From the IMG/VR virus record IMGVR_UViG_2861084961_000001: DNA of 64,000 nt. One strand, written 5' to 3'. Shown here piece after piece: positions 1 through 64,000 of the stretch. A program made the position numbers and the translations under genes. How positions within the stretch are numbered: the first letter of the stretch is position 1; the number at the start of each line of letters is the position of its first letter. Source of the DNA: a virus. Lineage: Duplodnaviria > Heunggongvirae > Uroviricota > Caudoviricetes. Below the pieces are notes generated by a model. That model worked only from the letters and a program-made list of their open reading frames with translations. It did not search any database and was not told where the DNA came from.

Positions 1-130
1 GTTACGTCACTGGAACCCTATGGCTGTCAGCATAGACCCATCTAGTCAGATTCTCACCATCATCTCCAAAGAAGACCGCCACATTGAAGTGGGTGTTACA
101 ACATTTGATGCCAGGTCTACCAACCACTAA
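1..130 (+). CDS. 3' end of an unidentified gene (partial, open frame ending in TAA at 128-130)
   Basis: Open frame from window edge to stop at 128-130, followed by terminator hairpin. Confidence 0.3.
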   Translation, partial: LRHWNPMAVSIDPSSQILTIISKEDRHIEVGVTTFDARSTNH

Positions 131-138
131 TTCCTAAA

Positions 139-165
139 CCCGCTACGGCGGGTTTTTGTTATTAA
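139..165 (+). terminator. Rho-independent terminator hairpin (cccgctacggcggg + T-run)
   Basis: GC stem cccgc/gcggg with tacg loop followed by tttttgtt. Confidence 0.55.
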
Positions 166-291
166 GTCCTTACCAAATCTATGTACCTATCATTAAACCT
201 TTACACCACAGCCGTAGGCATTTAGGCTATATCACATATAAGAAAACAAGTTGTTTCAGACGATAATTATATACGCAAAGGGAACTCTCCA

Positions 292-960
292 ATGACCAAG
301 ATCTTTGTGGTTGGCGGCACAAAGGGCGGGCCTGGCAAATCCACCGTTGCCCAGCAAATTGCCGTTTGCCTGAAAGTCAAAAAGAAGAAGAAGGTTTATA
401 TCACTGATATAGATATTCAGCGCACGACAACAAGCTGGTGTGAAGACCGTCGACAGAACGAAGACCTTGAGCTGATTCCTTTTGCATACGTTCAGGATGA
501 CATCATTAAGCACCTAAAATCGCTTCAGGGTAGAGCTGAGTTTGTAGTGGTAGATGCTGGTGGCTTTGACTCCGAAATTCAGCGACAAGCGATGCTGATG
601 GCCGACGTTATCATTATCCCGCTTCGCCCTAAGCGTCGTGATTTGAAATCTCTGCGTGACATCGATCCTATTATCGACAATGTTCGCAATATAAACGACA
701 AAGTGAAGGTTCGCGCGGTCATGAACCAATGCCCGGCTTTGCCATCACAAGTGTCTCGCATTCTAGCGGCTAAAGAGATTGTCGAGACGTTTGGCATCGA
801 GTCTGCGCCTGTCAATCTATATAACCGCAACGTCTACGATGATGCGGAAGAGTCTGGTCGTTCTATCTTTGAAATGACCGGTAGCGAACGCGACAAAAAG
901 GCGGAAGCCGAGTTTGAAGAATTTGTAGATTATCTGTTGAGTCTGGAGGAAGAAGAATAA
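292..960 (+). CDS. parA: ParA/Soj-family partition ATPase
   Basis: N-terminal deviant Walker A VGGTKGGPGKST; 222 aa typical small ParA; followed by small overlapping partner gene. Confidence 0.85.
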   Translation: MTKIFVVGGTKGGPGKSTVAQQIAVCLKVKKKKKVYITDIDIQRTTTSWCEDRRQNEDLELIPFAYVQDDIIKHLKSLQGRAEFVVVDAGGFDSEIQRQAMLMADVIIIPLRPKRRDLKSLRDIDPIIDNVRNINDKVKVRAVMNQCPALPSQVSRILAAKEIVETFGIESAPVNLYNRNVYDDAEESGRSIFEMTGSERDKKAEAEFEEFVDYLLSLEEEE

Positions 961-1319
961 TGTCCATGAAAATGGGTGACCTAGCAAAGCGCAAAGATAC
1001 TGATGAACCGGCTAAGAATACAACTCCTTTGCGCCAACCACTCAGACCACAGGGACGCCCGACTCGTGGCAAAGAGAAAATTAAAAGCCGCACAATGTCA
1101 TTGGAAGACGAATACTTCGAACTGCTGGAGATGATGAAGTTCATCCCTCGCTTCGAGAAGTTCACTCGTTCTGACGTGATTCGAGCAGCCATTTTCCATC
1201 TGGCAGAGAAGTCACCGCAGGAAATCGAGGACATCGTGAAATTGAATGAGGCGATCACCGCTGCCGATGTCACGATGCGTACCGATGAAATCAAACGAGA
1301 GTTGATGAAGAAAGGTTAA
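960..1319 (+). CDS. Small partition partner protein (ParB/ParG-like centromere-binding candidate)
   Basis: 119 aa ORF start-overlapping parA stop (ATGA-type coupling); basic N-terminus; position typical of type Ib par operon. Confidence 0.45.
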   Translation: MSMKMGDLAKRKDTDEPAKNTTPLRQPLRPQGRPTRGKEKIKSRTMSLEDEYFELLEMMKFIPRFEKFTRSDVIRAAIFHLAEKSPQEIEDIVKLNEAITAADVTMRTDEIKRELMKKG

Positions 1320-1323
1320 AAAT

Positions 1324-1356
1324 CATGCATTGGCGCGTACATTGCGCCAATGCATG
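1324..1356. terminator. Perfect palindrome catgcattggcgc-gtacat-tgcgccaatgcatg, bidirectional terminator candidate between convergent genes
   Basis: 12-13 bp perfect inverted repeat between convergent parB-like (+) and GIY-YIG (-) genes. Confidence 0.5.
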
Positions 1357-1371
1357 AGTACAATGTCAGTT

Positions 1372-2139
1372 TTATGCCGCGCTAACACTATGTTCAGTCC
1401 TAACCACTCCAACCTTCACAAAAGGGCTACCGTAGCTTGGTGGCTTCTTGATTAATTTGCCTACATACAGTTTTCTAATATGCTCATCGGCTATTCTGCC
1501 AACAAATTCATAACGTTTTGTGTCGGGGCCAAGAGCTATATCCCTTGTAAAGTACTGCTGAGAACCGGCTTTGACCCAGCATTCAATCTGATAAACTTCC
1601 ATTATCAGCCCACCATATGTAGCGTAGGCATATTTGAGATTCTCGTCTCTTGGAACCTTTGCCCATACGCCACGCGTTGCTTCATATAATGCCAGAGCGG
1701 ACATTCCTGACTTGTAGGTGCTGTTTAGCAGGAAGGCAAGACCAGCGTGCTCAGGAGCAATTTCAGTTTCCTCTTGCAGCACTAAGTGATGGTAGGCGTC
1801 CAGTGATATTCTGCCCATCATGGAACCACTTCCTCGTACCTTATTCGTAAGCTCTCCGACCCCCATAAGGTCGATGCATGTCGCCTCAACAAGTTTGGCT
1901 GTGGTTTCATCCATACCATGACGAAGAATATCTATGCCTAATTTTTTATTAGCCAAAAGTTCTTTGATCCGCATGGATTTGGGAGAGTCATCGGGATACT
2001 TGATGTGATCGAGACAACGAGTCGATTTGCCTTTTCCTATGTAAAACGGTCTTTTCATCTTGTCTTCTGTATCATAGAGACAGTAAACATAGTATTTAGC
2101 CTTATCCAATGATCTCGCGTATACCGATAAATCGTCCAT
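1372..2139 (-). CDS. GIY-YIG domain protein (homing-endonuclease-like)
   Basis: N-terminal YVYCLYD...PFYIGKGKSTRCLDHIKY matches GIY-YIG nuclease motif; 255 aa; opposite strand to surrounding operons. Confidence 0.55.
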   Translation of the reverse strand: MDDLSVYARSLDKAKYYVYCLYDTEDKMKRPFYIGKGKSTRCLDHIKYPDDSPKSMRIKELLANKKLGIDILRHGMDETTAKLVEATCIDLMGVGELTNKVRGSGSMMGRISLDAYHHLVLQEETEIAPEHAGLAFLLNSTYKSGMSALALYEATRGVWAKVPRDENLKYAYATYGGLIMEVYQIECWVKAGSQQYFTRDIALGPDTKRYEFVGRIADEHIRKLYVGKLIKKPPSYGSPFVKVGVVRTEHSVSAA

Positions 2140-2248
2140 TATTGCATCTCTTAGCTACTGACTAATGCGTTCTATTTTACACATAAGTTTTTAATCAATT
2201 TAACAGGCTCAAAGTGTAGAGCTTCTGGGCGTCTAAGACGACAAGTTA

Positions 2249-2306
2249 TGCCTGCTTCTGTATATATAAATAATAAGTAACTTATTAAATATATACGGAA
2301 GCAGGT
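2249..2306. repeat. Large hairpin cctgcttctgtatat...atatacggaagcagg (15 bp stem, AT-rich loop); near-identical copy at 48859..48912
   Basis: Inverted repeat visible in sequence; second copy 46 kb away. Confidence 0.6.
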
Positions 2307-2412
2307 CTTTTAAAAGACACCACCAGAACAACTCCCTTCCGTTTCCACTTCCAAAAACTGCCACCAGTCGCTATCATCCGCTTATTGTGATAAGTAAGTA
2401 ACTACCTACCAG

Positions 2413-3162
2413 GTGAGCCACATGAGCCAAATCTTTTTCGACACCATCGACAACGACCAGTACGACTTCATGACAGAGTGGAATACCGCTGTTATGGATA
2501 AGTGGGTTGCTGAAAACATTGGTTTGTCGCGCTGCAAAGACGAGGCTGAACTTTTCGATACGAAGTGGTTTGATTACCGCGACATGCATCCTCTTATGGC
2601 CACCTGTCTATTTACGGAGGCATACAAACGTCAGTACTCAAATATCATGCTGACGCACGGTCGTGAACACTTTGAAACAGCTCCGTTCACCACCGGGTTA
2701 AAACGCCTGCCTTATCAGGAGTTGTCGACTGCCAATAAAACGTCGCTATGGAAAGCACGCCAGTTTGCTGACCGCTATTGCTGCTCATACGACTACTTTA
2801 TCTCCACTGTTCTTTCCGCAGCTGCACGACGTCTGTGGGACAAGCTGCCTCGCCCACAACATTTGTGGCAGCCAGAACTGATTGAGATATTTGAAGAGAA
2901 ATTAGCCAGACGCGCAACAACCCGTCTGGATGACTCTCTGGTTAGCTTTAAGCATATGGGAGACATGCAGTTCAACCCGATCCAGGAAAGCTATTTTGAG
3001 TGGATTCTGGAGCGTTTACGCACCATCCCCCGCAGCAAGCGCATACGCGCAATTTTCTCCGCTATCTGGCTAATGGAAATTGTTCCAGAGCGCCTTATTT
3101 CCGCCCACTTTCCAGAAGAACTGGAAGAAGCACGGCGGTTTATTGATCCCCTATCTAATTAA
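2413..3162 (+). CDS. Hypothetical protein (249 aa)
   Basis: Long ORF in operon context upstream of helicase; no recognisable motif. Confidence 0.45.
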   Translation: MSHMSQIFFDTIDNDQYDFMTEWNTAVMDKWVAENIGLSRCKDEAELFDTKWFDYRDMHPLMATCLFTEAYKRQYSNIMLTHGREHFETAPFTTGLKRLPYQELSTANKTSLWKARQFADRYCCSYDYFISTVLSAAARRLWDKLPRPQHLWQPELIEIFEEKLARRATTRLDDSLVSFKHMGDMQFNPIQESYFEWILERLRTIPRSKRIRAIFSAIWLMEIVPERLISAHFPEELEEARRFIDPLSN

Positions 3163-3205
3163 CTAATACTAGAAAACAATTTGTTTAAAAAACAAAGGAA
3201 AGCAC

Positions 3206-4546
3206 ATGACCGAACTTTGCCATACAGGACGCGGGCTGTCCGAAGAGTTTGATGAAGATTTCCAGAACAGACTGACGGCATATTTTTGTCGTGATCACGA
3301 GTTTCTTACTCGTGCGGGAGATCTGGTTGTGCCTAGCCAATTTGCCAATGCGGCCAATGCCATATTGGTTAATATGGTTTCGGGCTATTACCGTATGTAC
3401 AAGAGCGCGCCCTCTTCATCTGCAATTCTGGATATGCTTAAGCGTGCGAAACGCGATAAGACTATCCGTGAGGAACTATTCGCCGATGTTGTTGCTGCGT
3501 TTAAGCGCATCCTTGCAGAAAAATTGTCCGATACCTCGTACATGGTTGACCAGGTATCAACCTTCGCAAAAAGCGTAGCGTTTGATGATGCTCTGATTAA
3601 GGCTGCTGAACTGAAAGAGAAGGGCGACTTTCAGGGGGCGATGGCAATCATGGCCAAGGTTCAGCAGATTGGATCGAACGAAGCGACCGGAATCTATGAC
3701 TACTACACCTCCGCAAGTGAGCGATTGAAAGCGCGTGAATATGAGGCTTCAGAGGAGTATGTACCAAACAGTATTACAACTGGACTCCCTCTTCTCGATA
3801 GGTTGCTGTACCAAAAAGGCTGGGCAAAGCGCGAAATGGTGCTCTTCATGGGGTTCGCTAAATCCGGTAAATCGACCGCAATGGGTGAGTTTTCCATAAA
3901 CGCAACGCTTGCTGGCTACAATGTTCTGTATCTCTCGCTGGAGGTTCACACCAACATTTTGTCCGACCGCTTTGATGCAAGATTGTCGGAGACGGAAATG
4001 TCCAAGCTGGTGGAACGGCGCGATGAAGTTCATCGTAAGTTGGCAGAGTTGGGAGCCACGAAGGGGATTGGTAGTTTGTGGGTTGTTGAGCGTCCGTCAG
4101 GAAGTATGTCACCGGCAGATCTGGACCGTATGCTTAACAGCATGAAAGCCAATGGCATGGTGCCTGACATGGTTGTTGTCGACTACGCAGATTTGATGCG
4201 TGCCAGTTATGACCTTCGTGATGATCGCGCCAATATTCGTAGTATCTACACCGATTTACGTGCTCTTTATGACAAACATAACGTTGCTGGGATCACGGCA
4301 TCGCAGACAAACCGTGAAGGTGGCGCGTCAGAAGTTGCCACAATGATGCACGCTGCCGACAACATCGAAAAAGTACGTATTGCTGACCTGGTAATAACGA
4401 TCAACAAAACCGAAGAAGAAGAAGCGAAAGGAGAGGCTCGTCTCTACTTTGCTGGTTCGCGTAACCAGCAGGGAGGGATCAGCATTCGCGTTAAACAAAA
4501 TCTCGAACAAATGCGCTTCATTGAGCGAATCTTAGACGTTACCTAA
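3206..4546 (+). CDS. DnaB-like replicative DNA helicase
   Basis: RecA-fold C-terminal domain with Walker A GFAKSGKST and Walker B VVVDYADLM; conserved upstream AAAGGAAAGCACATG start context. Confidence 0.8.
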   Translation: MTELCHTGRGLSEEFDEDFQNRLTAYFCRDHEFLTRAGDLVVPSQFANAANAILVNMVSGYYRMYKSAPSSSAILDMLKRAKRDKTIREELFADVVAAFKRILAEKLSDTSYMVDQVSTFAKSVAFDDALIKAAELKEKGDFQGAMAIMAKVQQIGSNEATGIYDYYTSASERLKAREYEASEEYVPNSITTGLPLLDRLLYQKGWAKREMVLFMGFAKSGKSTAMGEFSINATLAGYNVLYLSLEVHTNILSDRFDARLSETEMSKLVERRDEVHRKLAELGATKGIGSLWVVERPSGSMSPADLDRMLNSMKANGMVPDMVVVDYADLMRASYDLRDDRANIRSIYTDLRALYDKHNVAGITASQTNREGGASEVATMMHAADNIEKVRIADLVITINKTEEEEAKGEARLYFAGSRNQQGGISIRVKQNLEQMRFIERILDVT

Positions 4547-4627
4547 AAAATAAGCGTGGAGAACACCTCCACGCTTGATTCATTGGTGAAACAACTTTTC
4601 TTTTGCCAAACCACAAAAGAAAAACAC

Positions 4628-5809
4628 ATGAGCCTTTATGTTATATCAACATTTAGGTTGGTCACAATATTGCCTGTTAAAAGTGGAATTATCGTGAGCG
4701 AGCTGAAAGAGCTAATTACCGAATTAGATTTTGAACAATGGTTGGATACTGAAGGTATCGTTTATCGACGTGGAGGCGTGAGTGCTCGCGGTCGTGAAGT
4801 GAATATCAAGGAGTGTCCGGTATGCGGCAGCTCCAACTGGAAGGTATATTTCAATCTGACCAGCGGCGTCGGTAAATGCTTCGCTGGTGATCATCCCGAA
4901 GAGATTCAGTTCAATAAGCTGGTCTTCCTCAAGCACTACAGCGGTAAATCACGACGACAGTTCGAGGAATATGTGCAGAACGCTCTTCTTTCCCAGGGGT
5001 GGGCACCAAAGAAAGAAGAGATAGTGCTTGCAAGCACAGTCGAGTTAGAGGGACCACTTGCACTCCCTCGTCATTACGAACTTCCTATAGATGGCCGTCT
5101 TCCAGACTATCTGGTTGAACGAAACATATCGCCTGAAATGGCAAAGTATTTTGACCTACGATACTGCGTCGAAGGCAAGCACGCTTATGTTGACCCGTAT
5201 ACAGATCAGGTTAAAGGACAGATATTCGATATGCGAATACTGATACCGGTTTACGATCTGGATGGGGTAATGAAGACATTTCAGGGGCGAGACATTACCG
5301 GTGCAGCAGAACGTCGCTACCTCTTTCCTATGCAGCTTCCAGCTTCAGGTAAGTTTCTCTACAACGGCCATAATGCGCTCGGCAAACAGACTGTAGTTGT
5401 CTGTGAGGGGGCGTTCGATGTTATGGGGGTTAAACGAGCTATTTTTGATGAAGAAACATTACGTGATTACGTGGAACCGATAGGAACGTTCGGGATGCAT
5501 CTATCTGGCAACACCACTCAAGATGCAGAAGATCAGTTGGGCGCGTTCCTGACGCTCAAGGCACGTGGATTACGTAATGTGATCATGATGTGGGATAGTG
5601 AAAAGCAAGCTATACGCAACACTATGGCCGCGGCCAGGCGACTGACCAGTATTGGTCTTAATGTCAAAGTAGCGTGTTTGGGCGAGGAAGGACTCGACCC
5701 CGGCGATGCAACGCCAGAACAAATTATCAAAGCCTATTATCGGGCAAAACCGTATACCAAACAGTTGGAGTTGCAAAGCAAGGTTTTAGGCATTAAGGCT
5801 CTATCGTAA
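4628..5809 (+). CDS. DNA primase (zinc-finger + TOPRIM)
   Basis: CPVCGSS...GKCFAGDH zinc-binding motif; TOPRIM-like VVVCEGAFDVM; start chosen at ATG 4628 preceded by conserved AAAGAAAAACACATG rather than the longer ORF start 4556. Confidence 0.75.
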   Translation: MSLYVISTFRLVTILPVKSGIIVSELKELITELDFEQWLDTEGIVYRRGGVSARGREVNIKECPVCGSSNWKVYFNLTSGVGKCFAGDHPEEIQFNKLVFLKHYSGKSRRQFEEYVQNALLSQGWAPKKEEIVLASTVELEGPLALPRHYELPIDGRLPDYLVERNISPEMAKYFDLRYCVEGKHAYVDPYTDQVKGQIFDMRILIPVYDLDGVMKTFQGRDITGAAERRYLFPMQLPASGKFLYNGHNALGKQTVVVCEGAFDVMGVKRAIFDEETLRDYVEPIGTFGMHLSGNTTQDAEDQLGAFLTLKARGLRNVIMMWDSEKQAIRNTMAAARRLTSIGLNVKVACLGEEGLDPGDATPEQIIKAYYRAKPYTKQLELQSKVLGIKALS

Positions 5810-5884
5810 CAAGTGCCGCTAAAATAAGTAGATGATTACTTATCTTTCTGTAAGAATACTTTCATCTGTTAGCTAGGAGTTGGT

Positions 5885-6667
5885 ATGAAAGACGAAATTC
5901 AGAAATTAGCCTGCGACATCATTGATAAAACTGGTTTAGAAATCAGCGAGAGCAATCGGCTAGACATCATTGAAAAAGCCGTAAAAACAGCAATGGATCA
6001 TATCGCCACTCGTTTGGTTGAGATCCCGCTACCAGGGCTACCTTATCTGAAGGTTAAGTTGTGCGTATGGGGCGAACCTGCACATGCACGACGTTCTGCA
6101 TTAGTTGTTTTTGTACGCAAAGAAAACTTACGTACTCTAAAAGTGCAGGTTGGGGCGTGGTTTGATGGCAGAGTCATCTATACAGATACCATTATCTGTC
6201 CTCCAGGTGACGAACATATTGAAGCCGTCATTCGAGAGTCAATTCGAGCTATGCGCAGTTTAGCTTTGCTGGAAGACAAGCAAAACTTTGAAGATTACTT
6301 GCTGTCGGTAAAAGCTGAACCAACATTGTCTCTAAAAGCCGATTTCGTCACCCCGACAAACCTATTGGAAGTCTTGCTTAATAAAGGGGCTAATGATGCC
6401 GTAAATGTAATCAGAGAGAGTGAGTATGCGTCTCTTTGCGACATGTGCAAAAGCCAGTTGGATCTGGTGCATATCGTTATTGATGCTGGGAAGGCATGTG
6501 ATGGCGTAATGGCGGAATTTGCTGGGAAGATGGTCAGGATTGCTAACGAATTACCGATGATAGAGCAAGAGGCTAAATCATACGCCACCAATCATGTCAC
6601 AGAGCTTCTTGTCCCCTATCGCTTAGAAAGCAATCAGCGCAAGATGATTAGCTGGGGAAGTTGGTAA
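5885..6667 (+). CDS. Hypothetical protein (260 aa)
   Basis: ORF in operon context. Confidence 0.45.
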   Translation: MKDEIQKLACDIIDKTGLEISESNRLDIIEKAVKTAMDHIATRLVEIPLPGLPYLKVKLCVWGEPAHARRSALVVFVRKENLRTLKVQVGAWFDGRVIYTDTIICPPGDEHIEAVIRESIRAMRSLALLEDKQNFEDYLLSVKAEPTLSLKADFVTPTNLLEVLLNKGANDAVNVIRESEYASLCDMCKSQLDLVHIVIDAGKACDGVMAEFAGKMVRIANELPMIEQEAKSYATNHVTELLVPYRLESNQRKMISWGSW

Positions 6668-6723
6668 TCTCTCCGCGCGTCGTTTTTTTACGCAAACAAT
6701 GATAGGTAAGTACAAGATTATCT

Positions 6724-7206
6724 ATGGTGATGGTTGTGAAAGCTGATTTGTCAAAAATCCCCTCTATTTCAGGAAATAATGGTTATTCACTTCGTTGTGA
6801 GGAAGTAAAGATAAACGGTGAGTCGGCATATTGCAGCTACTCCGTTTGCCAGCACACCATTCTTGCCTTCAAAGAAAACCGTCTTCCTCGAACTTCATTC
6901 CAGTCGTGCGCAACCGCTATCAAAGCAGGCAAATGCAAGGCGTTAAAAATGATGGTTGAAGAGATTCGTAAAGGAGAATCTCTGTATTTCGAAGATATGA
7001 CCGCGCTCATTAATGAGGTTGAAGAACGGAATAAACAAGCCAGAACTATAAAACGAAAACGTGACAGTGTAACGATTAATAGCATGGTTAAGAAGAGCGC
7101 CACATCACAAACAGCGATCACTGACGTGTATGCGGCGTTGCTTGAAGAAACAACAAAAGAAACACATGAGCAAATCGATCAACATATGGAGGCAAAACAA
7201 CAATGA
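6724..7206 (+). CDS. Hypothetical protein (160 aa)
   Basis: ORF; stop overlaps ligase start. Confidence 0.4.
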   Translation: MVMVVKADLSKIPSISGNNGYSLRCEEVKINGESAYCSYSVCQHTILAFKENRLPRTSFQSCATAIKAGKCKALKMMVEEIRKGESLYFEDMTALINEVEERNKQARTIKRKRDSVTINSMVKKSATSQTAITDVYAALLEETTKETHEQIDQHMEAKQQ

Positions 7207-8524
7207 AAAAGTTGATCGCACTTAAGCATAAGCTGGACGAAATGAAAGCTATGGGAACCAATGCAAAAAAAGAGGCATTGGCCAACATGGATGACTTCGA
7301 GCAAAGCATGGTTTCATTGATGCTCAACCCTTTCATCCGTTTTGGGGTAAAGAAATACAAAGTGGCAGAGCCGCTTAGTGAGTCCGTCCCAAGTGACGAA
7401 AAAGCCATTGATATACTGAATAAGCTGGCCTCTCGCGAGCTGACGGGGAACGCAGCAATAGCTGCTGTTGAGTCTATCGTGGCGTCAATGTGCGCCGATG
7501 GGCAGGACGTGTTCCGTCGTTTCCTCTTAAAAGACCCGAAAGCAGGTGTTGGGATTAGCCTATGCAACAAGGTTTTGAAAATCCCATTCCGAAATTCGAG
7601 GTGCAGCTGGCGTCACCGTATAAAGAAAAAGGCGACAAATACCCCTTCAAGCCAAATCCTAAAGCAAAATGGCCGATGATTGGCAGCCTTAAGCTCGATG
7701 GTTTGCGAGTAATTTGCGAGGTTATTGTTGACGAGGAAGAGGTGAACTTCCTTTCTCGTACTGGTAATCCAATCACGTCTCTCGATCACCTAAAGCCAGC
7801 CATGCTCGAATTAGGCAAACTTTCAGGCCACAAACACATCTTCTTCGATGGTGAAGGAACAGCCGGTTCATTTAACCAGTCCGTATCTGCATTGCGCAAA
7901 AAGAACGTGCAGGCAATTGGCGCTATTTATCATGTTTTCGACTTCTTCCTACCGGAATGGTGGGCACAGGCTAAATCCAAAGAGTATGCAAAGACAGGTA
8001 TGAAGCTGAAAGAGCGCCTGGCTATGCTCGTGGCGTTGTTCAAAAACGATCGCAGTGAAGACTATGCGCAAGACATTCACCTGCATCCGTTCTACATCAT
8101 CCATAGTCACGAAGACTTCATCGAACGCTTCATGAAACGCCTGGACGATAACGAAGAAGGGGAGATGGGCAAAGATCCGAACTCTGTTTACGAGTTTAAA
8201 CGTACCCGCAGCTGGTGGAAGTTAAAAGACGAAGATTCAGAAGATGGTGAAATTATCGACTTTGAGCCGGGTGACCCGGACTCTGGTTTTGCCAACACGC
8301 TTGGAAAAATTGTTATTCGCCTTGAAAACGGTGTGATTGTTCGTGCGAGCGGAATTAAGCATAAATATCTGGACGAGATCTGGAACAACAAAGAGAAGTA
8401 CCGTGGTCGTATTGTCGAGGTTCATTGTCACGAGAAAACGCCGGATGGCAGCTTACGCCACCCACGACTGAAATGGCCGCGTTGCTTACGCGATACAGAA
8501 GATCGAATCGGAGATAAAGAATGA
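7203..8524 (+). CDS. ATP-dependent DNA ligase (T4-type), reading frame broken at T-run 7573-7576
   Basis: N-terminal part LTGNAAIAAVE...GISLCNKV resembles T4 ligase N-domain; second frame carries adenylation motif SLKLDGLR (KxDG); inserting one T in the tttt run restores NKVFENPIPKF. Confidence 0.8.
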
Positions 8525-8700
8525 TGCTCGGCTGGATGATTGCATTTTTAGCAGTTGGTTTTTTTATCGGTATTGTGGTGATGTCCAGTTGCATTAATGA
8601 TTACATTAAAAACGGTGTTATAGAAAGACGCGGTCGTATTTATCGCATTGTAGAAATAACCAACACCGTGAAGGAGATTAAGGATGATCGTATTAAGTAA
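8521..8700 (+). CDS. Small single-pass membrane protein (59 aa), paralog of 8896..9048
   Basis: Hydrophobic N-terminus MMLGWMIAFLAVGFFIGIVV then RGRIYRIVEIT motif shared with next-but-one ORF. Confidence 0.4.
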   Translation: MMLGWMIAFLAVGFFIGIVVMSSCINDYIKNGVIERRGRIYRIVEITNTVKEIKDDRIK

Positions 8701-8899
8701 ACGGGAGAAGGAAACACTTCATGAAATCAGTAAGTGGCCGGAGTTCCCTGAGTACTGGAAGCCTAAAACGCGGGCTAAGTTAGAGCGGTTAGGGTTGGTT
8801 GCAAACGTTTCTGAAACGAAGTGTTCGGCCAACTACCAGTTAACTGATAAAGGGAAAGTATTGCTACAGCAATTAGTAGAATCAGGAGCGTTAAAATGA
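8684..8899 (+). CDS. Hypothetical small protein (71 aa)
   Basis: ORF with overlapping start/stop in small-gene cluster. Confidence 0.35.
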   Translation: MIVLSKREKETLHEISKWPEFPEYWKPKTRAKLERLGLVANVSETKCSANYQLTDKGKVLLQQLVESGALK

Positions 8900-9048
8900 T
8901 TCCATACATCTCATTAGCTTTTATGGGTGGCTTCCTTATCGGCTTCGGCATCTGTCGTGATTTAATTAAGCAGGAACTTAAAACCAAAACACTGTGCATC
9001 GGAAAGCGTGTGTATCGGGTAGTTCATGAAACAAAGGTTAGAAAATGA
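8896..9048 (+). CDS. Small single-pass membrane protein (50 aa), paralog of 8521..8700
   Basis: MIPYISLAFMGGFLIGFGIC then GKRVYRVVHET motif. Confidence 0.4.
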   Translation: MIPYISLAFMGGFLIGFGICRDLIKQELKTKTLCIGKRVYRVVHETKVRK

Positions 9049-9335
9049 GCAATTTAACTTCTTGGGACTGGTGGTTGGCCACCTATTTCTTAGCGGCCGG
9101 AGTCGCATTCGCCTTTTACGTAGGTCAGTTAGTCGTAAAACTGCTGCTGATTAAATTTGCCAGTCATAAACGTATCGATGATGGTCTGTGGCGTCTTGGC
9201 ACCCTGGTGGAAACTCGCTACGGGCAACTTAAGGAGAACGAAACCATTACTATCCAAGCGAAACGGTTCACTGCCACCATCACAAGAACACCTAGTCGTA
9301 GAGTGGCCTTGATCAAAAAAGTCACAACCGAATAA
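9045..9335 (+). CDS. Small membrane protein (96 aa)
   Basis: N-terminal hydrophobic segment WWLATYFLAAGVAFAFYVGQLVV. Confidence 0.4.
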   Translation: MSNLTSWDWWLATYFLAAGVAFAFYVGQLVVKLLLIKFASHKRIDDGLWRLGTLVETRYGQLKENETITIQAKRFTATITRTPSRRVALIKKVTTE

Positions 9336-10111
9336 AAATACAATAATAAGTATTTACTTACTTATCTTTTATGTATAAGATGACTTTGTTTTCGTTGAGA
9401 CGCGACTGTTTGAACTTAAATACAAGTGCAAACGAAGAAGTCTATCTGGCAGTAGCCTAATAAGCCAAACACCAGCGAGGTCAGTTTCCAGCCTCGTTAC
9501 CGAAATGGGACACACTGAGCGAGTGTGATTGCAGAACGCAGGAGGGAACATTCATGTTCCCTCCGATGAAGTAACAGAATGGGCGGTTGGTATATTTTCA
9601 ACTCCATATGACTCCCGGATTCTTAGCCACTGACCGCCCATCCTGTTACGTCATTTTGTTCAATTATGTCGTTTATACTGGGTTAAAAAGCGGCGACGTA
9701 GCCCGGCTGGTATGGTTAGCCAGCACACAACGTTGAGGCCATTACATTTTTATCAATTCTAAGGTTCTATTCACAGAGATACCGGCGAGCGTTGATATGT
9801 AACATGTTGGGCAAACATTCAATCGGAGTAGTGGCCTCAACGTTGTGAAGACAGGATTGTTGTGTAGGTTTAACCACTGTTGCCATTGGTGCCTGTTTTC
9901 ACAACAAATGATTCCATACATCACATTGTATAAATAACAAAGTAGGTGCTGTCCTCAGAAACATCATCTACTTAAAGATTTAGCCTTCTATTGAGCGAAG
10001 TCGAAAGCGTCTGGCACTAACGTAAAGTGCAAGTAGCGGTGCGTTTCCTGGCAGAAACTAACACCGCCGCGATTGGCACTGTTGAGTAATAAATACTGTC
10101 AGTGCTGAATT

Positions 10112-10186
10112 GATGGTGTAGCTCAGCGGTAGAGCAGTTGGCTGTTAACCAACTGGTCGGTGGTTCGAATCCACCCACCATCGCCA
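10112..10186 (+). tRNA. tRNA-Asn (anticodon GTT)
   Basis: Cloverleaf by eye: acceptor gatggtg/caccatc, anticodon loop ctGTTaa, T-loop ggttcgaat, CCA end. Confidence 0.8.
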
Positions 10187-10191
10187 ATTTA

Positions 10192-10278
10192 GGGGAGTTA
10201 GTCCGTAGAGGTAGCGGTGTAGACTGTAAATCTACTGTCATGGCGACTCGGGTGGTTCGACTCCATCACTCCCCACCA
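10192..10278 (+). tRNA. tRNA-Tyr (anticodon GTA), type II with long variable arm
   Basis: Acceptor ggggagt/actcccc, anticodon loop ctGTAaa, T-loop ggttcgact, CCA end. Confidence 0.75.
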
Positions 10279-10282
10279 AATT

Positions 10283-10358
10283 GCCGGTTTAGCTCAGTTG
10301 GTAGAGCGCCTGCCTTGTAAGCAGGATGTCAGCGGTTCGAGTCCGTTAACCGGCACCA
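10283..10358 (+). tRNA. tRNA-Thr (anticodon TGT)
   Basis: Acceptor gccggtt/aaccggc, D-arm agctcagttggtagagc, anticodon stem cctgc/gcagg with loop ctTGTaa, CCA end. Confidence 0.75.
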
Positions 10359-10582
10359 ATACAACGATAAGATCATTACGGTTAATCGTCGTTCATGTGC
10401 ACAATGACTGGTCGAAAGGTAGTGATCTTACCGTTGTGGTGGATTCGCAGACTGATGCGATAGCTTTCTTGGATGTTAGGGAAATGCGGCCGCAAATCTT
10501 CCCTTTCGCGAGCGGTGATCGTCCGTAGTCCTAATTGGCTGCACCGTATGCCGGAGATTCAGTACCGGCCACCACAACGGCC

Positions 10583-10669
10583 GGAGAGTAGGGAGCATGG
10601 TGCTCAAGCTGTCTTGAAAACCGCCCCATTGCGCAAGCGATGATGGTTCGATTCCATTACTCTCCGCCA
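10583..10669 (+). tRNA. Type II tRNA-like gene, anticodon TGA (Ser?), imperfect stems
   Basis: Acceptor ggagagt/actctcc, loop ctTGAaa, T-loop ggttcgatt, CCA; anticodon stem and variable arm pair poorly, may be non-canonical or pseudo. Confidence 0.5.
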
Positions 10670-10674
10670 GACAC

Positions 10675-10748
10675 AGCGTTGAGCGGTTTGGCCTTTTAAT
10701 CACCCAGATTAAGACTCCGCTAACATAAACCAGACCGCTCAACGCTGT
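10675..10748 (+). terminator. Long stem-loop (acagcgttgagcggtttgg ... ccagaccgctcaacgctgt) after tRNA cluster
   Basis: 19 bp inverted repeat directly after last tRNA. Confidence 0.45.
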
Positions 10749-10819
10749 GATAGACAATTACGGCAGACGTTCTTAACCATAGCTTGCTAACATCCTAGCA
10801 ACACTTTTTTCAGCGCAAA

Positions 10820-10845
10820 ATTCAAAGGGGCTTCGGCCCTTTTTG
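10820..10845. terminator. Bidirectional terminator hairpin aaaggggcttcggcccttttt
   Basis: GC stem gggc/gccc with ttcg loop flanked by A-run and T-run; lies just 3' of minus-strand gene 10846..11619. Confidence 0.65.
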
Positions 10846-11619
10846 TTAATGATTGCCTAGATATGATTTTAGTTCTTCTTTAATGATTAGTGAGTATTCT
10901 AAAATATCACTTAGTAAAAATTTTGCTCTGTTAAAATAACCACCAAAAGAACCAAAAATTTCAGATGGTCTTTCTAAGAGCATTACAATATCATCTTCTT
11001 GCACTTTAGCAATGTAACTTCTAACAGCTCTTTCTCCAATAACTCTTTTCTTACCGTTTATTTCAGATTCATCTAAAACCTTATTTATAAATTTTTCTGT
11101 ATCATTGAATCGTCCACTATTGTGTACTATTGTATGTCTTAGTAGTTCAATTAGCTTGATGTTAAAGCGATAGTTTTTACCAATCTTGTTGTTTATTTCT
11201 ATCTCTTTGAAGCCAGGTATTTTATTTCTGAAAATTTTAATTATTTTTTTCGATGGGTTACTTTTTGCTTTTAATAATTTGTAATAAACTTCCCCTTTCC
11301 CAATGTCATCATCTTCAACCTTACCAAAATAACTTGAGGACCAGAAATCATTTCGAACACATACAGTATAGACATATATTGCCTCAATATAGTCTTCCAG
11401 TAACTCATAGGCTTCAGTAATAACCCACTGATATTGTTTATTTTTCAAAACATTACACAATCTTATCTTTTCTTCTAAATCAATGGCGCTGTTACCTATC
11501 TCTAATGTTGAACCTGTATATGGGTTTGAACATAAATGGCGAGCTAACGTTGTGCCACACTTAATCTTAATAGTTTCATTAATATTAATAATAGTATCTG
11601 GATTCTGTGCATACTCCAC
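10846..11619 (-). CDS. AT-rich hypothetical protein (257 aa), possible HEPN/Abi-like
   Basis: Clean minus-strand ORF with GGAG RBS; markedly AT-rich compared with flanks; contains R-x4-H motif (LLRHTIVHNSGR). Confidence 0.5.
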   Translation of the reverse strand: MEYAQNPDTIININETIKIKCGTTLARHLCSNPYTGSTLEIGNSAIDLEEKIRLCNVLKNKQYQWVITEAYELLEDYIEAIYVYTVCVRNDFWSSSYFGKVEDDDIGKGEVYYKLLKAKSNPSKKIIKIFRNKIPGFKEIEINNKIGKNYRFNIKLIELLRHTIVHNSGRFNDTEKFINKVLDESEINGKKRVIGERAVRSYIAKVQEDDIVMLLERPSEIFGSFGGYFNRAKFLLSDILEYSLIIKEELKSYLGNH

Positions 11620-11925
11620 TTCTTTTAGAAGACGTTTATATTTTTCTTTGTTGTATCATTTATCTGATTTAAATAGTCAAAAAGTAAAGATATTTCTTCT
11701 CTAAATTCGTTGTATTTTTTTCAATCAAAGAATCAGACAACTTACCAATCATTAAAACCTCTATAAAATGTACATTTCAAGGCAATCCTTACTGTAATCT
11801 ATTGTCATAATCACTTCAATTGTTTACCAGTCAATCAATAAGTTACTACATACTTATCAAAAAAATCTGTTTGTAGTATAGTCTGATATGTTCGAATCAA
11901 TATTTATAAAGGTATTTGTTAGGTT

Positions 11926-12171
11926 ATGACGATCACTATCTACGGACGAGATAACTGCTCATACTGCAAACGTGCAGTCGAGCTGGCGAAGCAACTAAAG
12001 GGACATGGCTACGGTGATTATGAGTACATCGACATCACCACTGCCGGTATCGACAAGGAAAAACTAAGTGAAATTGTTGGTAAACCGGTAGAGACTATCC
12101 CCCAGGTGCTGATCGATGGCCAGCCGATTGGCGGATACACAGAACTGGCTGCATACGTCAGCACCCTCTGA
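11926..12171 (+). CDS. Glutaredoxin (Grx1/NrdC-like)
   Basis: 81 aa; CSYC active site near N-terminus; PVETIPQVLIDGQPIGGYTEL closely resembles E. coli glutaredoxin 1. Confidence 0.8.
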   Translation: MTITIYGRDNCSYCKRAVELAKQLKGHGYGDYEYIDITTAGIDKEKLSEIVGKPVETIPQVLIDGQPIGGYTELAAYVSTL

Positions 12172-12381
12172 TTTTAACGGCTCACAGGAGCCGTTTTTAT
12201 TCCCACCAAACTCACTCCTGTTTCCCTTAAAATTCAAAAAACGACGTCTAAATGATTCCATACCTACTATGTATGGAATCATTACTGAAAATGAGTTACT
12301 TTTACTCTTGATCCTATAAGAATCTATGCCTAATATACTGTTTACTTATACAGTGCATCGGCGTAACTCGGTGATTGTCAT

Positions 12382-13483
12382 ATGAAAAATAGCTTTGACA
12401 GAGCACGCGCTGCGGAGAACACCTCAAAAGAGGCGATTGAGTATCTCGAAAGAGCATCTCAAATGCAGGCCGTTATGATCTCCCAGGTCAGCAATGACAT
12501 GAGATTCTCGGACGCATTCATGTTATTCACTCGCTTATCTCTGCTGATAACCAGACGTCGGCCAGAGATCGCTGTTCATTGTATTTTGATACATGTTTTG
12601 CCGCACATTGCTGATGTAAAAGTAAGTGACATTAATAGGTTCATGGTGAACCAACTGGTCAACCCCCTAATACTGGATGGCAAAATTGTTATGGGCCGCC
12701 GCGTTTTCTCTCTGATGAAGCAGTTCCTTAGCTGGTGCGCCTTCCAGGGGATGATAGACGTGTCACCGTTAAACGATATGTCACTAAACAAAGTTGCCGG
12801 TGGCGCAAAGCCCACACCTCGCGAGCGTAAGCTGACCGACGCAGAGGTATGGGTGTTCTGGAATATATGGGACTACTTCAATGTGTGCGCTGGTACAAAA
12901 TGGGCGGCCAGGCTGTGTCTTGTATCAGCAAGACGACCTGACGAAGTACTGCGGGCTAAAAAAGTGAGTTCAATCTTAAGCGTGGAGTTTGGAATCAAGG
13001 CAAGAGAAACAAGTCAGCACGTGAGCATTCGCTGCCTTTAAGCACATTAATGCGCACATGCATTGAAGAGTTGTTCGAATACGGTAAAAACAGCCAGTGG
13101 CTCGTGCCTTCGAATAAAAAATCGGGAAAGACCTTCCTATGTCTAAAGTGGCAATAGCCCAGGCATTACGTCGTATTCTGGAACGACCAGAACTGATGGA
13201 GCTTGAGCCATTTACACCCCGAGATTTGCGCCGTACTGCGCGTAGTTACTTCCCAGCATTAGGCATAAGCCAGGAGGTATCACGCAAAATCATGAACCAC
13301 AGTCTTGAGGGGATAGATCGGGTCTACGACCGGCACGATTATATGGACGAGATGCGAGACGCCTTAGAAAGTTTCTCGACGTACATCGCATCAATCGTAG
13401 AGCAACCGGATTTAGACGAAATTGACCACAAATTCAAGGGAGATCGTCTATCAACAGAGCTTATTCGTGTAAATTTTTCATAG
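12382..13483 (+). CDS. Tyrosine recombinase/integrase (P4-like), frame broken twice (around 13041 and 13139)
   Basis: C-terminal HSLPLSTLMRT..., FTPRDLRRTARSY..., IMNHSLEGIDRVYDRHDY resemble integrase catalytic region (R..H..R..Y); three frames all shifting -1. Confidence 0.6.
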
Positions 13484-13864
13484 AGACTTTATGGCCTCAA
13501 CAACCTTTTGTGATGCGCCTTTCTCTTTACCGAATCGCTCGTTATATGCAGCAAGAACCTGTTTTTCGTCCTCGTTAAGAGGAGCGGTGCCTTCTTTGTA
13601 TAAAAATGCTGCGAGTTCAGGTTGGCGTTCTTCCAGCACCATCATCATAAGACGACTTGGCTCAATACCCAGCGCCAGCGCCAGCGGACGAACCTTATCG
13701 ATAGGCAAAGGAATTTTGCCACTTTTAATTAAAGAAAGGTTGTTGGCATTTTTATAACCAATAAGTCTGGCTATTTGGGCCTGACTCATAGGTGAGGATT
13801 CAATCAGCCCTGCGATAAAAGCAGCATAGCGACTTTCTATAAATTCAATCTTGTTGTCAGACAT
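13478..13864 (-). CDS. XRE-family HTH transcriptional regulator (CI/Cro-like repressor candidate)
   Basis: Helix-turn-helix SQAQIARLIGYKNANNLSLIKSGK; divergent from downstream operon; palindromic ggtaagtgcttacc in its upstream region. Confidence 0.7.
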   Translation of the reverse strand: MSDNKIEFIESRYAAFIAGLIESSPMSQAQIARLIGYKNANNLSLIKSGKIPLPIDKVRPLALALGIEPSRLMMMVLEERQPELAAFLYKEGTAPLNEDEKQVLAAYNERFGKEKGASQKVVEAIKSL

Positions 13865-13894
13865 TGTTACAACCTTTGCGCGTTTAATTCTCTC

Positions 13895-13908
13895 TGGTAA
13901 GTGCTTAC
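13895..13908. promoter_or_regulatory. Palindromic operator candidate GGTAAGTGCTTACC in the XRE regulator promoter region
   Basis: Perfect 14 bp palindrome; same half-site as dispersed intergenic motif. Confidence 0.5.
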
Positions 13909-14115
13909 CGATATTACATCAAAGGTTAGGGTTGTAAAGCTATTATCATTTTTTTCGGCAGGCACTTGTAAGACCGAGCAAAGGTCCATGCATGGAGAAA
14001 AACTAGCCCCAAATAGGTAAGAAAATTAACTTGCATCTGATATGGATGTATTCAGTATTGATACAAATTTTAGTAGTATTCCTTACCATAGTATAAGTTA
14101 GAATGGATTGATTGA

Positions 14116-14328
14116 ATGAAAACCACTATTTCCAGCCTAATCGCTCTTGAGATCGGACACGTACAGAAATTAGCTGATGAGTGTGTAGCTGACATCCTCA
14201 CCGATCTACCGAATGAGCAGATTCAGGTTGGTGTGAATGACACAACTGGCTTTATATTCGAACTTAACAACAAACGCTTCACACTTCTCAATACCGGCTC
14301 CGGGTCTTTAGCCATCAGAATCTGTTAA
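14116..14328 (+). CDS. Hypothetical small protein (70 aa)
   Basis: ORF only. Confidence 0.3.
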   Translation: MKTTISSLIALEIGHVQKLADECVADILTDLPNEQIQVGVNDTTGFIFELNNKRFTLLNTGSGSLAIRIC

Positions 14329-14426
14329 CCCCTCTTCTCCCTGCGCGAATGGCTTAGTTCCCTGTTCGCGCAGTGCTACATTAAACACACTAGTAAATAA
14401 TTTGTTTTCATAACAAAGGATTAGCC

Positions 14427-16534
14427 ATGTCTAAAAAACGTTCCATCAAAGAGGTTCAGGACTTCCGTGACAGTGTAAAACGAGTAGTCGCTCTCCTTTC
14501 AGGTAAAAACATCCCTGTTGCAGAACGAGGGGACGACGCTTATGTACGCTATAACGATGATGGAGAGCCAATTCTCGTAAACATCCCATCAATCCCGGAT
14601 AACGCAACACCGGCATTGATGAATGCTGTGCGCGGATTTCTCGATCATGAGGTTGCTCACATTTTGTTTACCGATATTCGTGTGTCCAACAAAATGAGAG
14701 AAAAAGGACGCGTTCCTTCCTGGTCACTATGGAATGCCTTAGAAGACGTGTTCATCGAGCGAAAAATGGGGCAGGTCTTTAACGGAACGAGACGTAATCT
14801 GATGGCAACTCAGCGCCTTATAATCGAAAAAGTCTTTAAACCAAAGGCTTCAGAGGCTATTGATTATTGTGGCAAAGATCAGCGCGCGCTTTTTCTAAAC
14901 TTCTTTCTCTGTCCGGTTGTAAGAGCCTGGGATGGCCAAGCACCGTTCGTAGATTTCATGGATGAATACTGGCCTGTCATTGAGAAACCAATTTCATTAT
15001 TAAAAGAACATGGTATCGATGTGGCCGTGCGTAACATGTCTTGCACCGAGGATTGTGTAAAGGTGGCTGCGACCATAGCTAAGATCCTCAAAGACACTGA
15101 AAGTGAAAGCAAAGGTAAGGAGTCAGCTCCGGGAAAAACTTCCGATCCTTCAGATACTGACCAAACGGATGCCTCTGGAGAAAACAATGAAGACAACGAA
15201 GATCATGAGACACCCTCAGCGTTAGATAATCACAAATCTATCGAATCAGAATCACACAGTAAGCACAAACATGATAATAACGACAGTGATGATTCAGATA
15301 ATTCTGAATCATCAGAAACAATATTCGATGATACAGAAAATGATAAAGAGGTATCAGATTCTGATGCTTCTGATAACGCGGCGTCAGAATCATTAACCGC
15401 TGACCACGAAAAAAGAAAAACGACAGAAGACGGCTCTTCAGATATTCCAACTCCGTCAAAAATGAGTCTGGAAGAGGCTTTAGAGGAGCTGGATAGCATA
15501 GAAGATGAAGTCGGAGGCATGACAGAAGATGCTCTATCCGAAACGATTAAAAGCGAGTTAACAGAAAGCTCGAAAGCGAATACAGGCCATACAATCGCTC
15601 ATACGACTTCATCGGCTCGATTGATCAGGCAGAAGCCCATATCAAACGGCTTATTAAAACATTCTCCGATATTGATTTAGGAGGATATCCAATCAGCCGC
15701 TATCGCATCGTTCCTGAAGGCAACCAGCTCTTCGACAAATATATTGAAAAGCATCTTTCGTCAGGTGTTTCGTCGACGCTGGCAAAAGACCTGGAGCGAG
15801 CAATAGCAAGCAGAAACAGAGTTCAGTTTATACCGGGCCAGCGTCGGGGGCGCATTCATGGTTCTAGTATCTACAGATTAGCAATGAATGATGATCGCGT
15901 GTTTCGTAAAAAAGAAGAATCTAAAGCCGTTAACGCCTGTGTTCAACAAGTGATTGATTTATCAGGTTCAATGAGTGGTATAACGATACAATTGGCTCTT
16001 GCAAGTGCATATACCATCGCCGATGCCCTTGATCGAATAAATGTTCCCAACATTATCACCGGCTTCACTACATTTGGTAGTCATATGGCGGCAGGAGAAC
16101 TTAAGGCTGTCAAGTATGAGTTCTCTCGCTTTGAATCTTTAATGCTACCTATCATCAAAAATTGGAATGAAAAGGCAAATTCTCGCGAAGTTCGCTCACG
16201 TATGGGGTGCGTAGGCTACACATTCCCACTTCTTAATAACGTGGATGGTGAAAGCATAGCCAGCCTTGCATCGTTATTTTCTGGTCGCATGGAGGACAAG
16301 AAGATCATGCTTGTTCTAAGCGATGGCGCGCCGTGGGCTGTTGGGAGAGGTTTTGACGCTCATTTGCGTTCGGTTGCGAAGCAAATTGAAACGCAGACTG
16401 ACATTGATTTGATGGCAATTGGCATCATGACTGACGCACCGGAGAGATTTTACGCAAACCATGCCCTGGTAACGAGCGTTGATAGTCTTGGTTCATCTGT
16501 AGTTACTGAACTATCTCGTATCATTTTGAAGTGA
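14427..16534 (+). CDS. CobT-like vWA-domain protein with acidic Ser/Asp-rich linker; frame broken near 15550-15600
   Basis: C-terminal vWA MIDAS motif VIDLSGSMSG; long D/E/S-rich low-complexity region; conserved AACAAAGGATTAGCCATG start context; second frame is open upstream of 15884. Confidence 0.6.
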
Positions 16535-16629
16535 TTAGAACAGCCTTAATGATAAGTAATCACTTACGTTATTTGATGGTATATTTATATAAGAAGTTGA
16601 AAGCTCATTAGAAAACAAAGGAAAAACGC

Positions 16630-16902
16630 ATGACTACTACTGCACTGCAAAATGAAAAAAATCCTTCTGATTACCTTGTTTGCAAGTGGTGCGGAAAATC
16701 ATTTCACTATTTTAAGTCCCATGTAGCCAATGGTAATTGCGAGGGCATTCCTGAGTCAGTAAAAGATGCCGATCCTGACACCGTACTGAAAATGTACACA
16801 ACGCAGTTTCCAGATGAGCCAACGCTATCGAAAAAGGCACTTGATGCAATTCAAGCTAAACGTGCCGAGCAAAAAGCGAAATGGCCAAATCATCTGGCGT
16901 GA
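16630..16902 (+). CDS. Small zinc-ribbon-like protein (90 aa)
   Basis: CKWCGKSFHYFKSH...CEG cysteine/histidine cluster; conserved start context. Confidence 0.4.
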   Translation: MTTTALQNEKNPSDYLVCKWCGKSFHYFKSHVANGNCEGIPESVKDADPDTVLKMYTTQFPDEPTLSKKALDAIQAKRAEQKAKWPNHLA

Positions 16903-17864
16903 CCAATAGCCCAGGCTATACAGGCACAGTTGAGTACAAGACAGATCTGGTCGCAGCTCACGAACTGCTAAATGTAACGGTGAAAGAACTCGGAACAAAA
17001 CGTGGGACGCCGCTCATGGTTAGCGTCAACGTCAATACGCCGTTTCCAGAGTTCGTTCCAGAAGTGAAGAAGGGATACGTATATGGCGACTTCGAACTGA
17101 TCAAAGACATTTTCATGATGCTTGAACTTGGCATACCAGGCTATTTGTGGGGTCATGCAGGAACAGGCAAATCTTCATTGCCTACACAACTATGTGCTTT
17201 GCTCAATCGTCCGTTAATCCGTGCCCAACATACAGCATCAATGGAAGAGGCTCATGTTACGGGACAAATTCTGGCGCGTGATGGCTCTACGTATTTCGAG
17301 CCTGGCTTGCTTGCGCTCGCAATGAAGCATGGCTGGGTTTACCTCGCGGATGAATACGACTTTGCGTTTCCACAGATTCTTGGCGTGTATCAGCCAGTGC
17401 TGGAAGGTGAAGCGTTGGTCATCAAAGAGGCGACTCCAGAATGGCGTCGCATTACTCCGCATGAACGGTTTGCTTTCATTGGCACTGGCAACACGAACGG
17501 ATCTGGTGATGAAACCGGCTTGTACCAGGGTACAAACATCCAGAACGCCGCTAACTTTTCGCGTTTTGGCATCGTTTCGAATGTGAAATACATGAGCAAA
17601 GAGGCAGAGATCAACATGTTGATAAATGCCGGCATCGTGGATGAATACGCTGAAAAGATGGTTAAGTTTGCCGGTATCGTTCGCGATGGATACGAAGAAC
17701 ACCTGATCAGTCAGCCGATTGGCCCTCGTGAACTTTTGTTGTCGGCCAAGATTGGAATGATGCGAGGCGACTTTGTGACAGGTATTGAGCGTTCTTTCAT
17801 TAACAAACTCCCTTCAGCTTCTGCGCAAGCGGCACGTGAAGTTGTTCAAAAAATATTTGGTTAA
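16881..17864 (+). CDS. MoxR/CobS-like AAA+ ATPase
   Basis: Walker A GHAGTGKSS, Walker B WVYLADEYD; size and pairing with vWA protein. Confidence 0.75.
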   Translation: MAKSSGVTNSPGYTGTVEYKTDLVAAHELLNVTVKELGTKRGTPLMVSVNVNTPFPEFVPEVKKGYVYGDFELIKDIFMMLELGIPGYLWGHAGTGKSSLPTQLCALLNRPLIRAQHTASMEEAHVTGQILARDGSTYFEPGLLALAMKHGWVYLADEYDFAFPQILGVYQPVLEGEALVIKEATPEWRRITPHERFAFIGTGNTNGSGDETGLYQGTNIQNAANFSRFGIVSNVKYMSKEAEINMLINAGIVDEYAEKMVKFAGIVRDGYEEHLISQPIGPRELLLSAKIGMMRGDFVTGIERSFINKLPSASAQAAREVVQKIFG

Positions 17865-18043
17865 TCGTGCGTAAAGGATGTTTCGGCTCTCTTATCGCTG
17901 CTTCTGAAACTGGCAAGGCTTGTCTGGTGTGTCCAGACAAGCCCGATTGTCACCAATCAGCAAAAGAAGTTGCGATTTCGATGTATGGGAAGTTCGTAGG
18001 CTTCCCCAATGACAAAATCAAAAAACCAGAAAGGTAAAAACAC

Positions 18044-21000
18044 ATGAAGGCTCTGATGGTTCGAACTGACTTCTCTCTTGGGGAGTCGGCTCTAAAAGCA
18101 GAAAACGCGGTGAAGATTGCCAGAGAAGCTGGCTACACCGCTGTAATTTCGGCAGATAGCATGAATATTGCGAGTGTTATTCCACTACAACGTGCCGCTG
18201 GTGACGACATGGCGGTTATTTGTGGTGTGAAACTAAACATTGTTGATGATCCCACATACGAGCACCGGGCTAAACTTGCTAAAGAGTCTATGGGATGTAT
18301 GGAATCATTAGAGCGTGGGCGGAACTACTCCTTTACCGCTCTAATTAAAAATGAGCAGGGATATCGAGACATCTGCGAACTAATGACGGCGGCCAACACA
18401 CGAGAACAGTTCTACTTTGTACCGCGTCTCTCGCTCGAACAGTTGGTTTCTACATATGCCAAAGGCAACATCATCCTGCTAACTTCCGACATCGGTAGCG
18501 TGTTCCAACGCAACGATTTTGCAAAAATCATAAGCTCACTGATTACAGCGGGTGGAAAAGACAACTTCTATAGTGTGGTTTATCCGCACCCTACCCATTC
18601 TACGACCAGATTAACGTCCGGGCGATGAAAGTCGCCAGCGCACTGAAAATAGAGCCAGTAGCGTTCTATCCCGCTTATTACGAATCGATCGACGATGCAG
18701 ACATTAAAGACATTGCGCACATGGTTACGAACAACATCAAAATCGACCAGCCGCATCGTCTGCGTATCCCCACCAGCGAGATAACGCCGTCAATTGTCGC
18801 CGCCATCTCCTTGAGGCGCTGAAAGCCTTCTCCGTTCGCATGGATGTGCCGGTAACAGCTGCAATGGCCTCAACAACGCAGGATACCATTATCGATGCCT
18901 GCACATGGCGCTGGCATGAATTGCCACCAGCACTGCCAAAGATGGCAGACGACGAGCCTGCAACTCTGATGAAACTGGCCGTTGCTGGGCTGCGTAAACG
19001 TCTTACCACAAAAGAGTTTGGCTACACACCACCGGCTTCTGAGAACAGGGTTTATGTTGAGCGACTTAAGTACGAAATGGATACGCTGACTCGCCTGGGA
19101 TTCTGTGGTTACTTCCTGATGGTGCGCGATCTGATGAATCATAGTCGTGAAACTGGCATTCCCGTTGGGCCTGGTCGTGGTTCCTCTGCTGGCTCTTTGG
19201 TGGCATGGTGCATAGGCATAACCAACGTCGACCCAATCCGTCACGGTCTTCTGTTTGAACGTTTCATCAACCCTGAGCGTCTCGACTTGCCGGATGCGGA
19301 TTTGGACTTCAGCCAGGCACGTCGCCATGAAGTGATCGAGTATCTGAATGAACGCTACGGCGAAGATTACGTTGCGGGTATTCCGAACTTCACATATCTG
19401 GGCGCAGCCTCTGCACTACGTGACACCGCTCGTATTTATGGTGTGGAGTCCGCAGATATGGCGGTATCAAAGAACTGAAGAACGTCGAGGATGATAGCCT
19501 TCCATTGGAAGAACTGCGCGAACAACTGGCAAGTCTCGACAAATACGCAACAAAATATCCTGATGCATTCAATGCAGCCTGCAAGTTACAAAGCCTTATG
19601 CGTGGCTTTGGTAGACATGCGGCAGGGATGATCGTAGCAGGTGTTCCTCTGACAGAACGTACACCGGTTGAACGACGTGGTGACGCGCGTTGTATCGCAT
19701 TTGACAAGCGTTACTGCGAGGCTATGGGCCTAATTAAGCTGGACGTGCTTGGCCTGGCAACTCTCGATTTGCTCGATAGTGCAAAACGCTACATAAAAGA
19801 GAACACAGGTGAAGATATCAATCTTGATGCCATTTCTCTTGAAGATCGCAAGGTGCTGGATGGTTTTGCTGCTGGGTACACTCAAGGTGTTTTCCAGCTT
19901 GAATCAGGCCCAATGCGCAAGCTGCTTAAAGATTTAGGTGGTGGAATTGAGCCAATGAGCTTTAAAACGGTCGTCGCTACGACTGCGCTCTTCCGGCCGG
20001 GGCCAATTCAGTCAGGCATGTTGGATGACTATGTTTCTGTAGCCAAAGGCTTTATGAAGCCGGAATCATTACACCCCGTTCTTGATGAACTTACCGCAGA
20101 AACAAATGGCGTGATTCTCTATCAGGAACAGACGATGAACGCGACTCGATTGCTTGCTGGCTTCACAATGGCTGAAGCTGACGGTGTTCGTAAAGCGATC
20201 GGCAAAAAGGACATGGAAAAATGAAGAGCATGGGCGAGAAGTTCATCGTTCAGGCTCAAGCTGGCTGGATAGACGTTGAGCTGGAAGATGGCACTACACA
20301 GCGCATTCACCGTGCGGAACATTTTAAATGCGAAGACGGAACTCTGAAAACTGTCGAAGAGGCACTTGAGTACGGCGCAAAACTACCTATAAACGCAGTA
20401 CGCGTTACAGCGTCACATCCAGGGCTATCAGAGATGAAAGCGAAGGAGATCTGGACCGCATTCGAAAAAAATGGAGCCTACCAGTTCAACAAATCACACT
20501 CTGTTGCTTACTCCTTAATCAGTTATCAATCTATGTGGTTGAAAACTCATTATCCCGCAGAGTTTTCGCTGCTGCTCTCACTATTCTTGGCGAAGATAAA
20601 CACCAGGGGCTGGTTAAAGATGCGCTGACCTATGGTATTCGCGTATTGCCACCAGACGTTAACGTGTCATCTAACCGAATCGAGATCCGCACGCTTGAAG
20701 ATGGCAGCCAGGTGCTGTATGCGCCCTTCTCTGCTGTGAAGGGGTGTTCTGAGAATGGCTGCCAGGCCATCATGAGAGCGCGAGAAAGGGTTGGCGGCAA
20801 ATTCGAGTCACTGGCGCAATTCGAAGAAGCTGTCGAGAAACGTGCCTGTAATAGTCGAGTGCGCGAATCACTGCAAAAAGTAGGTGCGTTTGCGTCCATA
20901 GAGCCAGGTAGTCTGCCAGCAACTGATCCAGAGCGTCTCCGCGACCAAGCAGAATTGATGGGAAACCTTGTCATAGATGCAGTTAAAGCCTCACGTCCGT

Positions 21001-21556
21001 TTGAGATGAACCCCAAACGTTCGGCTGAGATTAACGTGCTCATGACACGGATGGCGGCTGAAATGGGCTTAGGTGATGAACTAATCCGCCCAGCATTGGT
21101 ATTAAGCCGAAAATCATGATCATTCTGGACAATGCGAACGGCAATGATGCTCGAACCGGTTACTTCATGGAGAACGGATACGACGATTTTAAGGCCAAGC
21201 TATTGACGGCTGGAGATTTACGCATGGGCGATCTCTATGTCACAGGCGTTTGCAAAAAGGTGAAAGACAAAGAAAAGGACTACACCAAAGACGAGATCGG
21301 CCAGTTCACCGACTTTATGCGTGAAGAGATCAATCTGGTGCGTCCGACCTATGTGCTGACGTGTGGCAGCCGGGCAACGGCATTGTTTAACAACAAAAAC
21401 AAGCCATCCGATTTGGTCGGCAGGAAGGAGTATCTTCCAGACCTTGACGTTACTGTCTTTTACGGGTTTAACCCCAACATTCTTTACTTCAGACCTGAAG
21501 AGGGAGAACGACTAGAAGCGATATTAGCCGACGTAGCAGAAACTATTAAGACGTGA
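18044..21556 (+). CDS. dnaE: DNA polymerase III alpha-like (DnaE-type) replicative polymerase, split into 7 frames by -1 shifts
   Basis: PHP-like N-terminus, [42 protein letters not shown] polymerase core motif; summed length ~1170 aa matches DnaE; consecutive ORFs 18044,18625,18840,19505,20221,20535,21116 each shift frame by -1. Confidence 0.7.
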
Positions 21557-21659
21557 TCCAATAAACATGGCCATAAAGGCCATGTTTTCCCTTATCCCCT
21601 CACATCCCCCTATCTTCAAGCTCATTGCCTCATCATTACAATGATATAATCAATACAAA

Positions 21660-22115
21660 ATGATAAGTGATAAGGAAATGCGCATGATCGCCGATATTTA
21701 CGAGAAAATAATGTCTGATCTCGAGTTTGACCGAGACAATCTGGAAGAAGTCTGGCGTAGACAACCCCGCCTGTTGATGGAATATGGCTCAAAACTCGCT
21801 CATGCAGAAAAAAGTGTCGCAGAGGCAAAACTTAACCTTGAAGCTGTTGAAGCAAAGCTATACGACACAGAGCGTAAGAACTTGAGTATGAACGGCATTA
21901 AGTTCAACGAGTCTGTACTGGACGCTAAGGTTAAAACAAACCCACAGTATCTGTCTAAACGGCAGAAGTTGGATGAAGCACGGCACATCGCAGACATATA
22001 CAAACATGCTGTCGCCGCCTTTTCGCATCGCCGAGACATGATCGTTCAGGCGTCGAAGATGGCCATTGTTGAATTGGAGCGATTAGGCTCCGAACGCTTT
22101 ATTACTCCCCGTTGA
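21660..22115 (+). CDS. Hypothetical coiled-coil protein (151 aa), possible recombination mediator
   Basis: ORF between polymerase and SSB; helical/charged composition. Confidence 0.4.
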   Translation: MISDKEMRMIADIYEKIMSDLEFDRDNLEEVWRRQPRLLMEYGSKLAHAEKSVAEAKLNLEAVEAKLYDTERKNLSMNGIKFNESVLDAKVKTNPQYLSKRQKLDEARHIADIYKHAVAAFSHRRDMIVQASKMAIVELERLGSERFITPR

Positions 22116-22232
22116 TTTTTGATAGATAATAAGTAAGTACTGATCTATCATTGAGCAGCTCGAAAGAGCCACGAATGAACGAAAGCCCAACGCGCATAGC
22201 GCCATCGGCCAAATCACAACAAGGAGAAACAC

Positions 22233-23261
22233 ATGTCTAAGACATTACTTGATTTGCTTAACAAAACTCGTGAAGACATTGCCGCCAAACGTGGTAACAA
22301 CGTTGATCTGACTCGCTTAAAAGATGGCGTCAACTATATCCGTATCTTCCCGAATAAGGACGACCCAAACGGTAAGTTCTTCCAGACTTTCGGTATGCAC
22401 TACGTTAAGTATCAGAACGAGGACGGTAAAGAAGCAACCAACGCTTATATTTGTGAGCAACATACTCACGGTCGCGCTTGTCAGCTATGCGAAATGGTGA
22501 TGGAAGGTCGCGCTCGTCACAAGGGTAACAAAGCAATGGAAGAACGCATCGGTCAAATGCGTGCCACTCCTCGCTACCTGGTCAACGGCATTCTTTCAGC
22601 TCGTGAGGATTTCGCCGATGCAGAGAAATGCCAGTTAATCGAACTGCCTTCCACTGTATTCGATGATATCTGCAAAGCAATCACCGAAGACATCGCTGAT
22701 GATATCGGTAATCCACTGAGCAAAGAGGAAGGCTACGCATTCCTGATTAAACGTACTGGCTCTGGTCGCGATACCAAATATGACGTCTCGCCTAAGCGTA
22801 AAGTCTACAAAGGCGATATCGAAGATAAATTCTGGAATACCCAGCATGATCTGATCGCATACGCAAATCAGGCTGATGAAACTCGTCTTCTCTCGACAGT
22901 TCGCACTATGGGCCGTCTGATTGGCATCGCAGCACCAACTGCCTCTGCATCTGCACCAGCAATTTCCTCTACCGCGAAAACATCGGCCGCGGCACTGCCT
23001 GGATTTGGCTCTGTCACTGGTCATACGGAGGGTGCGACTGCTGTAGCAACCGCTCACACCCCAGCATCTGAACCAACCAGTCTGGTTGATGAAGAAATCC
23101 TCCGAGCCGTTGAAACTGAATTTAAACCAGAGGCAAGTTCCGCTGCCGTTGCCGTATCAGTCAAAGAGTCTGAAGCAGTCGCAGCGACATCTGTAGCAGC
23201 CGCATCTGCGACGGAAGATGAAGGTCTGGATGATCTACTGAGAGAGCTTGACTCTCTGTAA
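22233..23261 (+). CDS. gp32-like single-stranded DNA-binding protein
   Basis: IRIFPNKDDPNGKFF and Cys/His cluster CEQHTHGRACQLC resemble T4 gp32 zinc-binding core; acidic Ala/Ser-rich C-terminal tail. Confidence 0.7.
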   Translation: MSKTLLDLLNKTREDIAAKRGNNVDLTRLKDGVNYIRIFPNKDDPNGKFFQTFGMHYVKYQNEDGKEATNAYICEQHTHGRACQLCEMVMEGRARHKGNKAMEERIGQMRATPRYLVNGILSAREDFADAEKCQLIELPSTVFDDICKAITEDIADDIGNPLSKEEGYAFLIKRTGSGRDTKYDVSPKRKVYKGDIEDKFWNTQHDLIAYANQADETRLLSTVRTMGRLIGIAAPTASASAPAISSTAKTSAAALPGFGSVTGHTEGATAVATAHTPASEPTSLVDEEILRAVETEFKPEASSAAVAVSVKESEAVAATSVAAASATEDEGLDDLLRELDSL

Positions 23262-23277
23262 TCCCATTACGTGACCA

Positions 23278-23306
23278 GTAAGGCGTCTACGGACGCCTTA
23301 CTTTTT
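23278..23306 (+). terminator. Terminator hairpin gtaaggcgtctacggacgccttac + T-run
   Basis: Stem ggcgtc/gacgcc, tacg loop, ttttt. Confidence 0.7.
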
Positions 23307-23321
23307 GGAAGGAATGTACCG

Positions 23322-24266
23322 GTGAATTATCTCTTCGTAGATGGCAATAGCCTGGGTTATTACCACCAACAATCTGACAAATTGCACAACGGCGAAATGG
23401 AAGTACAGGCTGCTTTCGGCTTTGTTAAGAACGTCCGTCGTTATGCCTCCATCCTCCATGCCCGACCTATGATTCTTTGGGATGGATTTAGTGACAAGCG
23501 TCGCGACTTTTACCCGGACTACAAAGCAAATCGCGACGACGATCCTGATATGAAAAAGATGAAGGAAGGCTTTGCTATCCAGAAGCCATACATCCTCAAA
23601 ATGATGACCGCGCTTGGAGTTACCCAACTCATTGCAAAAGATGCAGAAGCGGATGATCTGGCCGGGCTGCTGGTATCCCGCATGGCACCGCAGCCAACCG
23701 TTGAACACATCTATCTGTTAACAGGCGATAGCGACTGGCTTCAGTTAGTTCGTGAAAACGTAAGCTGGGTAAGCCTGCGTGAAGACGCCAAAAACAAGCA
23801 GGTTAATTTTGAGCAATTTGCGAAGCTGACAGGATTCGCCACGCCTCGCGCATTTTTGGAAGCAAAAGCATTACAAGGCGATAACTCGGACAACATTAGC
23901 GGTGTTGGTGGCATTGGTGCTGGCGGTGCGAAAGAGCTGCTGCATGAATGGGGAAGTGTCGCAACGATGGTACGCGGCATCAACGACGGCTCAATCGTGG
24001 TTAATAAAGGGCGTCATAAGACCGCCTTCAACAAACTAGCGAAGAATGCCTTCAACGAGAAAACAGGCTGTCGAATGCTCGAAGCGTTCAAGAGAAACAT
24101 CACGCTAATGAACCTGATTGAGACGAAGTTTCCGCCTACCGAAATCGAAACAATCAAAGGCAATCGTGACGTGAAAGCATTCGAGCAACTGTGCTACGAG
24201 CTGAATTTCCGTTCGTTCCTTGAAGACCTTGAAGTGTTTGTTCTTCCATTCGAAAGGTATTGCTAA
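23322..24266 (+). CDS. 5'-3' exonuclease / flap endonuclease (phage RNase H-type)
   Basis: VNYLFVDGNSLGYY N-terminal FEN motif, YLLTGDSDWLQLV; start placed at GTG 23322 after terminator and GGAAGG RBS (longer ORF from 23271 would overlap the terminator). Confidence 0.75.
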   Translation: MNYLFVDGNSLGYYHQQSDKLHNGEMEVQAAFGFVKNVRRYASILHARPMILWDGFSDKRRDFYPDYKANRDDDPDMKKMKEGFAIQKPYILKMMTALGVTQLIAKDAEADDLAGLLVSRMAPQPTVEHIYLLTGDSDWLQLVRENVSWVSLREDAKNKQVNFEQFAKLTGFATPRAFLEAKALQGDNSDNISGVGGIGAGGAKELLHEWGSVATMVRGINDGSIVVNKGRHKTAFNKLAKNAFNEKTGCRMLEAFKRNITLMNLIETKFPPTEIETIKGNRDVKAFEQLCYELNFRSFLEDLEVFVLPFERYC

Positions 24267-24532
24267 TGCTTAAATCGATTATTAATGGCGCTACAACCAC
24301 CCCTGCCCAACTGGCAAAAGAGATTGTCTTTTATCACGGTGAGTACGCTGTCATCGCACTGCCGTCAATTCTAGGCACTGCCGGAATGAAAGCGACAGAT
24401 CGCGAGTTTGGATTAGTCAGCGAGCAGGTCGTAAAAATCCTCGCTCGTGTATCCAGACTCCTTAACCACGATGCGATTGTATTCGACGAATCCGCCGCTT
24501 TAAAACGAATCAACGAAACAAAAGGAGCCTGA
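24260..24532 (+). CDS. Hypothetical protein (90 aa)
   Basis: ORF start-overlapping upstream stop. Confidence 0.35.
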   Translation: MLMLKSIINGATTTPAQLAKEIVFYHGEYAVIALPSILGTAGMKATDREFGLVSEQVVKILARVSRLLNHDAIVFDESAALKRINETKGA

Positions 24533-24534
24533 TC

Positions 24535-25608
24535 ATGGCAAAAGGAAAATCCGCACTGGCACTTGCTCTGAAAAAGAAAATCGGTAGCAACGACGAAATT
24601 CAGAAAGTAACTCATTGGATTGACACAGGCTTTCCTCCGTTAAACAAAGCTATTTCCGGTCGTTACGATGGCGGTTTCCCATGTGGTCGTATCGTCGAAG
24701 TATTCGGGCCGCCAAGCGCGGGGAAAACTTTTTTGGCAACGGCAGCAATGATCTCCGCTCAGAAACAAGATGGCCTGGCGGTATTCCTCGATCATGAGAA
24801 CAGTTTTGACGTTGGCCTGGCTGTCGCCAATGGTCTGAACGCAGATGAGGATGACGGCCAGTGGGTATACAAGCAGCCTGATACCTTCGAAGACTCTGTA
24901 GAGTTGATCGGCACAATACTTAAATTGGTACGTGATGAAGAGCTTATCCCTGAATCAGCACCTATCTGTATCGTGGCTGACTCACTTGCGTCTATGGTTC
25001 CGAACTCCAAAGCCGAGAAGTTCGAAAAGATGGCTGAAGGCACTGCCAAAGACAAAGATCAGCTAAACATGAACGACAATACGGCGCTGGCTCGTGCAAC
25101 GAGTGCGAACTTCCCCACTCTGGCTTTGTGGGCACGCAAATACAACGCCTGCATCATCTTCTTGAATCAGGTTCGCACAAAAATCGGTGTAATGTTTGGC
25201 GACCCTACTACGTCACCAGGCGGCGATTCACCGAAGTTTTACGCTTCTGTGCGCATCCGTCTCGGTGCATCGGTGATGAAGGATGGTAAAGAGAAGATCG
25301 GTCAGGACGTAGGCGCAGAGTGCATCAAAAACAAAGTTGCACCACCGTATGGCAAATGCACCTGGAAATTCTACTTCGATCCTACTCGTGGCCTCGACGT
25401 TATCGAGTCGCTCGTCGAGTACATGCTGGAAGAAGGATACCTGCCAAAGAACGCCAGCGGTCGAGTAGAAATTGGTGACAAGAAATACACCAAATCACAG
25501 ATCGTCGAGATGTATCGGGAGAAGCCACTAGCTGAAATCATTGCAGCTTTACAGGCAATCGACGACCGGAGAGCAAAAGATACCCCCACCGAGTCAGTAG
25601 AAGGGTAA
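24535..25608 (+). CDS. RecA/UvsX-like recombinase
   Basis: GRIVEVFGPPSAGKTFLA Walker A in RecA core context; 357 aa. Confidence 0.85.
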   Translation: MAKGKSALALALKKKIGSNDEIQKVTHWIDTGFPPLNKAISGRYDGGFPCGRIVEVFGPPSAGKTFLATAAMISAQKQDGLAVFLDHENSFDVGLAVANGLNADEDDGQWVYKQPDTFEDSVELIGTILKLVRDEELIPESAPICIVADSLASMVPNSKAEKFEKMAEGTAKDKDQLNMNDNTALARATSANFPTLALWARKYNACIIFLNQVRTKIGVMFGDPTTSPGGDSPKFYASVRIRLGASVMKDGKEKIGQDVGAECIKNKVAPPYGKCTWKFYFDPTRGLDVIESLVEYMLEEGYLPKNASGRVEIGDKKYTKSQIVEMYREKPLAEIIAALQAIDDRRAKDTPTESVEG

Positions 25609-25613
25609 ACACA

Positions 25614-25636
25614 AGGCGTCCATAGGACGCCTTTTT
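25614..25636 (+). terminator. Terminator hairpin ggcgtccataggacgcc + T6
   Basis: Stem ggcgtcc/ggacgcc followed by tttttt. Confidence 0.75.
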
Positions 25637-25700
25637 TATCTCTTGAAAATATATAAGTACTTACTTATTATTTTCGCATAACAACCACATAGGAAAACAC

Positions 25701-25901
25701 ATGATCAAAATCTATCTATTGGCAGTAGCCACAGGCCTTTCTGTGGCTCTCATCTACGGATTACTGGTTCCGTCGCTGATTTCTGCAAAGAGTGATTTGG
25801 CCGTCATGCTTGGAGTTCTCGTTGGTTTTGGCACTCCTGTAATCGGTCTTATTGCTGGTCGTAAGTTTATTAACTCATTAATCAAAGCAAAGGGGAAATA
25901 A
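25701..25901 (+). CDS. Small two-helix membrane protein (66 aa), possible NfeD-like partner of SPFH protein
   Basis: Two hydrophobic segments; immediately upstream of SPFH gene; conserved GGAAAACACATG start context. Confidence 0.4.
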   Translation: MIKIYLLAVATGLSVALIYGLLVPSLISAKSDLAVMLGVLVGFGTPVIGLIAGRKFINSLIKAKGK

Positions 25902-25904
25902 GTA

Positions 25905-26734
25905 ATGAAGAAAGGTTTACTTGCAGTTGCTCTGGCGGCTATTTGCACAATGGGTCTTACTGGCTGTGATCGCGTGGAGCCTGGATACGTTGGCATCAAA
26001 GTAAACAAATTAGGTGAAGACAAAGGGATTGGTGAAGTGGTTGGCGTTGGTCGCCAATGGACAGGTCTTAACACCGAACTTTACGTATTCCCGACCTTCA
26101 AACAAATGAAGACCTACGACGAGCCGTTCACATTCCAGATGAGTGACGGTACTGCTATTGGTCATAAAATTGGCGTTGCGTATCTGGTTAATCGTGACAA
26201 GGTAACGACGGTGTTCCAGACCTATCGCAAAGGCGTAGACGATATCACCGAATCAGATCTGCGTCAGAAAATTGCCGACTCTCTAAACCGTTTGGCCAGC
26301 CGTATGACCACTGACTCATTTATCGACGGTGGTAAGGCGCAATTGCTGGACAACGCACTGAAAGATATTCAGAAAGAGATGTCTCCGGTTGGTATTGAGG
26401 TACTGAGCCTATCATGGGTTGGAAGCCTGATTACCCAAAAACCGTCATTGAATCTATCAACGCCAAAGTAACGGCTAACCAGCGTACTCTGCAACGTCAG
26501 CAGGAAGTCGAACAACGTAAAGCTGAGGCGAATATGCTGCGTGAACAGGCTAATGGTGAAGCTGATGCTATTCGTGCTCGTGCGCAAGCAGAAGCAGACG
26601 CTATTCGTCTGCGCGGTGAAGCTCTGCGTCAAAACCCGAACGTTATGGAACTGGAAGCCATCAATAAATGGAATGGCCAGTTACCGCAGTACATGACTCA
26701 AGGGGCTAACACTCCTTTCATTACAGTGAAATAA
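25905..26734 (+). CDS. SPFH/band-7 family lipoprotein; frame broken near 26400-26470
   Basis: Lipoprotein signal MKKGLLAVALAAICTMGLTGC; C-terminal coiled-coil with EAxA repeats; -1 frame relation between the two ORFs. Confidence 0.55.
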
Positions 26735-26753
26735 CTCTCTTTAAGAAGATCAG

Positions 26754-26778
26754 GCGTCCAGTTGGACGCCGTTTTATT
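26754..26778 (+). terminator. Terminator hairpin ggcgtccagttggacgcc + T-rich tail
   Basis: Same GGCGTCC stem family as terminators at 23278 and 25614. Confidence 0.65.
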
Positions 26779-26829
26779 CTCGTTATTATCACACACAAGA
26801 AAACAATTTGTTAAAAGGTTAAGTTAATT

Positions 26830-27654
26830 ATGCCCAACCACATTACAAACGAAATCCGAGTCATAGGTGGTACAAATAAACAACGCTTAGATTTCATACG
26901 TGCCATAACTAACAAAAAAGGTCTAATTGACTTTAATACCATTTGCAGACGTCCGAAAAGTATAGAAATGGAAGAAAACAATCATATCAGGCGCATGGCC
27001 TCTGCAATGGCGGGCGAAACAGTTTACGACTACATGTTCGGTGAATTAAAGACTCCAGAACAGGTCGAATTAGCTATGCGTGAATCTGGAATGACACGCA
27101 AGGAAATTCGCAAAATCAAAGAGCAGGCTCTTATGCGGCTTGAGAATTATCGTCGCTATGGCTATTACTCATGGTTTGACTGGTCGCGAGCTAATTGGGG
27201 AACAAAATGGAATGCCTACAACATCGAAATGCCCGTAAAACGTATCCCTACACGTATTAAGTACGGCCATAATTTCCGCCATACACACGTTCGAGCATAT
27301 GCAAAACGAATCTATAAAAAACGTCTTGCAAGACATGCCGCAACTGGTGGTGAGTTGGTGATTCGCTTTGAAACAGCCTGGTCTATGCCAAAACCAATTT
27401 ATCAAGCGATGGCTAGAAAGTTCCCGCACCTTGAATTTGTAATACGTTATGCAGACGAAGACTTCGGCAATAACTGCGGATTCATTTTACTTCGCAACGG
27501 CAAATGGGAATATGACTACATTGCACCGGCGAATAACGAACAATCGTCAGAAGAAAAAATCAAATGGCGCAAGTTCGCCTTTGAGTTATGTTGTCCTGGT
27601 ATTACTCCACAAGAATACGGTCTAAATGAAGAATACGAATACGCCGGATATTAA
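26830..27654 (+). CDS. Hypothetical protein (274 aa)
   Basis: ORF preceded by AGAAAACAATTTGTT motif; Trp-rich segment YSWFDWSRANWGTKWNAY. Confidence 0.45.
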   Translation: MPNHITNEIRVIGGTNKQRLDFIRAITNKKGLIDFNTICRRPKSIEMEENNHIRRMASAMAGETVYDYMFGELKTPEQVELAMRESGMTRKEIRKIKEQALMRLENYRRYGYYSWFDWSRANWGTKWNAYNIEMPVKRIPTRIKYGHNFRHTHVRAYAKRIYKKRLARHAATGGELVIRFETAWSMPKPIYQAMARKFPHLEFVIRYADEDFGNNCGFILLRNGKWEYDYIAPANNEQSSEEKIKWRKFAFELCCPGITPQEYGLNEEYEYAGY

Positions 27655-27779
27655 AAAATTGTCATTTAGCTTTACGCATGAAGCATAGAGGTTAATAAGA
27701 TGAAAAGAAAATTGAAGAACCAAAAACAACCCTTAATAAACATGGGGAAAAAATTCAAACACATCCAGCGTTCGGTCTT

Positions 27780-28439
27780 GTGAAAACAAGCCGTGTTAGC
27801 ACAACTGGCATTCGCCTATTTGATTCAGAACTGGAACATAGAGACTATATTGAAATAGGCGTTTACGAGGCAGAGCTGTCCTTAGACAATGAACGAACCC
27901 GGCCACAAAGAAGTAGCAATAGACGGCCTTTAGTTGAAATTAGACTTAGCCAGGCACAATGGGCTGCTATGGTTAGCAGTTTTGGTGTGGGCGAAGGTGT
28001 GCCATGCACTATTTCATATAAAACCATTGGCGACTCAATTAGAGTTCATGATATTGCCGAGCAAAAAAGTATTCGGCAAAAATTCAACGATCAAATAAAG
28101 GCAGCTACGAATAGTGAGATTGATCGACTTAATCAGCAAGTTTCAGAGCTAGGTGAGCTTGTGAAAAAAGGAAGAGCTGGAAAACGTGACCTTGAAGAAC
28201 TATATAGAAAACTTGCATCTGCTGTAGCTAACCTTCCTGAAAATCTGTGCTTTGCTACCGAATTAATGCAGGAGCAAATGGATGAAATTGTCTCATCTGG
28301 AAAGGCGGAGATTGAGGCGTATGTTGCAGGCACTGTTATGCGTAAAGGATTAGCAGCATTAGGTACAGAATCATGCATTAACGATGATCCTACAGTCTCT
28401 ATCACCAAAATGGAAAGCGGTAAAGAATTACTGCCATAA
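27780..28439 (+). CDS. Hypothetical coiled-coil protein (219 aa as given; may start upstream at ATG 27700 via a frame break)
   Basis: ORF; upstream in-frame continuation and ATG 27700 in -1 related frame near an A-run. Confidence 0.4.
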   Translation: MKTSRVSTTGIRLFDSELEHRDYIEIGVYEAELSLDNERTRPQRSSNRRPLVEIRLSQAQWAAMVSSFGVGEGVPCTISYKTIGDSIRVHDIAEQKSIRQKFNDQIKAATNSEIDRLNQQVSELGELVKKGRAGKRDLEELYRKLASAVANLPENLCFATELMQEQMDEIVSSGKAEIEAYVAGTVMRKGLAALGTESCINDDPTVSITKMESGKELLP

Positions 28440-28506
28440 ATGTATCTGAGGTACTGACAATGCTTTTAATTCAACCTGGGTTCGGTTTAAAGATAAAAAA
28501 GGACAT

Positions 28507-28848
28507 ATGTTTGGTGAGAGAGATTCCAAACGAAAAATTCTGTCTATTCGATTGCCATTTATCACCATTCATTGGTTAAACAGAGAGTCAACCGATTATT
28601 GGTATAAATGTGCAAGAGCAGCATTTAACGACCCTGACTGGTTTATAGAAAACCACCACGCGGTTCGTCAGGCAAAAAGAAAGGCAAATACGACATATAT
28701 GAAGGCATATCAGGATGCCTGGGAAGAACATCGTGGTCGATACCAAAAAAACATTGAAAAACTTGAATCTGAAAATATGGACCTAAGAAGAAAACTCGGT
28801 GAAGCACGGCGAGATATTGAAGCATATAAACGTCTTGTATCGGAGTGA
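28507..28848 (+). CDS. Hypothetical protein (113 aa)
   Basis: ORF in AT-rich block. Confidence 0.35.
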   Translation: MFGERDSKRKILSIRLPFITIHWLNRESTDYWYKCARAAFNDPDWFIENHHAVRQAKRKANTTYMKAYQDAWEEHRGRYQKNIEKLESENMDLRRKLGEARRDIEAYKRLVSE

Positions 28849-29010
28849 ATATGACTTTACATTGTTTTTCAAAGGGCATTGCTTTTCACTATACAGAAAC
28901 AGAAATAATAATGGGGCATTCTACATATGTAGTAAATGTGGCAGAACAAAATATCTTCCAGATGTCAAATTTGAAGGTCCTTAAATGTTTGCATTAAATG
29001 GGCAATACAG

Positions 29011-29427
29011 ATGATCGCAACAGACTTTTCTAAATTAAGTGATTTTGAAATTAACAGACGAGTATGTGAGGCTTTAGATATGGAGGAGTATTTCTTCATA
29101 CCTGATGACGAAGCAGATTTCGATTCGGAGATCCCCACTGATGAAAGAGGTCCTGTTTGGCAAACGTCAAAAAGGGATATTAATGGCTTCCGTGCTTCAA
29201 ACGGAAATTGCTTCAATCCTTGCAACAATCCGGCAGACGCAAAGCCTATTATCGTAGAGAATAGAATTGGCATCATTCCAGCGCCAGAAAATGGATTATG
29301 GAAGGCTGCGCATAGAAAGGTTGGTAACGATAATACTCCATACCATATGACTCAAAATGTAAATCCACTCCGCGCCGCTATGATTGTCTTTCTGATGATG
29401 AAAGAAAGTGAGAGTTGTACCGATTAA
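29011..29427 (+). CDS. Hypothetical protein (138 aa)
   Basis: ORF. Confidence 0.35.
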   Translation: MIATDFSKLSDFEINRRVCEALDMEEYFFIPDDEADFDSEIPTDERGPVWQTSKRDINGFRASNGNCFNPCNNPADAKPIIVENRIGIIPAPENGLWKAAHRKVGNDNTPYHMTQNVNPLRAAMIVFLMMKESESCTD

Positions 29428-29725
29428 TGAATATATACGATTTTTTAAAAAACCTAACACATGTGTCAGAAAAGGGTATAGACCGTCAGTCATCGATTGC
29501 TGGTCGCTATCAGCAAATAATCTCAACAATGTATTCAAAATGCATTGGGAGTTTCTTTGTGAAGCGCGCGGCGTTCTCGACATGACAGTCAGAGAAGCAA
29601 TTATCTGGATTCTTTGGTTTCCGGTAAGAACATTTATGACTCTGACGTACCCATTTACCTTCTGGATTTGGGGAACCGTCCTTTATTTCATATTAAAAGG
29701 AGAAGTAAAACATGGCAGCAATTAA
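29408..29725 (+). CDS. Hypothetical membrane protein (105 aa)
   Basis: Hydrophobic C-terminal half WILWFPVRTFMTLTYPFTFWIWGTVLYFIL. Confidence 0.35.
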   Translation: MRVVPINEYIRFFKKPNTCVRKGYRPSVIDCWSLSANNLNNVFKMHWEFLCEARGVLDMTVREAIIWILWFPVRTFMTLTYPFTFWIWGTVLYFILKGEVKHGSN

Positions 29726-30137
29726 GAAACTCTACGATGCCGCAAACGCGGCTCTGAATGTTATTGATGATGAAGTATCAAAAGGCTTTCCTGAACCTGA
29801 TTGGGCGCATCAGCTACGAAACGCTATCGCCGAAATGAAGCCACCAGCTCCGACCACCGACGAGACAGACTGGCAGCGATTTATCCGTATGTACGCTCAG
29901 GAAATAGGTCCAACGCCAACGGCAGAGCAAGCAATGCTGCTGAAATACTTCAAAGAGGCGGGAGAGGATTTACCAATTGATGACTCAGCATATTGGTTCC
30001 ACTGCGCATGGCGTAAATATGACGTGATATTCACACAAGGCATGGGGAGCAAAGATATGGTTGTGTGGCATCTACTCCATATAGACACAGCCGTTGACAG
30101 AGTTATTGAACAGTTTTTCCCTAAACAAGAAGATTGA
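29712..30137 (+). CDS. Hypothetical protein (141 aa)
   Basis: ORF overlapping neighbours in operon fashion. Confidence 0.4.
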   Translation: MAAIKKLYDAANAALNVIDDEVSKGFPEPDWAHQLRNAIAEMKPPAPTTDETDWQRFIRMYAQEIGPTPTAEQAMLLKYFKEAGEDLPIDDSAYWFHCAWRKYDVIFTQGMGSKDMVVWHLLHIDTAVDRVIEQFFPKQED

Positions 30138-30192
30138 TCGCCTATTCATAACTAACAAAATAAGTAAACACTAACCACAAAAGGAAAAACAC

Positions 30193-30468
30193 ATGAGAGT
30201 TTTAGTTCGAATCGTTACCAGCACTGTCTATGACGTGTTTCCGCTTTTTATGGTCAAAGCCGATGGCCTTAACGACGAAGAAACTGACGCACTGATCCAG
30301 CGTATTCTCGTTGAATATACAGGTCATGACGCTGATTCAGTGATGGTTGATGATGATGGTGTTTGTTGGCATAACGGCAACTGTTGGTACGTAGAAGAGA
30401 CTCAACAAATCAGTGATGAAGATGCCGCACATCTTGAGCGTATTCTAAGCATCAGCACTTTTGAGTGA
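30193..30468 (+). CDS. Hypothetical acidic protein (91 aa)
   Basis: Conserved AAAGGAAAAACACATG start context. Confidence 0.45.
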   Translation: MRVLVRIVTSTVYDVFPLFMVKADGLNDEETDALIQRILVEYTGHDADSVMVDDDGVCWHNGNCWYVEETQQISDEDAAHLERILSISTFE

Positions 30469-30682
30469 GTTTACAGTAAAATTTATATAAGTTAGTATCT
30501 ACCTATCATGAAGATTTTATTGAATACTTGTTGCTCATCGTGTCAATAGCTTTTGTCATCGACTGCATTTTCACTGGTGTCATTCGTAAAGTCTTTTCCC
30601 CGGTGAACGACGTAGTCATAAACGCTTTGGCTATCGTGCTCGTATTTAATTCAGCATTTGATGTAATCAAAGAGGTGGCAGC

Positions 30683-31018
30683 ATGAAGGCCATCCCATTC
30701 GCGCTGTTGTTCCTTTCTTCGATCGTTGTGGCCGACACCACTGTTTATCAGTGTGAAATGTCTGTAGCCGACGTTAAGAATGGCGCTCTTACCGACGTCA
30801 TAAAAGCACCATATGGAGCGATGGTCGTAGACAGCGGCGACCAGTTCTATGTTGTGCGTGACGATCGAGTATTGTCATCCCCATATCTCACAAACCGTAA
30901 TGGCAAATTAACCGGCGTCGGAGAAGACCACTTCGTATACAACAAATACAAGGGCTTCTATGGCGTTCACGCTTCTCAGCAAAGCTACCTTTTCGATGAC
31001 TGCAAGGAGGTTGGATAA
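30683..31018 (+). CDS. Secreted/periplasmic hypothetical protein (111 aa)
   Basis: N-terminal signal peptide MKAIPFALLFLSSIVVADTT. Confidence 0.45.
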   Translation: MKAIPFALLFLSSIVVADTTVYQCEMSVADVKNGALTDVIKAPYGAMVVDSGDQFYVVRDDRVLSSPYLTNRNGKLTGVGEDHFVYNKYKGFYGVHASQQSYLFDDCKEVG

Positions 31019-31230
31019 TGGCATTAACACTAGCAGGTCTGGAAATCGAGAAAACAAGCGGATACTGGCGTGCTAAGGGTTTCAAGCAGCCTGGCGTTCT
31101 TGAGCGTCTGGAGCGTGAAGATGGGTATATCGTCCACCAGCGGCGTGAATGGCGCATGTACGATCCAGAAACAGGAAAACTGACTACAAAAGCCGGAACA
31201 CTTTGGGGTCTGTTAAAGAAAATACACTAA
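31018..31230 (+). CDS. Hypothetical protein (70 aa)
   Basis: ORF start-overlapping upstream stop; followed by hairpin actgcggctcgttccgcagt. Confidence 0.35.
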   Translation: MALTLAGLEIEKTSGYWRAKGFKQPGVLERLEREDGYIVHQRREWRMYDPETGKLTTKAGTLWGLLKKIH

Positions 31231-31278
31231 ATGCAAACTGACTGCGGCTCGTTCCGCAGTCATATTTCATAGTCGTCA

Positions 31279-31809
31279 CCGCTGACAGCATACACAATCA
31301 ACTGCCGCTGATAGCATATCGAGAGTCTATCTCACCGCTCACAGCATACTTTACTCGATTTTTACCGCTGACAGCATACTTAAGGCATTGCATGAATAAT
31401 GTGTACCGGTATGGGTATAACCAGAACAAAATTACCGCTGGCAGCATACGAAGGTCTGACATATGCCATTAATTACCGCTGATAGCATATCCAAACAAAA
31501 TTCCTCAATAAAACACCGCTGACAGCATACGTTCTATCAGGGAGCAGCAGGCAATAAATGCCTTTCACTACAAGTAATCAGCGCAATGGCAATAGAATGT
31601 TAGTGAGCGCAAACCTATATGGAATGCACTCTTCGAGGTTAGTAACCACTGGGGAGGTATAAAAGAGCATTGAGTGGTGATAGATGATTTACCGCTCACG
31701 GCATACGTTCATCTCACTATACCGCTGGTAGCATATCTTTAACCGTTCACAGCATACTTTTCAGAAAAATAGCCGCTGATAGCATACATTTCACCGCTGA
31801 CAGCATATC
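31279..31809. repeat. Iteron array: 12 copies of ~15-19 bp repeat CCGCTGACAGCATAC (variants) in two groups (7 + 5), downstream of repA
   Basis: Counted by eye at approx 31279, 31305, 31335, 31366, 31435, 31474, 31516, 31691, 31722, 31742, 31773, 31793. Confidence 0.85.
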
Positions 31810-32901
31810 AAAGCAGTTTGAGACTATTGGAAAGGATCTCAATCATCTTGATATTTTCAGGCGTCAAATTCTGTGAAAGTTCGGTTATCTTATTGATAAT
31901 GTTCTGTTTGGCATCAATTTCCCCGGCTTTCTCATCTGGTTTTTTGGGTTCGATGTCTTCAGGTTTTGGCGGTGCGACTTTGAGTTTTGGATTGCGGCTG
32001 TGAATCTGGATATAGATCGACCGCCCTCGCTTAATCTCGCTGTATTCGAGATAACCCAAATCTTGGAGAGCTTTTAAGCCGTTACGTATAGTCTGATTCT
32101 GCGAGCTGACATTCCTGCTACTCAAATTGAGTCGCGCACGCAATCGAGCAAGCGATACCGGCGCAGGCTTGGTTGGAAGACTTTCGATGAAGGTGTACAG
32201 AGCCTGTGCTGTTTCTTTGCGTGGTAGCTTATTGATAACCTTTAACTGTAAAAGAACCTTATGGTCAAAGCGATATAGTTCGGCCAGCTTCGGTTCTGCA
32301 TAGAACACCACCGTATCTTTCTGCTCGTTGTAGTCCACGCTATTGATGAGGTGCACCATCAGAAGCGAGATCTTGTTAGAGCCGTCGACATTCTTTTCTT
32401 CATACGTTCTCTGGAAAGACAGAGTGGTACGCATAATCTTCAAAAGACTGTTTGTAAGCCGGTCGCGGAGTGTTTTGCGGATCTGTGACGATGGATAGCC
32501 ACAAAACTTCGCAAATTTCGTGATGCTTAACTCGACACGACCGTTAGGTTCGCCGTATTCTGCCAGCGAACGCACAACGCCCACCCACGTTTTGAAATCA
32601 TGATCCATGTCGAGACGAGGACCGGTTATCTTGATATCGGAATAGCCTTCAGAACGGGCTACTTCGAGCTGAACAAGCTCCTTTGAAGCATCGATCTCAT
32701 TTGGCTTGTTACGCTTGCTGTATTTTGTCCCTTGAGCGTTGGCACGAACAACCCCAGCCGCATCAACGCAATTGGTTGGACTGTATTGTTGCTATTAGGG
32801 ACAAGTTCCCCTGTGTACAATTCAAGGGAACCTTCTTCAAAGTTGTCGAGATTATCTTCTACTTCTTTGTTATTTTTACCTTTTTTATTTTTTGTGGACA
32901 T
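31808..32901 (-). CDS. repA: Replication initiator RepA (iteron-binding), probable frame break near 32650-32760
   Basis: Minus-strand ORF 31808..32608 flanked on both sides by iterons; N-terminal Lys-rich segment MSTKNKKGKNNK starting at 32901 is in -1-related frame; larger ORF start at 33021 lies inside iterons and is rejected. Confidence 0.7.
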
Positions 32902-32922
32902 GTGGACACCTTTGTCATTCAA

Positions 32923-33023
32923 CCGCTGACAGCATACTTGATTTGCCGCTGGCAGCATACCAAAAACAGTTGGCAGCATACGGCGAACCGTTGACAGACT
33001 ATCAATTACCGCTGGCAGCATAC
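32923..33023. repeat. Upstream iteron group (4-5 copies) overlapping repA promoter
   Basis: aaccgctgacagcatac, tgccgctggcagcatac, agttggcagcatac, ccgttgacagactat, ccgctggcagcatac. Confidence 0.8.
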
Positions 33024-33059
33024 ATGAACATGGCTTCAGACCAGTCGTGGCGCGGCTTA

Positions 33060-33140
33060 CAGCGATCGGGGATCTTATTTGATCTATACAAGGATCTATC
33101 TATGGATCTCTTTATTAGGATCTATCCTGTGGATATGTAA
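33060..33140. promoter_or_regulatory. Origin-like AT-rich segment with six GATC sites in ~60 bp and a DnaA-box-like TGTGGATAT
   Basis: GATC at ~33064, 33071, 33081, 33093, 33105, 33119; tgtggatat at 33129-33137 (8/9 match to reverse DnaA box). Confidence 0.6.
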
Positions 33141-33221
33141 TAATTAAAACAGGCATTTACTACCTTCGGCGCACCTGGTGGGTTATCGTTGCCTCGGCTA
33201 ACAATCACAGAAAAATGACAT

Positions 33222-33866
33222 ATGGATCTAAAACGCACGCGCTGGGTTCGTCGTCTTGAAGACGGCTCCTACACTATCGAATCAAATTCCAACCTGAATA
33301 AGCAGAAGCTGCTTTGTGACATCTGCGGTATAGCGGCGAAGTGCCCGATCTACGAAACCAGAATTAAACTTGATAAGGCTGGTGTGAATTTTCATTTAAA
33401 CAGTTGCATCAGGTACGTTCCATTGCTCGCATTTCGTAAACCGATCATCGGATTGGATGCCCCCTACTTCAACACACTCCGTTCAGGTGTGACGTGGCGA
33501 GATCGTTTATCACCAGACAAGCTGATTTGCCTTGTATCCGCAGACACAGGGAAAATCATCCGTTTTGGGAAAGTAGACAAGGTTTACTCAGGTCCAGTAG
33601 ACGAAATGTTGCGGAAACACAGCCGGTTTAATCATCTCTGTATGGGGGGTGAGAAAATCGAAAAGGTGGAAGAAGTGATCCGTAAATCCTACGGACACTT
33701 CCTGACCAAAGATAGCCTGCTCACCGCAATCTACATCAGACATGTAAAACGTGAGTTCGACCTCGAATACCACAGTGAAGAAGAGCTTAACCTTGTTGAC
33801 CCACGTCCAAAAGCTGGCGTCATAAGCATAAACGCAGCGCGTAAAAAGCCCACTGACGCGCTGTAA
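33222..33866 (+). CDS. Hypothetical protein (214 aa)
   Basis: ORF. Confidence 0.45.
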   Translation: MDLKRTRWVRRLEDGSYTIESNSNLNKQKLLCDICGIAAKCPIYETRIKLDKAGVNFHLNSCIRYVPLLAFRKPIIGLDAPYFNTLRSGVTWRDRLSPDKLICLVSADTGKIIRFGKVDKVYSGPVDEMLRKHSRFNHLCMGGEKIEKVEEVIRKSYGHFLTKDSLLTAIYIRHVKREFDLEYHSEEELNLVDPRPKAGVISINAARKKPTDAL

Positions 33867-34120
33867 CCCTCCAGATCGCATATTGGCGTAGATAGAATCT
33901 ACGCCCCCTCAAAATAGCTCTCATAGCGTTCTACAGTGATTCTGTCTTATTTTTAGTCATACAGACAAGCAAAGTTGCGCCACGATAAATAGGTATATAC
34001 TTACTTATAAATTTTGTATATTAAGACGCTCGTTTCATTCCTAACATACCGTTATGCATAGTTGTTTACCTTCTCATTGCTCTTAAAATTTGTATCAAAA
34101 TAACCACAAAGGAAAAACAC

Positions 34121-35436
34121 ATGACTTTGCCATACGGCGTCATTTCTGACTGCCACTACCACAAATGGGATGCGTTCTCCACGACGAACGCTGAGGGGCT
34201 TAACTCCAGACTTGAAATACAGTTGGAAGCAACGAAAGAAGCAGCCATCGCCATGAAGAAGGCCGGTTGTAAGTACATGTTGGTTGCCGGTGATACATTT
34301 CACGTCCGAGGAACTGTGTCCCCTTCTGTTTTGCATTACGTAACTGAAACGTACAAGTGGATTATCAACGAGCTTGATCTGACAGTAGTAATGCTGGCCG
34401 GTAATCACGATCTTGAAACCAACGATTCAGTATATAGCGCCAACGCAGCAGCATCGCTGAGTTCTATCGGCGTGGTAATCGTATGTGGCAAGCGCCCACA
34501 CTCAATAAAAATTGGTGATGTCACTGTCCACCTGATTAGCTGGCGTAACAATCATGCGGAGCTTATCAGCGATCTGAAAGCATTACGTAAGAGCGTAGAA
34601 GGTGATAATCATGACGTTGTTATCCATACATCCATTAACAAAGCCATTCCAACAATGCCTGACGTCGGTATCGATGCGCAGGAGTTAAAGGATATCGGCT
34701 TTCGTCTCGTGCTTAGTGGGCATTACCACAACCACAAAGAGGTCATTCCTGGAGTTATCAGTGTCGGTGCACTGACCATCAAAATTGGGGAGATGTTGGA
34801 TCTCTGGCTGGTTACATGATCGTAAACCCGGACGGCAGTTTCAGTCACTACGAAACCAGTGCGCCTAAATTCATTAACCTGGAAGATTATGTTGCCGATG
34901 ATCAAATTCGCGGCAACTACGTGCGTTTCCGCGCCGTAATGAGAACGATGAAGAAGGCATTAAGTACCAGAACATCCTCAAAACAATGGGTGCAAAGGTG
35001 TTGTGTGCAACTTCATCCGTAAGTCATCAATGATGGAAGGGACAGCAAGCACAACGGAAACCAGCAAAATCGATAGCCTGGGAGAGTCGGTATCTGCTTA
35101 TTGCAAGATTGTCCACGATACTGACGGCGGATTTGATCTGAGCAAGTTGGATATTTTGTGTCAGGAAATCCTCACCGAAGCGGAGAGTTCGGAGGCTGTG
35201 TGAGGCAAAGTCGTTATGGGAGCTTTCGAGACTTTGCCATCACGATGAAAAGACTTGAACGAGGCCAGACGGTGATGTTTCACAAGCCCTACCCGCCACA
35301 AGGAAATCCCGTAGCGTTTTATCTTGGAAGGTTAACCAGAAAAGGCGTATTGAGGCGCAGATCCTTCCCGGCGCATACGGAGTTCAGATTGAAAGAAGGT
35401 CAAAAGCTAACACACGGTATCAAAGGTGTTATATGA
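34121..35436 (+). CDS. SbcD/Mre11-like nuclease (calcineurin-like phosphoesterase), C-terminal part frame-broken
   Basis: Phosphoesterase motifs DCHYH, AGDTFH, GNHD, GHYH; conserved start context; C-terminal fragments 34816, 35003, 35158. Confidence 0.7.
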
Positions 35437-37346
35437 AGTTTTTAAAACTCCAGGTTGAGAATTTTATGGCTATCGCCAGCGCGGAGGTCGAGTTAGATCA
35501 GCGTGGTTTAGTGCTAATTCAGGGCATTAATAGTGATGATAGTTCCGCATCAAGTAATGGCTCTGGAAAGTCAACTCTAATGAATAGCCTGATGTGGTGT
35601 CTTTATGGCGAAACAGCTCATGGTGTGAAGGGTGACGATGTGTTGTCTACCGACCATGAAAAGAACTGTCGTGTTGCAGTAACCATCGAGGATGAAGGCA
35701 AGAGATATGCGATCATTCGTCACCGTAACACAAAGAGTTCAAAAATCGTCTTATCGTTCGTGGTGAAGATGGCGATATGACGAAAGGCAAAGATGCGCTG
35801 ACGCAGGAGTTCGTCGAGCGTCTGATCGGTGCATCTAAAGAGGTTTTCATGGCTTCCATCTATGCGAGCCAAGAAGCTATGCCAGATCTACCTGGAATGT
35901 CCGACAAAAACCTCAAAACCATCGTAGAAGAAGCCGCTGGCGTTGACAGACTGACACGCGCCTACGCTATTGCTCGTGAACGAGCTAACGCAGCTGCCGC
36001 ACGCATGGACGTGGTTAAAACCAAATTGGAGTCGACAATCTCGACCATTGAGGCAACACAGTCAGAAATTGAGTCCGCGAAAGCCTCCTCTGAATCATGG
36101 GAACAAGAGCGTTCTAAACGTTATGACGATGCCCTAGCTGGGCTGGCAAGTGCCGAAGTTGAGTTAACGGAAGTTGAACTTGAGATCCGCACTCTTCCCG
36201 AACAGATCCGTGATACCGAGAAGGCAATCGAAAGTGAGCGCAAAAAGTTAGCCTCAAAAGAAGAACATGATGCCAAGTTGCTCAAAGTGCGTGGTGCGAT
36301 AACTGATATTCGGGCAAGCATCAAAGCTACAGAAATAGTCAGGCTGATGCAATGAGCCGCGCGCGCAATTTTAAGACCAAAGCAGAAGAGGTTGGTACTA
36401 AAGTAGGATCACCATGCCCTACTTGTGGCAAAGCCTACTGCGAAGAAGATCTATCAACGGTGAAGGAGAATTTCATTGAACAAGCACGTCAGGAAATTGG
36501 TCAGGCGAAGACACTTGCAGAGGCAATGGCTAAACACAAAACGAATCTTGAGAAGGCGTTAAGCATTGAGTCTGCCCTTGTTAAAACGACACCTGATGTA
36601 ACGGCTATCATTGCCCGGATTGAAGAGCTTACTAAACAACTTTCATCTTTGCGTCATCGTGAGAAGGAGGTTGTTGCTATTGAGTCTCTTGTGACTCGTG
36701 CTCGTACTGAGGTCGATCGTATATCAAAAGAGATTAATCCGTTTATTGCTCTTATCGCCAGACACGAAGATAACCTGGTATCCAGTAAGTCTACCTTCAA
36801 GTCCTTAAAAGATGAGTTGAAGGCTATTCAGGAACAAACGTTGCTATTGGAAAAAGCTCGTCAGGTCTACTCTCCTGCCGGGGTGCGTTCTCATATTTTG
36901 ACGTCTGTTACGCCTTTCCTGAATACACGCACTGCCGAGTATCTCAATACGTTGTCTGACGGGAATATTACTGCTGAGTGGTCGACGATGGATGTCACTA
37001 AAAAGGTGAGTATCGCGACAAATTCAACATTAGTGTGCAGAAGAAAGGTTCAAGTAAGTCGTTCCAAACCCTCTCTGGTGGTGAGAAGCGGAAGGTTCGC
37101 ATTGCGTGTTCTTTGGCATTGCAGGATCTGGTTAGTAACCGGGCGAGTAAAAACATCGATTTGTTTATCGGCGACGAAATTGACGATGCACTCGATACAG
37201 CCGGTCTTGAACGCCTCATGGGTATTCTGGAGTCCAAAGCTCGCGAGCGAGGTACTGTGCTGATTATCTCCCATAAAGAGATGAAGTCATGGTTCCGGGA
37301 AACTATTACGCTGGAAGTTAAAGAGGGGCGCAGCTATGTCGTTTAA
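35433..37346 (+). CDS. SbcC/Rad50-like ATPase, split into 4 frames by -1 shifts
   Basis: Walker A GSGKST, coiled-coil, zinc-hook CPTCGK, ABC signature LSGGEKR, D-loop DLFIGDEIDDALD across ORFs 35433, 35777, 36352, 37035. Confidence 0.7.
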
Positions 37347-38078
37347 ATTAAGCCGCACGCAGTTTTTGCAGGTATTTGCAGTGATGCAGTCGATAAAACT
37401 GATCAATGGGCATACTTCCAATGGTGCGGCTCCACGTATTCTGTGGGGCAGCAACAATATTGACGGAGTACAATTCGCCGCGTTGCTTGGTCTAATATCC
37501 GAGACACCATTGATGCAAAGTTTGAAATCACTACCACCTGGATGTATTGCGCCGATCCTGATTAATCCTTTTGTTGAGGGGGATATCTTCCCAACGTCGG
37601 GCCTGGGTTTATTGCATCCCATGAAACTGAAGATCTTAACATTAATAGCGAAGGGTTCTTTGGGGGAATGGGTGCGCATCACTGTATGGCTTTCACGAAC
37701 CTTATTCGACTTGCCAATAAGCGGGTGGATAGTTTGGCATCTCCAGGTGATGCTTTTACTGATTTCCTTATCCAAAGGAGGGATAAAAAGTACAGTGCGG
37801 ACAAACTACAGTTTATTGGTAAGTATGGAGAAATGGTAGAAATCGAACTTCAGCTCCCTCATGTTTTAGCAAACGATAGTGCAGACAGTCGGAGGCTGTT
37901 GGGCATCATGCGTCATTTCATAGCAAGTGGCGTTAAACATGCCGTAGATAAACGTGTCACGCAGGAAAATGAGTATTCAGACTTTGCAAACTATCCCCAA
38001 CCAACGTTGCAAACGGCAATAATAGCCAATTCGTTGGAGGCGAGATTATTGGAAAACCCTATATGGGGAACATGGTAA
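37336..38078 (+). CDS. Hypothetical protein (two overlapping ORFs in -1 relation)
   Basis: ORFs 37336..37839 and 37668..38078; first frame looks partly non-protein-like, true frame path uncertain. Confidence 0.3.
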
Positions 38079-38124
38079 GGAGACTATATGAGTAAAAAAT
38101 CAGCGTAGTTGGTGTTGATCCTCA

Positions 38125-38654
38125 ATGAGTAACTTTGGGCTTGCTGTGGGCACTTTAGACCTTGAAACGGACGAACTTGAGATTCACGGCCTTACTCTTG
38201 TTGAGACTAAAGCGGGGAGTAACAAAAAGACAGTTCGTGTGAACAGCGACGATCTGCGCCGTGCCAGTGAAATATGGCGTGTTGCGAAGCCAATCATTGA
38301 TAAGGCAAATATGGTTTTTTGTGAGCTACCGGTTGGGAGCCAAACTCTCGTTCGCAGACGTCTTACGGAATTTGTATCGGTGTACTTGCGTGTGTGGATA
38401 AGCCATTGATCCAGGTTACTCCAAACGAAATTAAGCATTTTGTCGGCAATAAACTTACTACATCGAAAGAAGAGATTATCCAGTGGGCTACGAAAAAACA
38501 CCCTAAAGCACCGTGGCTGCGTCGTAAGCAATCTGGACAGGATGTTCTCGTGAACAAAAACGAACATTTGGCTGATGCGGTGGCTGCCATCCATACCGGT
38601 ATGCAAACGGATCAGTTCCGCCAGGTGCGCGATGTTCTTAAGTCTCTCATTTGA
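38125..38654 (+). CDS. RuvC-like Holliday junction resolvase candidate (frame break near 38400)
   Basis: C-terminal EHLADAVAAIHTG resembles RuvC D..DA.A.A..H motif; combined length ~176 aa. Confidence 0.45.
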
Positions 38655-38688
38655 TTTCATTGATAGGTAAGTGCTTATCTATTAACAT

Positions 38689-38720
38689 GGGCCACTATAT
38701 TTAGTGGCCCTCTTTATTTG
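38689..38720 (+). terminator. Terminator hairpin gggccactatatttagtggccc + T-rich
   Basis: 7 bp GC stem, followed by tctttattt. Confidence 0.6.
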
Positions 38721-38727
38721 GTGATAC

Positions 38728-41043
38728 ATGATAAGCATCGTAAAACGTAACGGCCAAACAGAGCCGTTATCCGAAGAAAAATACAACCGCGTCGTAATGT
38801 ATGGCGTAGAAGGCATTCGTGGTGTAAGCGCATCCGCTGTAGCAATGGGAGCTGCGGCCAGCATTTTTGATGGGATTACCACCAGCCAGTTGCATGAGGC
38901 TTTGGTTAAATCTGCCGCTGATTTGATCTCACCAGATGCACCAAATTACTCACAGGTGGCTGCCCGCCTGAACATTTTTAAAATCCGCAAAGATGCCTTC
39001 GGTCGTTACGACTATCCGAACTTCTACCAACACATTGTCAAGAACGTTAACAAGGGCGTTTATGACAAGGATTTGCTGACACATTATTCGTTTGAAGAGA
39101 TCGAAGAACTCGGCAATTACATTAAGCCTAAACGTGACGATCTTTTTGGCTATGCAGCTACGGTGCAATTGCAAAGCAAATACCTCGTTCAAAACCGTGT
39201 TACTGGTGAGATTCATGAGGGGCCGCAACATATCTATATGCTGGTAGGCATGTGTCTGTTCCAGAATTGGGAAGACGACTGCGCTGGCAAAACACGTATG
39301 GAGATGGTCAAAGGTTTCTATGACGTTACAAGTACGTTCAAACTGTCTCTGCCCACACCAATCATGGCCGGCGTCCGTACTCCAACCCGTCAGTTCTCCA
39401 GTTGTGTGCTGATTGAGTCTGGCGATAGTCTGAAAGGGATTAGCGCAGCTTCAGCCGCAATTATCGACTACGTTTCACGTCGTGCTGGAATTGGTATTGG
39501 TTTTGGCCGTATCCGTGCGCTGGGCAGTGAGATCCGCAATGGTGAAGCCACCCATACCGGAGTTATTCCATTCCTGAAGCATTTCCAGACGGCTGTTAAA
39601 TCTTGCTCGCAAGGTGGTGTCCGTGGTGGCGCAGCAACAGCGTTTTACCCGATTTGGCATCTTGAAGTTGAAAGTCTGCTGGTGGTGAAAAATAACCGTG
39701 GTATCGATGAAAACCGCGTTCGCCATCTTGATTACGGTGTCATGAGTAACCGTCTGATGTACCGTCGACTCGTCAGAAGCGAGAACATCACTCTGTTCAG
39801 CCCGCATGATGTGCCTGATATGTACGAAGCCTTCTTCACAGACCAGGATCTGTTTGAAAAGCTGTACCATAAATACGAAGCCGATGATTCAATTCGCAAG
39901 AAGTCAGTGCCTGCCATTGAGCTGTTCTCATCTCTGATGCAGGAACGAGCGTCCACGGGCCGAATTTATATTGCGAACGTCGATCATATTAACGAGCATG
40001 GCGCTTTCATTCCTGCTCTTGCACCTGTCCGCCAGTCAAACCTGTGTATGGAGATCACCCTACCCACCCGTCCACTGACATTTACCGACGACCCGAACGG
40101 TGAGATCGCGCTTTGCACTTTATCCGCTTTTAACCTCGGAGCCATCCGTTCACTGGAGTCTCTTAAAGAGGTGGCGTTCTATGCCGTCGCTGCACTGGAT
40201 TCGTTACTGGATTATCAAGACTATCCGATGGAGGCAGCCGAAGTGCCTGCCAAAGCTCGTCGTAGCCTGGGAATCGGTGTAACCAACTTTGCTTATTACC
40301 TGGCAAAGAATGGCGTTCGTTATTCTGATACCGCTGGCAATAAACTGGTGCATGAAACGTTCGAAGCTATCCAGTATTACCTTCTCGATGCCAGCTGCCA
40401 ACTTGCTGAAGCTAAAGGTGAGTGTGACTGGTTTGAGCAGACCAAATACGCAATTGGTCAGTTGCCGATCGACCATTACCGTTCTTCATTAGACGAAAGT
40501 GGTGAAACCAACTTTGAGTTAAAGATGCCGTGGGAAGAACTGCGTGAACGTATTGCAAAATTCGGTCTTCGCAACTCCACACTGACGGCACAAATGCCAT
40601 GCGAGACTTCCAGCCAGATCACTAATTCCACCAACGGCATCGAACCGCCTCGTGGACCGGTGTCGGTGAAATCTTCTAAGGACGGCATCGTTAAGATGGT
40701 CGTGCCTGAGTTTGAAAAACTGAAGGAACAGTATGAATACCTGTGGGATATGCCGGACAACCGCGGCTATCTGACAAAGGTGGCGATCATCCAGAAGTTC
40801 TTTGACCAGGCTATTTCAGCCAATACCAACTATGACCCTTCTCGCTTTGAAGGCGATAAAGTCCCAATGATGACGCTACTGTCAGATTTGCTTCTCGCCT
40901 ACAAGATGGGAGTTAAAACGCTTTACTACCACAACACCAGAGATGGGGCAGGAAAGCGTGATGACGACGAACCGCAGAATCCACTGACGCAAGCTGTAGC
41001 CGTCGAGCCAGAAGATGAGTGCGACGGAGCCTGCAAAATCTGA
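38728..41043 (+). CDS. nrdA: Ribonucleotide reductase class Ia large subunit NrdA (T4-like)
   Basis: 771 aa intact ORF; N-terminal ATP cone; TPIMAGVRTPTRQFSSCVLIESGDSLKGI and NLCMEI, CETSSQITNSTNGIEPPRGP active-site regions closely match T4/E. coli NrdA. Confidence 0.95.
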   Translation: MISIVKRNGQTEPLSEEKYNRVVMYGVEGIRGVSASAVAMGAAASIFDGITTSQLHEALVKSAADLISPDAPNYSQVAARLNIFKIRKDAFGRYDYPNFYQHIVKNVNKGVYDKDLLTHYSFEEIEELGNYIKPKRDDLFGYAATVQLQSKYLVQNRVTGEIHEGPQHIYMLVGMCLFQNWEDDCAGKTRMEMVKGFYDVTSTFKLSLPTPIMAGVRTPTRQFSSCVLIESGDSLKGISAASAAIIDYVSRRAGIGIGFGRIRALGSEIRNGEATHTGVIPFLKHFQTAVKSCSQGGVRGGAATAFYPIWHLEVESLLVVKNNRGIDENRVRHLDYGVMSNRLMYRRLVRSENITLFSPHDVPDMYEAFFTDQDLFEKLYHKYEADDSIRKKSVPAIELFSSLMQERASTGRIYIANVDHINEHGAFIPALAPVRQSNLCMEITLPTRPLTFTDDPNGEIALCTLSAFNLGAIRSLESLKEVAFYAVAALDSLLDYQDYPMEAAEVPAKARRSLGIGVTNFAYYLAKNGVRYSDTAGNKLVHETFEAIQYYLLDASCQLAEAKGECDWFEQTKYAIGQLPIDHYRSSLDESGETNFELKMPWEELRERIAKFGLRNSTLTAQMPCETSSQITNSTNGIEPPRGPVSVKSSKDGIVKMVVPEFEKLKEQYEYLWDMPDNRGYLTKVAIIQKFFDQAISANTNYDPSRFEGDKVPMMTLLSDLLLAYKMGVKTLYYHNTRDGAGKRDDDEPQNPLTQAVAVEPEDECDGACKI

Positions 41044-41147
41044 CATATGGTGGGGGGTATCCCACCTTCTCTTTGATTTGTAAGCCTTGTTTAAACAAAT
41101 AAGATAACAACTTGTTTAAACACATCAAAAAGCAAAAGGAAAAACAC

Positions 41148-42290
41148 ATGTCATATTCAACGTTCCGTTTGGGTGCTAATGATGCAACCAAAGAGCCTAT
41201 GTTCCTCGGACAATCTGTCAACGTGGCACGTTACGATCAGCAAAAATACCGTGATTTTGAAAAGTTGATTGAACGTCAATTGTCTTTCTTCTGGCGGCCG
41301 GAAGAAGTTGATATTTCGAGCGATCGTATCGACTTCAACACGAAGCTGCGGGACCACGAACGTCACATTTTTCTGAGCAATCTCCGTTATCAAACGTTAC
41401 TCGATTCAGTTCAGGGACGTAGCCCAAATGCAACGTTGCTGCCGCTTATCTCTATTCCTGAACTGGAAACGTGGGTTGAAACATGGTCTTTCTCTGAGAC
41501 TATCCATAGCCGCAGCTACACCCACATTATTCGTGGCATGGTGGACGATCCGAGCATTGTTTTTGACGGTATTGTTACGGATGAAGAAATCATCAACCGA
41601 GCGATCAGTATCTCTGCTGAATATGACAGGCTTTATGGGATGACCTGCGAGCGCCAGTCGTTAGGTGAGAAGGAGTTTGAACGTCTGTACGTAAATGAAT
41701 ATGGCTGGGAGCCATACCCTTTGCACCGTCAGCTTTTCCGCACGTTGGTGTCCATTAATGCGCTTGAGGCGATCCGTTTCTATGTAAGTTTTGCATGTAC
41801 GTTTGCCTTTGGCGAACGGAAGTTGCTTGAGGGTAACACCAAAATTATGCGCTTTATTGCCCGTGATGAAGCTCTGCATTGCGAAGGAACTGAACGCATG
41901 ATCCGCTTCATGCGTACCGGTCGCGAAGGTTTATTGTGGAAAGAGATTGCTGCTGATGAAGAAAATGTCATTTACGACACCATGAAATCAGTCGCCGAAC
42001 AAGAAATGAACTGGGCAGACTATCTCTTCAAAGACGGTTCGATGATTGGTTTAAACGCGGATATTCTGAAGACCTATGTAAAATACCGCACCAATCTGGC
42101 TATGAATCGTCTTGGCCTGAAGGCTTTATTTCCAGAGGTTACCACCGATCCGCTGATCTGGATGAACAAGTGGTTGTTAACCGACACACTGCAAATTGCA
42201 CCACAAGAGGCAGAGCAAAGCACATATCTGGTAGGTCAGATCGATTCTACCGTGGATAAGGCTTCTCTAAGCCAGTTTGCTGACCTGTAA
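41148..42290 (+). CDS. nrdB: Ribonucleotide reductase small subunit NrdB
   Basis: [22 protein letters not shown]-terminus like E. coli NrdB; di-iron motifs in EAIRFYVSF and RDEALHCEG; start at ATG 41148 after conserved AAAGGAAAAACACATG. Confidence 0.9.
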
Positions 42291-42367
42291 ACCGATACAA
42301 AGCATTATGTGGCCTGGCAACGCTGGGCCACAATGGATCACAAGAATTAAGAAGGAACAAAACTAGC

Positions 42368-43237
42368 ATGAACTTTACCAAACTGACTGACCACCTGAAA
42401 CTTGCCACCGATCGACTCATTGGATTTAAACCAGAACCATATGAGTTGCATGAAGGTCATGGTGTAGCTACTGAAAGTATTTACAAGATGGTCGATCAGT
42501 TTCATGAACTCTTCCAGCATCCGAGACGCGTTATGCCGACACCAGAGCTGCTTCGTCTCCGTGCAAGCCTGATTCATGAAGAAGCTGTAGTGGAAGGTAT
42601 TCCAGCCGCAATGAATGGGGATATTGAGCAACTGCTGGATGCAATGGCCGACTTTTTATACGTTGGTGTTGGTACGATGGTCGCCATCAAAGGTGGTATT
42701 TCTACCGGCATGACCTATTACACGCAGGAACAGAGCATTGATCGCTTTATGCAGACAATTTTTGTGCCTGGTAACACTGTTTTCGATGATATGGCAATGC
42801 CATTTCAGGAAGCTCGTGAGGCGTCATGTATGCTCGAAGAGCTGGCAGATAAACTTGAGAACAAGACTGTTAAGGATTCTGAGCTGATTCAGGAACTGCG
42901 CCGTGTCATGAACAAAATCTATGTGGCGTGCATGATGACCTATCGACTGGCTGATTTCCTCGGTATCAATGTCGTCGAGCTGGTTGGCGAAATTCATCGG
43001 TCCAACATGACAAAATTATGGCCTGCAGATGCCGAAGAGCGTCGCCATGCTGTGGCCAACTGCAAATACGACTCTTCTGACCTGGGATTTCGCCATGCTG
43101 ATGGCACCGATAAGATGATCGGTTTTCGAATTTCCGATGGAAAAATTCTGAAGTCTCCAACCTATAGTGATGTCGATTTATCCTCCTTTGTTGAGCAAGC
43201 TAAAGCCTCAGCAATGTACGGAATGATCAAAAAATAA
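42368..43237 (+). CDS. MazG-like all-alpha NTP pyrophosphohydrolase candidate (dCTPase/dUTPase-like)
   Basis: LIHEEAVVEGIPAAMNGDIEQLLDAMADFLYV resembles MazG EExxE...D motif; location inside nucleotide-metabolism block. Confidence 0.4.
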   Translation: MNFTKLTDHLKLATDRLIGFKPEPYELHEGHGVATESIYKMVDQFHELFQHPRRVMPTPELLRLRASLIHEEAVVEGIPAAMNGDIEQLLDAMADFLYVGVGTMVAIKGGISTGMTYYTQEQSIDRFMQTIFVPGNTVFDDMAMPFQEAREASCMLEELADKLENKTVKDSELIQELRRVMNKIYVACMMTYRLADFLGINVVELVGEIHRSNMTKLWPADAEERRHAVANCKYDSSDLGFRHADGTDKMIGFRISDGKILKSPTYSDVDLSSFVEQAKASAMYGMIKK

Positions 43238-43306
43238 TTGTAGGTAGTTATCTATCTATGTATATTGTGTCGGCGCGTTAAATTTCTGAAACAACTATCC
43301 GTTTTT

Positions 43307-43331
43307 GGTGGCCTATGGCCACCATTTTTTT
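43307..43331 (+). terminator. Terminator hairpin ggtggcctatggccacc + T7
   Basis: 7 bp GC stem, tat loop, tttttttt. Confidence 0.75.
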
Positions 43332-43408
43332 ATCTATCTGGTCTTGTTCTCTCAATAAATGTAAACTCACACGATGAATAAGTAATTACTTATCTCTGTG
43401 AGGTTTTT

Positions 43409-44511
43409 GTGTCACTCCTTTTGAATCGTGAGCATACGAACGGTCAGGTAACAAACGCATCGTATGCAAAAGTTATTGAGACGGTGCTTAAAGCGGCGTG
43501 CAGGCTGATGATCGCACAGGCACTGGTACTTTAAGCACCTGCTACGTTCCCTCTTACTACATGCTTACTGGTGGGACTGTGCCGCTTATTTCTGGAAAGG
43601 CGGTAAATCTTAAGCCACTACTTGTCGAACTTGAGTGGTATCTGAAAGGCACGGGTAACATCCAATTTCTCAAGGATAACGGCGTGAAGATTTGGGACGC
43701 ATGGGCCGATGAGAATGGTGATTTGGGGCCGGTTTACGGCAAGCAGTGGCGTCGCTGGGAAGATACCCGCATCGTGAGCCATAGTGAGTATCTGAGCAAG
43801 ATCGATACGTTCCGTGAACGCGGGTACAAAGTCGAGGGATACCTGGGTATCAGTGAAGATCGCGTAGTGCTGTCCCGTGAAATCGATCAGCTACAGCGTA
43901 TTGTCGATACACTGCGCACGAACCCTACCGATCGTCGCATCATGCTTAACGCATGGAACGTAGGCGAGCTTGAGGATATGAAACTGCCACCTTGCCACTT
44001 TGTCTTCTCTTTGTGGAGTCGTGAGCTTGATTTTGAAACCCGTTTAACGATGGCAACTGACATTGGTCTTCAACACAGTCGCCTCGGTTACGAGTCTATC
44101 TATACCAAGATGCTATACGATCTGGAGATGGTCGGCAGTGTTACTGAAACTGAACTGGATGAACTTGGAATCCCCAAACGCATCCTCAACTCCTGCCTCG
44201 TACAGCGTAGCGTAGACACTTTTGTTGGTATGCCATTCAATATTGCTGGTTATGGCATTCTCACTCATTTTCTCGCGAAGATTACGGGTCACATGGCCGG
44301 TGCCTTTGTGCATTTTGGCTTTGACGTGCATTTGTACAACAACCACATGGAAGGTGTGTGTGAGCTAATGAAACGACAGGCTCCAGAGCATTCAGATCCG
44401 GTCGTTATTTTCCCTCATGAATGGTCAGAGTTGGATGATTTCAAATGGGACGAGGTTCTAATTCTTGGCTATGCCCCTCTACCGTGGATCAAGGTTCCAG
44501 TGGCGGTGTGA
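43409..44511 (+). CDS. thyA: Thymidylate synthase (ThyA-type) with two internal insertions; N-terminal frame break at A-run 43490-43492, start uncertain
   Basis: DRTGTGTLS, WDAWADENGDLGPVYGKQWR, catalytic LPPCHF, PFNIAGY (Asn retained); adding one A at 43490-43492 joins VIETVLK to SGVQADDRTGTGT. Confidence 0.8.
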
Positions 44512-44512
44512 T

Positions 44513-44926
44513 ATGGCAAGAGGTATGTATGTCTTATGCGAAATTGAAGGTGTGCTGGCAAATACCAGCCATCGTAAATCTGTATCTGACGCGGATGCAG
44601 GCCAGCTCATTGCCGGTGATGAACTCATTTTCCCCACCAGCCGTATGTTGCGTGGTTTTGCTCGCTCAGGGGCTGAAGTGGTGCTTATCAGTAGCCGCTC
44701 TGAAACTCTTGAAGCGCCCACTAAACGATGGCTGAAAGATTTTGGTGTTGATTACGACTGGCTTCATCTCGTACCGAATGGCATCAGTTATGAGAAGCAT
44801 ATTAAGCGCACATTAGCGGAGCATAAAGGCGATCTGCTTATCGCTGCGCTGGTGCACGATCCTCGACTCCGTGCCGCTTTAGCTGACTCTCATCATAGAC
44901 CGGTCATCTATGAGGTGGGCAAATGA
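44513..44926 (+). CDS. HAD-like hydrolase fold protein (possible deoxyribonucleotidase) with E-for-D substitutions in motif I
   Basis: YVLCEIEGVLAN in place of canonical DxDGVL; VVLISSRSE motif II-like. Confidence 0.35.
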   Translation: MARGMYVLCEIEGVLANTSHRKSVSDADAGQLIAGDELIFPTSRMLRGFARSGAEVVLISSRSETLEAPTKRWLKDFGVDYDWLHLVPNGISYEKHIKRTLAEHKGDLLIAALVHDPRLRAALADSHHRPVIYEVGK

Positions 44927-45398
44927 AGATGATAGCTGCTGTTGGCCGTAACTATGAGATCGGCATAGCGAACGAACTGCCCTGGCGTTGTTCTACCGAT
45001 CTGAAGCTATTTAAGAGACTCACCAAAAACGCCACTGTCGTTATGGGCGTAAAACGATGGAAAGTCTCAAACGTCCTCTTCCAGAGCGTCATAACCTCGT
45101 TTTGACGCGCTCTCATGGCTTTGTACCAAATGGATTCTACCCTGCTGGTGTGGATGATGTGTTGCGATTACCAGAGCCTGTGTGGGTGATTGGCGGGGAA
45201 CAAATTTACTCGCTATTCATGCCGCATGTTGAAGAGATTTGGCTCTCCCACATCGGCGTTGATGTACCAAACGCTGATGCATTCTTCCCGGCAAGCATGA
45301 TGCGTAACTTAGGCTTTGTGCCTGTTGAAACAGCTTATACCCAACGAGCCAGCGAGGAAGAGCCTGGCTTTTCGCAGATCGTATACAGAAGGTCGTAA
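44923..45398 (+). CDS. folA: Dihydrofolate reductase, frame broken at A-run 45051-45054
   Basis: MIAAVGRNYEIGIANELPW and VMGVK...ESLKRPLPERHNLVLT, VWVIGGEQIY match DHFR; adding one A restores GVKTMESLKRPLPER. Confidence 0.8.
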
Positions 45399-46041
45399 TG
45401 GATTACCGGATTGGGATCACTGGTGCTCAGGGCAGTGGGAAAACAACCCTGGCTAAATATATCGACAAACATTACGGAATCCCTTACGTGGATGCTGGTG
45501 TCGGAAGTTTGATGAGCCGCCTCGGTGTTCGAGTAGGTGAGTCTATGCCTCTATATGAGCGGCTTCAGATTCAAATGGAAATAGCAAAGCATATAGAGCT
45601 ACTTACGCGTGGTGTTGAAGGCTTTGTTATCGATCGCACACCTGCTGATGTTATGGCCTACACGTTGGATTTGGTCGGTCATACCAATGAAGATCGGTGT
45701 ATTGAGTTAGCCCTCGATATCGAAAAGTTTTGCCACAAAACTGCTATTTCAAACTTTAACGCCATTGCTGGCCTACGCCCGGAGTCGCTCTCACAGAGCG
45801 AGATTACTTGCGATCACAACGAGCATCATTAGACCGTCTGTATGTTGCTCGTATTGATGCGTTGATGTGCGGGGAACTGACAAAAATTCACCTGCATCCG
45901 CAAAGGGGAGATCTGCAAACCTTCGTCGTTTCCAACCGATATCGCACGGTTGAAGCAAGAGCCAGATCAGTGATGAGAATGCTAGATAACGCTGTAGAAA
46001 AGATAGAAAACCGGTTCTGTGGCCGAGTGACCGTTCATTAG
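45398..46041 (+). CDS. P-loop kinase (dNMP kinase-like candidate), frame break near 45810
   Basis: Walker A GITGAQGSGKTTLA; two ORFs in -1 relation. Confidence 0.5.
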
Positions 46042-46102
46042 AAATTGTTCGCCTCTTCTACATTGCGACAATAAAACTCTCAAAATGGGTTAAGGATAAA
46101 AA

Positions 46103-46522
46103 ATGTTTAGTGAAATGTTGCTTGAAGATGAACTGGATCGGAAAACAACAGAGGCTTTGATTCGTGTAGCGGACGAACATTCCCGGTCGCTTATGACCGA
46201 TCGAGAGGCTCGTCTGGCTATTCGAGCCATATTCGAAACTGCGCAGGGGCTTGTTGGCGCACAAGTAGGTGAAGCCATTAACATCGCCATGTCTCAGTTC
46301 AGTGAAGGCAGTAAAAAGCCTCTGTTTCCTATGCATTTGATGCTGGCTGGTGGCACGGTGCTTTATATCTCTGTTTGTCTGGATAGCAACCAAATCAACA
46401 TTCTCAACACAGCATCAGGTAAGTGGAAAGATCCGATTGTCTGTGAAACCAGTGAAGAAACTTTGAAAAAAGCGGCTCAATTTGTACGTAGCGCACTACT
46501 TAAGGGCGCTAAGAAGTTGTAA
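46103..46522 (+). CDS. Hypothetical protein (139 aa)
   Basis: ORF with RBS-like AAGGATAAAAA upstream. Confidence 0.45.
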   Translation: MFSEMLLEDELDRKTTEALIRVADEHSRSLMTDREARLAIRAIFETAQGLVGAQVGEAINIAMSQFSEGSKKPLFPMHLMLAGGTVLYISVCLDSNQINILNTASGKWKDPIVCETSEETLKKAAQFVRSALLKGAKKL

Positions 46523-46531
46523 GGAGTTCTG

Positions 46532-47088
46532 ATGACAACGATTGTTGCAGGCATCGATATCGAGTCTACGGGACTGGATTTCCTTGCTGGTCATAAAATT
46601 ATTGAAATCGCAATTACCCGCTATGAACTGGAGACACAGAGACATATTGATAGTCTGGAGATGCGTTTTAACCCTCGCAGAAACATAGATCCGAAAGCTC
46701 AAGCCGTTCATGGCATTTCATTGGAACAGCTCGCAGCTGAACCTTTGTTGTCAAATCATGCCAGCGAAATTGGCGCTTATATGGGGGCATGTAGTGCGTG
46801 GATTGCTCATAACGGCGAAGCGTTTGATATACCATTTATTCGACACGAGTTTTCAGGGTATGGAGTAAGACTGCCAGACGTTCCTGTTATAGATACTATG
46901 TTATCGGGATTGTGGCCACAGAAGACGGTAAACGTCCCCGCCTTGAAGAGTTGGCCTTCTCTCTTGGCTTTATATACGATCATGCCAAAGCACATAGTGC
47001 CTTATATGACACAAACTTAATGATGCAATGCTTCTTTAAGGCACGTAATAAGTACGGATTTTTTAAATTACCCTCTGAAATTGTGTAA
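46532..47088 (+). CDS. DnaQ-like 3'-5' exonuclease (DEDDh), frame break near 46940-46960
   Basis: Exo I GIDIESTGLD, Exo II HNGEAFDIPFI, and Exo III HSALYDTNLM in the -1 frame downstream of a cccc run. Confidence 0.65.
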
Positions 47089-47248
47089 AGCAAAAGCCTA
47101 CTTTAAAGAGAGTTTAAAGTAGGCTTTCTTTTAAAGAACAGTCGCCTTTCAATCATTTCCTGCCTGTATTTAATACTTTTCCGCCTGATAGGTTTAGTCA
47201 AAATATAGCCATCGAAACGCAAATGTAACCAAACAGAAGGAGACTTAC

Positions 47249-48057
47249 ATGAGTTCGGTTGAAAATGTAATGACAAATGATGATCTGGACGAACTGACAG
47301 CTATGTTGCAATCACTTGATGAACCGGTAAAAAAAGCTGCACAGGTTGAGAATACTGATGATATTGACGATCTGCTTCTAGGCCTCGATGCTGGCGTAGC
47401 CATGAGTTCTGATGATGTTGCCGAAGAACTGTTCAATGAAGAAAAAGCAGGTGATTTTAGCTCCGCTTTAAATGAGTTGGAGTTAGCGCATGAGCCTATA
47501 AACGTAATTAACGCTGAAAGTGGTGAAGCTGCCGAAAATGAGCCAGAACAGTTGGGGATCATTGAGGTTGAAGAGTGTGTTGAGGTTAATGATGAATTAA
47601 AAGTTCAACAGTCAAATGATAGCAATACAAATAAAAAGCTCGTGCTGCAAGAGGTCCTCGTTTTACTTTAAGTGATAAAGATGATTCGTTTTTCAATAAA
47701 GCAGGCTTAGAAAAAGATATTTTCTTAGACGCTTATGAAAACGCGCCTGTCAAAGCGAAGGATAAGATATTAAACCTTCTTAATTGGTTTAGCGGAGGTC
47801 CAGATATTAGTGTTTACACGGTAATTTCCATGAGACACCTTCTCACAGAAAAGAAGGCTACAAGTAATAGTATTAAGATTGCTTTAATGAGCAATCCAGA
47901 AAAACCGTATCCGCTTAACACTGCGTCAACTCAGGCTGGGCAAATGATGGCTGTATTTCCAGCTACAGGAATTGCCGTTAGAGACGGTGGAAATCTAACA
48001 TTGAACGAAGAATCACCGATCGTTAAGAAGTTTGTCGCGGAGTACACTATTGGATGA
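47249..48057 (+). CDS. Highly acidic N-terminal protein (DNA-mimic-like anti-restriction candidate), frame break near 47650
   Basis: N-terminal 130 aa rich in D/E; C-terminal part continues in -1 frame; sits immediately upstream of orphan methyltransferase. Confidence 0.4.
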
Positions 48058-48227
48058 CGTTCCCCTACTGAAAATAAAGCCCATAGAGAGCTTTATAGTG
48101 CTGGGTAAGCTAACCCATACCCAGCACCACAAAAACGCGCCAGAGAGCTTCTTGTTCGCATTTCTGGCGCGTTTTATTTGATTGCCATACATAAAATCAA
48201 ATGCAAAAATAGGTAATCACTTACCTA

Positions 48228-48833
48228 TTGAGAAAGAAGATGATTGCAGCCGAAAAAATCAAACAGCGAAAGCGCGACAACTCTCTTCGTGACCTCTGGA
48301 GAACACCTGATTGGCTGTTTTCTGCCATTCAACGTTATCTTGGGGTGACATTTGATGTTGACGTTGCCTGCAACAAGGACAATGCAAAGCTGCCTAATTT
48401 CATAGGCGTTGAGCGTGATGCTTTGAAATCTGAATGGGGACAGCCAGGTACAATTGCCTTCCTCAATCCACCCTACTCCAAAATCTCCCCCTGGATTGAT
48501 GCTGCTATACGTGAGCAGGCTCGCGGAGTTACAACAGTGATGCTAATTCCTCAATCCCTCGATACAAAGTGGTATGAGCGTGCAACAGAGTATGCGAATG
48601 AGACGATTATTCTGTCTGGTGGCCGCGTAGCGTTTGTCGAGCCTGACGTCAATTTGGGTCAGGTAGAAGTAAACATCAACCCCGGTGGCAGTATGCTCGT
48701 TGTTTTTCGAGGATTCTGTCAGGACGCTGGGCACTCTATAAGCAAGATCCCTTTGGACGTAATGAAAAGTCTGGGAGGGTATGATCCTGCGAATGTGGTC
48801 AGGAAAAAAAGACCATCAAAGAAGGCTGCTTAG
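48228..48833 (+). CDS. Phage-type DNA N6-adenine methyltransferase (orphan)
   Basis: Catalytic motif FLNPPYS; ~200 aa; no adjacent restriction endonuclease. Confidence 0.7.
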   Translation: MRKKMIAAEKIKQRKRDNSLRDLWRTPDWLFSAIQRYLGVTFDVDVACNKDNAKLPNFIGVERDALKSEWGQPGTIAFLNPPYSKISPWIDAAIREQARGVTTVMLIPQSLDTKWYERATEYANETIILSGGRVAFVEPDVNLGQVEVNINPGGSMLVVFRGFCQDAGHSISKIPLDVMKSLGGYDPANVVRKKRPSKKAA

Positions 48834-48858
48834 TTTGTTCTGGCGAGTGTAATTAACC

Positions 48859-48912
48859 TGCTTCTGTATATAAATAACTACATATTAATTATTAATATAC
48901 GGAAGCAGGCTG
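48859..48912. repeat. Large hairpin cctgcttctgtatat...atatacggaagcagg, second copy of element at 2249..2306
   Basis: Near-identical stems in both copies. Confidence 0.6.
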
Positions 48913-49018
48913 TTTTGTATCAGAGACTCCCAGACCTGAACACCACTACAGAATCCACTAGAACCCCTTCTCAGACGCTTTAAAATCGATTTTATGAACC
49001 ACTTTAAGGAAAACTAAC

Positions 49019-49249
49019 ATGTCATACCCGACCAATGTTGTTGCGCTCGTAGAGAGCGATTTTCTGGCTAAGGCTCGTGAAATGATGAAAGATCGCGAGC
49101 AGGCTTTCAACTTGTACGAATGGGCAATTAAGTGCTTGCATCTTGGGGAGCATCGCGAACTTGTTGAACAGCTTTTAGGTGAGTTGATCAACGAGGTGTT
49201 TGCCTTGAATGTTCAACTACATGGTCGAGAAAATAACCAATCGAAATGA
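49019..49249 (+). CDS. Hypothetical protein (76 aa)
   Basis: ORF with RBS AAGGAAAACTAACATG. Confidence 0.4.
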   Translation: MSYPTNVVALVESDFLAKAREMMKDREQAFNLYEWAIKCLHLGEHRELVEQLLGELINEVFALNVQLHGRENNQSK

Positions 49250-49830
49250 TAGATAAGTACAAACTATTCATAAGATGGATTGTAAGTGCTAAGATCTGAT
49301 AGTTTCCAGTCGTAGACTGGAGACTCGACCTGATGGGTGGGGGTAAGCGTCACTGGCGTCAGGTTTAAAAAAGCTCACTACCAGCGTAGAACCGGTGCCG
49401 TTTAGGTGTCGGGGAAGGGGGAACCAAAGTGAGCGGAGACAAGGGTCACTTTATGATTGTCGAGTCTGGGATGTTTCGAGAGGTTGAATCCAGTACTCCC
49501 CTTCATAAAGTGTGGGAAGATCTCGGTTCTGGGGTGCTGTCATCCATAACTTCCCAAGTCTAAGCTGGCAGTAGACTTAGACCATAGCTTTTCAGGTTAT
49601 GAAACGACCAGGTTGGTGAGGAATTTTATACTCACCTCCCTGGGAGAGTATTACCTGAAAAGACAACCTCTCACTTCGTTCGAGGTGAACTTCACTCACT
49701 TCGTTCGTTCAGTTCAGGTTTATAAAAACCTGTACTGGGAAGTAATTTGTTTATTTTAATAATTATTACACGCACGCGTGTGCGCACGCGCGAGGAAAAA
49801 ATCGGCGCGGCGCTTGATTCAGGAGTTTAT

Positions 49831-50421
49831 ATGACGTCGAAGACACCAGCCCGGTCGCAAGCAAAAACTCGCAAAAAAGACAAAAACAAAAATTCTCCCC
49901 GCACCAATCCCACAACGCCTGTCGTAGAGTTCAATCCCCAGCTTAAAACCGTGAAAATCTTCAGTGATGGCTCTTGCCTTAAAAATCCGGGTGGCCCGGG
50001 CGGTTACGGTATAGTTCTCCAGTATCGTGGTGAGGAACGCGAGTTCTCAGATGGTTTTCATAGCACCACCAATAACCGCATGGAGATGATGGGGGCACTT
50101 ATCGGGCTGGAGCGTTTGAAATATCCATGCAACGTTATTTTGCACTCTGATAGCCAGTATCTGAAAAACGGCATGACACAGTGGATGAAATGGTGGAAAC
50201 GCAATGGATGGATGACTTCTGACAAAAAACCGGTAAAGAATGTTGATCTGTGGAAGCGTCTGGATGAGGCCGCAAGTCGACATAATGTTCGCTGGAAGTG
50301 GGTTAAAGGTCACGCCGGGCATCGTGAAAATGAAATATGTGATCGACTCGCGAAGATCGCAGCTTTTTCCGCAGCAGATATGCCTCACAAGAAAGATATT
50401 GGTTTTGTTTATAACAAGTAG
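49831..50421 (+). CDS. rnhA: Ribonuclease HI with short basic N-terminal extension
   Basis: [62 protein letters not shown] closely match E. coli RNase HI; start at ATG 49831 rather than ORF start 49747. Confidence 0.85.
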
Positions 50422-50569
50422 TAAGTAAGTGTTTACCTATCATTTTAAATCATGTATCTTATCGGCGTCAGGATGACAATGTGTCGGTAAGACACAGTTC
50501 CAGGATGGAACGAGAAAGGCGGCTGGCAATCGCCAGCCGCAACTCTTTCTGACACTGGATGGAGTCCAC

Positions 50570-51064
50570 ATGGCACGTCAAACCTATTTCACTTCTGCAA
50601 CTAAACGTCCTCGTTCTTTACGTCAAATTTTGGCCGAATTATTTAGCGGTCGTGTTATGTCACGTCTTGATGAACTAGAGACTACCGTTCGGTTGCTGAA
50701 TGAACGTTTAGATAATCAAGCGTCAGTTGTTGCGAACGTGGGGGCGATTGTTGCCTCTGGTTCTTCACGCGAAGCGAAAAGTACACGGCCTTTAGTGAAG
50801 GAGAAAAACAACAAGGACAGTTCGAATGGAAAATTTTCAAAGAAAGAGGCTGAAACCAATGGCCTACGTTCTCATTATAGTTTCACTGGCGACGGTAGCC
50901 GTTCCAGCCGGCCAGAGCCTTTTGATGCCGGATTCATCCATCACCACACCTTCGTCGACGACAATTACCACCACTCCAGTGGAGCGTCCTGTCACTCTGG
51001 ATGGGATGGCGGTGGATGCGATACCTCAAGTTCATCCAGTTACTCAGGATCATGCTGTGACTAA
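50570..51064 (+). CDS. Hypothetical Ser/His/Cys-rich protein (164 aa)
   Basis: ORF. Confidence 0.4.
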   Translation: MARQTYFTSATKRPRSLRQILAELFSGRVMSRLDELETTVRLLNERLDNQASVVANVGAIVASGSSREAKSTRPLVKEKNNKDSSNGKFSKKEAETNGLRSHYSFTGDGSRSSRPEPFDAGFIHHHTFVDDNYHHSSGASCHSGWDGGGCDTSSSSSYSGSCCD

Positions 51065-51073
51065 GGCGGTTGT

Positions 51074-51262
51074 ATGAACTGGTTTTCAAATCACTTTGGA
51101 AAAATTTGGCTGGCAATTCTTGCCCTCATGGCCGCCGGTTGGGTATCGAACATTATAAAACTTGTTTGCTCTGGCGATCTCCAGTTTCAGGCTGGCATGA
51201 CCTTGGCTCGTGTAGTTGGGATTTTTGTTTTTCCAGTTGGTTCGGTACTTGGTTATTTCTGA
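51074..51262 (+). CDS. Small membrane protein (62 aa)
   Basis: Two hydrophobic segments. Confidence 0.35.
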   Translation: MNWFSNHFGKIWLAILALMAAGWVSNIIKLVCSGDLQFQAGMTLARVVGIFVFPVGSVLGYF

Positions 51263-51355
51263 CGGCTGTTAGTGCATATGCATTGACCATCTCTGCGTAA
51301 GCAATTTATGTAATTAGAAAACAACTTGTTTTGACAAATAATAAAAGGAAAACAC

Positions 51356-51780
51356 ATGTTAGGTTTCTTCAAAAAGAAAACTCGTAAAGCTGTTATCGAA
51401 GTCAAAAAATGGAGAACCGTGATGCGGTTGAGGCCACCGTGTGGGGCGCGTACATGATCTCCTATGCCGACGGCACATGTGACGCAAAAGAAATTGCCAT
51501 TCTTGAGAAGACAATTGCAGCTCTGCCTGCGTTTTCTCCGTTTGCTGGTGAAATTGCCCAAATGAGCGCCAATATCCGTGCTCGTTACGAAGCGTCCCCT
51601 CGTTCTGCTAATGCACAGGCTATTCGTGAGCTGTCTGATATTGCGGGTACTCCAGAGGCGGTCGATGTTCTGTGTCTGTGCCTTGATATTGCCGATCAGG
51701 ACGGCATTGGTGAACAAGAAGAGCAGGCACTGAAAAAGATCGCCCAGGCGCTTCAGTTGTCACTGGATGCTTATCTCTAA
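51356..51780 (+). CDS. TerB-like domain protein, frame broken at A-run 51404-51409
   Basis: ATVWGAYMISYADGTCDAKEIAILEK...DQDGIGEQEEQALKKIAQAL resembles TerB; ATG 51356 follows conserved AAAAGGAAAACACATG. Confidence 0.5.
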
Positions 51781-52076
51781 TGCTTGAGAGATTCCGGCTT
51801 GTGATCGTCATTGCTCTTCTGGTGATGGCGGTGTTGGTGGATTTACGGGAAAGATGATGTCTGTCATTTCTGATGGCGTCCTCATTGGTTTGGCGATCTA
51901 CTTCGCTTATCCGTTAGTTCGTAAAGCAAAGTGTTAATGACAAGGGCCAAATGGCCCTTGTGTTTCGTTGACCGAAATAGAGAGTTTGCACCTTTACGTT
52001 TAGCTTGCTCCCCTTTTATGCCACATCACAATAAAGCCAATAAGAAAACAACTTGTTTAAGCATTAGGAAAAACAC

Positions 52077-52643
52077 ATGTGCAAGAAATGCAAAGCGATA
52101 GCTGATGAACAAAACGCCTTATTCGAAGAAATGGATGCTAATGAACTGGTCAAAATGTTAGCCATTCTTCGAGGAATAGAAGACGTTTCCATATTTGAGA
52201 GAGTGGTTACAGCACTTAATTTTGAGTCCACCTTTGAAGAGCCAACTCAGGTTGTAGCTTTAGCACATCATTTCGGTGTTCATTATCTTGCTGAAAAAGA
52301 GAGAGCTGATAAGTTGCAAGCGACTTTGGATATGGTGAGCGAGACTCAAGGAACTCATGACGGTAACAAAAGTGAGACGATTATTGCCAGCAAAGATCGT
52401 GAAATTGCCGGGCTTAAATCCTCTCTAACGATGTTGATGTCTGCAATTAACCTTATGTCTTCTAAAGCAGGTTATAAAATGCCATCACTAAACAGCGACG
52501 ATCCGATGGCCGTTCGCCAGCTTTTAGGTGCAATGGCCGACCAGCTCGACGACACAAAGAGTCGCCTTGAAGACATGATGCGGGAGCTCACGCATCGCCA
52601 TGACTTGAATAAGCAGCCACACAAAACGCAATACGCACTCTAA
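52077..52643 (+). CDS. Hypothetical coiled-coil protein (188 aa)
   Basis: Conserved start context. Confidence 0.45.
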   Translation: MCKKCKAIADEQNALFEEMDANELVKMLAILRGIEDVSIFERVVTALNFESTFEEPTQVVALAHHFGVHYLAEKERADKLQATLDMVSETQGTHDGNKSETIIASKDREIAGLKSSLTMLMSAINLMSSKAGYKMPSLNSDDPMAVRQLLGAMADQLDDTKSRLEDMMRELTHRHDLNKQPHKTQYAL

Positions 52644-52784
52644 TACTGCACCAGTCGACAGGGGGCGAAAGCCCCCATTTTTACGCCTTAAATCTGCTGT
52701 AACGCCTATGAATGCAGCTTTTATGCCTTTTCAAGTTTGCGATAATTACACCAATAAGAAAACAAATTATTTAATGGTGTAATT

Positions 52785-54470
52785 ATGAATACAGCCCTTT
52801 CCATCATCGACGATGCCAGCTCAAACACGGCTATCGACTATCGTCAGGAAATGAATGTCATCCACGAAATCGTGGACGAGTGCGAGAAAGAGATCGCCTT
52901 CATGTATCAGGTACACGACTTCGTTTATGGCGACGAACGCCACAACATGATTAATCGCCTGCTGAGACTAAACCATCGACCAGATGAAGATCGCTCGCGT
53001 TTAAATCGAGGTTGGTTGGATAAAGTTGATCTGGAATGGGTGAAACAGAATATTTGGGCCGAGTACTGGAGGAAGGTCACGGACATGACTAACGTTTTGC
53101 TGATCATGCCAGCTTCCCGTCGAGATGAGTGGCGCGAGCAGTTTATAGAGGGCAAACAGGAAGTCATCAAAACTGACAGAACCGGCTACCAGATGAAGGT
53201 TAAAGAGTTCGTTGGTGTACCGGAGTTCAAAGCAGAAACGGTCATACCCACGATGCTTAATTTGCTGAATGACAGGCACAAATATCTCTCTGAGCGCGTG
53301 TATGGCTTGTTTAAGGCGCTGAGTCCTGCGCACAAGACAAATAAGACAAACGGTTTCAGCGAGCGTCTGATAATCGCTGACTGCATTTCTGATTTCTGGC
53401 GGGACAGCGTTAGCGTGAACTATCGCAAAGAGGACTACATCGACGATCTGCGTGTCTTGCTTCATTTCTTCGCGCACAAAGAATTTATTACCATCAACCG
53501 CACTGCTGAGGTGCTATCAGCTGCGTATCGGGCAAACGACTGCCAGACCGGTGACTGGATGAACGTCGATGGAAATCTGATGCGCGTGAAGATGTTCAAG
53601 AACGGCAACGTTCACTTTGAAATACATCCTGACGTGGCCTGGAAGTTGAATGAGGTGCTGGCTTACAGTATGCCTGCTGCAATCCCCGCGCCATGCCGAA
53701 CTGCGCCAAAAACACGGGCACCAAAGCAGTTCGGTTTAATCCAGAAGACGATCTCCGTGCCGGTTCGCACTGCGCTTCGTGACGGGCGATTGAGCAAAGA
53801 CAAAGGCGTATGGTACTTCTCTGATTCAGCTCTCCAGAAGTCGCAGGTGGAAGAGCTTGAGCGCACACTGAGCTTCATTGGCGGCGTGCAGGAGAAAAAG
53901 CACTGGCAGTTCCCGTATGACATCGGCCATACGCTAAATACGATTGTGGCTACCGGTTTAATACCGGATACAAAATCACACCAGTTCTACCCTACCCCAC
54001 GCTTGATTGCTGAGTACGTTGCCAGAGCCACTGAATTGAAGCCTGGTGAGAAGCTGCTTGAGCCTCACGCCGGACGTGGGGATCTTCTGGCCTATATTAA
54101 CGCCGATCTGGAAGATGTTACCTGCATAGAAATCGCACCTCTCTTCGCTGATATCCTGCGTGGAAAAGGGTATACGAACACGATTTGCTGCGACTTCATA
54201 AAGTGGTCTGAGGACAACGCAGGTTATCAGTTCGACAAAATCGTTATGAACCCGCCGTACTCGCTTGGTCGTCATAGGGAGCACACGATGGCTGCGCTGG
54301 GGCATCTGAAAGTCGGCGGGCGTCTTGTAGCAGTATTGCCGGGCACTGCGCCAATACTGGACTGGATGACGATGGATAATTACGTTTATGCCAGAGGGAA
54401 GTCGTTTACCAACGAGTTTGAAGACACAGGGATCACAGTCAGCGTATACGTTTTCAAACGCGTTAAATGA
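52785..54470 (+). CDS. Large protein with C-terminal N6-adenine DNA methyltransferase domain and ~400 aa N-terminal domain of unknown function
   Basis: FYPTP, LLEPHAGRGDLLAYI (SAM-binding) and VMNPPYS (catalytic) in C-terminal third; 561 aa intact ORF. Confidence 0.7.
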   Translation: MNTALSIIDDASSNTAIDYRQEMNVIHEIVDECEKEIAFMYQVHDFVYGDERHNMINRLLRLNHRPDEDRSRLNRGWLDKVDLEWVKQNIWAEYWRKVTDMTNVLLIMPASRRDEWREQFIEGKQEVIKTDRTGYQMKVKEFVGVPEFKAETVIPTMLNLLNDRHKYLSERVYGLFKALSPAHKTNKTNGFSERLIIADCISDFWRDSVSVNYRKEDYIDDLRVLLHFFAHKEFITINRTAEVLSAAYRANDCQTGDWMNVDGNLMRVKMFKNGNVHFEIHPDVAWKLNEVLAYSMPAAIPAPCRTAPKTRAPKQFGLIQKTISVPVRTALRDGRLSKDKGVWYFSDSALQKSQVEELERTLSFIGGVQEKKHWQFPYDIGHTLNTIVATGLIPDTKSHQFYPTPRLIAEYVARATELKPGEKLLEPHAGRGDLLAYINADLEDVTCIEIAPLFADILRGKGYTNTICCDFIKWSEDNAGYQFDKIVMNPPYSLGRHREHTMAALGHLKVGGRLVAVLPGTAPILDWMTMDNYVYARGKSFTNEFEDTGITVSVYVFKRVK

Positions 54471-54531
54471 TAGGTAAATACTTACTTAATTTATGTAAGA
54501 ATGTAGTAACTAAACGATAAGAGAAAAACAC

Positions 54532-55236
54532 ATGAGCAACCTCCAGTTAGAGCATTTTAACGTCACAGGCCATTCCGATTTTCCTTTCAAGTTTACATTG
54601 AAAGGTTATGCGGAGGATGCGGTAGGCCAGATCATTATTGATAAAGGTATCGTTAAGTTTGAGGGGAATTTTGATGAATCCGCGAAAACATTCATAGACT
54701 TCGTTGCCAAACGTTGGAGCGAGCAATGGAAAGACCTGGAAAAGCGCGCCAATGAGTTTGATCGGTTCATGGATGCAATGGATACAGCAAAAGAGGCTCT
54801 GGCTGCCGGGACTCCGTTAGATCTGGAGTCACTTTTCAACGGCACAATGGCCTCTGCGATGTTCGCCACCATGTTCGCGGGTGAGTTCGTCCGCAGCGGT
54901 GCCAAAAACTACCTTGAGCTGGATTACAACGTCCCTGAAATTGGCGATTTCGTCGTTACCATCCAACGAAAAGAAGGTAAGACGCCAGGTGAACGCGTCG
55001 CAGAACTTGAGGCCGTTGTGGAGCAGCGTAACGGCGAGTGCGTTCGTTTGATCAACGAACGTAATGCTCTTCGTGAAGAAAAAATATGCACAGGTAGCAA
55101 TACACGTAATGCAGCGGATATCTACTTCCAGTTAGTTGAGGAATGCCAGATTCCACCAGGTGGCTCTCTTGTCGATTACGTCAGACATTTAATGGCGGAA
55201 GTTAACTCCAGCCATAAAGATGGTGAGGTGCGCTGA
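54532..55236 (+). CDS. Hypothetical protein (234 aa)
   Basis: Conserved start context AGAAAAACACATG. Confidence 0.45.
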   Translation: MSNLQLEHFNVTGHSDFPFKFTLKGYAEDAVGQIIIDKGIVKFEGNFDESAKTFIDFVAKRWSEQWKDLEKRANEFDRFMDAMDTAKEALAAGTPLDLESLFNGTMASAMFATMFAGEFVRSGAKNYLELDYNVPEIGDFVVTIQRKEGKTPGERVAELEAVVEQRNGECVRLINERNALREEKICTGSNTRNAADIYFQLVEECQIPPGGSLVDYVRHLMAEVNSSHKDGEVR

Positions 55237-55616
55237 TGTTTGGCATTGATGCACAGCGTATAGCAGCTTTTGCAAAAAGCCCTCTTGATAATCCCTTGTC
55301 TCGTAGTGAGCAAATGGAGCTGGCAAGGCTTTTTCTTCACATTCAAAAACAGGCAGACGTTTTCAATAACATGCCTGATCAACCTATTCTGGATGGTCAC
55401 ATCCAGATGGTCATTAACAGTCATGAGAAAGGCTGGGCTGCAATCGTCCCCTGCACAATTACATACAAGTTGGCGAAAGAGGTTCAAGAGTTTCGAAAAG
55501 CCAGTGTCGAATCGGAGTCTACCAAAGCCGCAATAAACACTCTTATTCGCATGGGGTTCACATGGGACGGTGGAGTTTACTGGCAAGCACCTCAACCCAT
55601 TTTATCCGGCAATTAG
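55236..55616 (+). CDS. Hypothetical protein (126 aa)
   Basis: Start-overlaps upstream stop. Confidence 0.4.
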   Translation: MFGIDAQRIAAFAKSPLDNPLSRSEQMELARLFLHIQKQADVFNNMPDQPILDGHIQMVINSHEKGWAAIVPCTITYKLAKEVQEFRKASVESESTKAAINTLIRMGFTWDGGVYWQAPQPILSGN

Positions 55617-55735
55617 GCGCTACAAATCCTTCTGCATGAATAAATAAAGGCCATAACTTATGGCCTTAAATAAATTGTTTTCTACCTTTTCTTATTTGTG
55701 AAAATAACCACAACTAGAAAACAACGGAGTTAAGA

Positions 55736-56377
55736 ATGTCTAGTATTTCCGAAGCTCATATGTTCGCCGCTGGCGCTCATGGTGGCGTTGGTCAGAAAAG
55801 AAAATATACCGGCGAAGACTACATCAACCACCCGGTTGCTGTACGAGAGATTGTTGCATTGCATGACGGAACCGTGGATATGCAAATCGCGGCGCTTCTG
55901 CATGATGTGGTCGAAGACACCCATGTAACCATAGAGATGGTTCGTGATCACTTCGGTGAGCGCGTAGCTGAAATGGTTCAGGCTCTGACCAACATTGCAA
56001 GGCCAGAAGACGGCAATCGAATACAGCGTTTCATCATCAATGTCCGGGAGCTGGAGCAAAATCTCGACATGCAGACGCGCATGATCAAGCTGGCTGACCT
56101 GCTCGACAATACCTCTTCTATCGTGAGTCGCGATCCTGAGTTTTCAGCTATCTACCTTGCAGAGAAAGAGCTGATGCTGGACGTACTTTTTAACGGGAAG
56201 GAGATTGGTGCCAACGCTGATGTTGTCGAGTACATGGAGAGGATAGGTATAGAACACCCGTTGCTATTAAGCGCAATGGCGAAAGTCACTGAAGGTATTG
56301 CGCTTCTGAAACCGGAACACATCAAACGTTATGAAAAACACAAATCGCTGATCTGGAGCGCGTGGGAGGCTGCATGA
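55736..56377 (+). CDS. HD-domain hydrolase resembling RelA/SpoT-type (p)ppGpp hydrolase (small alarmone hydrolase candidate)
   Basis: INHPVAVREIV...AALLHDVVEDT HD motif and downstream ADLLDN; ~213 aa, no synthetase domain. Confidence 0.65.
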   Translation: MSSISEAHMFAAGAHGGVGQKRKYTGEDYINHPVAVREIVALHDGTVDMQIAALLHDVVEDTHVTIEMVRDHFGERVAEMVQALTNIARPEDGNRIQRFIINVRELEQNLDMQTRMIKLADLLDNTSSIVSRDPEFSAIYLAEKELMLDVLFNGKEIGANADVVEYMERIGIEHPLLLSAMAKVTEGIALLKPEHIKRYEKHKSLIWSAWEAA

Positions 56378-56520
56378 AGGTAGAAAAAATAGATGTTCTT
56401 TCCTTTGTGCTGACGGATCTGGAACGTCTCGATCCGGTTCGAGTGATGATTGAAAACTACGAACCTGGTAAGGGAAGAATCACCATCACCTGCTACGGAA
56501 AAGCGTGGACTGCGGCTTAG
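56374..56520 (+). CDS. Small hypothetical protein (48 aa)
   Basis: ATGA start-stop overlap with upstream gene. Confidence 0.3.
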   Translation: MKVEKIDVLSFVLTDLERLDPVRVMIENYEPGKGRITITCYGKAWTAA

Positions 56521-56526
56521 TTTGCT

Positions 56527-56916
56527 ATGGGCGGTGATGATGTGCAGACGTTCATCAAGCGAGTTAGCAACGACTATCTAATCGACAATTTCGACCCTCA
56601 ACTGCTAAGCACGGTCGACGATGACAACGATGCAAATCTGCTTTTCGTGAAGTCAGAAATCATAAAGTTACGAAGAGAGAGAGAAATCGACGCCGTACTA
56701 GCTCGTGAAATGTGGGACGAGGCGGAAAACGCCGATGACGTAAAAGAAAGCTGCTGTTGTTTCGGCGTCGGTAACAAACTGTTGAATCTCTTTGGTGATG
56801 ATCCGTGGTATGCCGACTGGCCAACTGTACCAAACCCGAAATACCAGTATCTGGAACGCATTGTGAACGCGGTACGTGAAGGGCTGAAAGAGTTAGACAA
56901 GTTAGAGGCATCGTAA
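56527..56916 (+). CDS. Hypothetical protein (129 aa)
   Basis: ORF in tightly coupled operon. Confidence 0.4.
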   Translation: MGGDDVQTFIKRVSNDYLIDNFDPQLLSTVDDDNDANLLFVKSEIIKLRREREIDAVLAREMWDEAENADDVKESCCCFGVGNKLLNLFGDDPWYADWPTVPNPKYQYLERIVNAVREGLKELDKLEAS

Positions 56917-57371
56917 TGAGAGAGAAAATCAAGAACCCGGTCGTCGTATTGTATAAACGGGAAACCAGCGATTCTTATGCGGTATCCATCACTGATGGAA
57001 GCCAGAACATGCACGATGGTCTGCTAATGGCCGCCGTATCTCCTGATGATTCGGACTACCCTTTCGCCACTTTCGCTATGGTTGGTTACTACATGGCTGC
57101 CGAAATTGAGAAGTTGCGGGCGCAGAGAGACGCATTAGCGGCGGAGAATGCAGCCCTGAAAGAATCTGAGCGAGCATTCGATGCGATGTGTGCCGAGGAA
57201 CACGGAGATAATTGGGTTAGCGAATTAACGGAGACTCCAGCCACCGATGCTTTTCTGGCTGAAGTACGTGCGCAGGGCGTGGAGATGTTTGCGGAGTGTG
57301 CATACACACTTGAACATCATGATCACGCAGTAGCTTTTGCCGCCGAGCTACGTAAAGGAGATAGACAGTGA
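56916..57371 (+). CDS. Hypothetical protein (151 aa)
   Basis: ORF; start overlaps upstream stop. Confidence 0.4.
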   Translation: MREKIKNPVVVLYKRETSDSYAVSITDGSQNMHDGLLMAAVSPDDSDYPFATFAMVGYYMAAEIEKLRAQRDALAAENAALKESERAFDAMCAEEHGDNWVSELTETPATDAFLAEVRAQGVEMFAECAYTLEHHDHAVAFAAELRKGDRQ

Positions 57372-57841
57372 GTGAGATTAACTACCTGGCGTTACGTGAG
57401 CGTTATTCACCAAAACCAGCGCCTAGATGCTCTGTTTGTGGCGAGGAAATGTCAATACAGCGCATATCTGGAGCACATGTCGTTTATGCCTGCTCCGGTG
57501 AGGGTGATGACGGATATTTTAAGATAGGACGTACTTTTGCAGACGAACATTATGAAAAATCACGCGTAACAGTAGTTGATGATAGTGATCCCGATGTGAT
57601 TGCACTGCTGGAAGAACTGGATAAAAGACGACATTACATCGGACGTCTTGAGCAGGAGAACGTAGAGATGGCCCTAACGCTTGAGAAGCTGCGTGTTGAG
57701 ATGAAGGCAGCCAAATCAAAACTCAACGAGCAGCGTGAGTATTACGAAGGTGTTATCTCGGATGGAAGCAAGCGCATAGCCGCTCTTCTTTGCAAGGACA
57801 ATCTTGTCAGCACCACGAACATTGAAGGTGAAAGAAGATGA
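57368..57841 (+). CDS. Hypothetical protein with CxxC pair and coiled-coil (157 aa)
   Basis: ORF; start overlaps upstream stop. Confidence 0.4.
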
Positions 57842-58161
57842 CCACATCGCATTCTGCTATTACCCAGGAAAAAGCCTTCAACATACTCGAACGACTAGAG
57901 ACGCTCGCTACGGAGGAGGAGATATCCCTGGAGAAACTGGTTGAGTTCAGCCGTGTGATATTGCGTCGCAAGAACGATATGGAGCGGCTGACATCTGGCG
58001 CTCCATCCTTATCAGCCAGGCGAACACTTTGTTGCAGCTTCTGCAACAAATCCCAGTACGCCGTCAAAAAGTTAATTGCTGGGGACGCCGTTTTCATCTG
58101 CGACGAGTGTGTGGATGTGTGCAACAGAATTATCCGGGGAGAGAAAGAGGGATCAGCATGA
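57838..58161 (+). CDS. ClpX N-terminal zinc-binding-domain-like protein (stand-alone, 107 aa)
   Basis: [38 protein letters not shown] closely parallels E. coli ClpX ZBD ([37 protein letters not shown]); no AAA+ module follows. Confidence 0.65.
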
Positions 58162-58709
58162 AATTTTCCAAATTTTCTGAGTCGGTGAATCGTATTTTGT
58201 CCAACAACCACAGCCATCGTCGCGATATGGATGTAACGATCGTTGTTCATTCGCCTGGTCGCATCGGTTCAACACCATCAGTTGAGGTTCAGTCAATTCA
58301 GGCGGGTTTTGATTGGGATGCCGGGCAAGTGATGATTTTTCCAGCACAGCCACTGACCACGCTAACACCGGAGCAGGTTGCTGATATTACTGAAAGTGTG
58401 CACAAAGGCCAGTCATGGCACGCGTATCAGGAATACAAGAAGCATAAAGAGCAGTTGGAAAAATTGTCGATGGAGTTGGAAGCCGCTAAACAGAGGGAAA
58501 AAGATCTGTTTATGGAAAATGTTCGACTTAAGTCAGGTATAGCCGGTCTGATACACCTCGGTATTCGATATGCGGATGTCGAGGTCATGAAAATAGCTGG
58601 AGATGCCCAGCTTTCTACTCCCTGTACTGACAGCATCATAAACAGTATTGCATCAGGCGTTTTCACCAAAGAGGGTCAGCATGATGAGAACAGTAGAAGT
58701 TCGCGCTGA
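58158..58709 (+). CDS. Hypothetical protein (183 aa)
   Basis: ATG 58158 overlapping upstream stop; longer ORF start 58029 rejected. Confidence 0.4.
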
Positions 58710-58869
58710 AGATGTAACCCCAGGCGATGTGGTCATAACATCTAAAGGCAAACGATGTGCGGTTAAATCTTTCTGGATGAACGGTGAAAAAGTGACTCTG
58801 TTCGGTACGGATGGTTCCGAAACTGATTATGACTACGACGAATTGCTTGTTGTTGAGAGAGCTACCTAA
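58681..58869 (+). CDS. Small hypothetical protein (62 aa)
   Basis: ORF; internal ATG chosen. Confidence 0.3.
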   Translation: MMRTVEVRAEDVTPGDVVITSKGKRCAVKSFWMNGEKVTLFGTDGSETDYDYDELLVVERAT

Positions 58870-59405
58870 TGACCACCTTTACCAAAGAACAGTTAATCTC
58901 CCATGCACGCGAAAGCGTTAGTTATCTGGAAGACTTGAAAGGACGTGTTAGTAAAGAAGGAGCGGACTGCAAAGTTGTTCATGAGATGGTTGAACGAGAT
59001 CTAAAACTGGCTCGAATTGCGCTGACCTCACTGGAGGCAGAGCCAGTGGCGTGGCAGGTAACACTCACAAAAAACGATCAGGAATCAGTCTCTATTATTT
59101 ACCGTGACTGTGCAGAGAAAGATACATGGGTTCGGATATATGAGTCACTCGGTTCTGTCGCACATGTTGCCCCGCTTTACATGGCGCAGCCAGAACCGTC
59201 GAAGGAGGAGAAAGGACGTTCAGTCATCCAGGGTAAAGCCGATAATTCACCATTGCCGCGCTACCAGGTTATCGAATTAACAATGCTGGTTAAACAATTG
59301 GTCAGCCAACTGAAAAAAGCAAAACCTGATTGCAAATTACCGGATAGGGCGATGGATTATCTTTTGCGGAACGGACTGCTAAGTGTGGAGGATGCCTTAC
59401 GATGA
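58869..59405 (+). CDS. Hypothetical protein (178 aa)
   Basis: ORF. Confidence 0.4.
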   Translation: MTTFTKEQLISHARESVSYLEDLKGRVSKEGADCKVVHEMVERDLKLARIALTSLEAEPVAWQVTLTKNDQESVSIIYRDCAEKDTWVRIYESLGSVAHVAPLYMAQPEPSKEEKGRSVIQGKADNSPLPRYQVIELTMLVKQLVSQLKKAKPDCKLPDRAMDYLLRNGLLSVEDALR

Positions 59406-59680
59406 TTGAAATGACAAAAGAAGAACTAACACAGGCAACAAAGGATTACGGAAAAATGCACATCGCACATCGTATGGCGAATGTGTTACTGGCCTTGTCT
59501 GAACAAAAGCCATCTGCGTTTGTAATGAAAGATGATTTGGCCGATCCGGCAATTGTTTCGACTCCGGCATATTTAGATATTGAGGATGCGGAACAAAAAA
59601 CGATTGGGATATTGTCGCGCTTTATGCCGATCCCTTTCCTGTCATCGGCGACACTACTGCTCTTGTGGACGATATTTTAA
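59402..59680 (+). CDS. Hypothetical protein (92 aa)
   Basis: ORF; start-stop overlap. Confidence 0.35.
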   Translation: MIEMTKEELTQATKDYGKMHIAHRMANVLLALSEQKPSAFVMKDDLADPAIVSTPAYLDIEDAEQKTIGILSRFMPIPFLSSATLLLLWTIF

Positions 59681-59988
59681 ACATTCTCGCGCTTCTTGAG
59701 GCTGGCGATTGGTCAGAACATTGCACTAAAACGGAGTTAGGCGGTCGGCTTGAAAGAGAGATTACACAACTTATTGGTGATGCCCAAAATGATTTGTCAC
59801 CTGAGCATCTCCCCTGCGATGTAGTCCTTGTGCCAGGGATGAGGATACACGAAGGCGTCAGAACGAAAACATTATTAACCGCATTACAGAGAAGAGCCGA
59901 ACTAAGCTCGCGGATAAAGTTGATGCCATCCAAAATATTTGATGTCGTCAAATTTACGCCATCGCAACATACTGAGAGAGATAAATGA
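59665..59988 (+). CDS. Hypothetical protein (107 aa)
   Basis: ORF. Confidence 0.35.
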   Translation: MDDILNILALLEAGDWSEHCTKTELGGRLEREITQLIGDAQNDLSPEHLPCDVVLVPGMRIHEGVRTKTLLTALQRRAELSSRIKLMPSKIFDVVKFTPSQHTERDK

Positions 59989-60611
59989 GCACGGTAGCGA
60001 AAGATCTCACAGAAGATATTCTCAATGAAATTATTGTTGGTGCAAATACCTCGCTTGAGCAACTTCTTGCGTTAGCACTGAGAGCCGAACGTCGAGACAG
60101 AAATCGTTTTTATGAGCGATTACCTGGGAAACGACCAGATAGATCAGATGAAGAAGGTTGCGATATAGACTACATGGAGCCTTCAGAGATTTATCAACTT
60201 GGTAAAGATGACGGCTGGAACGCTTATCACGATGCTGTGATGAAGTTGGATGAAAAAGTTAAACCTCTTTCTCGAACGGTAGATCACGGTTTCCGCGATA
60301 ACTGCGAATGCTCTAGTTGCCAGACCACGGCCCGTATTTGTTCCGAATTGACAGATAAATCCAGCCTAATCTACGAAGTTAATGTAGGCGGTAATACATG
60401 GGTCGAATGCACAAGAGCTGCATACGTAAGAGCAAAAGACAAGGGTGAATTAACCAGAGTTGTTGCCCATCACCCAAATAATGAGCTTAAAGATCACCAA
60501 ATTCGAGAACTGGTGAACGAGTTGAGGGATATTGCGGTTCAGTACCACGGAACGCAGCAATTGCGGGAGAAGATTGCCAGAGCAGTGAACAACTCAGTCC
60601 GTAAAAAATAA
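59985..60611 (+). CDS. Hypothetical protein with Cys cluster (208 aa)
   Basis: ORF; CECSSCQ motif; last gene before noncoding junction. Confidence 0.4.
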   Translation: MSTVAKDLTEDILNEIIVGANTSLEQLLALALRAERRDRNRFYERLPGKRPDRSDEEGCDIDYMEPSEIYQLGKDDGWNAYHDAVMKLDEKVKPLSRTVDHGFRDNCECSSCQTTARICSELTDKSSLIYEVNVGGNTWVECTRAAYVRAKDKGELTRVVAHHPNNELKDHQIRELVNELRDIAVQYHGTQQLREKIARAVNNSVRKK

Positions 60612-60720
60612 GCAATAGTACGATAAAGAGGCCCCATGCTCTTGATGGGGCCTGTAGCAACTAGCGTTATGGACGCTGGTTTACGTACTCAATGATCGCT
60701 TTGATAATCGCGAACATCGG

Positions 60721-61024
60721 CGGCACGATTTTGAACAGTAAGTTAACCATAACAGGCCTCACTTAGTTTTATCGCGCCTAGCTGCAAATACCTTTGGGCT
60801 TGCCTTTGCAGTTGCAATATCTGTAGTCGCCAGATACTTACGGCACGATTTCGAGTTAAGGTAAGGTTTTAGAGTCACCAAAAACCTGGACTTAAATCTT
60901 CTTTGAGAACAACGATGTTTAGTAAATGGTCATTATTACCTGGTATGACCACTCAACGTTTCTTGATGAATCCAGTACATTCGGTTAATCTTAATTCAGT
61001 CGCCAGATACTTATGGCTCAGGAA
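60721..61024. repeat. Interleaved direct repeats: composite agtcgccagatacttacggcacgattt (60825-60851) with its right half repeated at 60721-60731 and left half at 61008-61023
   Basis: Exact 11 bp and 16 bp matches read from sequence. Confidence 0.6.
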
Positions 61025-61049
61025 CAGAGCCGCAAACTCTGTTTCCTTT

Positions 61050-61082
61050 TAAAAAGCCCAGCCTAGTCAACTGGGCTTTTTA
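61050..61082. terminator. Hairpin aaaaagcccagcctagtcaactgggcttttt (bidirectional terminator candidate), preceded by second hairpin ggaacagag...ctctgtttcc
   Basis: GC stem flanked by A-run and T-run. Confidence 0.6.
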
Positions 61083-61379
61083 ATGTCTATTTTTAACCCA
61101 ATGAACCTTCAATACCGCAACATCAGTGTCTTGCGAATTAAGATAGTGTGTATAGGTTATACATGCAAGTGCATAACTCTGTGGATAACTCAGGAAGGAA
61201 AAAGTAGCTTCCGCGCAATTTAGGCCAGACAAGGCTTTCGCAAAAATCAACGGAGAGAAAAAAATTTGTTAAAAATAACGTTTGTTGGAATTGTATATAT
61301 TTATGCCTTTCAATAGTTAGCATCTTATTAACATCTTTTTTAAGAGATAGAGTTCAAAAATATATAGCTTCAACATATA

Positions 61380-61395
61380 CTGTATGCATATACAG
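61380..61395. promoter_or_regulatory. LexA (SOS) box CTGTATGCATATACAG upstream of UmuD'-like gene
   Basis: Perfect CTGT-N8-ACAG palindrome 19 bp upstream of ATG 61414. Confidence 0.8.
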
Positions 61396-61413
61396 TATTA
61401 AGAGGCGAGTATT

Positions 61414-61803
61414 ATGGGCTTCCCTTCTCCTGCGGCGGATTATGCTGAGAGCCGTATTTCTCTTGATCAGCAGATAATTAGACATCCTTCAGCGACCTAC
61501 TTCTTGAGGGCAGCTGATAGCCATCATCGTGAGGGAATATTGCAGGGTGCATTGCTGGTGGTCGATTCCTCACTCACTCCTGTTGATGGATCTCTTCTTG
61601 TATGTGCTCTGGATGGGGAATATCGCGTAAAAAGATACCGGAAGTATCCACGTCAGCATCTGGAGGATTTAAGAACTGGTAAGAAGGAAGCATTGCCAAA
61701 GGATGATGATGGATGCACGGGCAGCAATGCCGTGTTTGGTGTGATCACTCACATTATCAACGACGCAAGAAGTGGCGAGTTTGATGATTGTCCTGTGATG
61801 TAG
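61414..61803 (+). CDS. UmuD'-like protein (HumD-like; starts at the position corresponding to the UmuD self-cleavage site)
   Basis: MGFPSPAADYAESRISLDQQIIRHPSATYF matches UmuD residues ~25 onward; Ser-containing ADS motif; no umuC-like gene follows. Confidence 0.7.
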   Translation: MGFPSPAADYAESRISLDQQIIRHPSATYFLRAADSHHREGILQGALLVVDSSLTPVDGSLLVCALDGEYRVKRYRKYPRQHLEDLRTGKKEALPKDDDGCTGSNAVFGVITHIINDARSGEFDDCPVM

Positions 61804-61815
61804 GAGAACTGTTTA

Positions 61816-61839
61816 GGTGGTGCATTGCACCACCTTTTT
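61816..61839. terminator. Bidirectional terminator hairpin ggtggtgcattgcaccacc + T-run between convergent umuD'-like and mrp
   Basis: 9 bp stem with T-run on plus strand and A-run equivalent on minus strand. Confidence 0.65.
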
Positions 61840-61840
61840 A

Positions 61841-62941
61841 TCACACTGCGCGGAATGCGATTTCGCCAGGTATTACTTCACCTTGCCAATACATTTGGGC
61901 AGCAACGCGATCTGCGAGGTCACGATAAATAGCCGTAAATTCGCTATCTGGACGACTAATAACGGTTGGTGTTCCGTTATCCAGATCCTCACGAAGAGAG
62001 ATATGAAGTGGCATTTGGCCTAACAACTGCGTGTTGTATTTCTCGGCCAGTTTCTGTGCGCCACCGGTGCCAAAAATTGGCTCGTGATGACCGCAGTTAC
62101 TGCAAATATGCACACTCATGTTTTCGACGATACCTAGTACCGGCACTTCGACTTTTTCGAACATCACAATGCCTTTCTTCGCATCGATCAGCGCGATGTC
62201 TTGCGGCGTAGTTACCACAACCGCACCAGTTACAGGAATGTTCTGCGCCAGCGTCAATTGAATATCACCAGTGCCCGGCGGCATATCGAGAACGAGATAG
62301 TCCAGATCAGGCCACAGTGTTTCCTGCAACATCTGCATCAGCGCCTTGCTGGCCATCGGTCCACGCCACACCATTGCATTGTCGTCGGTGACCAGATAAC
62401 CAATAGAGTTGGTTGCCAGGCCATGAGACATGATAGGTGCCATGTGAGTACCGTCCGGTGAGGTTGGACGTTGGTTTTCCGCACCCAGCATGGTTGGAAT
62501 TGATGGACCGTAGATATCGGCATCCAAAATACCAACTTTCGCACCTTCAGCAGCCAACGCCAGTGCCAAGTTTACTGCTGTGGACGATTTGCCTACACCG
62601 CCCTTGCCTGAGCTGACGGCGATGATGTTCTTAACGCCATTAATGCCTGGTTGGTTTTTGACGCGCTTAAGCGTGGCAATGTTGTACGACAGCTTCCAGT
62701 CGATAGCCTTTGCGCCAGTGATACGGAGCAGATCACCACTACATTGCTCTTTCAGGTCTTCAAAAGGCTTATTCCACACGAAAGGCATGATTAGTTCGAC
62801 ATGCAGTGTGTCATCCATCAACGCAACATGGTGTAACGCTTTAAGCGTAGTCAGGTTGTGCTTCAGGGTTGGGTGCTGAAAATTAGCCAGCGTACCGGCT
62901 ACCATTGCTCTCAGGGCATCCGGCGATTTGGACTCGCTCAT
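61841..62941 (-). CDS. apbC: Fe-S cluster carrier ATPase ApbC/Mrp
   Basis: 366 aa; P-loop GKGGVGKS, CxxC; chromosomal gene divergent from metG as in E. coli. Confidence 0.9.
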   Translation of the reverse strand: MSESKSPDALRAMVAGTLANFQHPTLKHNLTTLKALHHVALMDDTLHVELIMPFVWNKPFEDLKEQCSGDLLRITGAKAIDWKLSYNIATLKRVKNQPGINGVKNIIAVSSGKGGVGKSSTAVNLALALAAEGAKVGILDADIYGPSIPTMLGAENQRPTSPDGTHMAPIMSHGLATNSIGYLVTDDNAMVWRGPMASKALMQMLQETLWPDLDYLVLDMPPGTGDIQLTLAQNIPVTGAVVVTTPQDIALIDAKKGIVMFEKVEVPVLGIVENMSVHICSNCGHHEPIFGTGGAQKLAEKYNTQLLGQMPLHISLREDLDNGTPTVISRPDSEFTAIYRDLADRVAAQMYWQGEVIPGEIAFRAV

Positions 62942-63098
62942 CCCGTCTCCTTTATTTTAATTTGCGCAATTGTCGCCTTGTAGTGTACTCCAGCTACGAC
63001 ATTTAATCATTTATGAGAAATGCTGTTATCACATGGCAGACATAAGGCCATTTTGTTACTATCAAGCCCCTTTTCACTACAAAGAAGTAATGCCTACT

Positions 63099-64000
63099 AT
63101 GACCCAAGTCGCGAAGAAAATTCTGGTGACGTGCGCGCTGCCGTACGCTAACGGCTCAATCCACCTCGGCCATATGCTGGAGCACATCCAGGCTGATGTC
63201 TGGGTTCGTTACCAGCGAATGCGCGGCCACGAGGTTAATTTCATCTGTGCCGACGATGCCCACGGTACGCCGATCATGCTGAAAGCACAGCAGCTTGGTA
63301 TCACACCGGAACAGATGATTGGCGAAATGAGCCAGGAACACCAGACTGATTTCGCAGGCTTTAACATCAGCTATGACAACTATCACTCGACGCACAGCGA
63401 AGAGAACCGCCAGCTGTCTGAGCTTATCTATACTCGCCTGAAAGAGAACGGTTTTATTAAAAACCGCACTATCTCTCAGTTGTACGACCCGGAAAAAGGC
63501 ATGTTCCTGCCGGATCGTTTTGTGAAAGGCACCTGTCCGAAATGTAAAGCGCCAGATCAATACGGCGATAACTGTGAAGTTTGCGGCGCGACCTACAGCC
63601 CGACTGAACTGATTGAGCCGAAATCGGTAGTTTCTGGCGCTACGCCGGTAATGCGTGATTCTGAACACTTCTTCTTTGATCTGCCCTCTTTCAGCGAAAT
63701 GTTGCAGGCATGGACCCGCAGCGGTGCGTTGCAGGAGCAGGTGGCAAACAAAATGCAGGAGTGGTTTGAATCTGGTCTGCAACAGTGGGATATCTCCCGC
63801 GACGCACCTTACTTCGGTTTTGAAATTCCGAACGCGCCGGGTAAATATTTCTACGTCTGGCTGGACGCACCGATTGGCTACATGGGTTCCTTCAAGAATC
63901 TGTGCGACAAGCGCGGCGACACTACCAGCTTCGATGAATACTGGAAGAAAGACTCCACCGCCGAGCTGTACCACTTCATCGGTAAAGATATCGTTTACTT
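63099..64000 (+). CDS. metG: Methionyl-tRNA synthetase (5' portion, continues beyond window)
   Basis: [43 protein letters not shown] with HLGH motif and zinc knuckles CPKC...CEVC; essentially identical to E. coli MetG as recalled. Confidence 0.95.

Follow-up and report, generated by a model that had tools for sequence, protein, structure and literature searches.

A probable type I toxin-antitoxin-like module carried as cargo by an SSU5/pECOH89-like phage-plasmid

What is encoded by a repeat- and hairpin-rich stretch (60612-61413) near the end of a 64,000-nucleotide virus record (IMG/VR IMGVR_UViG_2861084961_000001, the whole of which is referred to here as the window)? The original prediction labelled this stretch noncoding and read its shared half-sites as an att-like junction between phage DNA and chromosome, or as duplicated small RNA modules. 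The label proved wrong, since the region holds a conserved 27-codon open reading frame (ORF) and a small RNA (sRNA) gene, and positions 60620-61081 are probably a self-contained type I toxin-antitoxin-like module, the cargo of an SSU5/pECOH89-like phage-plasmid.

The repeats and hairpins that had been described are all present in the sequence, with one slip of coordinates. The left half (D1) is a 20-nt direct repeat, AGTCGCCAGATACTTA[C/T]GGC, at 60825-60844 and 60998-61017 (19/20 match), with its copies 173 bp apart; the repeat is real, although its second copy had been placed about 10 nt off, at 61008-61023. A repeat of this size (20 nt, at most one mismatch) arose in 0/60 dinucleotide-preserving shuffles of 60612-61413. 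The right half (D3), CGGCACGATTT[T/C]GA, was correctly located, at 60721-60734 and 60841-60854 (13/14 match); it is weak when taken alone because a repeat of its size arises by chance in 7/60 shuffles, and it gains its meaning from its conservation in relatives as part of the Y1/Y2 helices. The three hairpins were likewise recovered, 60629-60653 as a minus-strand terminator and 61020-61047 and 61049-61083 as stem-loops of one 84-nt RNA. The features of the region are as follows.

60621..60653, minus strand: intrinsic terminator of the toxin mRNA, stem 60653..60629 followed by CTTTATCG (terminator scan, 9 pairs)
60667..60750, minus strand: 27-codon ORF plus stop, MVNLLFKIVPPMFAIIKAIIEYVNQRP, a putative membrane toxin ('type-2' peptide)
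60722..60729, minus strand: element Y2, AUCGUGCC, within the ORF at codons 8-10
60757..60762, minus strand: Shine-Dalgarno sequence (SD) GTGAGG, 6 nt upstream of the ATG, by direct reading
60771..60778, minus strand: element X, GGCGCGAU, just 5′ of the SD and complementary to Y1 and Y2
60782..60811, minus strand: 5′ UTR hairpin SL-2 (CUGCAAA...UUUGCAG), 100% paired and sequence-invariant in 15 distinct sequences, relatives having been retrieved through this motif
60817..60837, minus strand: target hairpin SL-T (GUAUCUG-gcgacua-CAGAUAU), whose loop shows the complement of the first six bases of the sRNA
60825..60844, minus strand: sRNA target site in the toxin 5′ UTR, 75-94 nt upstream of the ATG, mRNA sense GCCGUAAGUAUCUGGCGACU
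60842..60849, minus strand: element Y1, AUCGUGCC, the 5′ UTR copy of the right half, complementary to X
60887..60926, minus strand: tentative, weak toxin promoter, -35 TTTACT (60926..60921), -10 GAAGAT (60901..60896), start near 60889
60963..60991, plus strand: sRNA promoter, -35 TTGATG (60963-60968), 17-nt spacer, -10 TAATCT (60986-60991), +1 at A60998
60998..61081, plus strand: 84-nt sRNA, a putative antitoxin, scoring 97.6 bits with the R1 model at exactly these ends
60998-61017, plus strand: single-stranded 5′ end of the sRNA, complementary to the toxin 5′ UTR
61020-61047, plus strand: sRNA hairpin 1
61049-61081, plus strand: sRNA terminator hairpin and U-run
61140..61290, no strand: nrdA-upstream/ypaB-like fragment, sharing about 82-85% identity with the chromosomal region of E. 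coli, outside the module
61182-61190: DnaA box TGTGGATAA, inside that fragment
61378..61397, plus strand: LexA box of a humD-like S24 peptidase gene, 2 mismatches to consensus, outside the module
61414-61803: the humD-like S24 peptidase gene, with the LexA box upstream

The R1 model of the sRNA comprises 16 distinct family members, in whose alignment 93% of cells are paired and compensatory changes occur at 7 pairs; the covariation score was equalled in 0/500 shuffles. The window sRNA folds at -34 kcal/mol (z = -5.6). Its promoter conforms to the pattern TTG[ATC][AT]G-N17-TA[AT][GTA][CA]T-N6, which stands at the same position in every complete relative with a spacer of variable sequence. At gathering thresholds Rfam returned nothing, and the sub-threshold matches to AgrB, RNAI and OrzO-P are mainly generic hairpin and terminator features. 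The idea of duplicated small RNA modules held for one D1 copy, which forms the sRNA 5′ end; the other is an antisense target in a divergent mRNA rather than a second sRNA, and there (60825, plus strand) R1 scored only 20.4 bits, on the seed alone and with no hairpins. A plus-strand ORF at 60915-61052 (45 aa, ending at the sRNA terminator) was also set aside, as the inter-promoter region is not conserved.

The sRNA and its target are predicted to form a 20-nt duplex with one G·U pair, and of all trans sites in the 64-kb window this one is predicted to pair most strongly with the sRNA 5′ end (-38.5 kcal/mol, background -20.3 ± 3.5). The contiguous duplexes of 13 distinct loci span 19-25 nt and together contain 259 Watson-Crick and 23 G·U pairs, with no mismatch. 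The sequence of about 20 nt is common to both copies within a locus and different between loci (GTCGCCAGATACTTA, ...ACATT, GTCGCCGGTTAACAAC, GCTGCC..., GTAGCC...); the sRNA and target copies thus co-vary in these 13 loci, and all in-duplex DNA differences are wobble-compatible in direction. Gene conversion could in principle produce such co-variation, but it is a poor account of the repeats because it leaves the wobble directionality unexplained. In the relative L005, the sRNA seed reads GGTTAACAAC.

The leader in which the target lies is itself conserved in structure. In SL-T, 94% of cells are paired with compensatory changes at 3 pairs, and in L005 both arms have been replaced together (GUUAAC/GUUAAC). 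The D3 copies correspond to Y1 and Y2, both of which could pair with X, and this suggests that D3 provides alternative partners for X. The X:Y2 helix is present in the minimum free energy fold (P = 0.90), where it encloses the SD and AUG, and is 82.5% paired across 15 sequences, while the Y1:X helix is 92.5% paired in the 15 sequences versus 29-50% for slid controls over the whole four-helix structure. The leader fold has a z-score of -3.35, and the SD of the window mRNA is 97% paired in the predicted ensemble. Which of Y1:X and X:Y2 dominates is predicted on thermodynamic grounds to differ among relatives. Masking the target in thermodynamic modelling produced no consistent change in SD accessibility, and the window sRNA target overlaps Y1 by 3 nt only. 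Covariation support for the proposed X/Y1/Y2 switch is modest because X, Y1 and Y2 vary little.

The 27-codon ORF is kept in all relatives and is under purifying selection at a pN/pS of about 0.2: the pooled pairwise value is 0.24, variable sites number 12/6/21 at codon positions 1/2/3, and both of two paralogous peptide types show third-position-biased variation (pN/pS 0.18-0.27). These two types occur in tandem on one mRNA in some relatives. Equivalent SDs (TAAGG, AGAGG, GGAGG) precede the ORFs of relatives, and equivalent terminators of different sequence follow them; in the window the terminator stem begins 13 nt past the stop codon, and the 60621..60653 terminator may also serve as a stop for the upstream plus-strand operon. 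The window peptide has a basic C-terminus and a GRAVY of 0.86, within the range of the tested family peptides (0.86-1.23) and below DinQ, TisB and ZorO (1.4-1.8), and it contains charged residues and two central prolines (PP motif). Its toxicity is not assured, given this lower hydrophobicity and the two prolines. In public databases the peptide appears only unnamed or as 'hypothetical protein', and searches of Pfam, NCBIfam and PHROGs with five peptides gave no match. Searches of the accessible literature returned nothing for the peptide strings or for type I toxin-antitoxin systems of SSU5/pHCM2 phage-plasmids.

No strong sigma-70 consensus was found for the toxin promoter by eye or with a position weight matrix. 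Most of the 13 relatives that were scanned share a weak sigma-70-like candidate at the same position: the end of its -10 element lies about 68-75 nt upstream of the target site's 3′ end, and strong sequence conservation starts just downstream of it, at CCAGG. The toxin promoter is without a LexA box, the sole match in the window lying upstream of humD. A mok-like leader ORF (TTG, 60881..60759, with its stop inside the SD) was rejected, as relatives carry in-frame stops or frameshifts in it.

These features place the locus close to known systems. T1TAdb (PMC8594479) describes a divergent trans-encoded type I class (TisB/IstR-1, ShoB/OhsC, Zor/Orz, DinQ/AgrB), defined by an sRNA gene placed on the opposite strand, 5′ to the toxin gene, without overlap and within about 300 nt. 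The window module likewise has an ORF for a small hydrophobic peptide (<60 aa) that is equipped with an SD and a terminator, a divergent non-overlapping sRNA (60998-61081, plus strand) facing a tentative mRNA start near 60889 (minus strand), and extended complementarity between the sRNA and the 5′ UTR. Both zorO-orzO and dinQ-agrA/B share its geometry, with the start codon about 75-100 nt downstream of the target and about 165-200 nt separating the target copy from the start of the sRNA.

At zorO-orzO (and zorP-orzP) of E. coli, as in the window, a divergent non-overlapping sRNA has about 18-20 nt of complementarity that arises from a DNA direct repeat. The zorO target lies 78-96 nt upstream of the ATG (75-94 in the window), the orzO start and the target copy are about 164 nt apart (173 in the window), and the two sRNA terminators are alike (ACCYG.CU.A.CAG.CRGGUUUUUU); in zorO, a long 5′ UTR controls translation (PMC5397157). 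The ZorO toxin, at 29 aa, is also similar in size to the 27-codon peptide. However, the two peptides are unrelated in sequence, and zorO is nearly always chromosomal (7066/7070 places). The Rfam model OrzO-P (RF02083, gathering score 60) did not match the window sRNA at E≤1, its best score being 34.2 bits in the relative L007, and R1 matched OrzO at the terminator only (26.4 bits).

The same architecture is found in dinQ-agrA/agrB and in plasmid-borne dqlB-agrB of pOXA-48, the latter a validated plasmid addiction module that is often unannotated (PMC12365149). Translation of dinQ is set by mutually exclusive leader helices that are shifted by the sRNA (PMC5066626), conceptually like the proposal for X/Y1/Y2. 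The AgrB model (RF02891, gathering score 40) gave the best sub-threshold match on the window sRNA (27.6 bits, E = 0.17), AgrB (24.1 bits) and AgrA (22 bits) were the two top matches of R1 on the K-12 locus, and the hairpin tops are alike (GAG-CCACCAA-CUC versus GAG-CCGCAAA-CUC). On the other hand, the DinQ/DqlB models NF041472/NF041473 (cut-offs 30/35 bits) did not match the peptide at E≤10, with controls at 54 and 73.5 bits; hhalign of the peptide against DqlB gave a probability of 5.8%; and blastn against the dinQ loci found no similarity. The complementarity is also shorter, at 20 nt versus 30-35 nt in the dinQ/dqlB-agr systems, and dinQ and tisB are SOS-regulated, in contrast to the LexA-box-free toxin promoter of the window. 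In tisB-istR-1, the divergent sRNA pairs at a standby site far (about 100 nt) upstream of the ribosome-binding site, and the primary transcript is inert; there was no sequence or model match between this system and the window module.

[quoted passage not shown] Their antisense RNAs, however, are cis-encoded and overlap the mRNA, which the window sRNA does not; the overlapping mok leader ORF of Hok/Sok contrasts with the non-conserved leader frame; and the peptide matched neither Hok (Hok_Gef) nor Ldr in Pfam (hhalign against LdrD, 9.6%). The module is judged a new family of a known kind, matched by no described family in the Rfam, NCBIfam, Pfam and PHROGs comparisons, with a toxicity and function that are presumed.

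The observed basis of this assignment is gene anatomy, conservation, RNA covariation, sRNA/target co-variation and purifying selection, and from it we infer transcription, peptide toxicity, repression and the leader switch. A minus-strand mRNA of about 270 nt would consist of a long structured 5′ UTR, the SD, the hydrophobic 27-codon ORF and the terminator, and the 84-nt sRNA would be transcribed from the opposite strand, from a start site some 110 bp upstream of the one tentatively placed for the mRNA. Its unstructured 5′ end would pair over 20 nt with the leader (19-25 nt in relatives) and, by analogy with OrzO/zorO, AgrB/dinQ and IstR-1/tisB, hold the mRNA untranslated, whether through RNase III cleavage of the duplex or through altered leader folding. 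The target adjoins Y1, which would be one of two alternative partners of X, the other being Y2 in the ORF. The sRNAs of relatives reach across most of Y1; X would then be free to pair with Y2, and the ribosome-binding region would be closed. The role of the module may be post-segregational killing, by which a low-copy phage-plasmid would be stabilized.

Sequence comparison identified the whole window as an SSU5/pECOH89-like phage-plasmid, which carries repA, dnaE, nrdAB, thyA and similar genes, and in which apbC and metG are plasmid genes in the matching records. The 117-kb plasmid pRM9131-1 is contiguous with 60400-62100 at 99% identity, and at least 80% of this interval is present in more than 100 E. 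coli records, nearly all of them phage-plasmids about 100-117 kb long. Comparison with E. coli genomes yielded contiguity with phage-plasmids in place of the break in homology that had been anticipated; the query was matched in only 831/5426 E. coli genomes, so chromosomal apbC is not close to the window copy. The module is without annotation in all of the ~115 E. coli records and in 97 PLSDB records. The site is a cargo-swap point within the phage-plasmid family: the humD-apbC-metG flank is kept, and in relatives that lack the module homology picks up again at about 61369. Rather than offering the empty site that had been sought, these relatives are other plasmids with different cargo at the same point. 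The module was also found as a unit on unrelated plasmid backbones in Citrobacter, Klebsiella (IncFIB) and others, and the homology between backbones ends at the sRNA terminator.

It is conceivable, though rather doubtful, that the module represents an undescribed, horizontally mobile type I toxin-antitoxin family with two toxin types, a mimic sRNA and at least five mutually non-cognate seed groups. The two paralogous toxin types would sometimes be placed in tandem on one mRNA, and the sRNA segment GGCACG, which resembles X, would compete for Y1 and flip the Y1/X/Y2 switch, the third element of which would lie inside coding sequence. If this is true, phage-plasmids and plasmids that share a host could be sorted by their seeds into addiction or competition groups.

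Alternatively, the same two genes might encode a benign small membrane or regulatory protein tuned by the sRNA, with no toxin and no addiction. The moderate hydrophobicity of the peptide fits this explanation, as do the PP motif and charged residues, which are atypical of pore-forming type I toxins, and no toxin family model was matched; toxicity itself is presumed. We nevertheless consider it unlikely, because the module travels between plasmids and phage-plasmids as a cassette of its own, its layout and target geometry are those of zorO/dinQ-type loci, its mRNA is highly structured with a predicted sequestered SD, and its sRNA seed has diversified into specificity groups, all of which are typical of addiction modules.

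It is very improbable that the direct repeats are instead protein-binding sites, either operators or iteron-like, serving divergent promoters or plasmid functions. Two intergenic direct repeats 173 bp apart could be read in this way, and a palindrome (60927-60951) adjoins the tentative toxin -35 and shows one compensatory change in the relative L010. However, no protein gene was found to travel with the module across backbones, DNA binding does not predict the G·U-compatible direction of the copy differences, one copy sits precisely on the +1 of a structured RNA bounded by a terminator, and the other is half of an mRNA hairpin with a co-varying second arm. Contiguity and context refute the att-like reading, in which a mobile element would meet the chromosome at this point and site-specific recombination would have left the half-sites behind: the half-site sharing is visible in the sequence and related phage-plasmids carry variable cargo in the region, but both flanks are plasmid DNA, no integrase adjoins the module, no tRNA or tmRNA that could be an integration target lies near the site (the only tRNAs in the window are at 10112-10669), the repeat segment is contiguous in more than 100 records and intact in other replicons too, and each base of the repeats can be assigned to the sRNA, its target or a leader element.

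E. coli, clinical isolates included, commonly carries phage-plasmids of the SSU5/pECOH89 group, and their stable maintenance is poorly documented. If the toxin-antitoxin reading is true, a stability determinant has been hidden in 'intergenic' DNA and missed by annotation pipelines and family libraries, for which there is precedent in dqlB-agrB on pOXA-48, likewise hidden until 2025. Genome annotation would gain an sRNA model and a small-protein family to search for, and the natural series of co-varying sRNA/target pairs, together with a compact alternative-helix leader, would lend itself to the study of antisense specificity and translational switching. Outside the module, the LexA box at 61378-61397 is the only LexA match in the window, where 0 are expected by chance, and it is overlapped by a predicted promoter at 61353-61381.

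The DNA at 60612-61413, originally read as a noncoding junction resembling an att site or, alternatively, as a small-RNA duplication, contains both of the described half-site repeats, although the downstream left-half copy had been placed about 10 nt off. When both strands were read, the left-half repeat (60825-60844 versus 60998-61017) was identical at 19/20 positions and the right-half repeat (60721-60734 versus 60841-60854) at 13/14. Among 60 dinucleotide-preserving shuffles of 60612-61413, none produced a 20-nt repeat with at most one mismatch, but 7 produced a 14-nt repeat with at most one mismatch, which places the left-half repeat, but not the right-half repeat taken by itself, far above chance. 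All three hairpins also proved genuine, the one at 60629-60653 being a minus-strand terminator and those at 61020-61047 and 61049-61083 together making up one compact RNA. The small-RNA alternative was essentially right, since the downstream left-half copy forms the first 20 nt of a predicted sRNA, and the upstream copy falls within the leader of an ORF on the opposite strand.

Features of the putative toxin-antitoxin module
-10 near 60901-60896, TSS near 60889, minus strand: weak, tentative toxin promoter
60849-60842, minus strand: Y1, in the leader, complementary to X
60778-60771, minus strand: X (GGCGCGAU), just 5′ of the Shine-Dalgarno sequence (SD)
60750-60667, minus strand: 27-codon ORF MVNLLFKIVPPMFAIIKAIIEYVNQRP, putative toxin, opened by GTGAGG-N6-ATG
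60729-60722, minus strand: Y2, codons 8-10, complementary to X
60653-60629, minus strand: toxin mRNA terminator, 13 nt past the stop codon
ahead of A60998, plus strand: sRNA promoter, TTGATG-17-TAATCT-6
A60998 to the U-tract at 61077-61081, plus strand: 84-nt sRNA, unpaired at its 5′ end, then one hairpin and a terminator

Because the repeat copies lie in oppositely transcribed RNAs, they provide 20 nt of sRNA/mRNA complementarity with one G·U pair. This seed of about 20 nt varies by lineage (GTCGCCAGATACTTA, GTCGCCAGATACATT, GTCGCCGGATACATT, GTCGCCGGTTAACAAC, GCTGCCAGATACATT, GTAGCCAGA-ACATT), and the leader copy of any given locus has that locus's own seed sequence. The contiguous sRNA/target duplexes, 19-25 nt long in 13 distinct combinations, total 259 Watson-Crick pairs, 23 G·U pairs and no mismatches. 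Within them the DNA copies differ always as C (leader)/T (sRNA) or A (leader)/G (sRNA), the sole direction that keeps the RNAs paired; neither simple homogenisation of the repeats nor binding of a protein predicts this G·U-compatible directionality. The leader target is half of an mRNA hairpin (SL-T) whose opposite arm co-varies, and in the relative L005 both arms are swapped together for GUUAAC. Across the 64-kb window, the sRNA 5′ end finds its most stable trans pairing at this leader site (-38.5 kcal/mol versus a background of -20.3 ± 3.5 kcal/mol).

The sRNA folds at -34 kcal/mol (z = -5.6), and a covariance model of it (R1) detects it once at full length in the window, at 97.6 bits. In an alignment of 16 distinct sequences (A1), 93% of cells are paired and 7 pairs show compensatory change; the covariation score was reached in 0 of 500 shuffles, and slid controls were 29-58% paired. 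The promoter occupies the same position in every complete locus. This comparative evidence identifies the sRNA as a structured, conserved RNA.

BLAST revealed diverged copies of the module, at 68-77% identity and carrying no annotation over it, in unrelated replicons, namely Citrobacter plasmids, a 261-kb IncFIB Klebsiella plasmid and another E. coli plasmid, with homology limited to the unit from the ORF through the sRNA terminator. A search with the invariant leader motif added 44 loci from GTDB, IMG/VR and metagenomes, of which 31 distinct versions were left after removal of duplicates. The relatives encode two paralogous peptide types (alignment A3), type 2 as in the window and type 1, such as MQMLLLFLKLAHPVTVIIMTLLGFWKNR, which occur singly or in tandem on one predicted mRNA. 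The window has type 2 only and L003/L004 type 1 only; L005, L006, L007, L009, L021 and L049 carry type 1 followed by type 2, each preceded by an SD of its own, behind a single leader and a single sRNA target. The peptides combine hydrophobicity with a basic C-terminus; their ORFs have a pooled pN/pS of 0.18-0.27 and vary mostly at the third codon position (for instance 12/6/21 across positions 1/2/3), a comparison indicating that the 27-codon ORF is a real gene.

We compared the module with three known loci, K-12 dinQ-agrAB, Nissle zorO-orzO and pOXA-48 dqlB-agrB. In all four, one copy of a direct repeat sits in the toxin leader, some 75-100 nt ahead of the start codon, and the second copy, about 165-200 nt distant, is the 5′ end of an sRNA transcribed divergently from the toxin gene; T1TAdb treats this layout as a class (PMC8594479). 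The reciprocal RNA similarities are weak: Rfam AgrB scored the window sRNA at 27.6 bits (gathering threshold 40) and OrzO-P the sRNA of the relative L007 at 34.2 bits (gathering threshold 60), while R1 gave K-12 AgrB and AgrA as the first and second matches in their locus (24.1 and 22 bits) and matched only the terminators of pOXA-48 agrB (26 bits) and OrzO (26.4 bits). The peptides had no matches in Pfam, NCBIfam or PHROGs; the NCBIfam models of DinQ and DqlB left the window peptide unscored (own controls, 54 and 73.5 bits), and hhalign gave 5.8% against DqlB and 9.6% against LdrD. The exact window peptide is nameless or just a "hypothetical protein" in public databases. The common layout, together with peptides that match nothing, therefore points to a zorO/dinQ-class, type I toxin-antitoxin-like module outside every described family, and sequence comparison makes a new family within this known kind of system well supported. 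It may already be among the predicted "novel" type I toxins, supplements and subscription literature having lain outside our search.

The right-half repeat may serve in a leader switch. The minimum free energy fold uses an X:Y2 helix that encloses the SD and AUG (ensemble P(X:Y2) = 0.90; SD 97% paired). Across 15 distinct leaders (alignment A2), Y1:X is 92.5% and X:Y2 82.5% paired, compared with about 29-50% for slid controls measured over each entire four-helix structure; informative changes in these helices are few, such as X G->A opposite U, and the dominant helix differs among relatives. The sRNA target shares 3 nt with Y1 in the window and 6 nt in most relatives, whose sRNA segment GGCACG is similar to X. 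We hypothesise that sRNA binding would take Y1 away as a partner and so favour the closed X:Y2 form, although in silico masking of the target produced no consistent change in SD accessibility. The proposal parallels dinQ, where experiments support mutually exclusive leader helices that are shifted by AgrB, followed by RNase III processing (PMC5066626).

From sequence, we infer that the module is transcribed, that its peptide is toxic and that the sRNA represses it. Its most likely role, by analogy with hok/sok and with dqlB-agrB, which kills cells after loss of pOXA-48 (PMC12365149), would be to stabilise a low-copy phage-plasmid through post-segregational killing. The seeds fall into at least five groups, and such diversification would let cassettes on different replicons avoid cross-neutralising. 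A role in phage defence or in the lysis-lysogeny decision is possible. No LexA box was found near the toxin promoter. Between the divergent promoters, a perfect palindrome at 60927-60951 (TGGTCAT-N11-ATGACCA, 7-bp arms) abuts the tentative toxin -35 and may act as an operator or form a hairpin. It is confined to the window lineage; at this position, other lineages show either tandem repeats of the GAACGGTTTA type or inverted repeats (GGAACC/GGTTCC). In L010 (JAEWTL010000044.1), a probably mis-binned contig labelled 'MAG: Bacillota bacterium' whose version of the enterobacterial phage-plasmid module is almost identical, the outer pair of the palindrome's GGTCAT/ATGACC core is altered on both arms (AGTCAT...ATGACT).

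The proposed att junction, where phage-like DNA would meet the chromosome, is refuted by plasmid DNA on both flanks: 60400-62100 is unbroken in >100 records, mainly plasmids of 100-117 kb but also phages Cyrano and CMS-2020a. The segment matches plasmid pRM9131-1 (117 kb) over its full length at 99.2% identity, and the presence on that plasmid of repA, dnaE, nrdAB, thyA, a DHFR gene and others marks it as an SSU5/pECOH89-like phage-plasmid. The gene noted as SOS-regulated encodes an S24 peptidase like P1 HumD, and the plasmids' own annotations include apbC and metG. Since only 831 of 5426 E. coli genomes were matched by megablast, chromosomal apbC is not close to the plasmid gene. Related phage-plasmids that share the humD-apbC-metG flank have different cargo left of humD, or none, with homology picking up again near 61369, immediately ahead of the LexA box. 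These comparisons mark the site as a point of cargo exchange within the plasmid family and a variable cargo hotspot. L056 (pAVS0968-B) and L057 (p2_20377) share the humD-apbC-metG block without the module and have in its place a toprim-domain gene, either alone or accompanied by a gene pair for a DNA-binding protein and a hypothetical protein.

Several further observations concern the surroundings. The apbC (mrp) and metG paralogues at 61841-64000 are the phage-plasmid's own, apbC being too diverged from the chromosomal gene for megablast to detect in most E. coli genomes. In E. coli Nissle (L058), the chromosomal zorO-orzO, unannotated in the RefSeq record, lies between yehK and yehL, which, by the K-12 gene order, would be within roughly 10 kb of chromosomal mrp(apbC)-metG; its likeness in position to the module beside plasmid apbC-metG is probably a coincidence. 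In the interval from the sRNA terminator to the humD promoter, a piece of about 150 bp (61140-61290) shares 82-85% identity with the E. coli chromosomal nrdA-upstream region (ypaB pseudo-ORF) and includes a DnaA box, TGTGGATAA, at 61182-61190; nrdA and the nrdA-proximal part are missing there, the plasmid's own nrdAB lying elsewhere. At 61378-61803, one strong LexA box (TACTGTATGCATATACAGTA) overlaps the predicted promoter of the gene for the 129-aa HumD-like S24 peptidase, which, as in phage P1, has no adjoining umuC-like partner. Four tRNA genes (Asn-GTT, Tyr-GTA, Thr-TGT and Ser-TGA) cluster at 10112-10669, and a 107-aa ORF at 57838-58161 contains a CxxC...CxxC segment that, by eye, is a candidate for a ClpX-like N-terminal zinc-binding domain.

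What the first reader, a model, noticed from the sequence alone, without database searches (positions are those of the whole stretch)
61378..61803. Pre-truncated UmuD'-like gene under a perfect LexA box
The ORF begins MGFPSPAADY, the position of the RecA-mediated cleavage site in UmuD, so it encodes a constitutively active UmuD' form. It is preceded by a consensus SOS box CTGTATGCATATACAG, and no umuC partner follows. From memory, phage P1 HumD is a similarly truncated UmuD' analogue, so this probably belongs to the element and would modulate host translesion synthesis during the SOS response.
Basis: partly seen in the sequence, partly recalled or inferred. Interest (0 to 1): 0.55.

Follow-up and report, generated by a model that had tools for sequence, protein, structure and literature searches.

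The report
Phage-plasmid HumD gene with LexA operator
This is an ordinary, already catalogued copy of humD, a phage gene for a ready-made (pre-cleaved) UmuD' subunit of the error-prone DNA polymerase V. It sits behind an SOS (LexA) operator on an SSU5-type phage-plasmid of E. coli, and about one in eight complete E. coli genomes carries such a gene.

Summary
A 129-codon ORF (61414-61803, +) begins MGFPSPAADY, and its Met1-Gly2 aligns with Cys24-Gly25 of E. coli UmuD. A 20-nt LexA operator, TACTGTATGCATATACAGTA (61378-61397), matches the consensus at 18 of 20 positions; no shuffle in 100 gave such a match. It overlaps the -10 of a TTCAAA-17-TATACT promoter. A Shine-Dalgarno sequence and an intrinsic terminator complete a one-gene unit. 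No umuC homologue exists in the window or in the related complete phage genome Cyrano.

The protein is 91% identical to phage P1 HumD. It scores 217.7 bits (cut-off 120) on NCBI's HumD equivalog model, and RefSeq already names near-identical alleles 'HumD family translesion DNA polymerase'. The carrier is an E. coli SSU5-like phage-plasmid (Cyrano/pLF82 type). The neighbouring apbC and metG genes belong to that element, not to a chromosome.

dN/dS against P1 is 0.05, and 94 of 97 family representatives start MGFPSPA.

The only unexplained point is a nearly invariant HumD-specific C-terminal tail, EFDDCPV[MIL]-COOH. It aligns in register with the SSB C-terminal tip, DFDDDIPF-COOH.

The parts
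61353..61381 (+). Sigma-70-type promoter candidate TTCAAA (-35, 61353-61358), 17-nt spacer, TATACT (-10, 61376-61381)
   Evidence: Consensus scan, 9 of 12 matches. The scan is not significant on its own: 3 sites were found in the region against 4.5 expected. The site is credited only because its -10 overlaps the LexA operator and it sits 33 nt upstream of the ATG.
61378..61397 (.). LexA operator (SOS box) TACTGTATGCATATACAGTA
   Evidence: 18 of 20 match to the E. coli consensus, the only such site in the window, and 0 of 100 shuffles reproduce it. A LexA 20-mer sits 34-39 nt upstream of the ATG in P1, P7, SJ46, RCS47, D6, PhiR41_1, Cyrano, pMB3825A_2 and N15. The P1, P7 and phiKO2 records annotate it as a LexA binding site.
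61400..61405 (+). Shine-Dalgarno sequence AAGAGG, 8 nt before the ATG
   Evidence: Read directly from the sequence.
61414..61803 (+). humD coding sequence, 129 aa plus stop; a UmuD'-like protein lacking the N-terminal arm and cleavage site
   Evidence: NCBIfam NF051876 HumD equivalog, 217.7 bits, 1-129/129. Pfam Peptidase_S24. PHROG 811 'UmuD-like'. PDB UmuD' 1umu, E=6.8e-23. 91% identity to P1 HumD. dN/dS 0.05 against P1.
61815..61841 (+). Intrinsic terminator: 9-bp stem AGGTGGTGC/GCACCACCT, 3-nt loop, then TTTTT; it abuts the 3' end of the convergent apbC
   Evidence: Terminator scan and the sequence itself. apbC ends at 61841.

Best explanation
The feature is a self-contained, one-gene SOS cassette (promoter, LexA operator, ribosome-binding site, humD, terminator). 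It is carried as accessory cargo by an E. coli SSU5-like phage-plasmid.

Proposed mechanism:
- In undamaged cells, host LexA binds the operator. The operator overlaps the -10 hexamer and the likely transcription start, so the gene stays silent.
- After DNA damage, RecA* drives LexA self-cleavage and humD is transcribed.
- The product is made directly in the UmuD' form, without the 24-residue N-terminal arm. It therefore skips the slow RecA*-dependent UmuD-to-UmuD' cleavage that normally delays polymerase V assembly.
- As a dimer it pairs with the host chromosomal UmuC, since the element has no UmuC of its own. Together with RecA* this forms a Pol V-like translesion polymerase, which raises damage tolerance and mutagenesis while the element is in an SOS-induced cell.

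Shown here: the anatomy, orthology to P1 HumD, purifying selection, absence of umuC, and conservation of the operator across HumD loci.

Taken from the literature on P1 HumD, and recalled rather than read because the primary paper is not held: complementation of UmuD', dimer formation, and binding of UmuC and RecA filaments.

Inferred: that this allele behaves the same way, and that LexA actually represses it.
For: - Family and orthology: HumD equivalog at 217.7 bits against a cut-off of 120, full length. 91% identity to P1 HumD and 44% to UmuD, with Met1-Gly2 aligned to UmuD Cys24-Gly25.
- Conserved truncated start: MGFPSPA in 94 of 97 cluster representatives, all 126-130 aa long.
- Purifying selection: dN/dS 0.05-0.08 against P1, RCS47 and D6, and 0.02 against Cyrano.
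- Operator: 18 of 20 match, 0 of 100 shuffles. It is positionally conserved in 10 of 11 phage HumD loci even though its inner bases differ. It is also present at -35 to -41 in the distant Aeromonas, Hafnia and Pantoea homologues.
- Travels as a unit: DNA homology to P1-type humD loci starts 0-10 bp before the operator and ends at the stop codon, that is 61369/61378 to 61802.
- No UmuC: none in the window, and none named among the genes listed for the Cyrano genome.
- Annotation: RefSeq names near-identical alleles HumD family.
Against: - No experiment exists for this allele or for any SSU5-type element.
- The promoter call is not statistically significant by itself.
- As I recall it, P1 HumD complemented well only from a high-copy plasmid and is poorly expressed (McLenigan 1999; the paper is not held). 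Its natural role may therefore not be bulk mutagenesis.
- P1 humD is dispensable for lytic growth in a CRISPRi screen (PMC10695390).
- The strongly conserved C-terminal tail, absent from UmuD', has no place in the simple 'UmuD' surrogate' model.
Confidence: 0.82

Rival explanations
1. HumD is mainly a modulator of replication or recombination rather than a Pol V subunit. On this view its conserved acidic C-terminal tail (EFDDCPVM-COOH), which resembles the SSB C-terminal tip (DFDDDIPF-COOH), docks onto proteins that normally read the SSB tip, or onto RecA or polymerase surfaces. That would redirect or compete with host genome-maintenance enzymes during SOS, to the benefit of the extrachromosomal element.
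For: - The tail is nearly invariant in the family: E122 and D124 in 97 of 97, F123 in 96, D125 in 94, P127 in 96, and the last residue M, I or L in 95.
- It is absent from UmuD.
- It persists in the Aeromonas (EWDDLPVI) and Hafnia (EFDDNPCM) homologues, which have lost both residues of the Ser/Lys dyad.
- It aligns with the E. coli SSB tip without gaps when counted from the C-terminus, with F-D-D identical.
- The element encodes its own RecA, a gp32-like SSB, DnaE and an epsilon-like exonuclease.
Against: - The resemblance covers 8 residues, was noticed after the fact, and differs at the positions considered critical in SSB. The penultimate Pro and terminal Phe become Val and Met.
- The Pantoea phage G19 homologue lacks the tail.
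- P1 HumD does complement UmuD' (title of McLenigan 1999), so the Pol V role is real whatever the tail does.
Confidence: 0.1
2. It is a LexA-like or phage-repressor-like S24 peptidase, as annotated in the Cyrano and some NCBI records, that regulates the lysogeny-lysis decision of the element.
For: - Pfam Peptidase_S24 hit.
- Cyrano annotates it as 'LexA-like peptidase S24', and several database entries say 'LexA family transcriptional regulator'.
- The Ser36/Lys73 dyad is present in this allele.
Against: - There is no DNA-binding domain. The 129 residues cover only the catalytic and dimerisation domain.
- The lexA model scores 29 bits against a cut-off of 110.95.
- There is no cleavage-site region.
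- The nucleophile position is Thr or Ala in 44 of 97 relatives.
- Both dyad residues are lost in distant members.
Confidence: 0.03
3. It is a decaying 5'-truncated remnant of a umuDC operon whose ATG is accidental.
For: It has no umuC partner. The window contains many frameshifted genes.
Against: - The start is identical in 94 of 97 representatives.
- It has its own operator, ribosome-binding site and terminator.
- dN/dS is about 0.05.
- A family-specific C-terminal extension has been gained, not lost.
- P1 HumD is functional.
- The frameshifts elsewhere are single-base deletions in homopolymer runs, typical of assembly error, and none touches humD.
Confidence: 0.02

Closest known systems
Bacteriophage P1 HumD (P1_gp103, YP_006569.1)
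   Same: - Both are 129 aa and 91% identical, with the same MGFPSPAADY start and the same C-terminal tail.
- A LexA operator lies 36-39 nt upstream of the ATG.
- Neither has a umuC partner.
- Both are carried by a phage-plasmid.
   Different: - The carrier is an unrelated phage-plasmid lineage: an SSU5-like siphovirus with its own DnaE and RecA, against the P1 myovirus.
- The neighbours differ. Here a convergent apbC and then metG lie downstream, and an 800-bp ORF-poor stretch lies upstream. In P1 the flanks are lxr/hot upstream and phd-doc downstream.
- The operator's inner bases differ, and this operator is closer to consensus (2 against 3 mismatches).
E. coli UmuD / UmuD' (Pol V accessory subunit)
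   Same: - The S24 fold is recognisable at sequence level (1umu, E=6.8e-23).
- The sequence is 44% identical over the UmuD' part.
- The Ser/Lys dyad positions are retained in this allele.
- The LexA operator is of equal quality, with 2 mismatches.
   Different: - There is no N-terminal arm of 24 residues and no Cys-Gly cleavage site, so no RecA*-dependent activation step.
- It is not in an operon with umuC.
- It has a 4-residue insertion and a 10-residue C-terminal extension.
- It scores below the cut-off of the UmuD subfamily model (86.6 against 110).
N15 gp26 / phiKO2 gp23 and the lambdoid and P22-like phage UmuD-like proteins (HK140, HK639, BTP1, mEp234)
   Same: They share the truncated architecture, the start and the C-terminal tail at 60-70% identity. 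The LexA operator in phiKO2 is identical in sequence to the one here.
   Different: In those phages the gene is often paired divergently with a dinI homologue and sits beside sopAB or an integrase. The nucleophile Ser is replaced by Thr in N15 and phiKO2.
Plasmid and ICE polymerase V operons (mucAB, impCAB, rumAB, samAB)
   Same: They are mobile-element-borne, LexA-controlled UmuD homologues (PMC7092418; PMC11541004).
   Different: Those encode full-length, cleavable UmuD-type proteins together with their own UmuC-type polymerase. Identity to the protein here is only about 38-48%.

Membership tests
HumD family (NCBIfam NF051876, equivalog) | Scores above the curated cut-off over the full model length | tested here: met
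   217.7 bits against a cut-off of 120; protein 1-129 matches model 1-129 of 129.
HumD family (NCBIfam NF051876, equivalog) | Translation starts at the position of the UmuD cleavage site (Met-Gly-Phe-Pro-Ser-Pro-Ala), with no N-terminal arm | tested here: met
   Met1-Gly2 aligns with UmuD Cys24-Gly25. An in-frame stop lies 4 codons upstream. 94 of 97 relatives start MGFPSPA.
HumD family (NCBIfam NF051876, equivalog) | Stand-alone gene with no cognate umuC-type polymerase gene in the operon or element | tested here: met
   A terminator follows directly after the stop, and the next gene is a convergent apbC. tblastn with UmuC finds nothing in the window or in the Cyrano sequence searched.
HumD family (NCBIfam NF051876, equivalog) | LexA operator in the promoter region | tested here: met
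   An 18-of-20 consensus 20-mer lies 36 nt upstream of the ATG. Binding itself was not tested.
HumD family (NCBIfam NF051876, equivalog) | HumD-specific C-terminal extension ...DARxGEFDDCPV[MIL] | tested here: met
   Present as DARSGEFDDCPVM and nearly invariant in the family.
HumD family (NCBIfam NF051876, equivalog) | Functionally replaces UmuD': dimerises, binds UmuC and RecA filaments, restores SOS mutagenesis | not testable with these tools
   Known only for P1 HumD (McLenigan et al. 1999, cited; the paper itself is not held).
UmuD proper (NCBIfam NF007621 subfamily; autoproteolytic subunit of Pol V) | Scores above the model cut-off | tested here: not met
   86.6 bits against a cut-off of 110.
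UmuD proper (NCBIfam NF007621 subfamily; autoproteolytic subunit of Pol V) | N-terminal arm with a Cys/Ala-Gly self-cleavage site | tested here: not met
   The arm is absent; the protein begins at the Gly of the cleavage site.
UmuD proper (NCBIfam NF007621 subfamily; autoproteolytic subunit of Pol V) | Ser-Lys catalytic dyad | tested here: met
   Ser36 and Lys73 align with UmuD Ser60 and Lys97. The Ser is Thr or Ala in 44 of 97 relatives, so the dyad is not a constrained feature of the HumD family.
UmuD proper (NCBIfam NF007621 subfamily; autoproteolytic subunit of Pol V) | Operon with umuC | tested here: not met
LexA / phage CI-type repressors (TIGR00498 and relatives) | N-terminal DNA-binding domain joined to the S24 domain; score above cut-off | tested here: not met
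   29 bits against a cut-off of 110.95. Only model positions 91-166 are matched, and no residues are available for a DNA-binding domain.

The most novel reading that the evidence does not exclude
The HumD family's nearly invariant C-terminal tail, [ED]-[FW]-D-D-x-P-[VC]-[MIL]-COOH, may be a functional mimic of the SSB C-terminal tip (D-F-D-D-D-I-P-F-COOH). The tail is absent from UmuD'. It is retained even in distant members that have lost the Ser/Lys dyad. If it is a mimic, phage HumD proteins would plug into, or compete within, the SSB interaction network, for example to bring UmuC to SSB-partner sites or to displace host enzymes. That would make them more than pre-cleaved UmuD'.
Probability: 0.08. 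Interest if true: 0.55.

Novelty: already known. Interest (0 to 1): 0.15.

Why it matters
It matters little as a discovery. HumD has been known from phage P1 since the 1990s, has a dedicated NCBI protein-family model, and is annotated by name on hundreds of E. coli plasmids.

The check does correct the reading of the locus. The carrier is an SSU5-type phage-plasmid, and apbC-metG are part of it, so this is not a prophage-chromosome junction.

The check also shows that the operator-plus-humD unit has been exchanged between unrelated temperate phages (P1-like, SSU5-like, N15-like, lambdoid) as a compact cassette. Because about 12% of complete E. coli genomes carry such a gene, its real contribution to SOS mutagenesis is still worth an experiment. 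That includes mutagenesis induced by antibiotics such as ciprofloxacin. The role of the conserved C-terminal tail is equally worth testing.

Tried and rejected
1. I considered that stand-alone humD is a signature of the phage-plasmid lifestyle, because P1, N15/phiKO2 and SSU5-like elements all carry it. This was rejected. tblastn finds full-length HumD-like genes in integrating lambdoid and P22-like phages (HK140, HK639, BTP1, mEp234) and in Hafnia and Aeromonas phages that carry integrases.

2. I considered that apbC-metG mark a chromosomal flank, so that humD would sit at a prophage end. This was rejected. The same humD-apbC-metG arrangement lies inside circular 100-120-kb plasmids and inside phage genomes. 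This copy is only about 88% identical to the chromosomal apbC-metG.

3. An AlphaFold2 model built from the 97-sequence family alignment gave mean pLDDT 45 and pTM 0.33. The alignment is too shallow, so I discarded the model and ran no fold search. The fold assignment rests on the sequence match to solved UmuD' structures.

4. The primary papers, McLenigan 1999 (PMC94175) and Lobocka 2004 (PMC523184), are not in the library. Their content is used only through titles, citing sentences and record annotations, or is marked as recalled.

5. An Rfam scan of the window found only tRNAs and nothing near humD. Pfam found nothing in the two small ORFs of the 800-bp upstream gap.

6. I asked whether Klebsiella HumD (P0051, on a 108.6-kb contig) represents SSU5-like elements in another genus. 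It does not. That context is phiKO2-like, with TelK, SopAB and a divergent DinI.

7. The bare CTGT-N8-ACAG motif is not significant in 64 kb. Only the 20-mer comparison is.

Full report
**What is in the sequence.** The ORF runs from 61414 to 61803 on the + strand. It encodes 129 residues beginning MGFPSPAADYAESRISLDQQ. An in-frame TAA four codons upstream (61399-61401) excludes a longer N-terminus.

The bare CTGT-N8-ACAG pattern is not informative: 2 were found against 0.99 expected. The full 20-mer is. TACTGTATGCATATACAGTA (61378-61397) differs from the E. coli LexA consensus TACTGTATATATATACAGTA at two central positions. It is the only match in the window at up to 3 mismatches, and it never appeared in 100 shuffles. 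Counted the same way, the E. coli umuDC operator also has two mismatches.

A promoter-like TTCAAA-17-TATACT lies at 61353-61381, and its -10 overlaps the operator. The scan by itself is not above chance. AAGAGG sits 8 nt before the ATG. A 9-bp GC-rich hairpin followed by TTTTT (61815-61835) comes 12 nt after the stop and abuts the end of a convergent apbC gene. The unit is thus a compact monocistronic cassette of about 490 bp.

**What the protein is.**
- Pfam gives Peptidase_S24 and PHROGs gives 'UmuD-like protein'.
- NCBIfam gives the HumD equivalog model NF051876 at 217.7 bits (cut-off 120), end to end (1-129 of 129). The UmuD subfamily model (86.6 against 110) and the LexA model (29 against 110.95) both fall below their cut-offs.
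- Against solved structures, the best matches are UmuD' (1umu, E=6.8e-23) and full-length UmuD (8gmt_B). In 8gmt_B, residue 2 of the query aligns with residue 25.
- A direct alignment shows 91% identity to P1 HumD, also 129 aa, and 44% to E. coli UmuD. Met1-Gly2 lies opposite Cys24-Gly25.
- Ser36 and Lys73 occupy the positions of the UmuD Ser60/Lys97 dyad.

**What carries it.** The first 25 kb of the window match Escherichia phages CMS-2020a, Cyrano and PhiR41_1 at 96-97% identity, and Salmonella phage SSU5 at 80%. The humD region matches the same phages at 93-97%. In complete E. coli genomes it lies on circular plasmids of 100-120 kb. Cyrano is the phage-plasmid pLF82 of E. coli LF82, an SSU5-like siphovirus that forms virions (PMC9928086).

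The order humD, then apbC on the opposite strand, then metG is the same inside Cyrano, PhiR41_1 and plasmid pMB3825A_2. The apbC and metG genes are therefore cargo, not a chromosomal junction. This copy is about 88% identical to the chromosomal apbC-metG that every E. coli has, and 95-99% identical copies occur on 222 plasmid records.

No product among the genes listed for Cyrano is a Y-family polymerase. tblastn with E. coli UmuC finds nothing in the window and only E>0.1 noise in Cyrano. The element does encode its own DnaE-type polymerase, an epsilon-like exonuclease, a gp32-like SSB, UvsY, UvsW, SbcCD and RuvC. It also encodes a true RecA (PF00154, 145.8 bits, window 24535-25608).

**Is it a working gene?** Nei-Gojobori estimates give dN/dS of 0.05 against P1 (dS 0.90), 0.06-0.08 against RCS47 and D6, and 0.02 against Cyrano. 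A search of the large protein collection found 555 relatives at E<=1e-10. The best 120 are spread over Escherichia, Citrobacter, Klebsiella, Enterobacter, Salmonella, Kluyvera and Trabulsiella, and many are already named 'HumD family translesion DNA polymerase'. Of the 97 sequences aligned (this protein and 96 cluster representatives, all 126-130 aa), 94 begin MGFPSPA. The truncated start is therefore the conserved, selected state and not an accident of decay.

**The operator travels with the gene.** A LexA 20-mer with 1-4 mismatches lies 34-39 nt upstream of the ATG in Cyrano, pMB3825A_2, PhiR41_1, P1, P7, SJ46, RCS47, D6 and N15, and 64 nt upstream in phiKO2. The P1, P7 and phiKO2 records annotate it as a LexA site. 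Boxes are also present at -35 to -41 in the distant homologues of Aeromonas phage pAEv1818, Hafnia phage Pocitis76 and Pantoea phage G19.

DNA similarity between the window and P1-type loci starts 0-10 bp before the operator and ends at the stop codon, that is window 61369/61378 to 61802 at 83-85% identity. Sequences further upstream and downstream are unrelated. The exchanged module is thus operator plus gene.

Within the SSU5-like group two upstream variants exist. The window, Cyrano and pMB3825A_2 share one. PhiR41_1 has a P1-like one.

**Mechanism.** LexA represses the cassette, and SOS induction releases it. The product is born in the UmuD' form and so does not need RecA*-mediated cleavage. 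It works with the host's UmuC.

[quoted passage not shown] The title of McLenigan et al. [quoted passage not shown] I recall from that paper that HumD forms dimers, binds UmuC and RecA filaments, and complements best at high copy number. The paper is not held here, so these details are from memory. humD is described as LexA-regulated in PMC9603915. It is non-essential for P1 lytic growth (PMC10695390).

'Constitutively active' is too strong. Only the cleavage step is bypassed.

**How common it is.** The cassette (61378-61803) matches 672 of 5,426 complete E. coli genomes over at least 80% of its length. There are 691 matching places on plasmids and 141 on chromosomes, and the chromosomal hits that were listed are short partial matches. 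Annotations are 'HumD family translesion DNA polymerase' or 'S24 family peptidase'. A translation 100% identical to this one is on plasmid NZ_CP081792.1. The feature is therefore already known.

**What does not fit the simple picture.** The last ten residues, which UmuD lacks, are the most conserved part of the family. E122 and D124 are invariant. F123, D125, C126, P127 and V128 are present in 90-96 of 97 sequences, and the terminal residue is M, I or L in 95.

By contrast, the nucleophile position is Ser in 53, Thr in 42 and Ala in 2. In the Aeromonas and Hafnia homologues neither dyad position keeps Ser or Lys. Yet the tail is kept there, as EWDDLPVI and EFDDNPCM.

Counted from the C-terminus, EFDDCPVM aligns without gaps with the E. 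coli SSB tip DFDDDIPF. That tip is the hub of SSB's protein interactions (PMC5872125 abstract). This is an eight-residue resemblance noticed after the fact, and it could not be tested here. I record it as the most novel reading not excluded, with low probability.

**Rejected ideas and dead ends.**
- HumD is not specific to phage-plasmids.
- The locus is not a prophage-chromosome junction.
- The gene is not a repressor, because it has no DNA-binding domain.
- It is not a decaying fragment.
- The AlphaFold model was too poor to use (pLDDT 45).
- Rfam found only tRNAs.

**Verdict.** The feature is an already known and widespread gene family in a known kind of element, so interest is low.

Noticed in passing
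window 61841-62941 (-) and 63101-64000 (+, runs off the window): apbC (mrp) and metG are carried by the phage-plasmid itself, so the host cell has a second copy of each. This copy is only about 88% identical in DNA to the chromosomal apbC-metG present in all 5,426 E. coli genomes. Copies 95-99% identical to it occur on 222 plasmid records. The same arrangement is in Cyrano, PhiR41_1 and pMB3825A_2. It is not known why a temperate phage-plasmid keeps a methionyl-tRNA synthetase and an Fe-S carrier.
   Followed up: partly
window 7203-8524, 12382-13480, 14427-16534, 16630-17864, 18044-21556, 35433-37343, 43409-44511: Relative to phage Cyrano, several long genes are split by frameshifts: ligase, integrase, cobT-like, cobS-like, dnaE, sbcC and thyX. 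Most of the shifts are single-base deletions in A, C or G homopolymer runs. That pattern is typical of uncorrected long-read assembly error rather than real pseudogenes. humD is not affected.
   Followed up: partly
window 12336-12355: A second, weaker LexA-like box, TACTGTTTACTTATACAGTG (16 of 20, with intact CTGT/ACAG cores), ends 26 nt upstream of the ATG (12382) of the integrase-family gene. It is identical in Cyrano. SSU5 itself has no annotated integrase in the corresponding stretch. It might place a recombinase under SOS control. Close relatives alone cannot show conservation.
   Followed up: partly
window 24535-25608 (+); L006 5065-7404 (Cyrano): The element encodes a genuine RecA (PF00154, 145.8 bits). 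It is uninterrupted here (357 aa). Cyrano's copy (779 aa) carries an intein with a LAGLIDADG homing-endonuclease domain, inserted after about residue 76. An element-borne RecA next to a LexA-controlled HumD could influence SOS induction and Pol V activation. This was not explored.
   Followed up: partly
window 61777-61800 (HumD residues 122-129) and alignment A2: The HumD-specific C-terminal tail EFDDCPV[MIL]-COOH is nearly invariant. It is retained in Aeromonas and Hafnia homologues that have lost the Ser/Lys dyad. It is in register with the SSB tip DFDDDIPF-COOH. Its function is unknown.
   Followed up: partly
alignment A2, column of window HumD Ser36 (codon at 61519-61521): The residue equivalent to the UmuD nucleophile Ser60 is Ser in 53, Thr in 42 and Ala in 2 of 97 HumD representatives. 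The Lys97 equivalent is kept in 96 of 97. So peptidase activity is probably not what selection maintains.
   Followed up: yes
window 61378-61397; L013 1436-1455 (phiKO2): The 20-nt operator here is identical in sequence to the annotated LexA site of Klebsiella phage phiKO2. The flanking DNA and the spacing to the ATG differ (36 against 64 nt), and the closest relatives (Cyrano, pMB3825A_2) differ from it by 1-2 inner bases. This is probably convergence on a near-consensus site.
   Followed up: no
window 60612-61352: About 740 bp upstream of the humD promoter has no ORF longer than 61 codons. It contains a promoter-like site (60680-60708, +) and a terminator-like hairpin (61060-61077, +). It has no Rfam match, and its small ORFs have no Pfam match. 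The stretch is shared with Cyrano but replaced by other genes in PhiR41_1. It could hold a small RNA or a small protein gene.
   Followed up: no
window 10112-10669: A cluster of four tRNA genes (Asn-GTT, Tyr-GTA, Thr-TGT, Ser-TGA). Cyrano is annotated with three (Asn, Thr, Ser) and SSU5 with one in this stretch.
   Followed up: no
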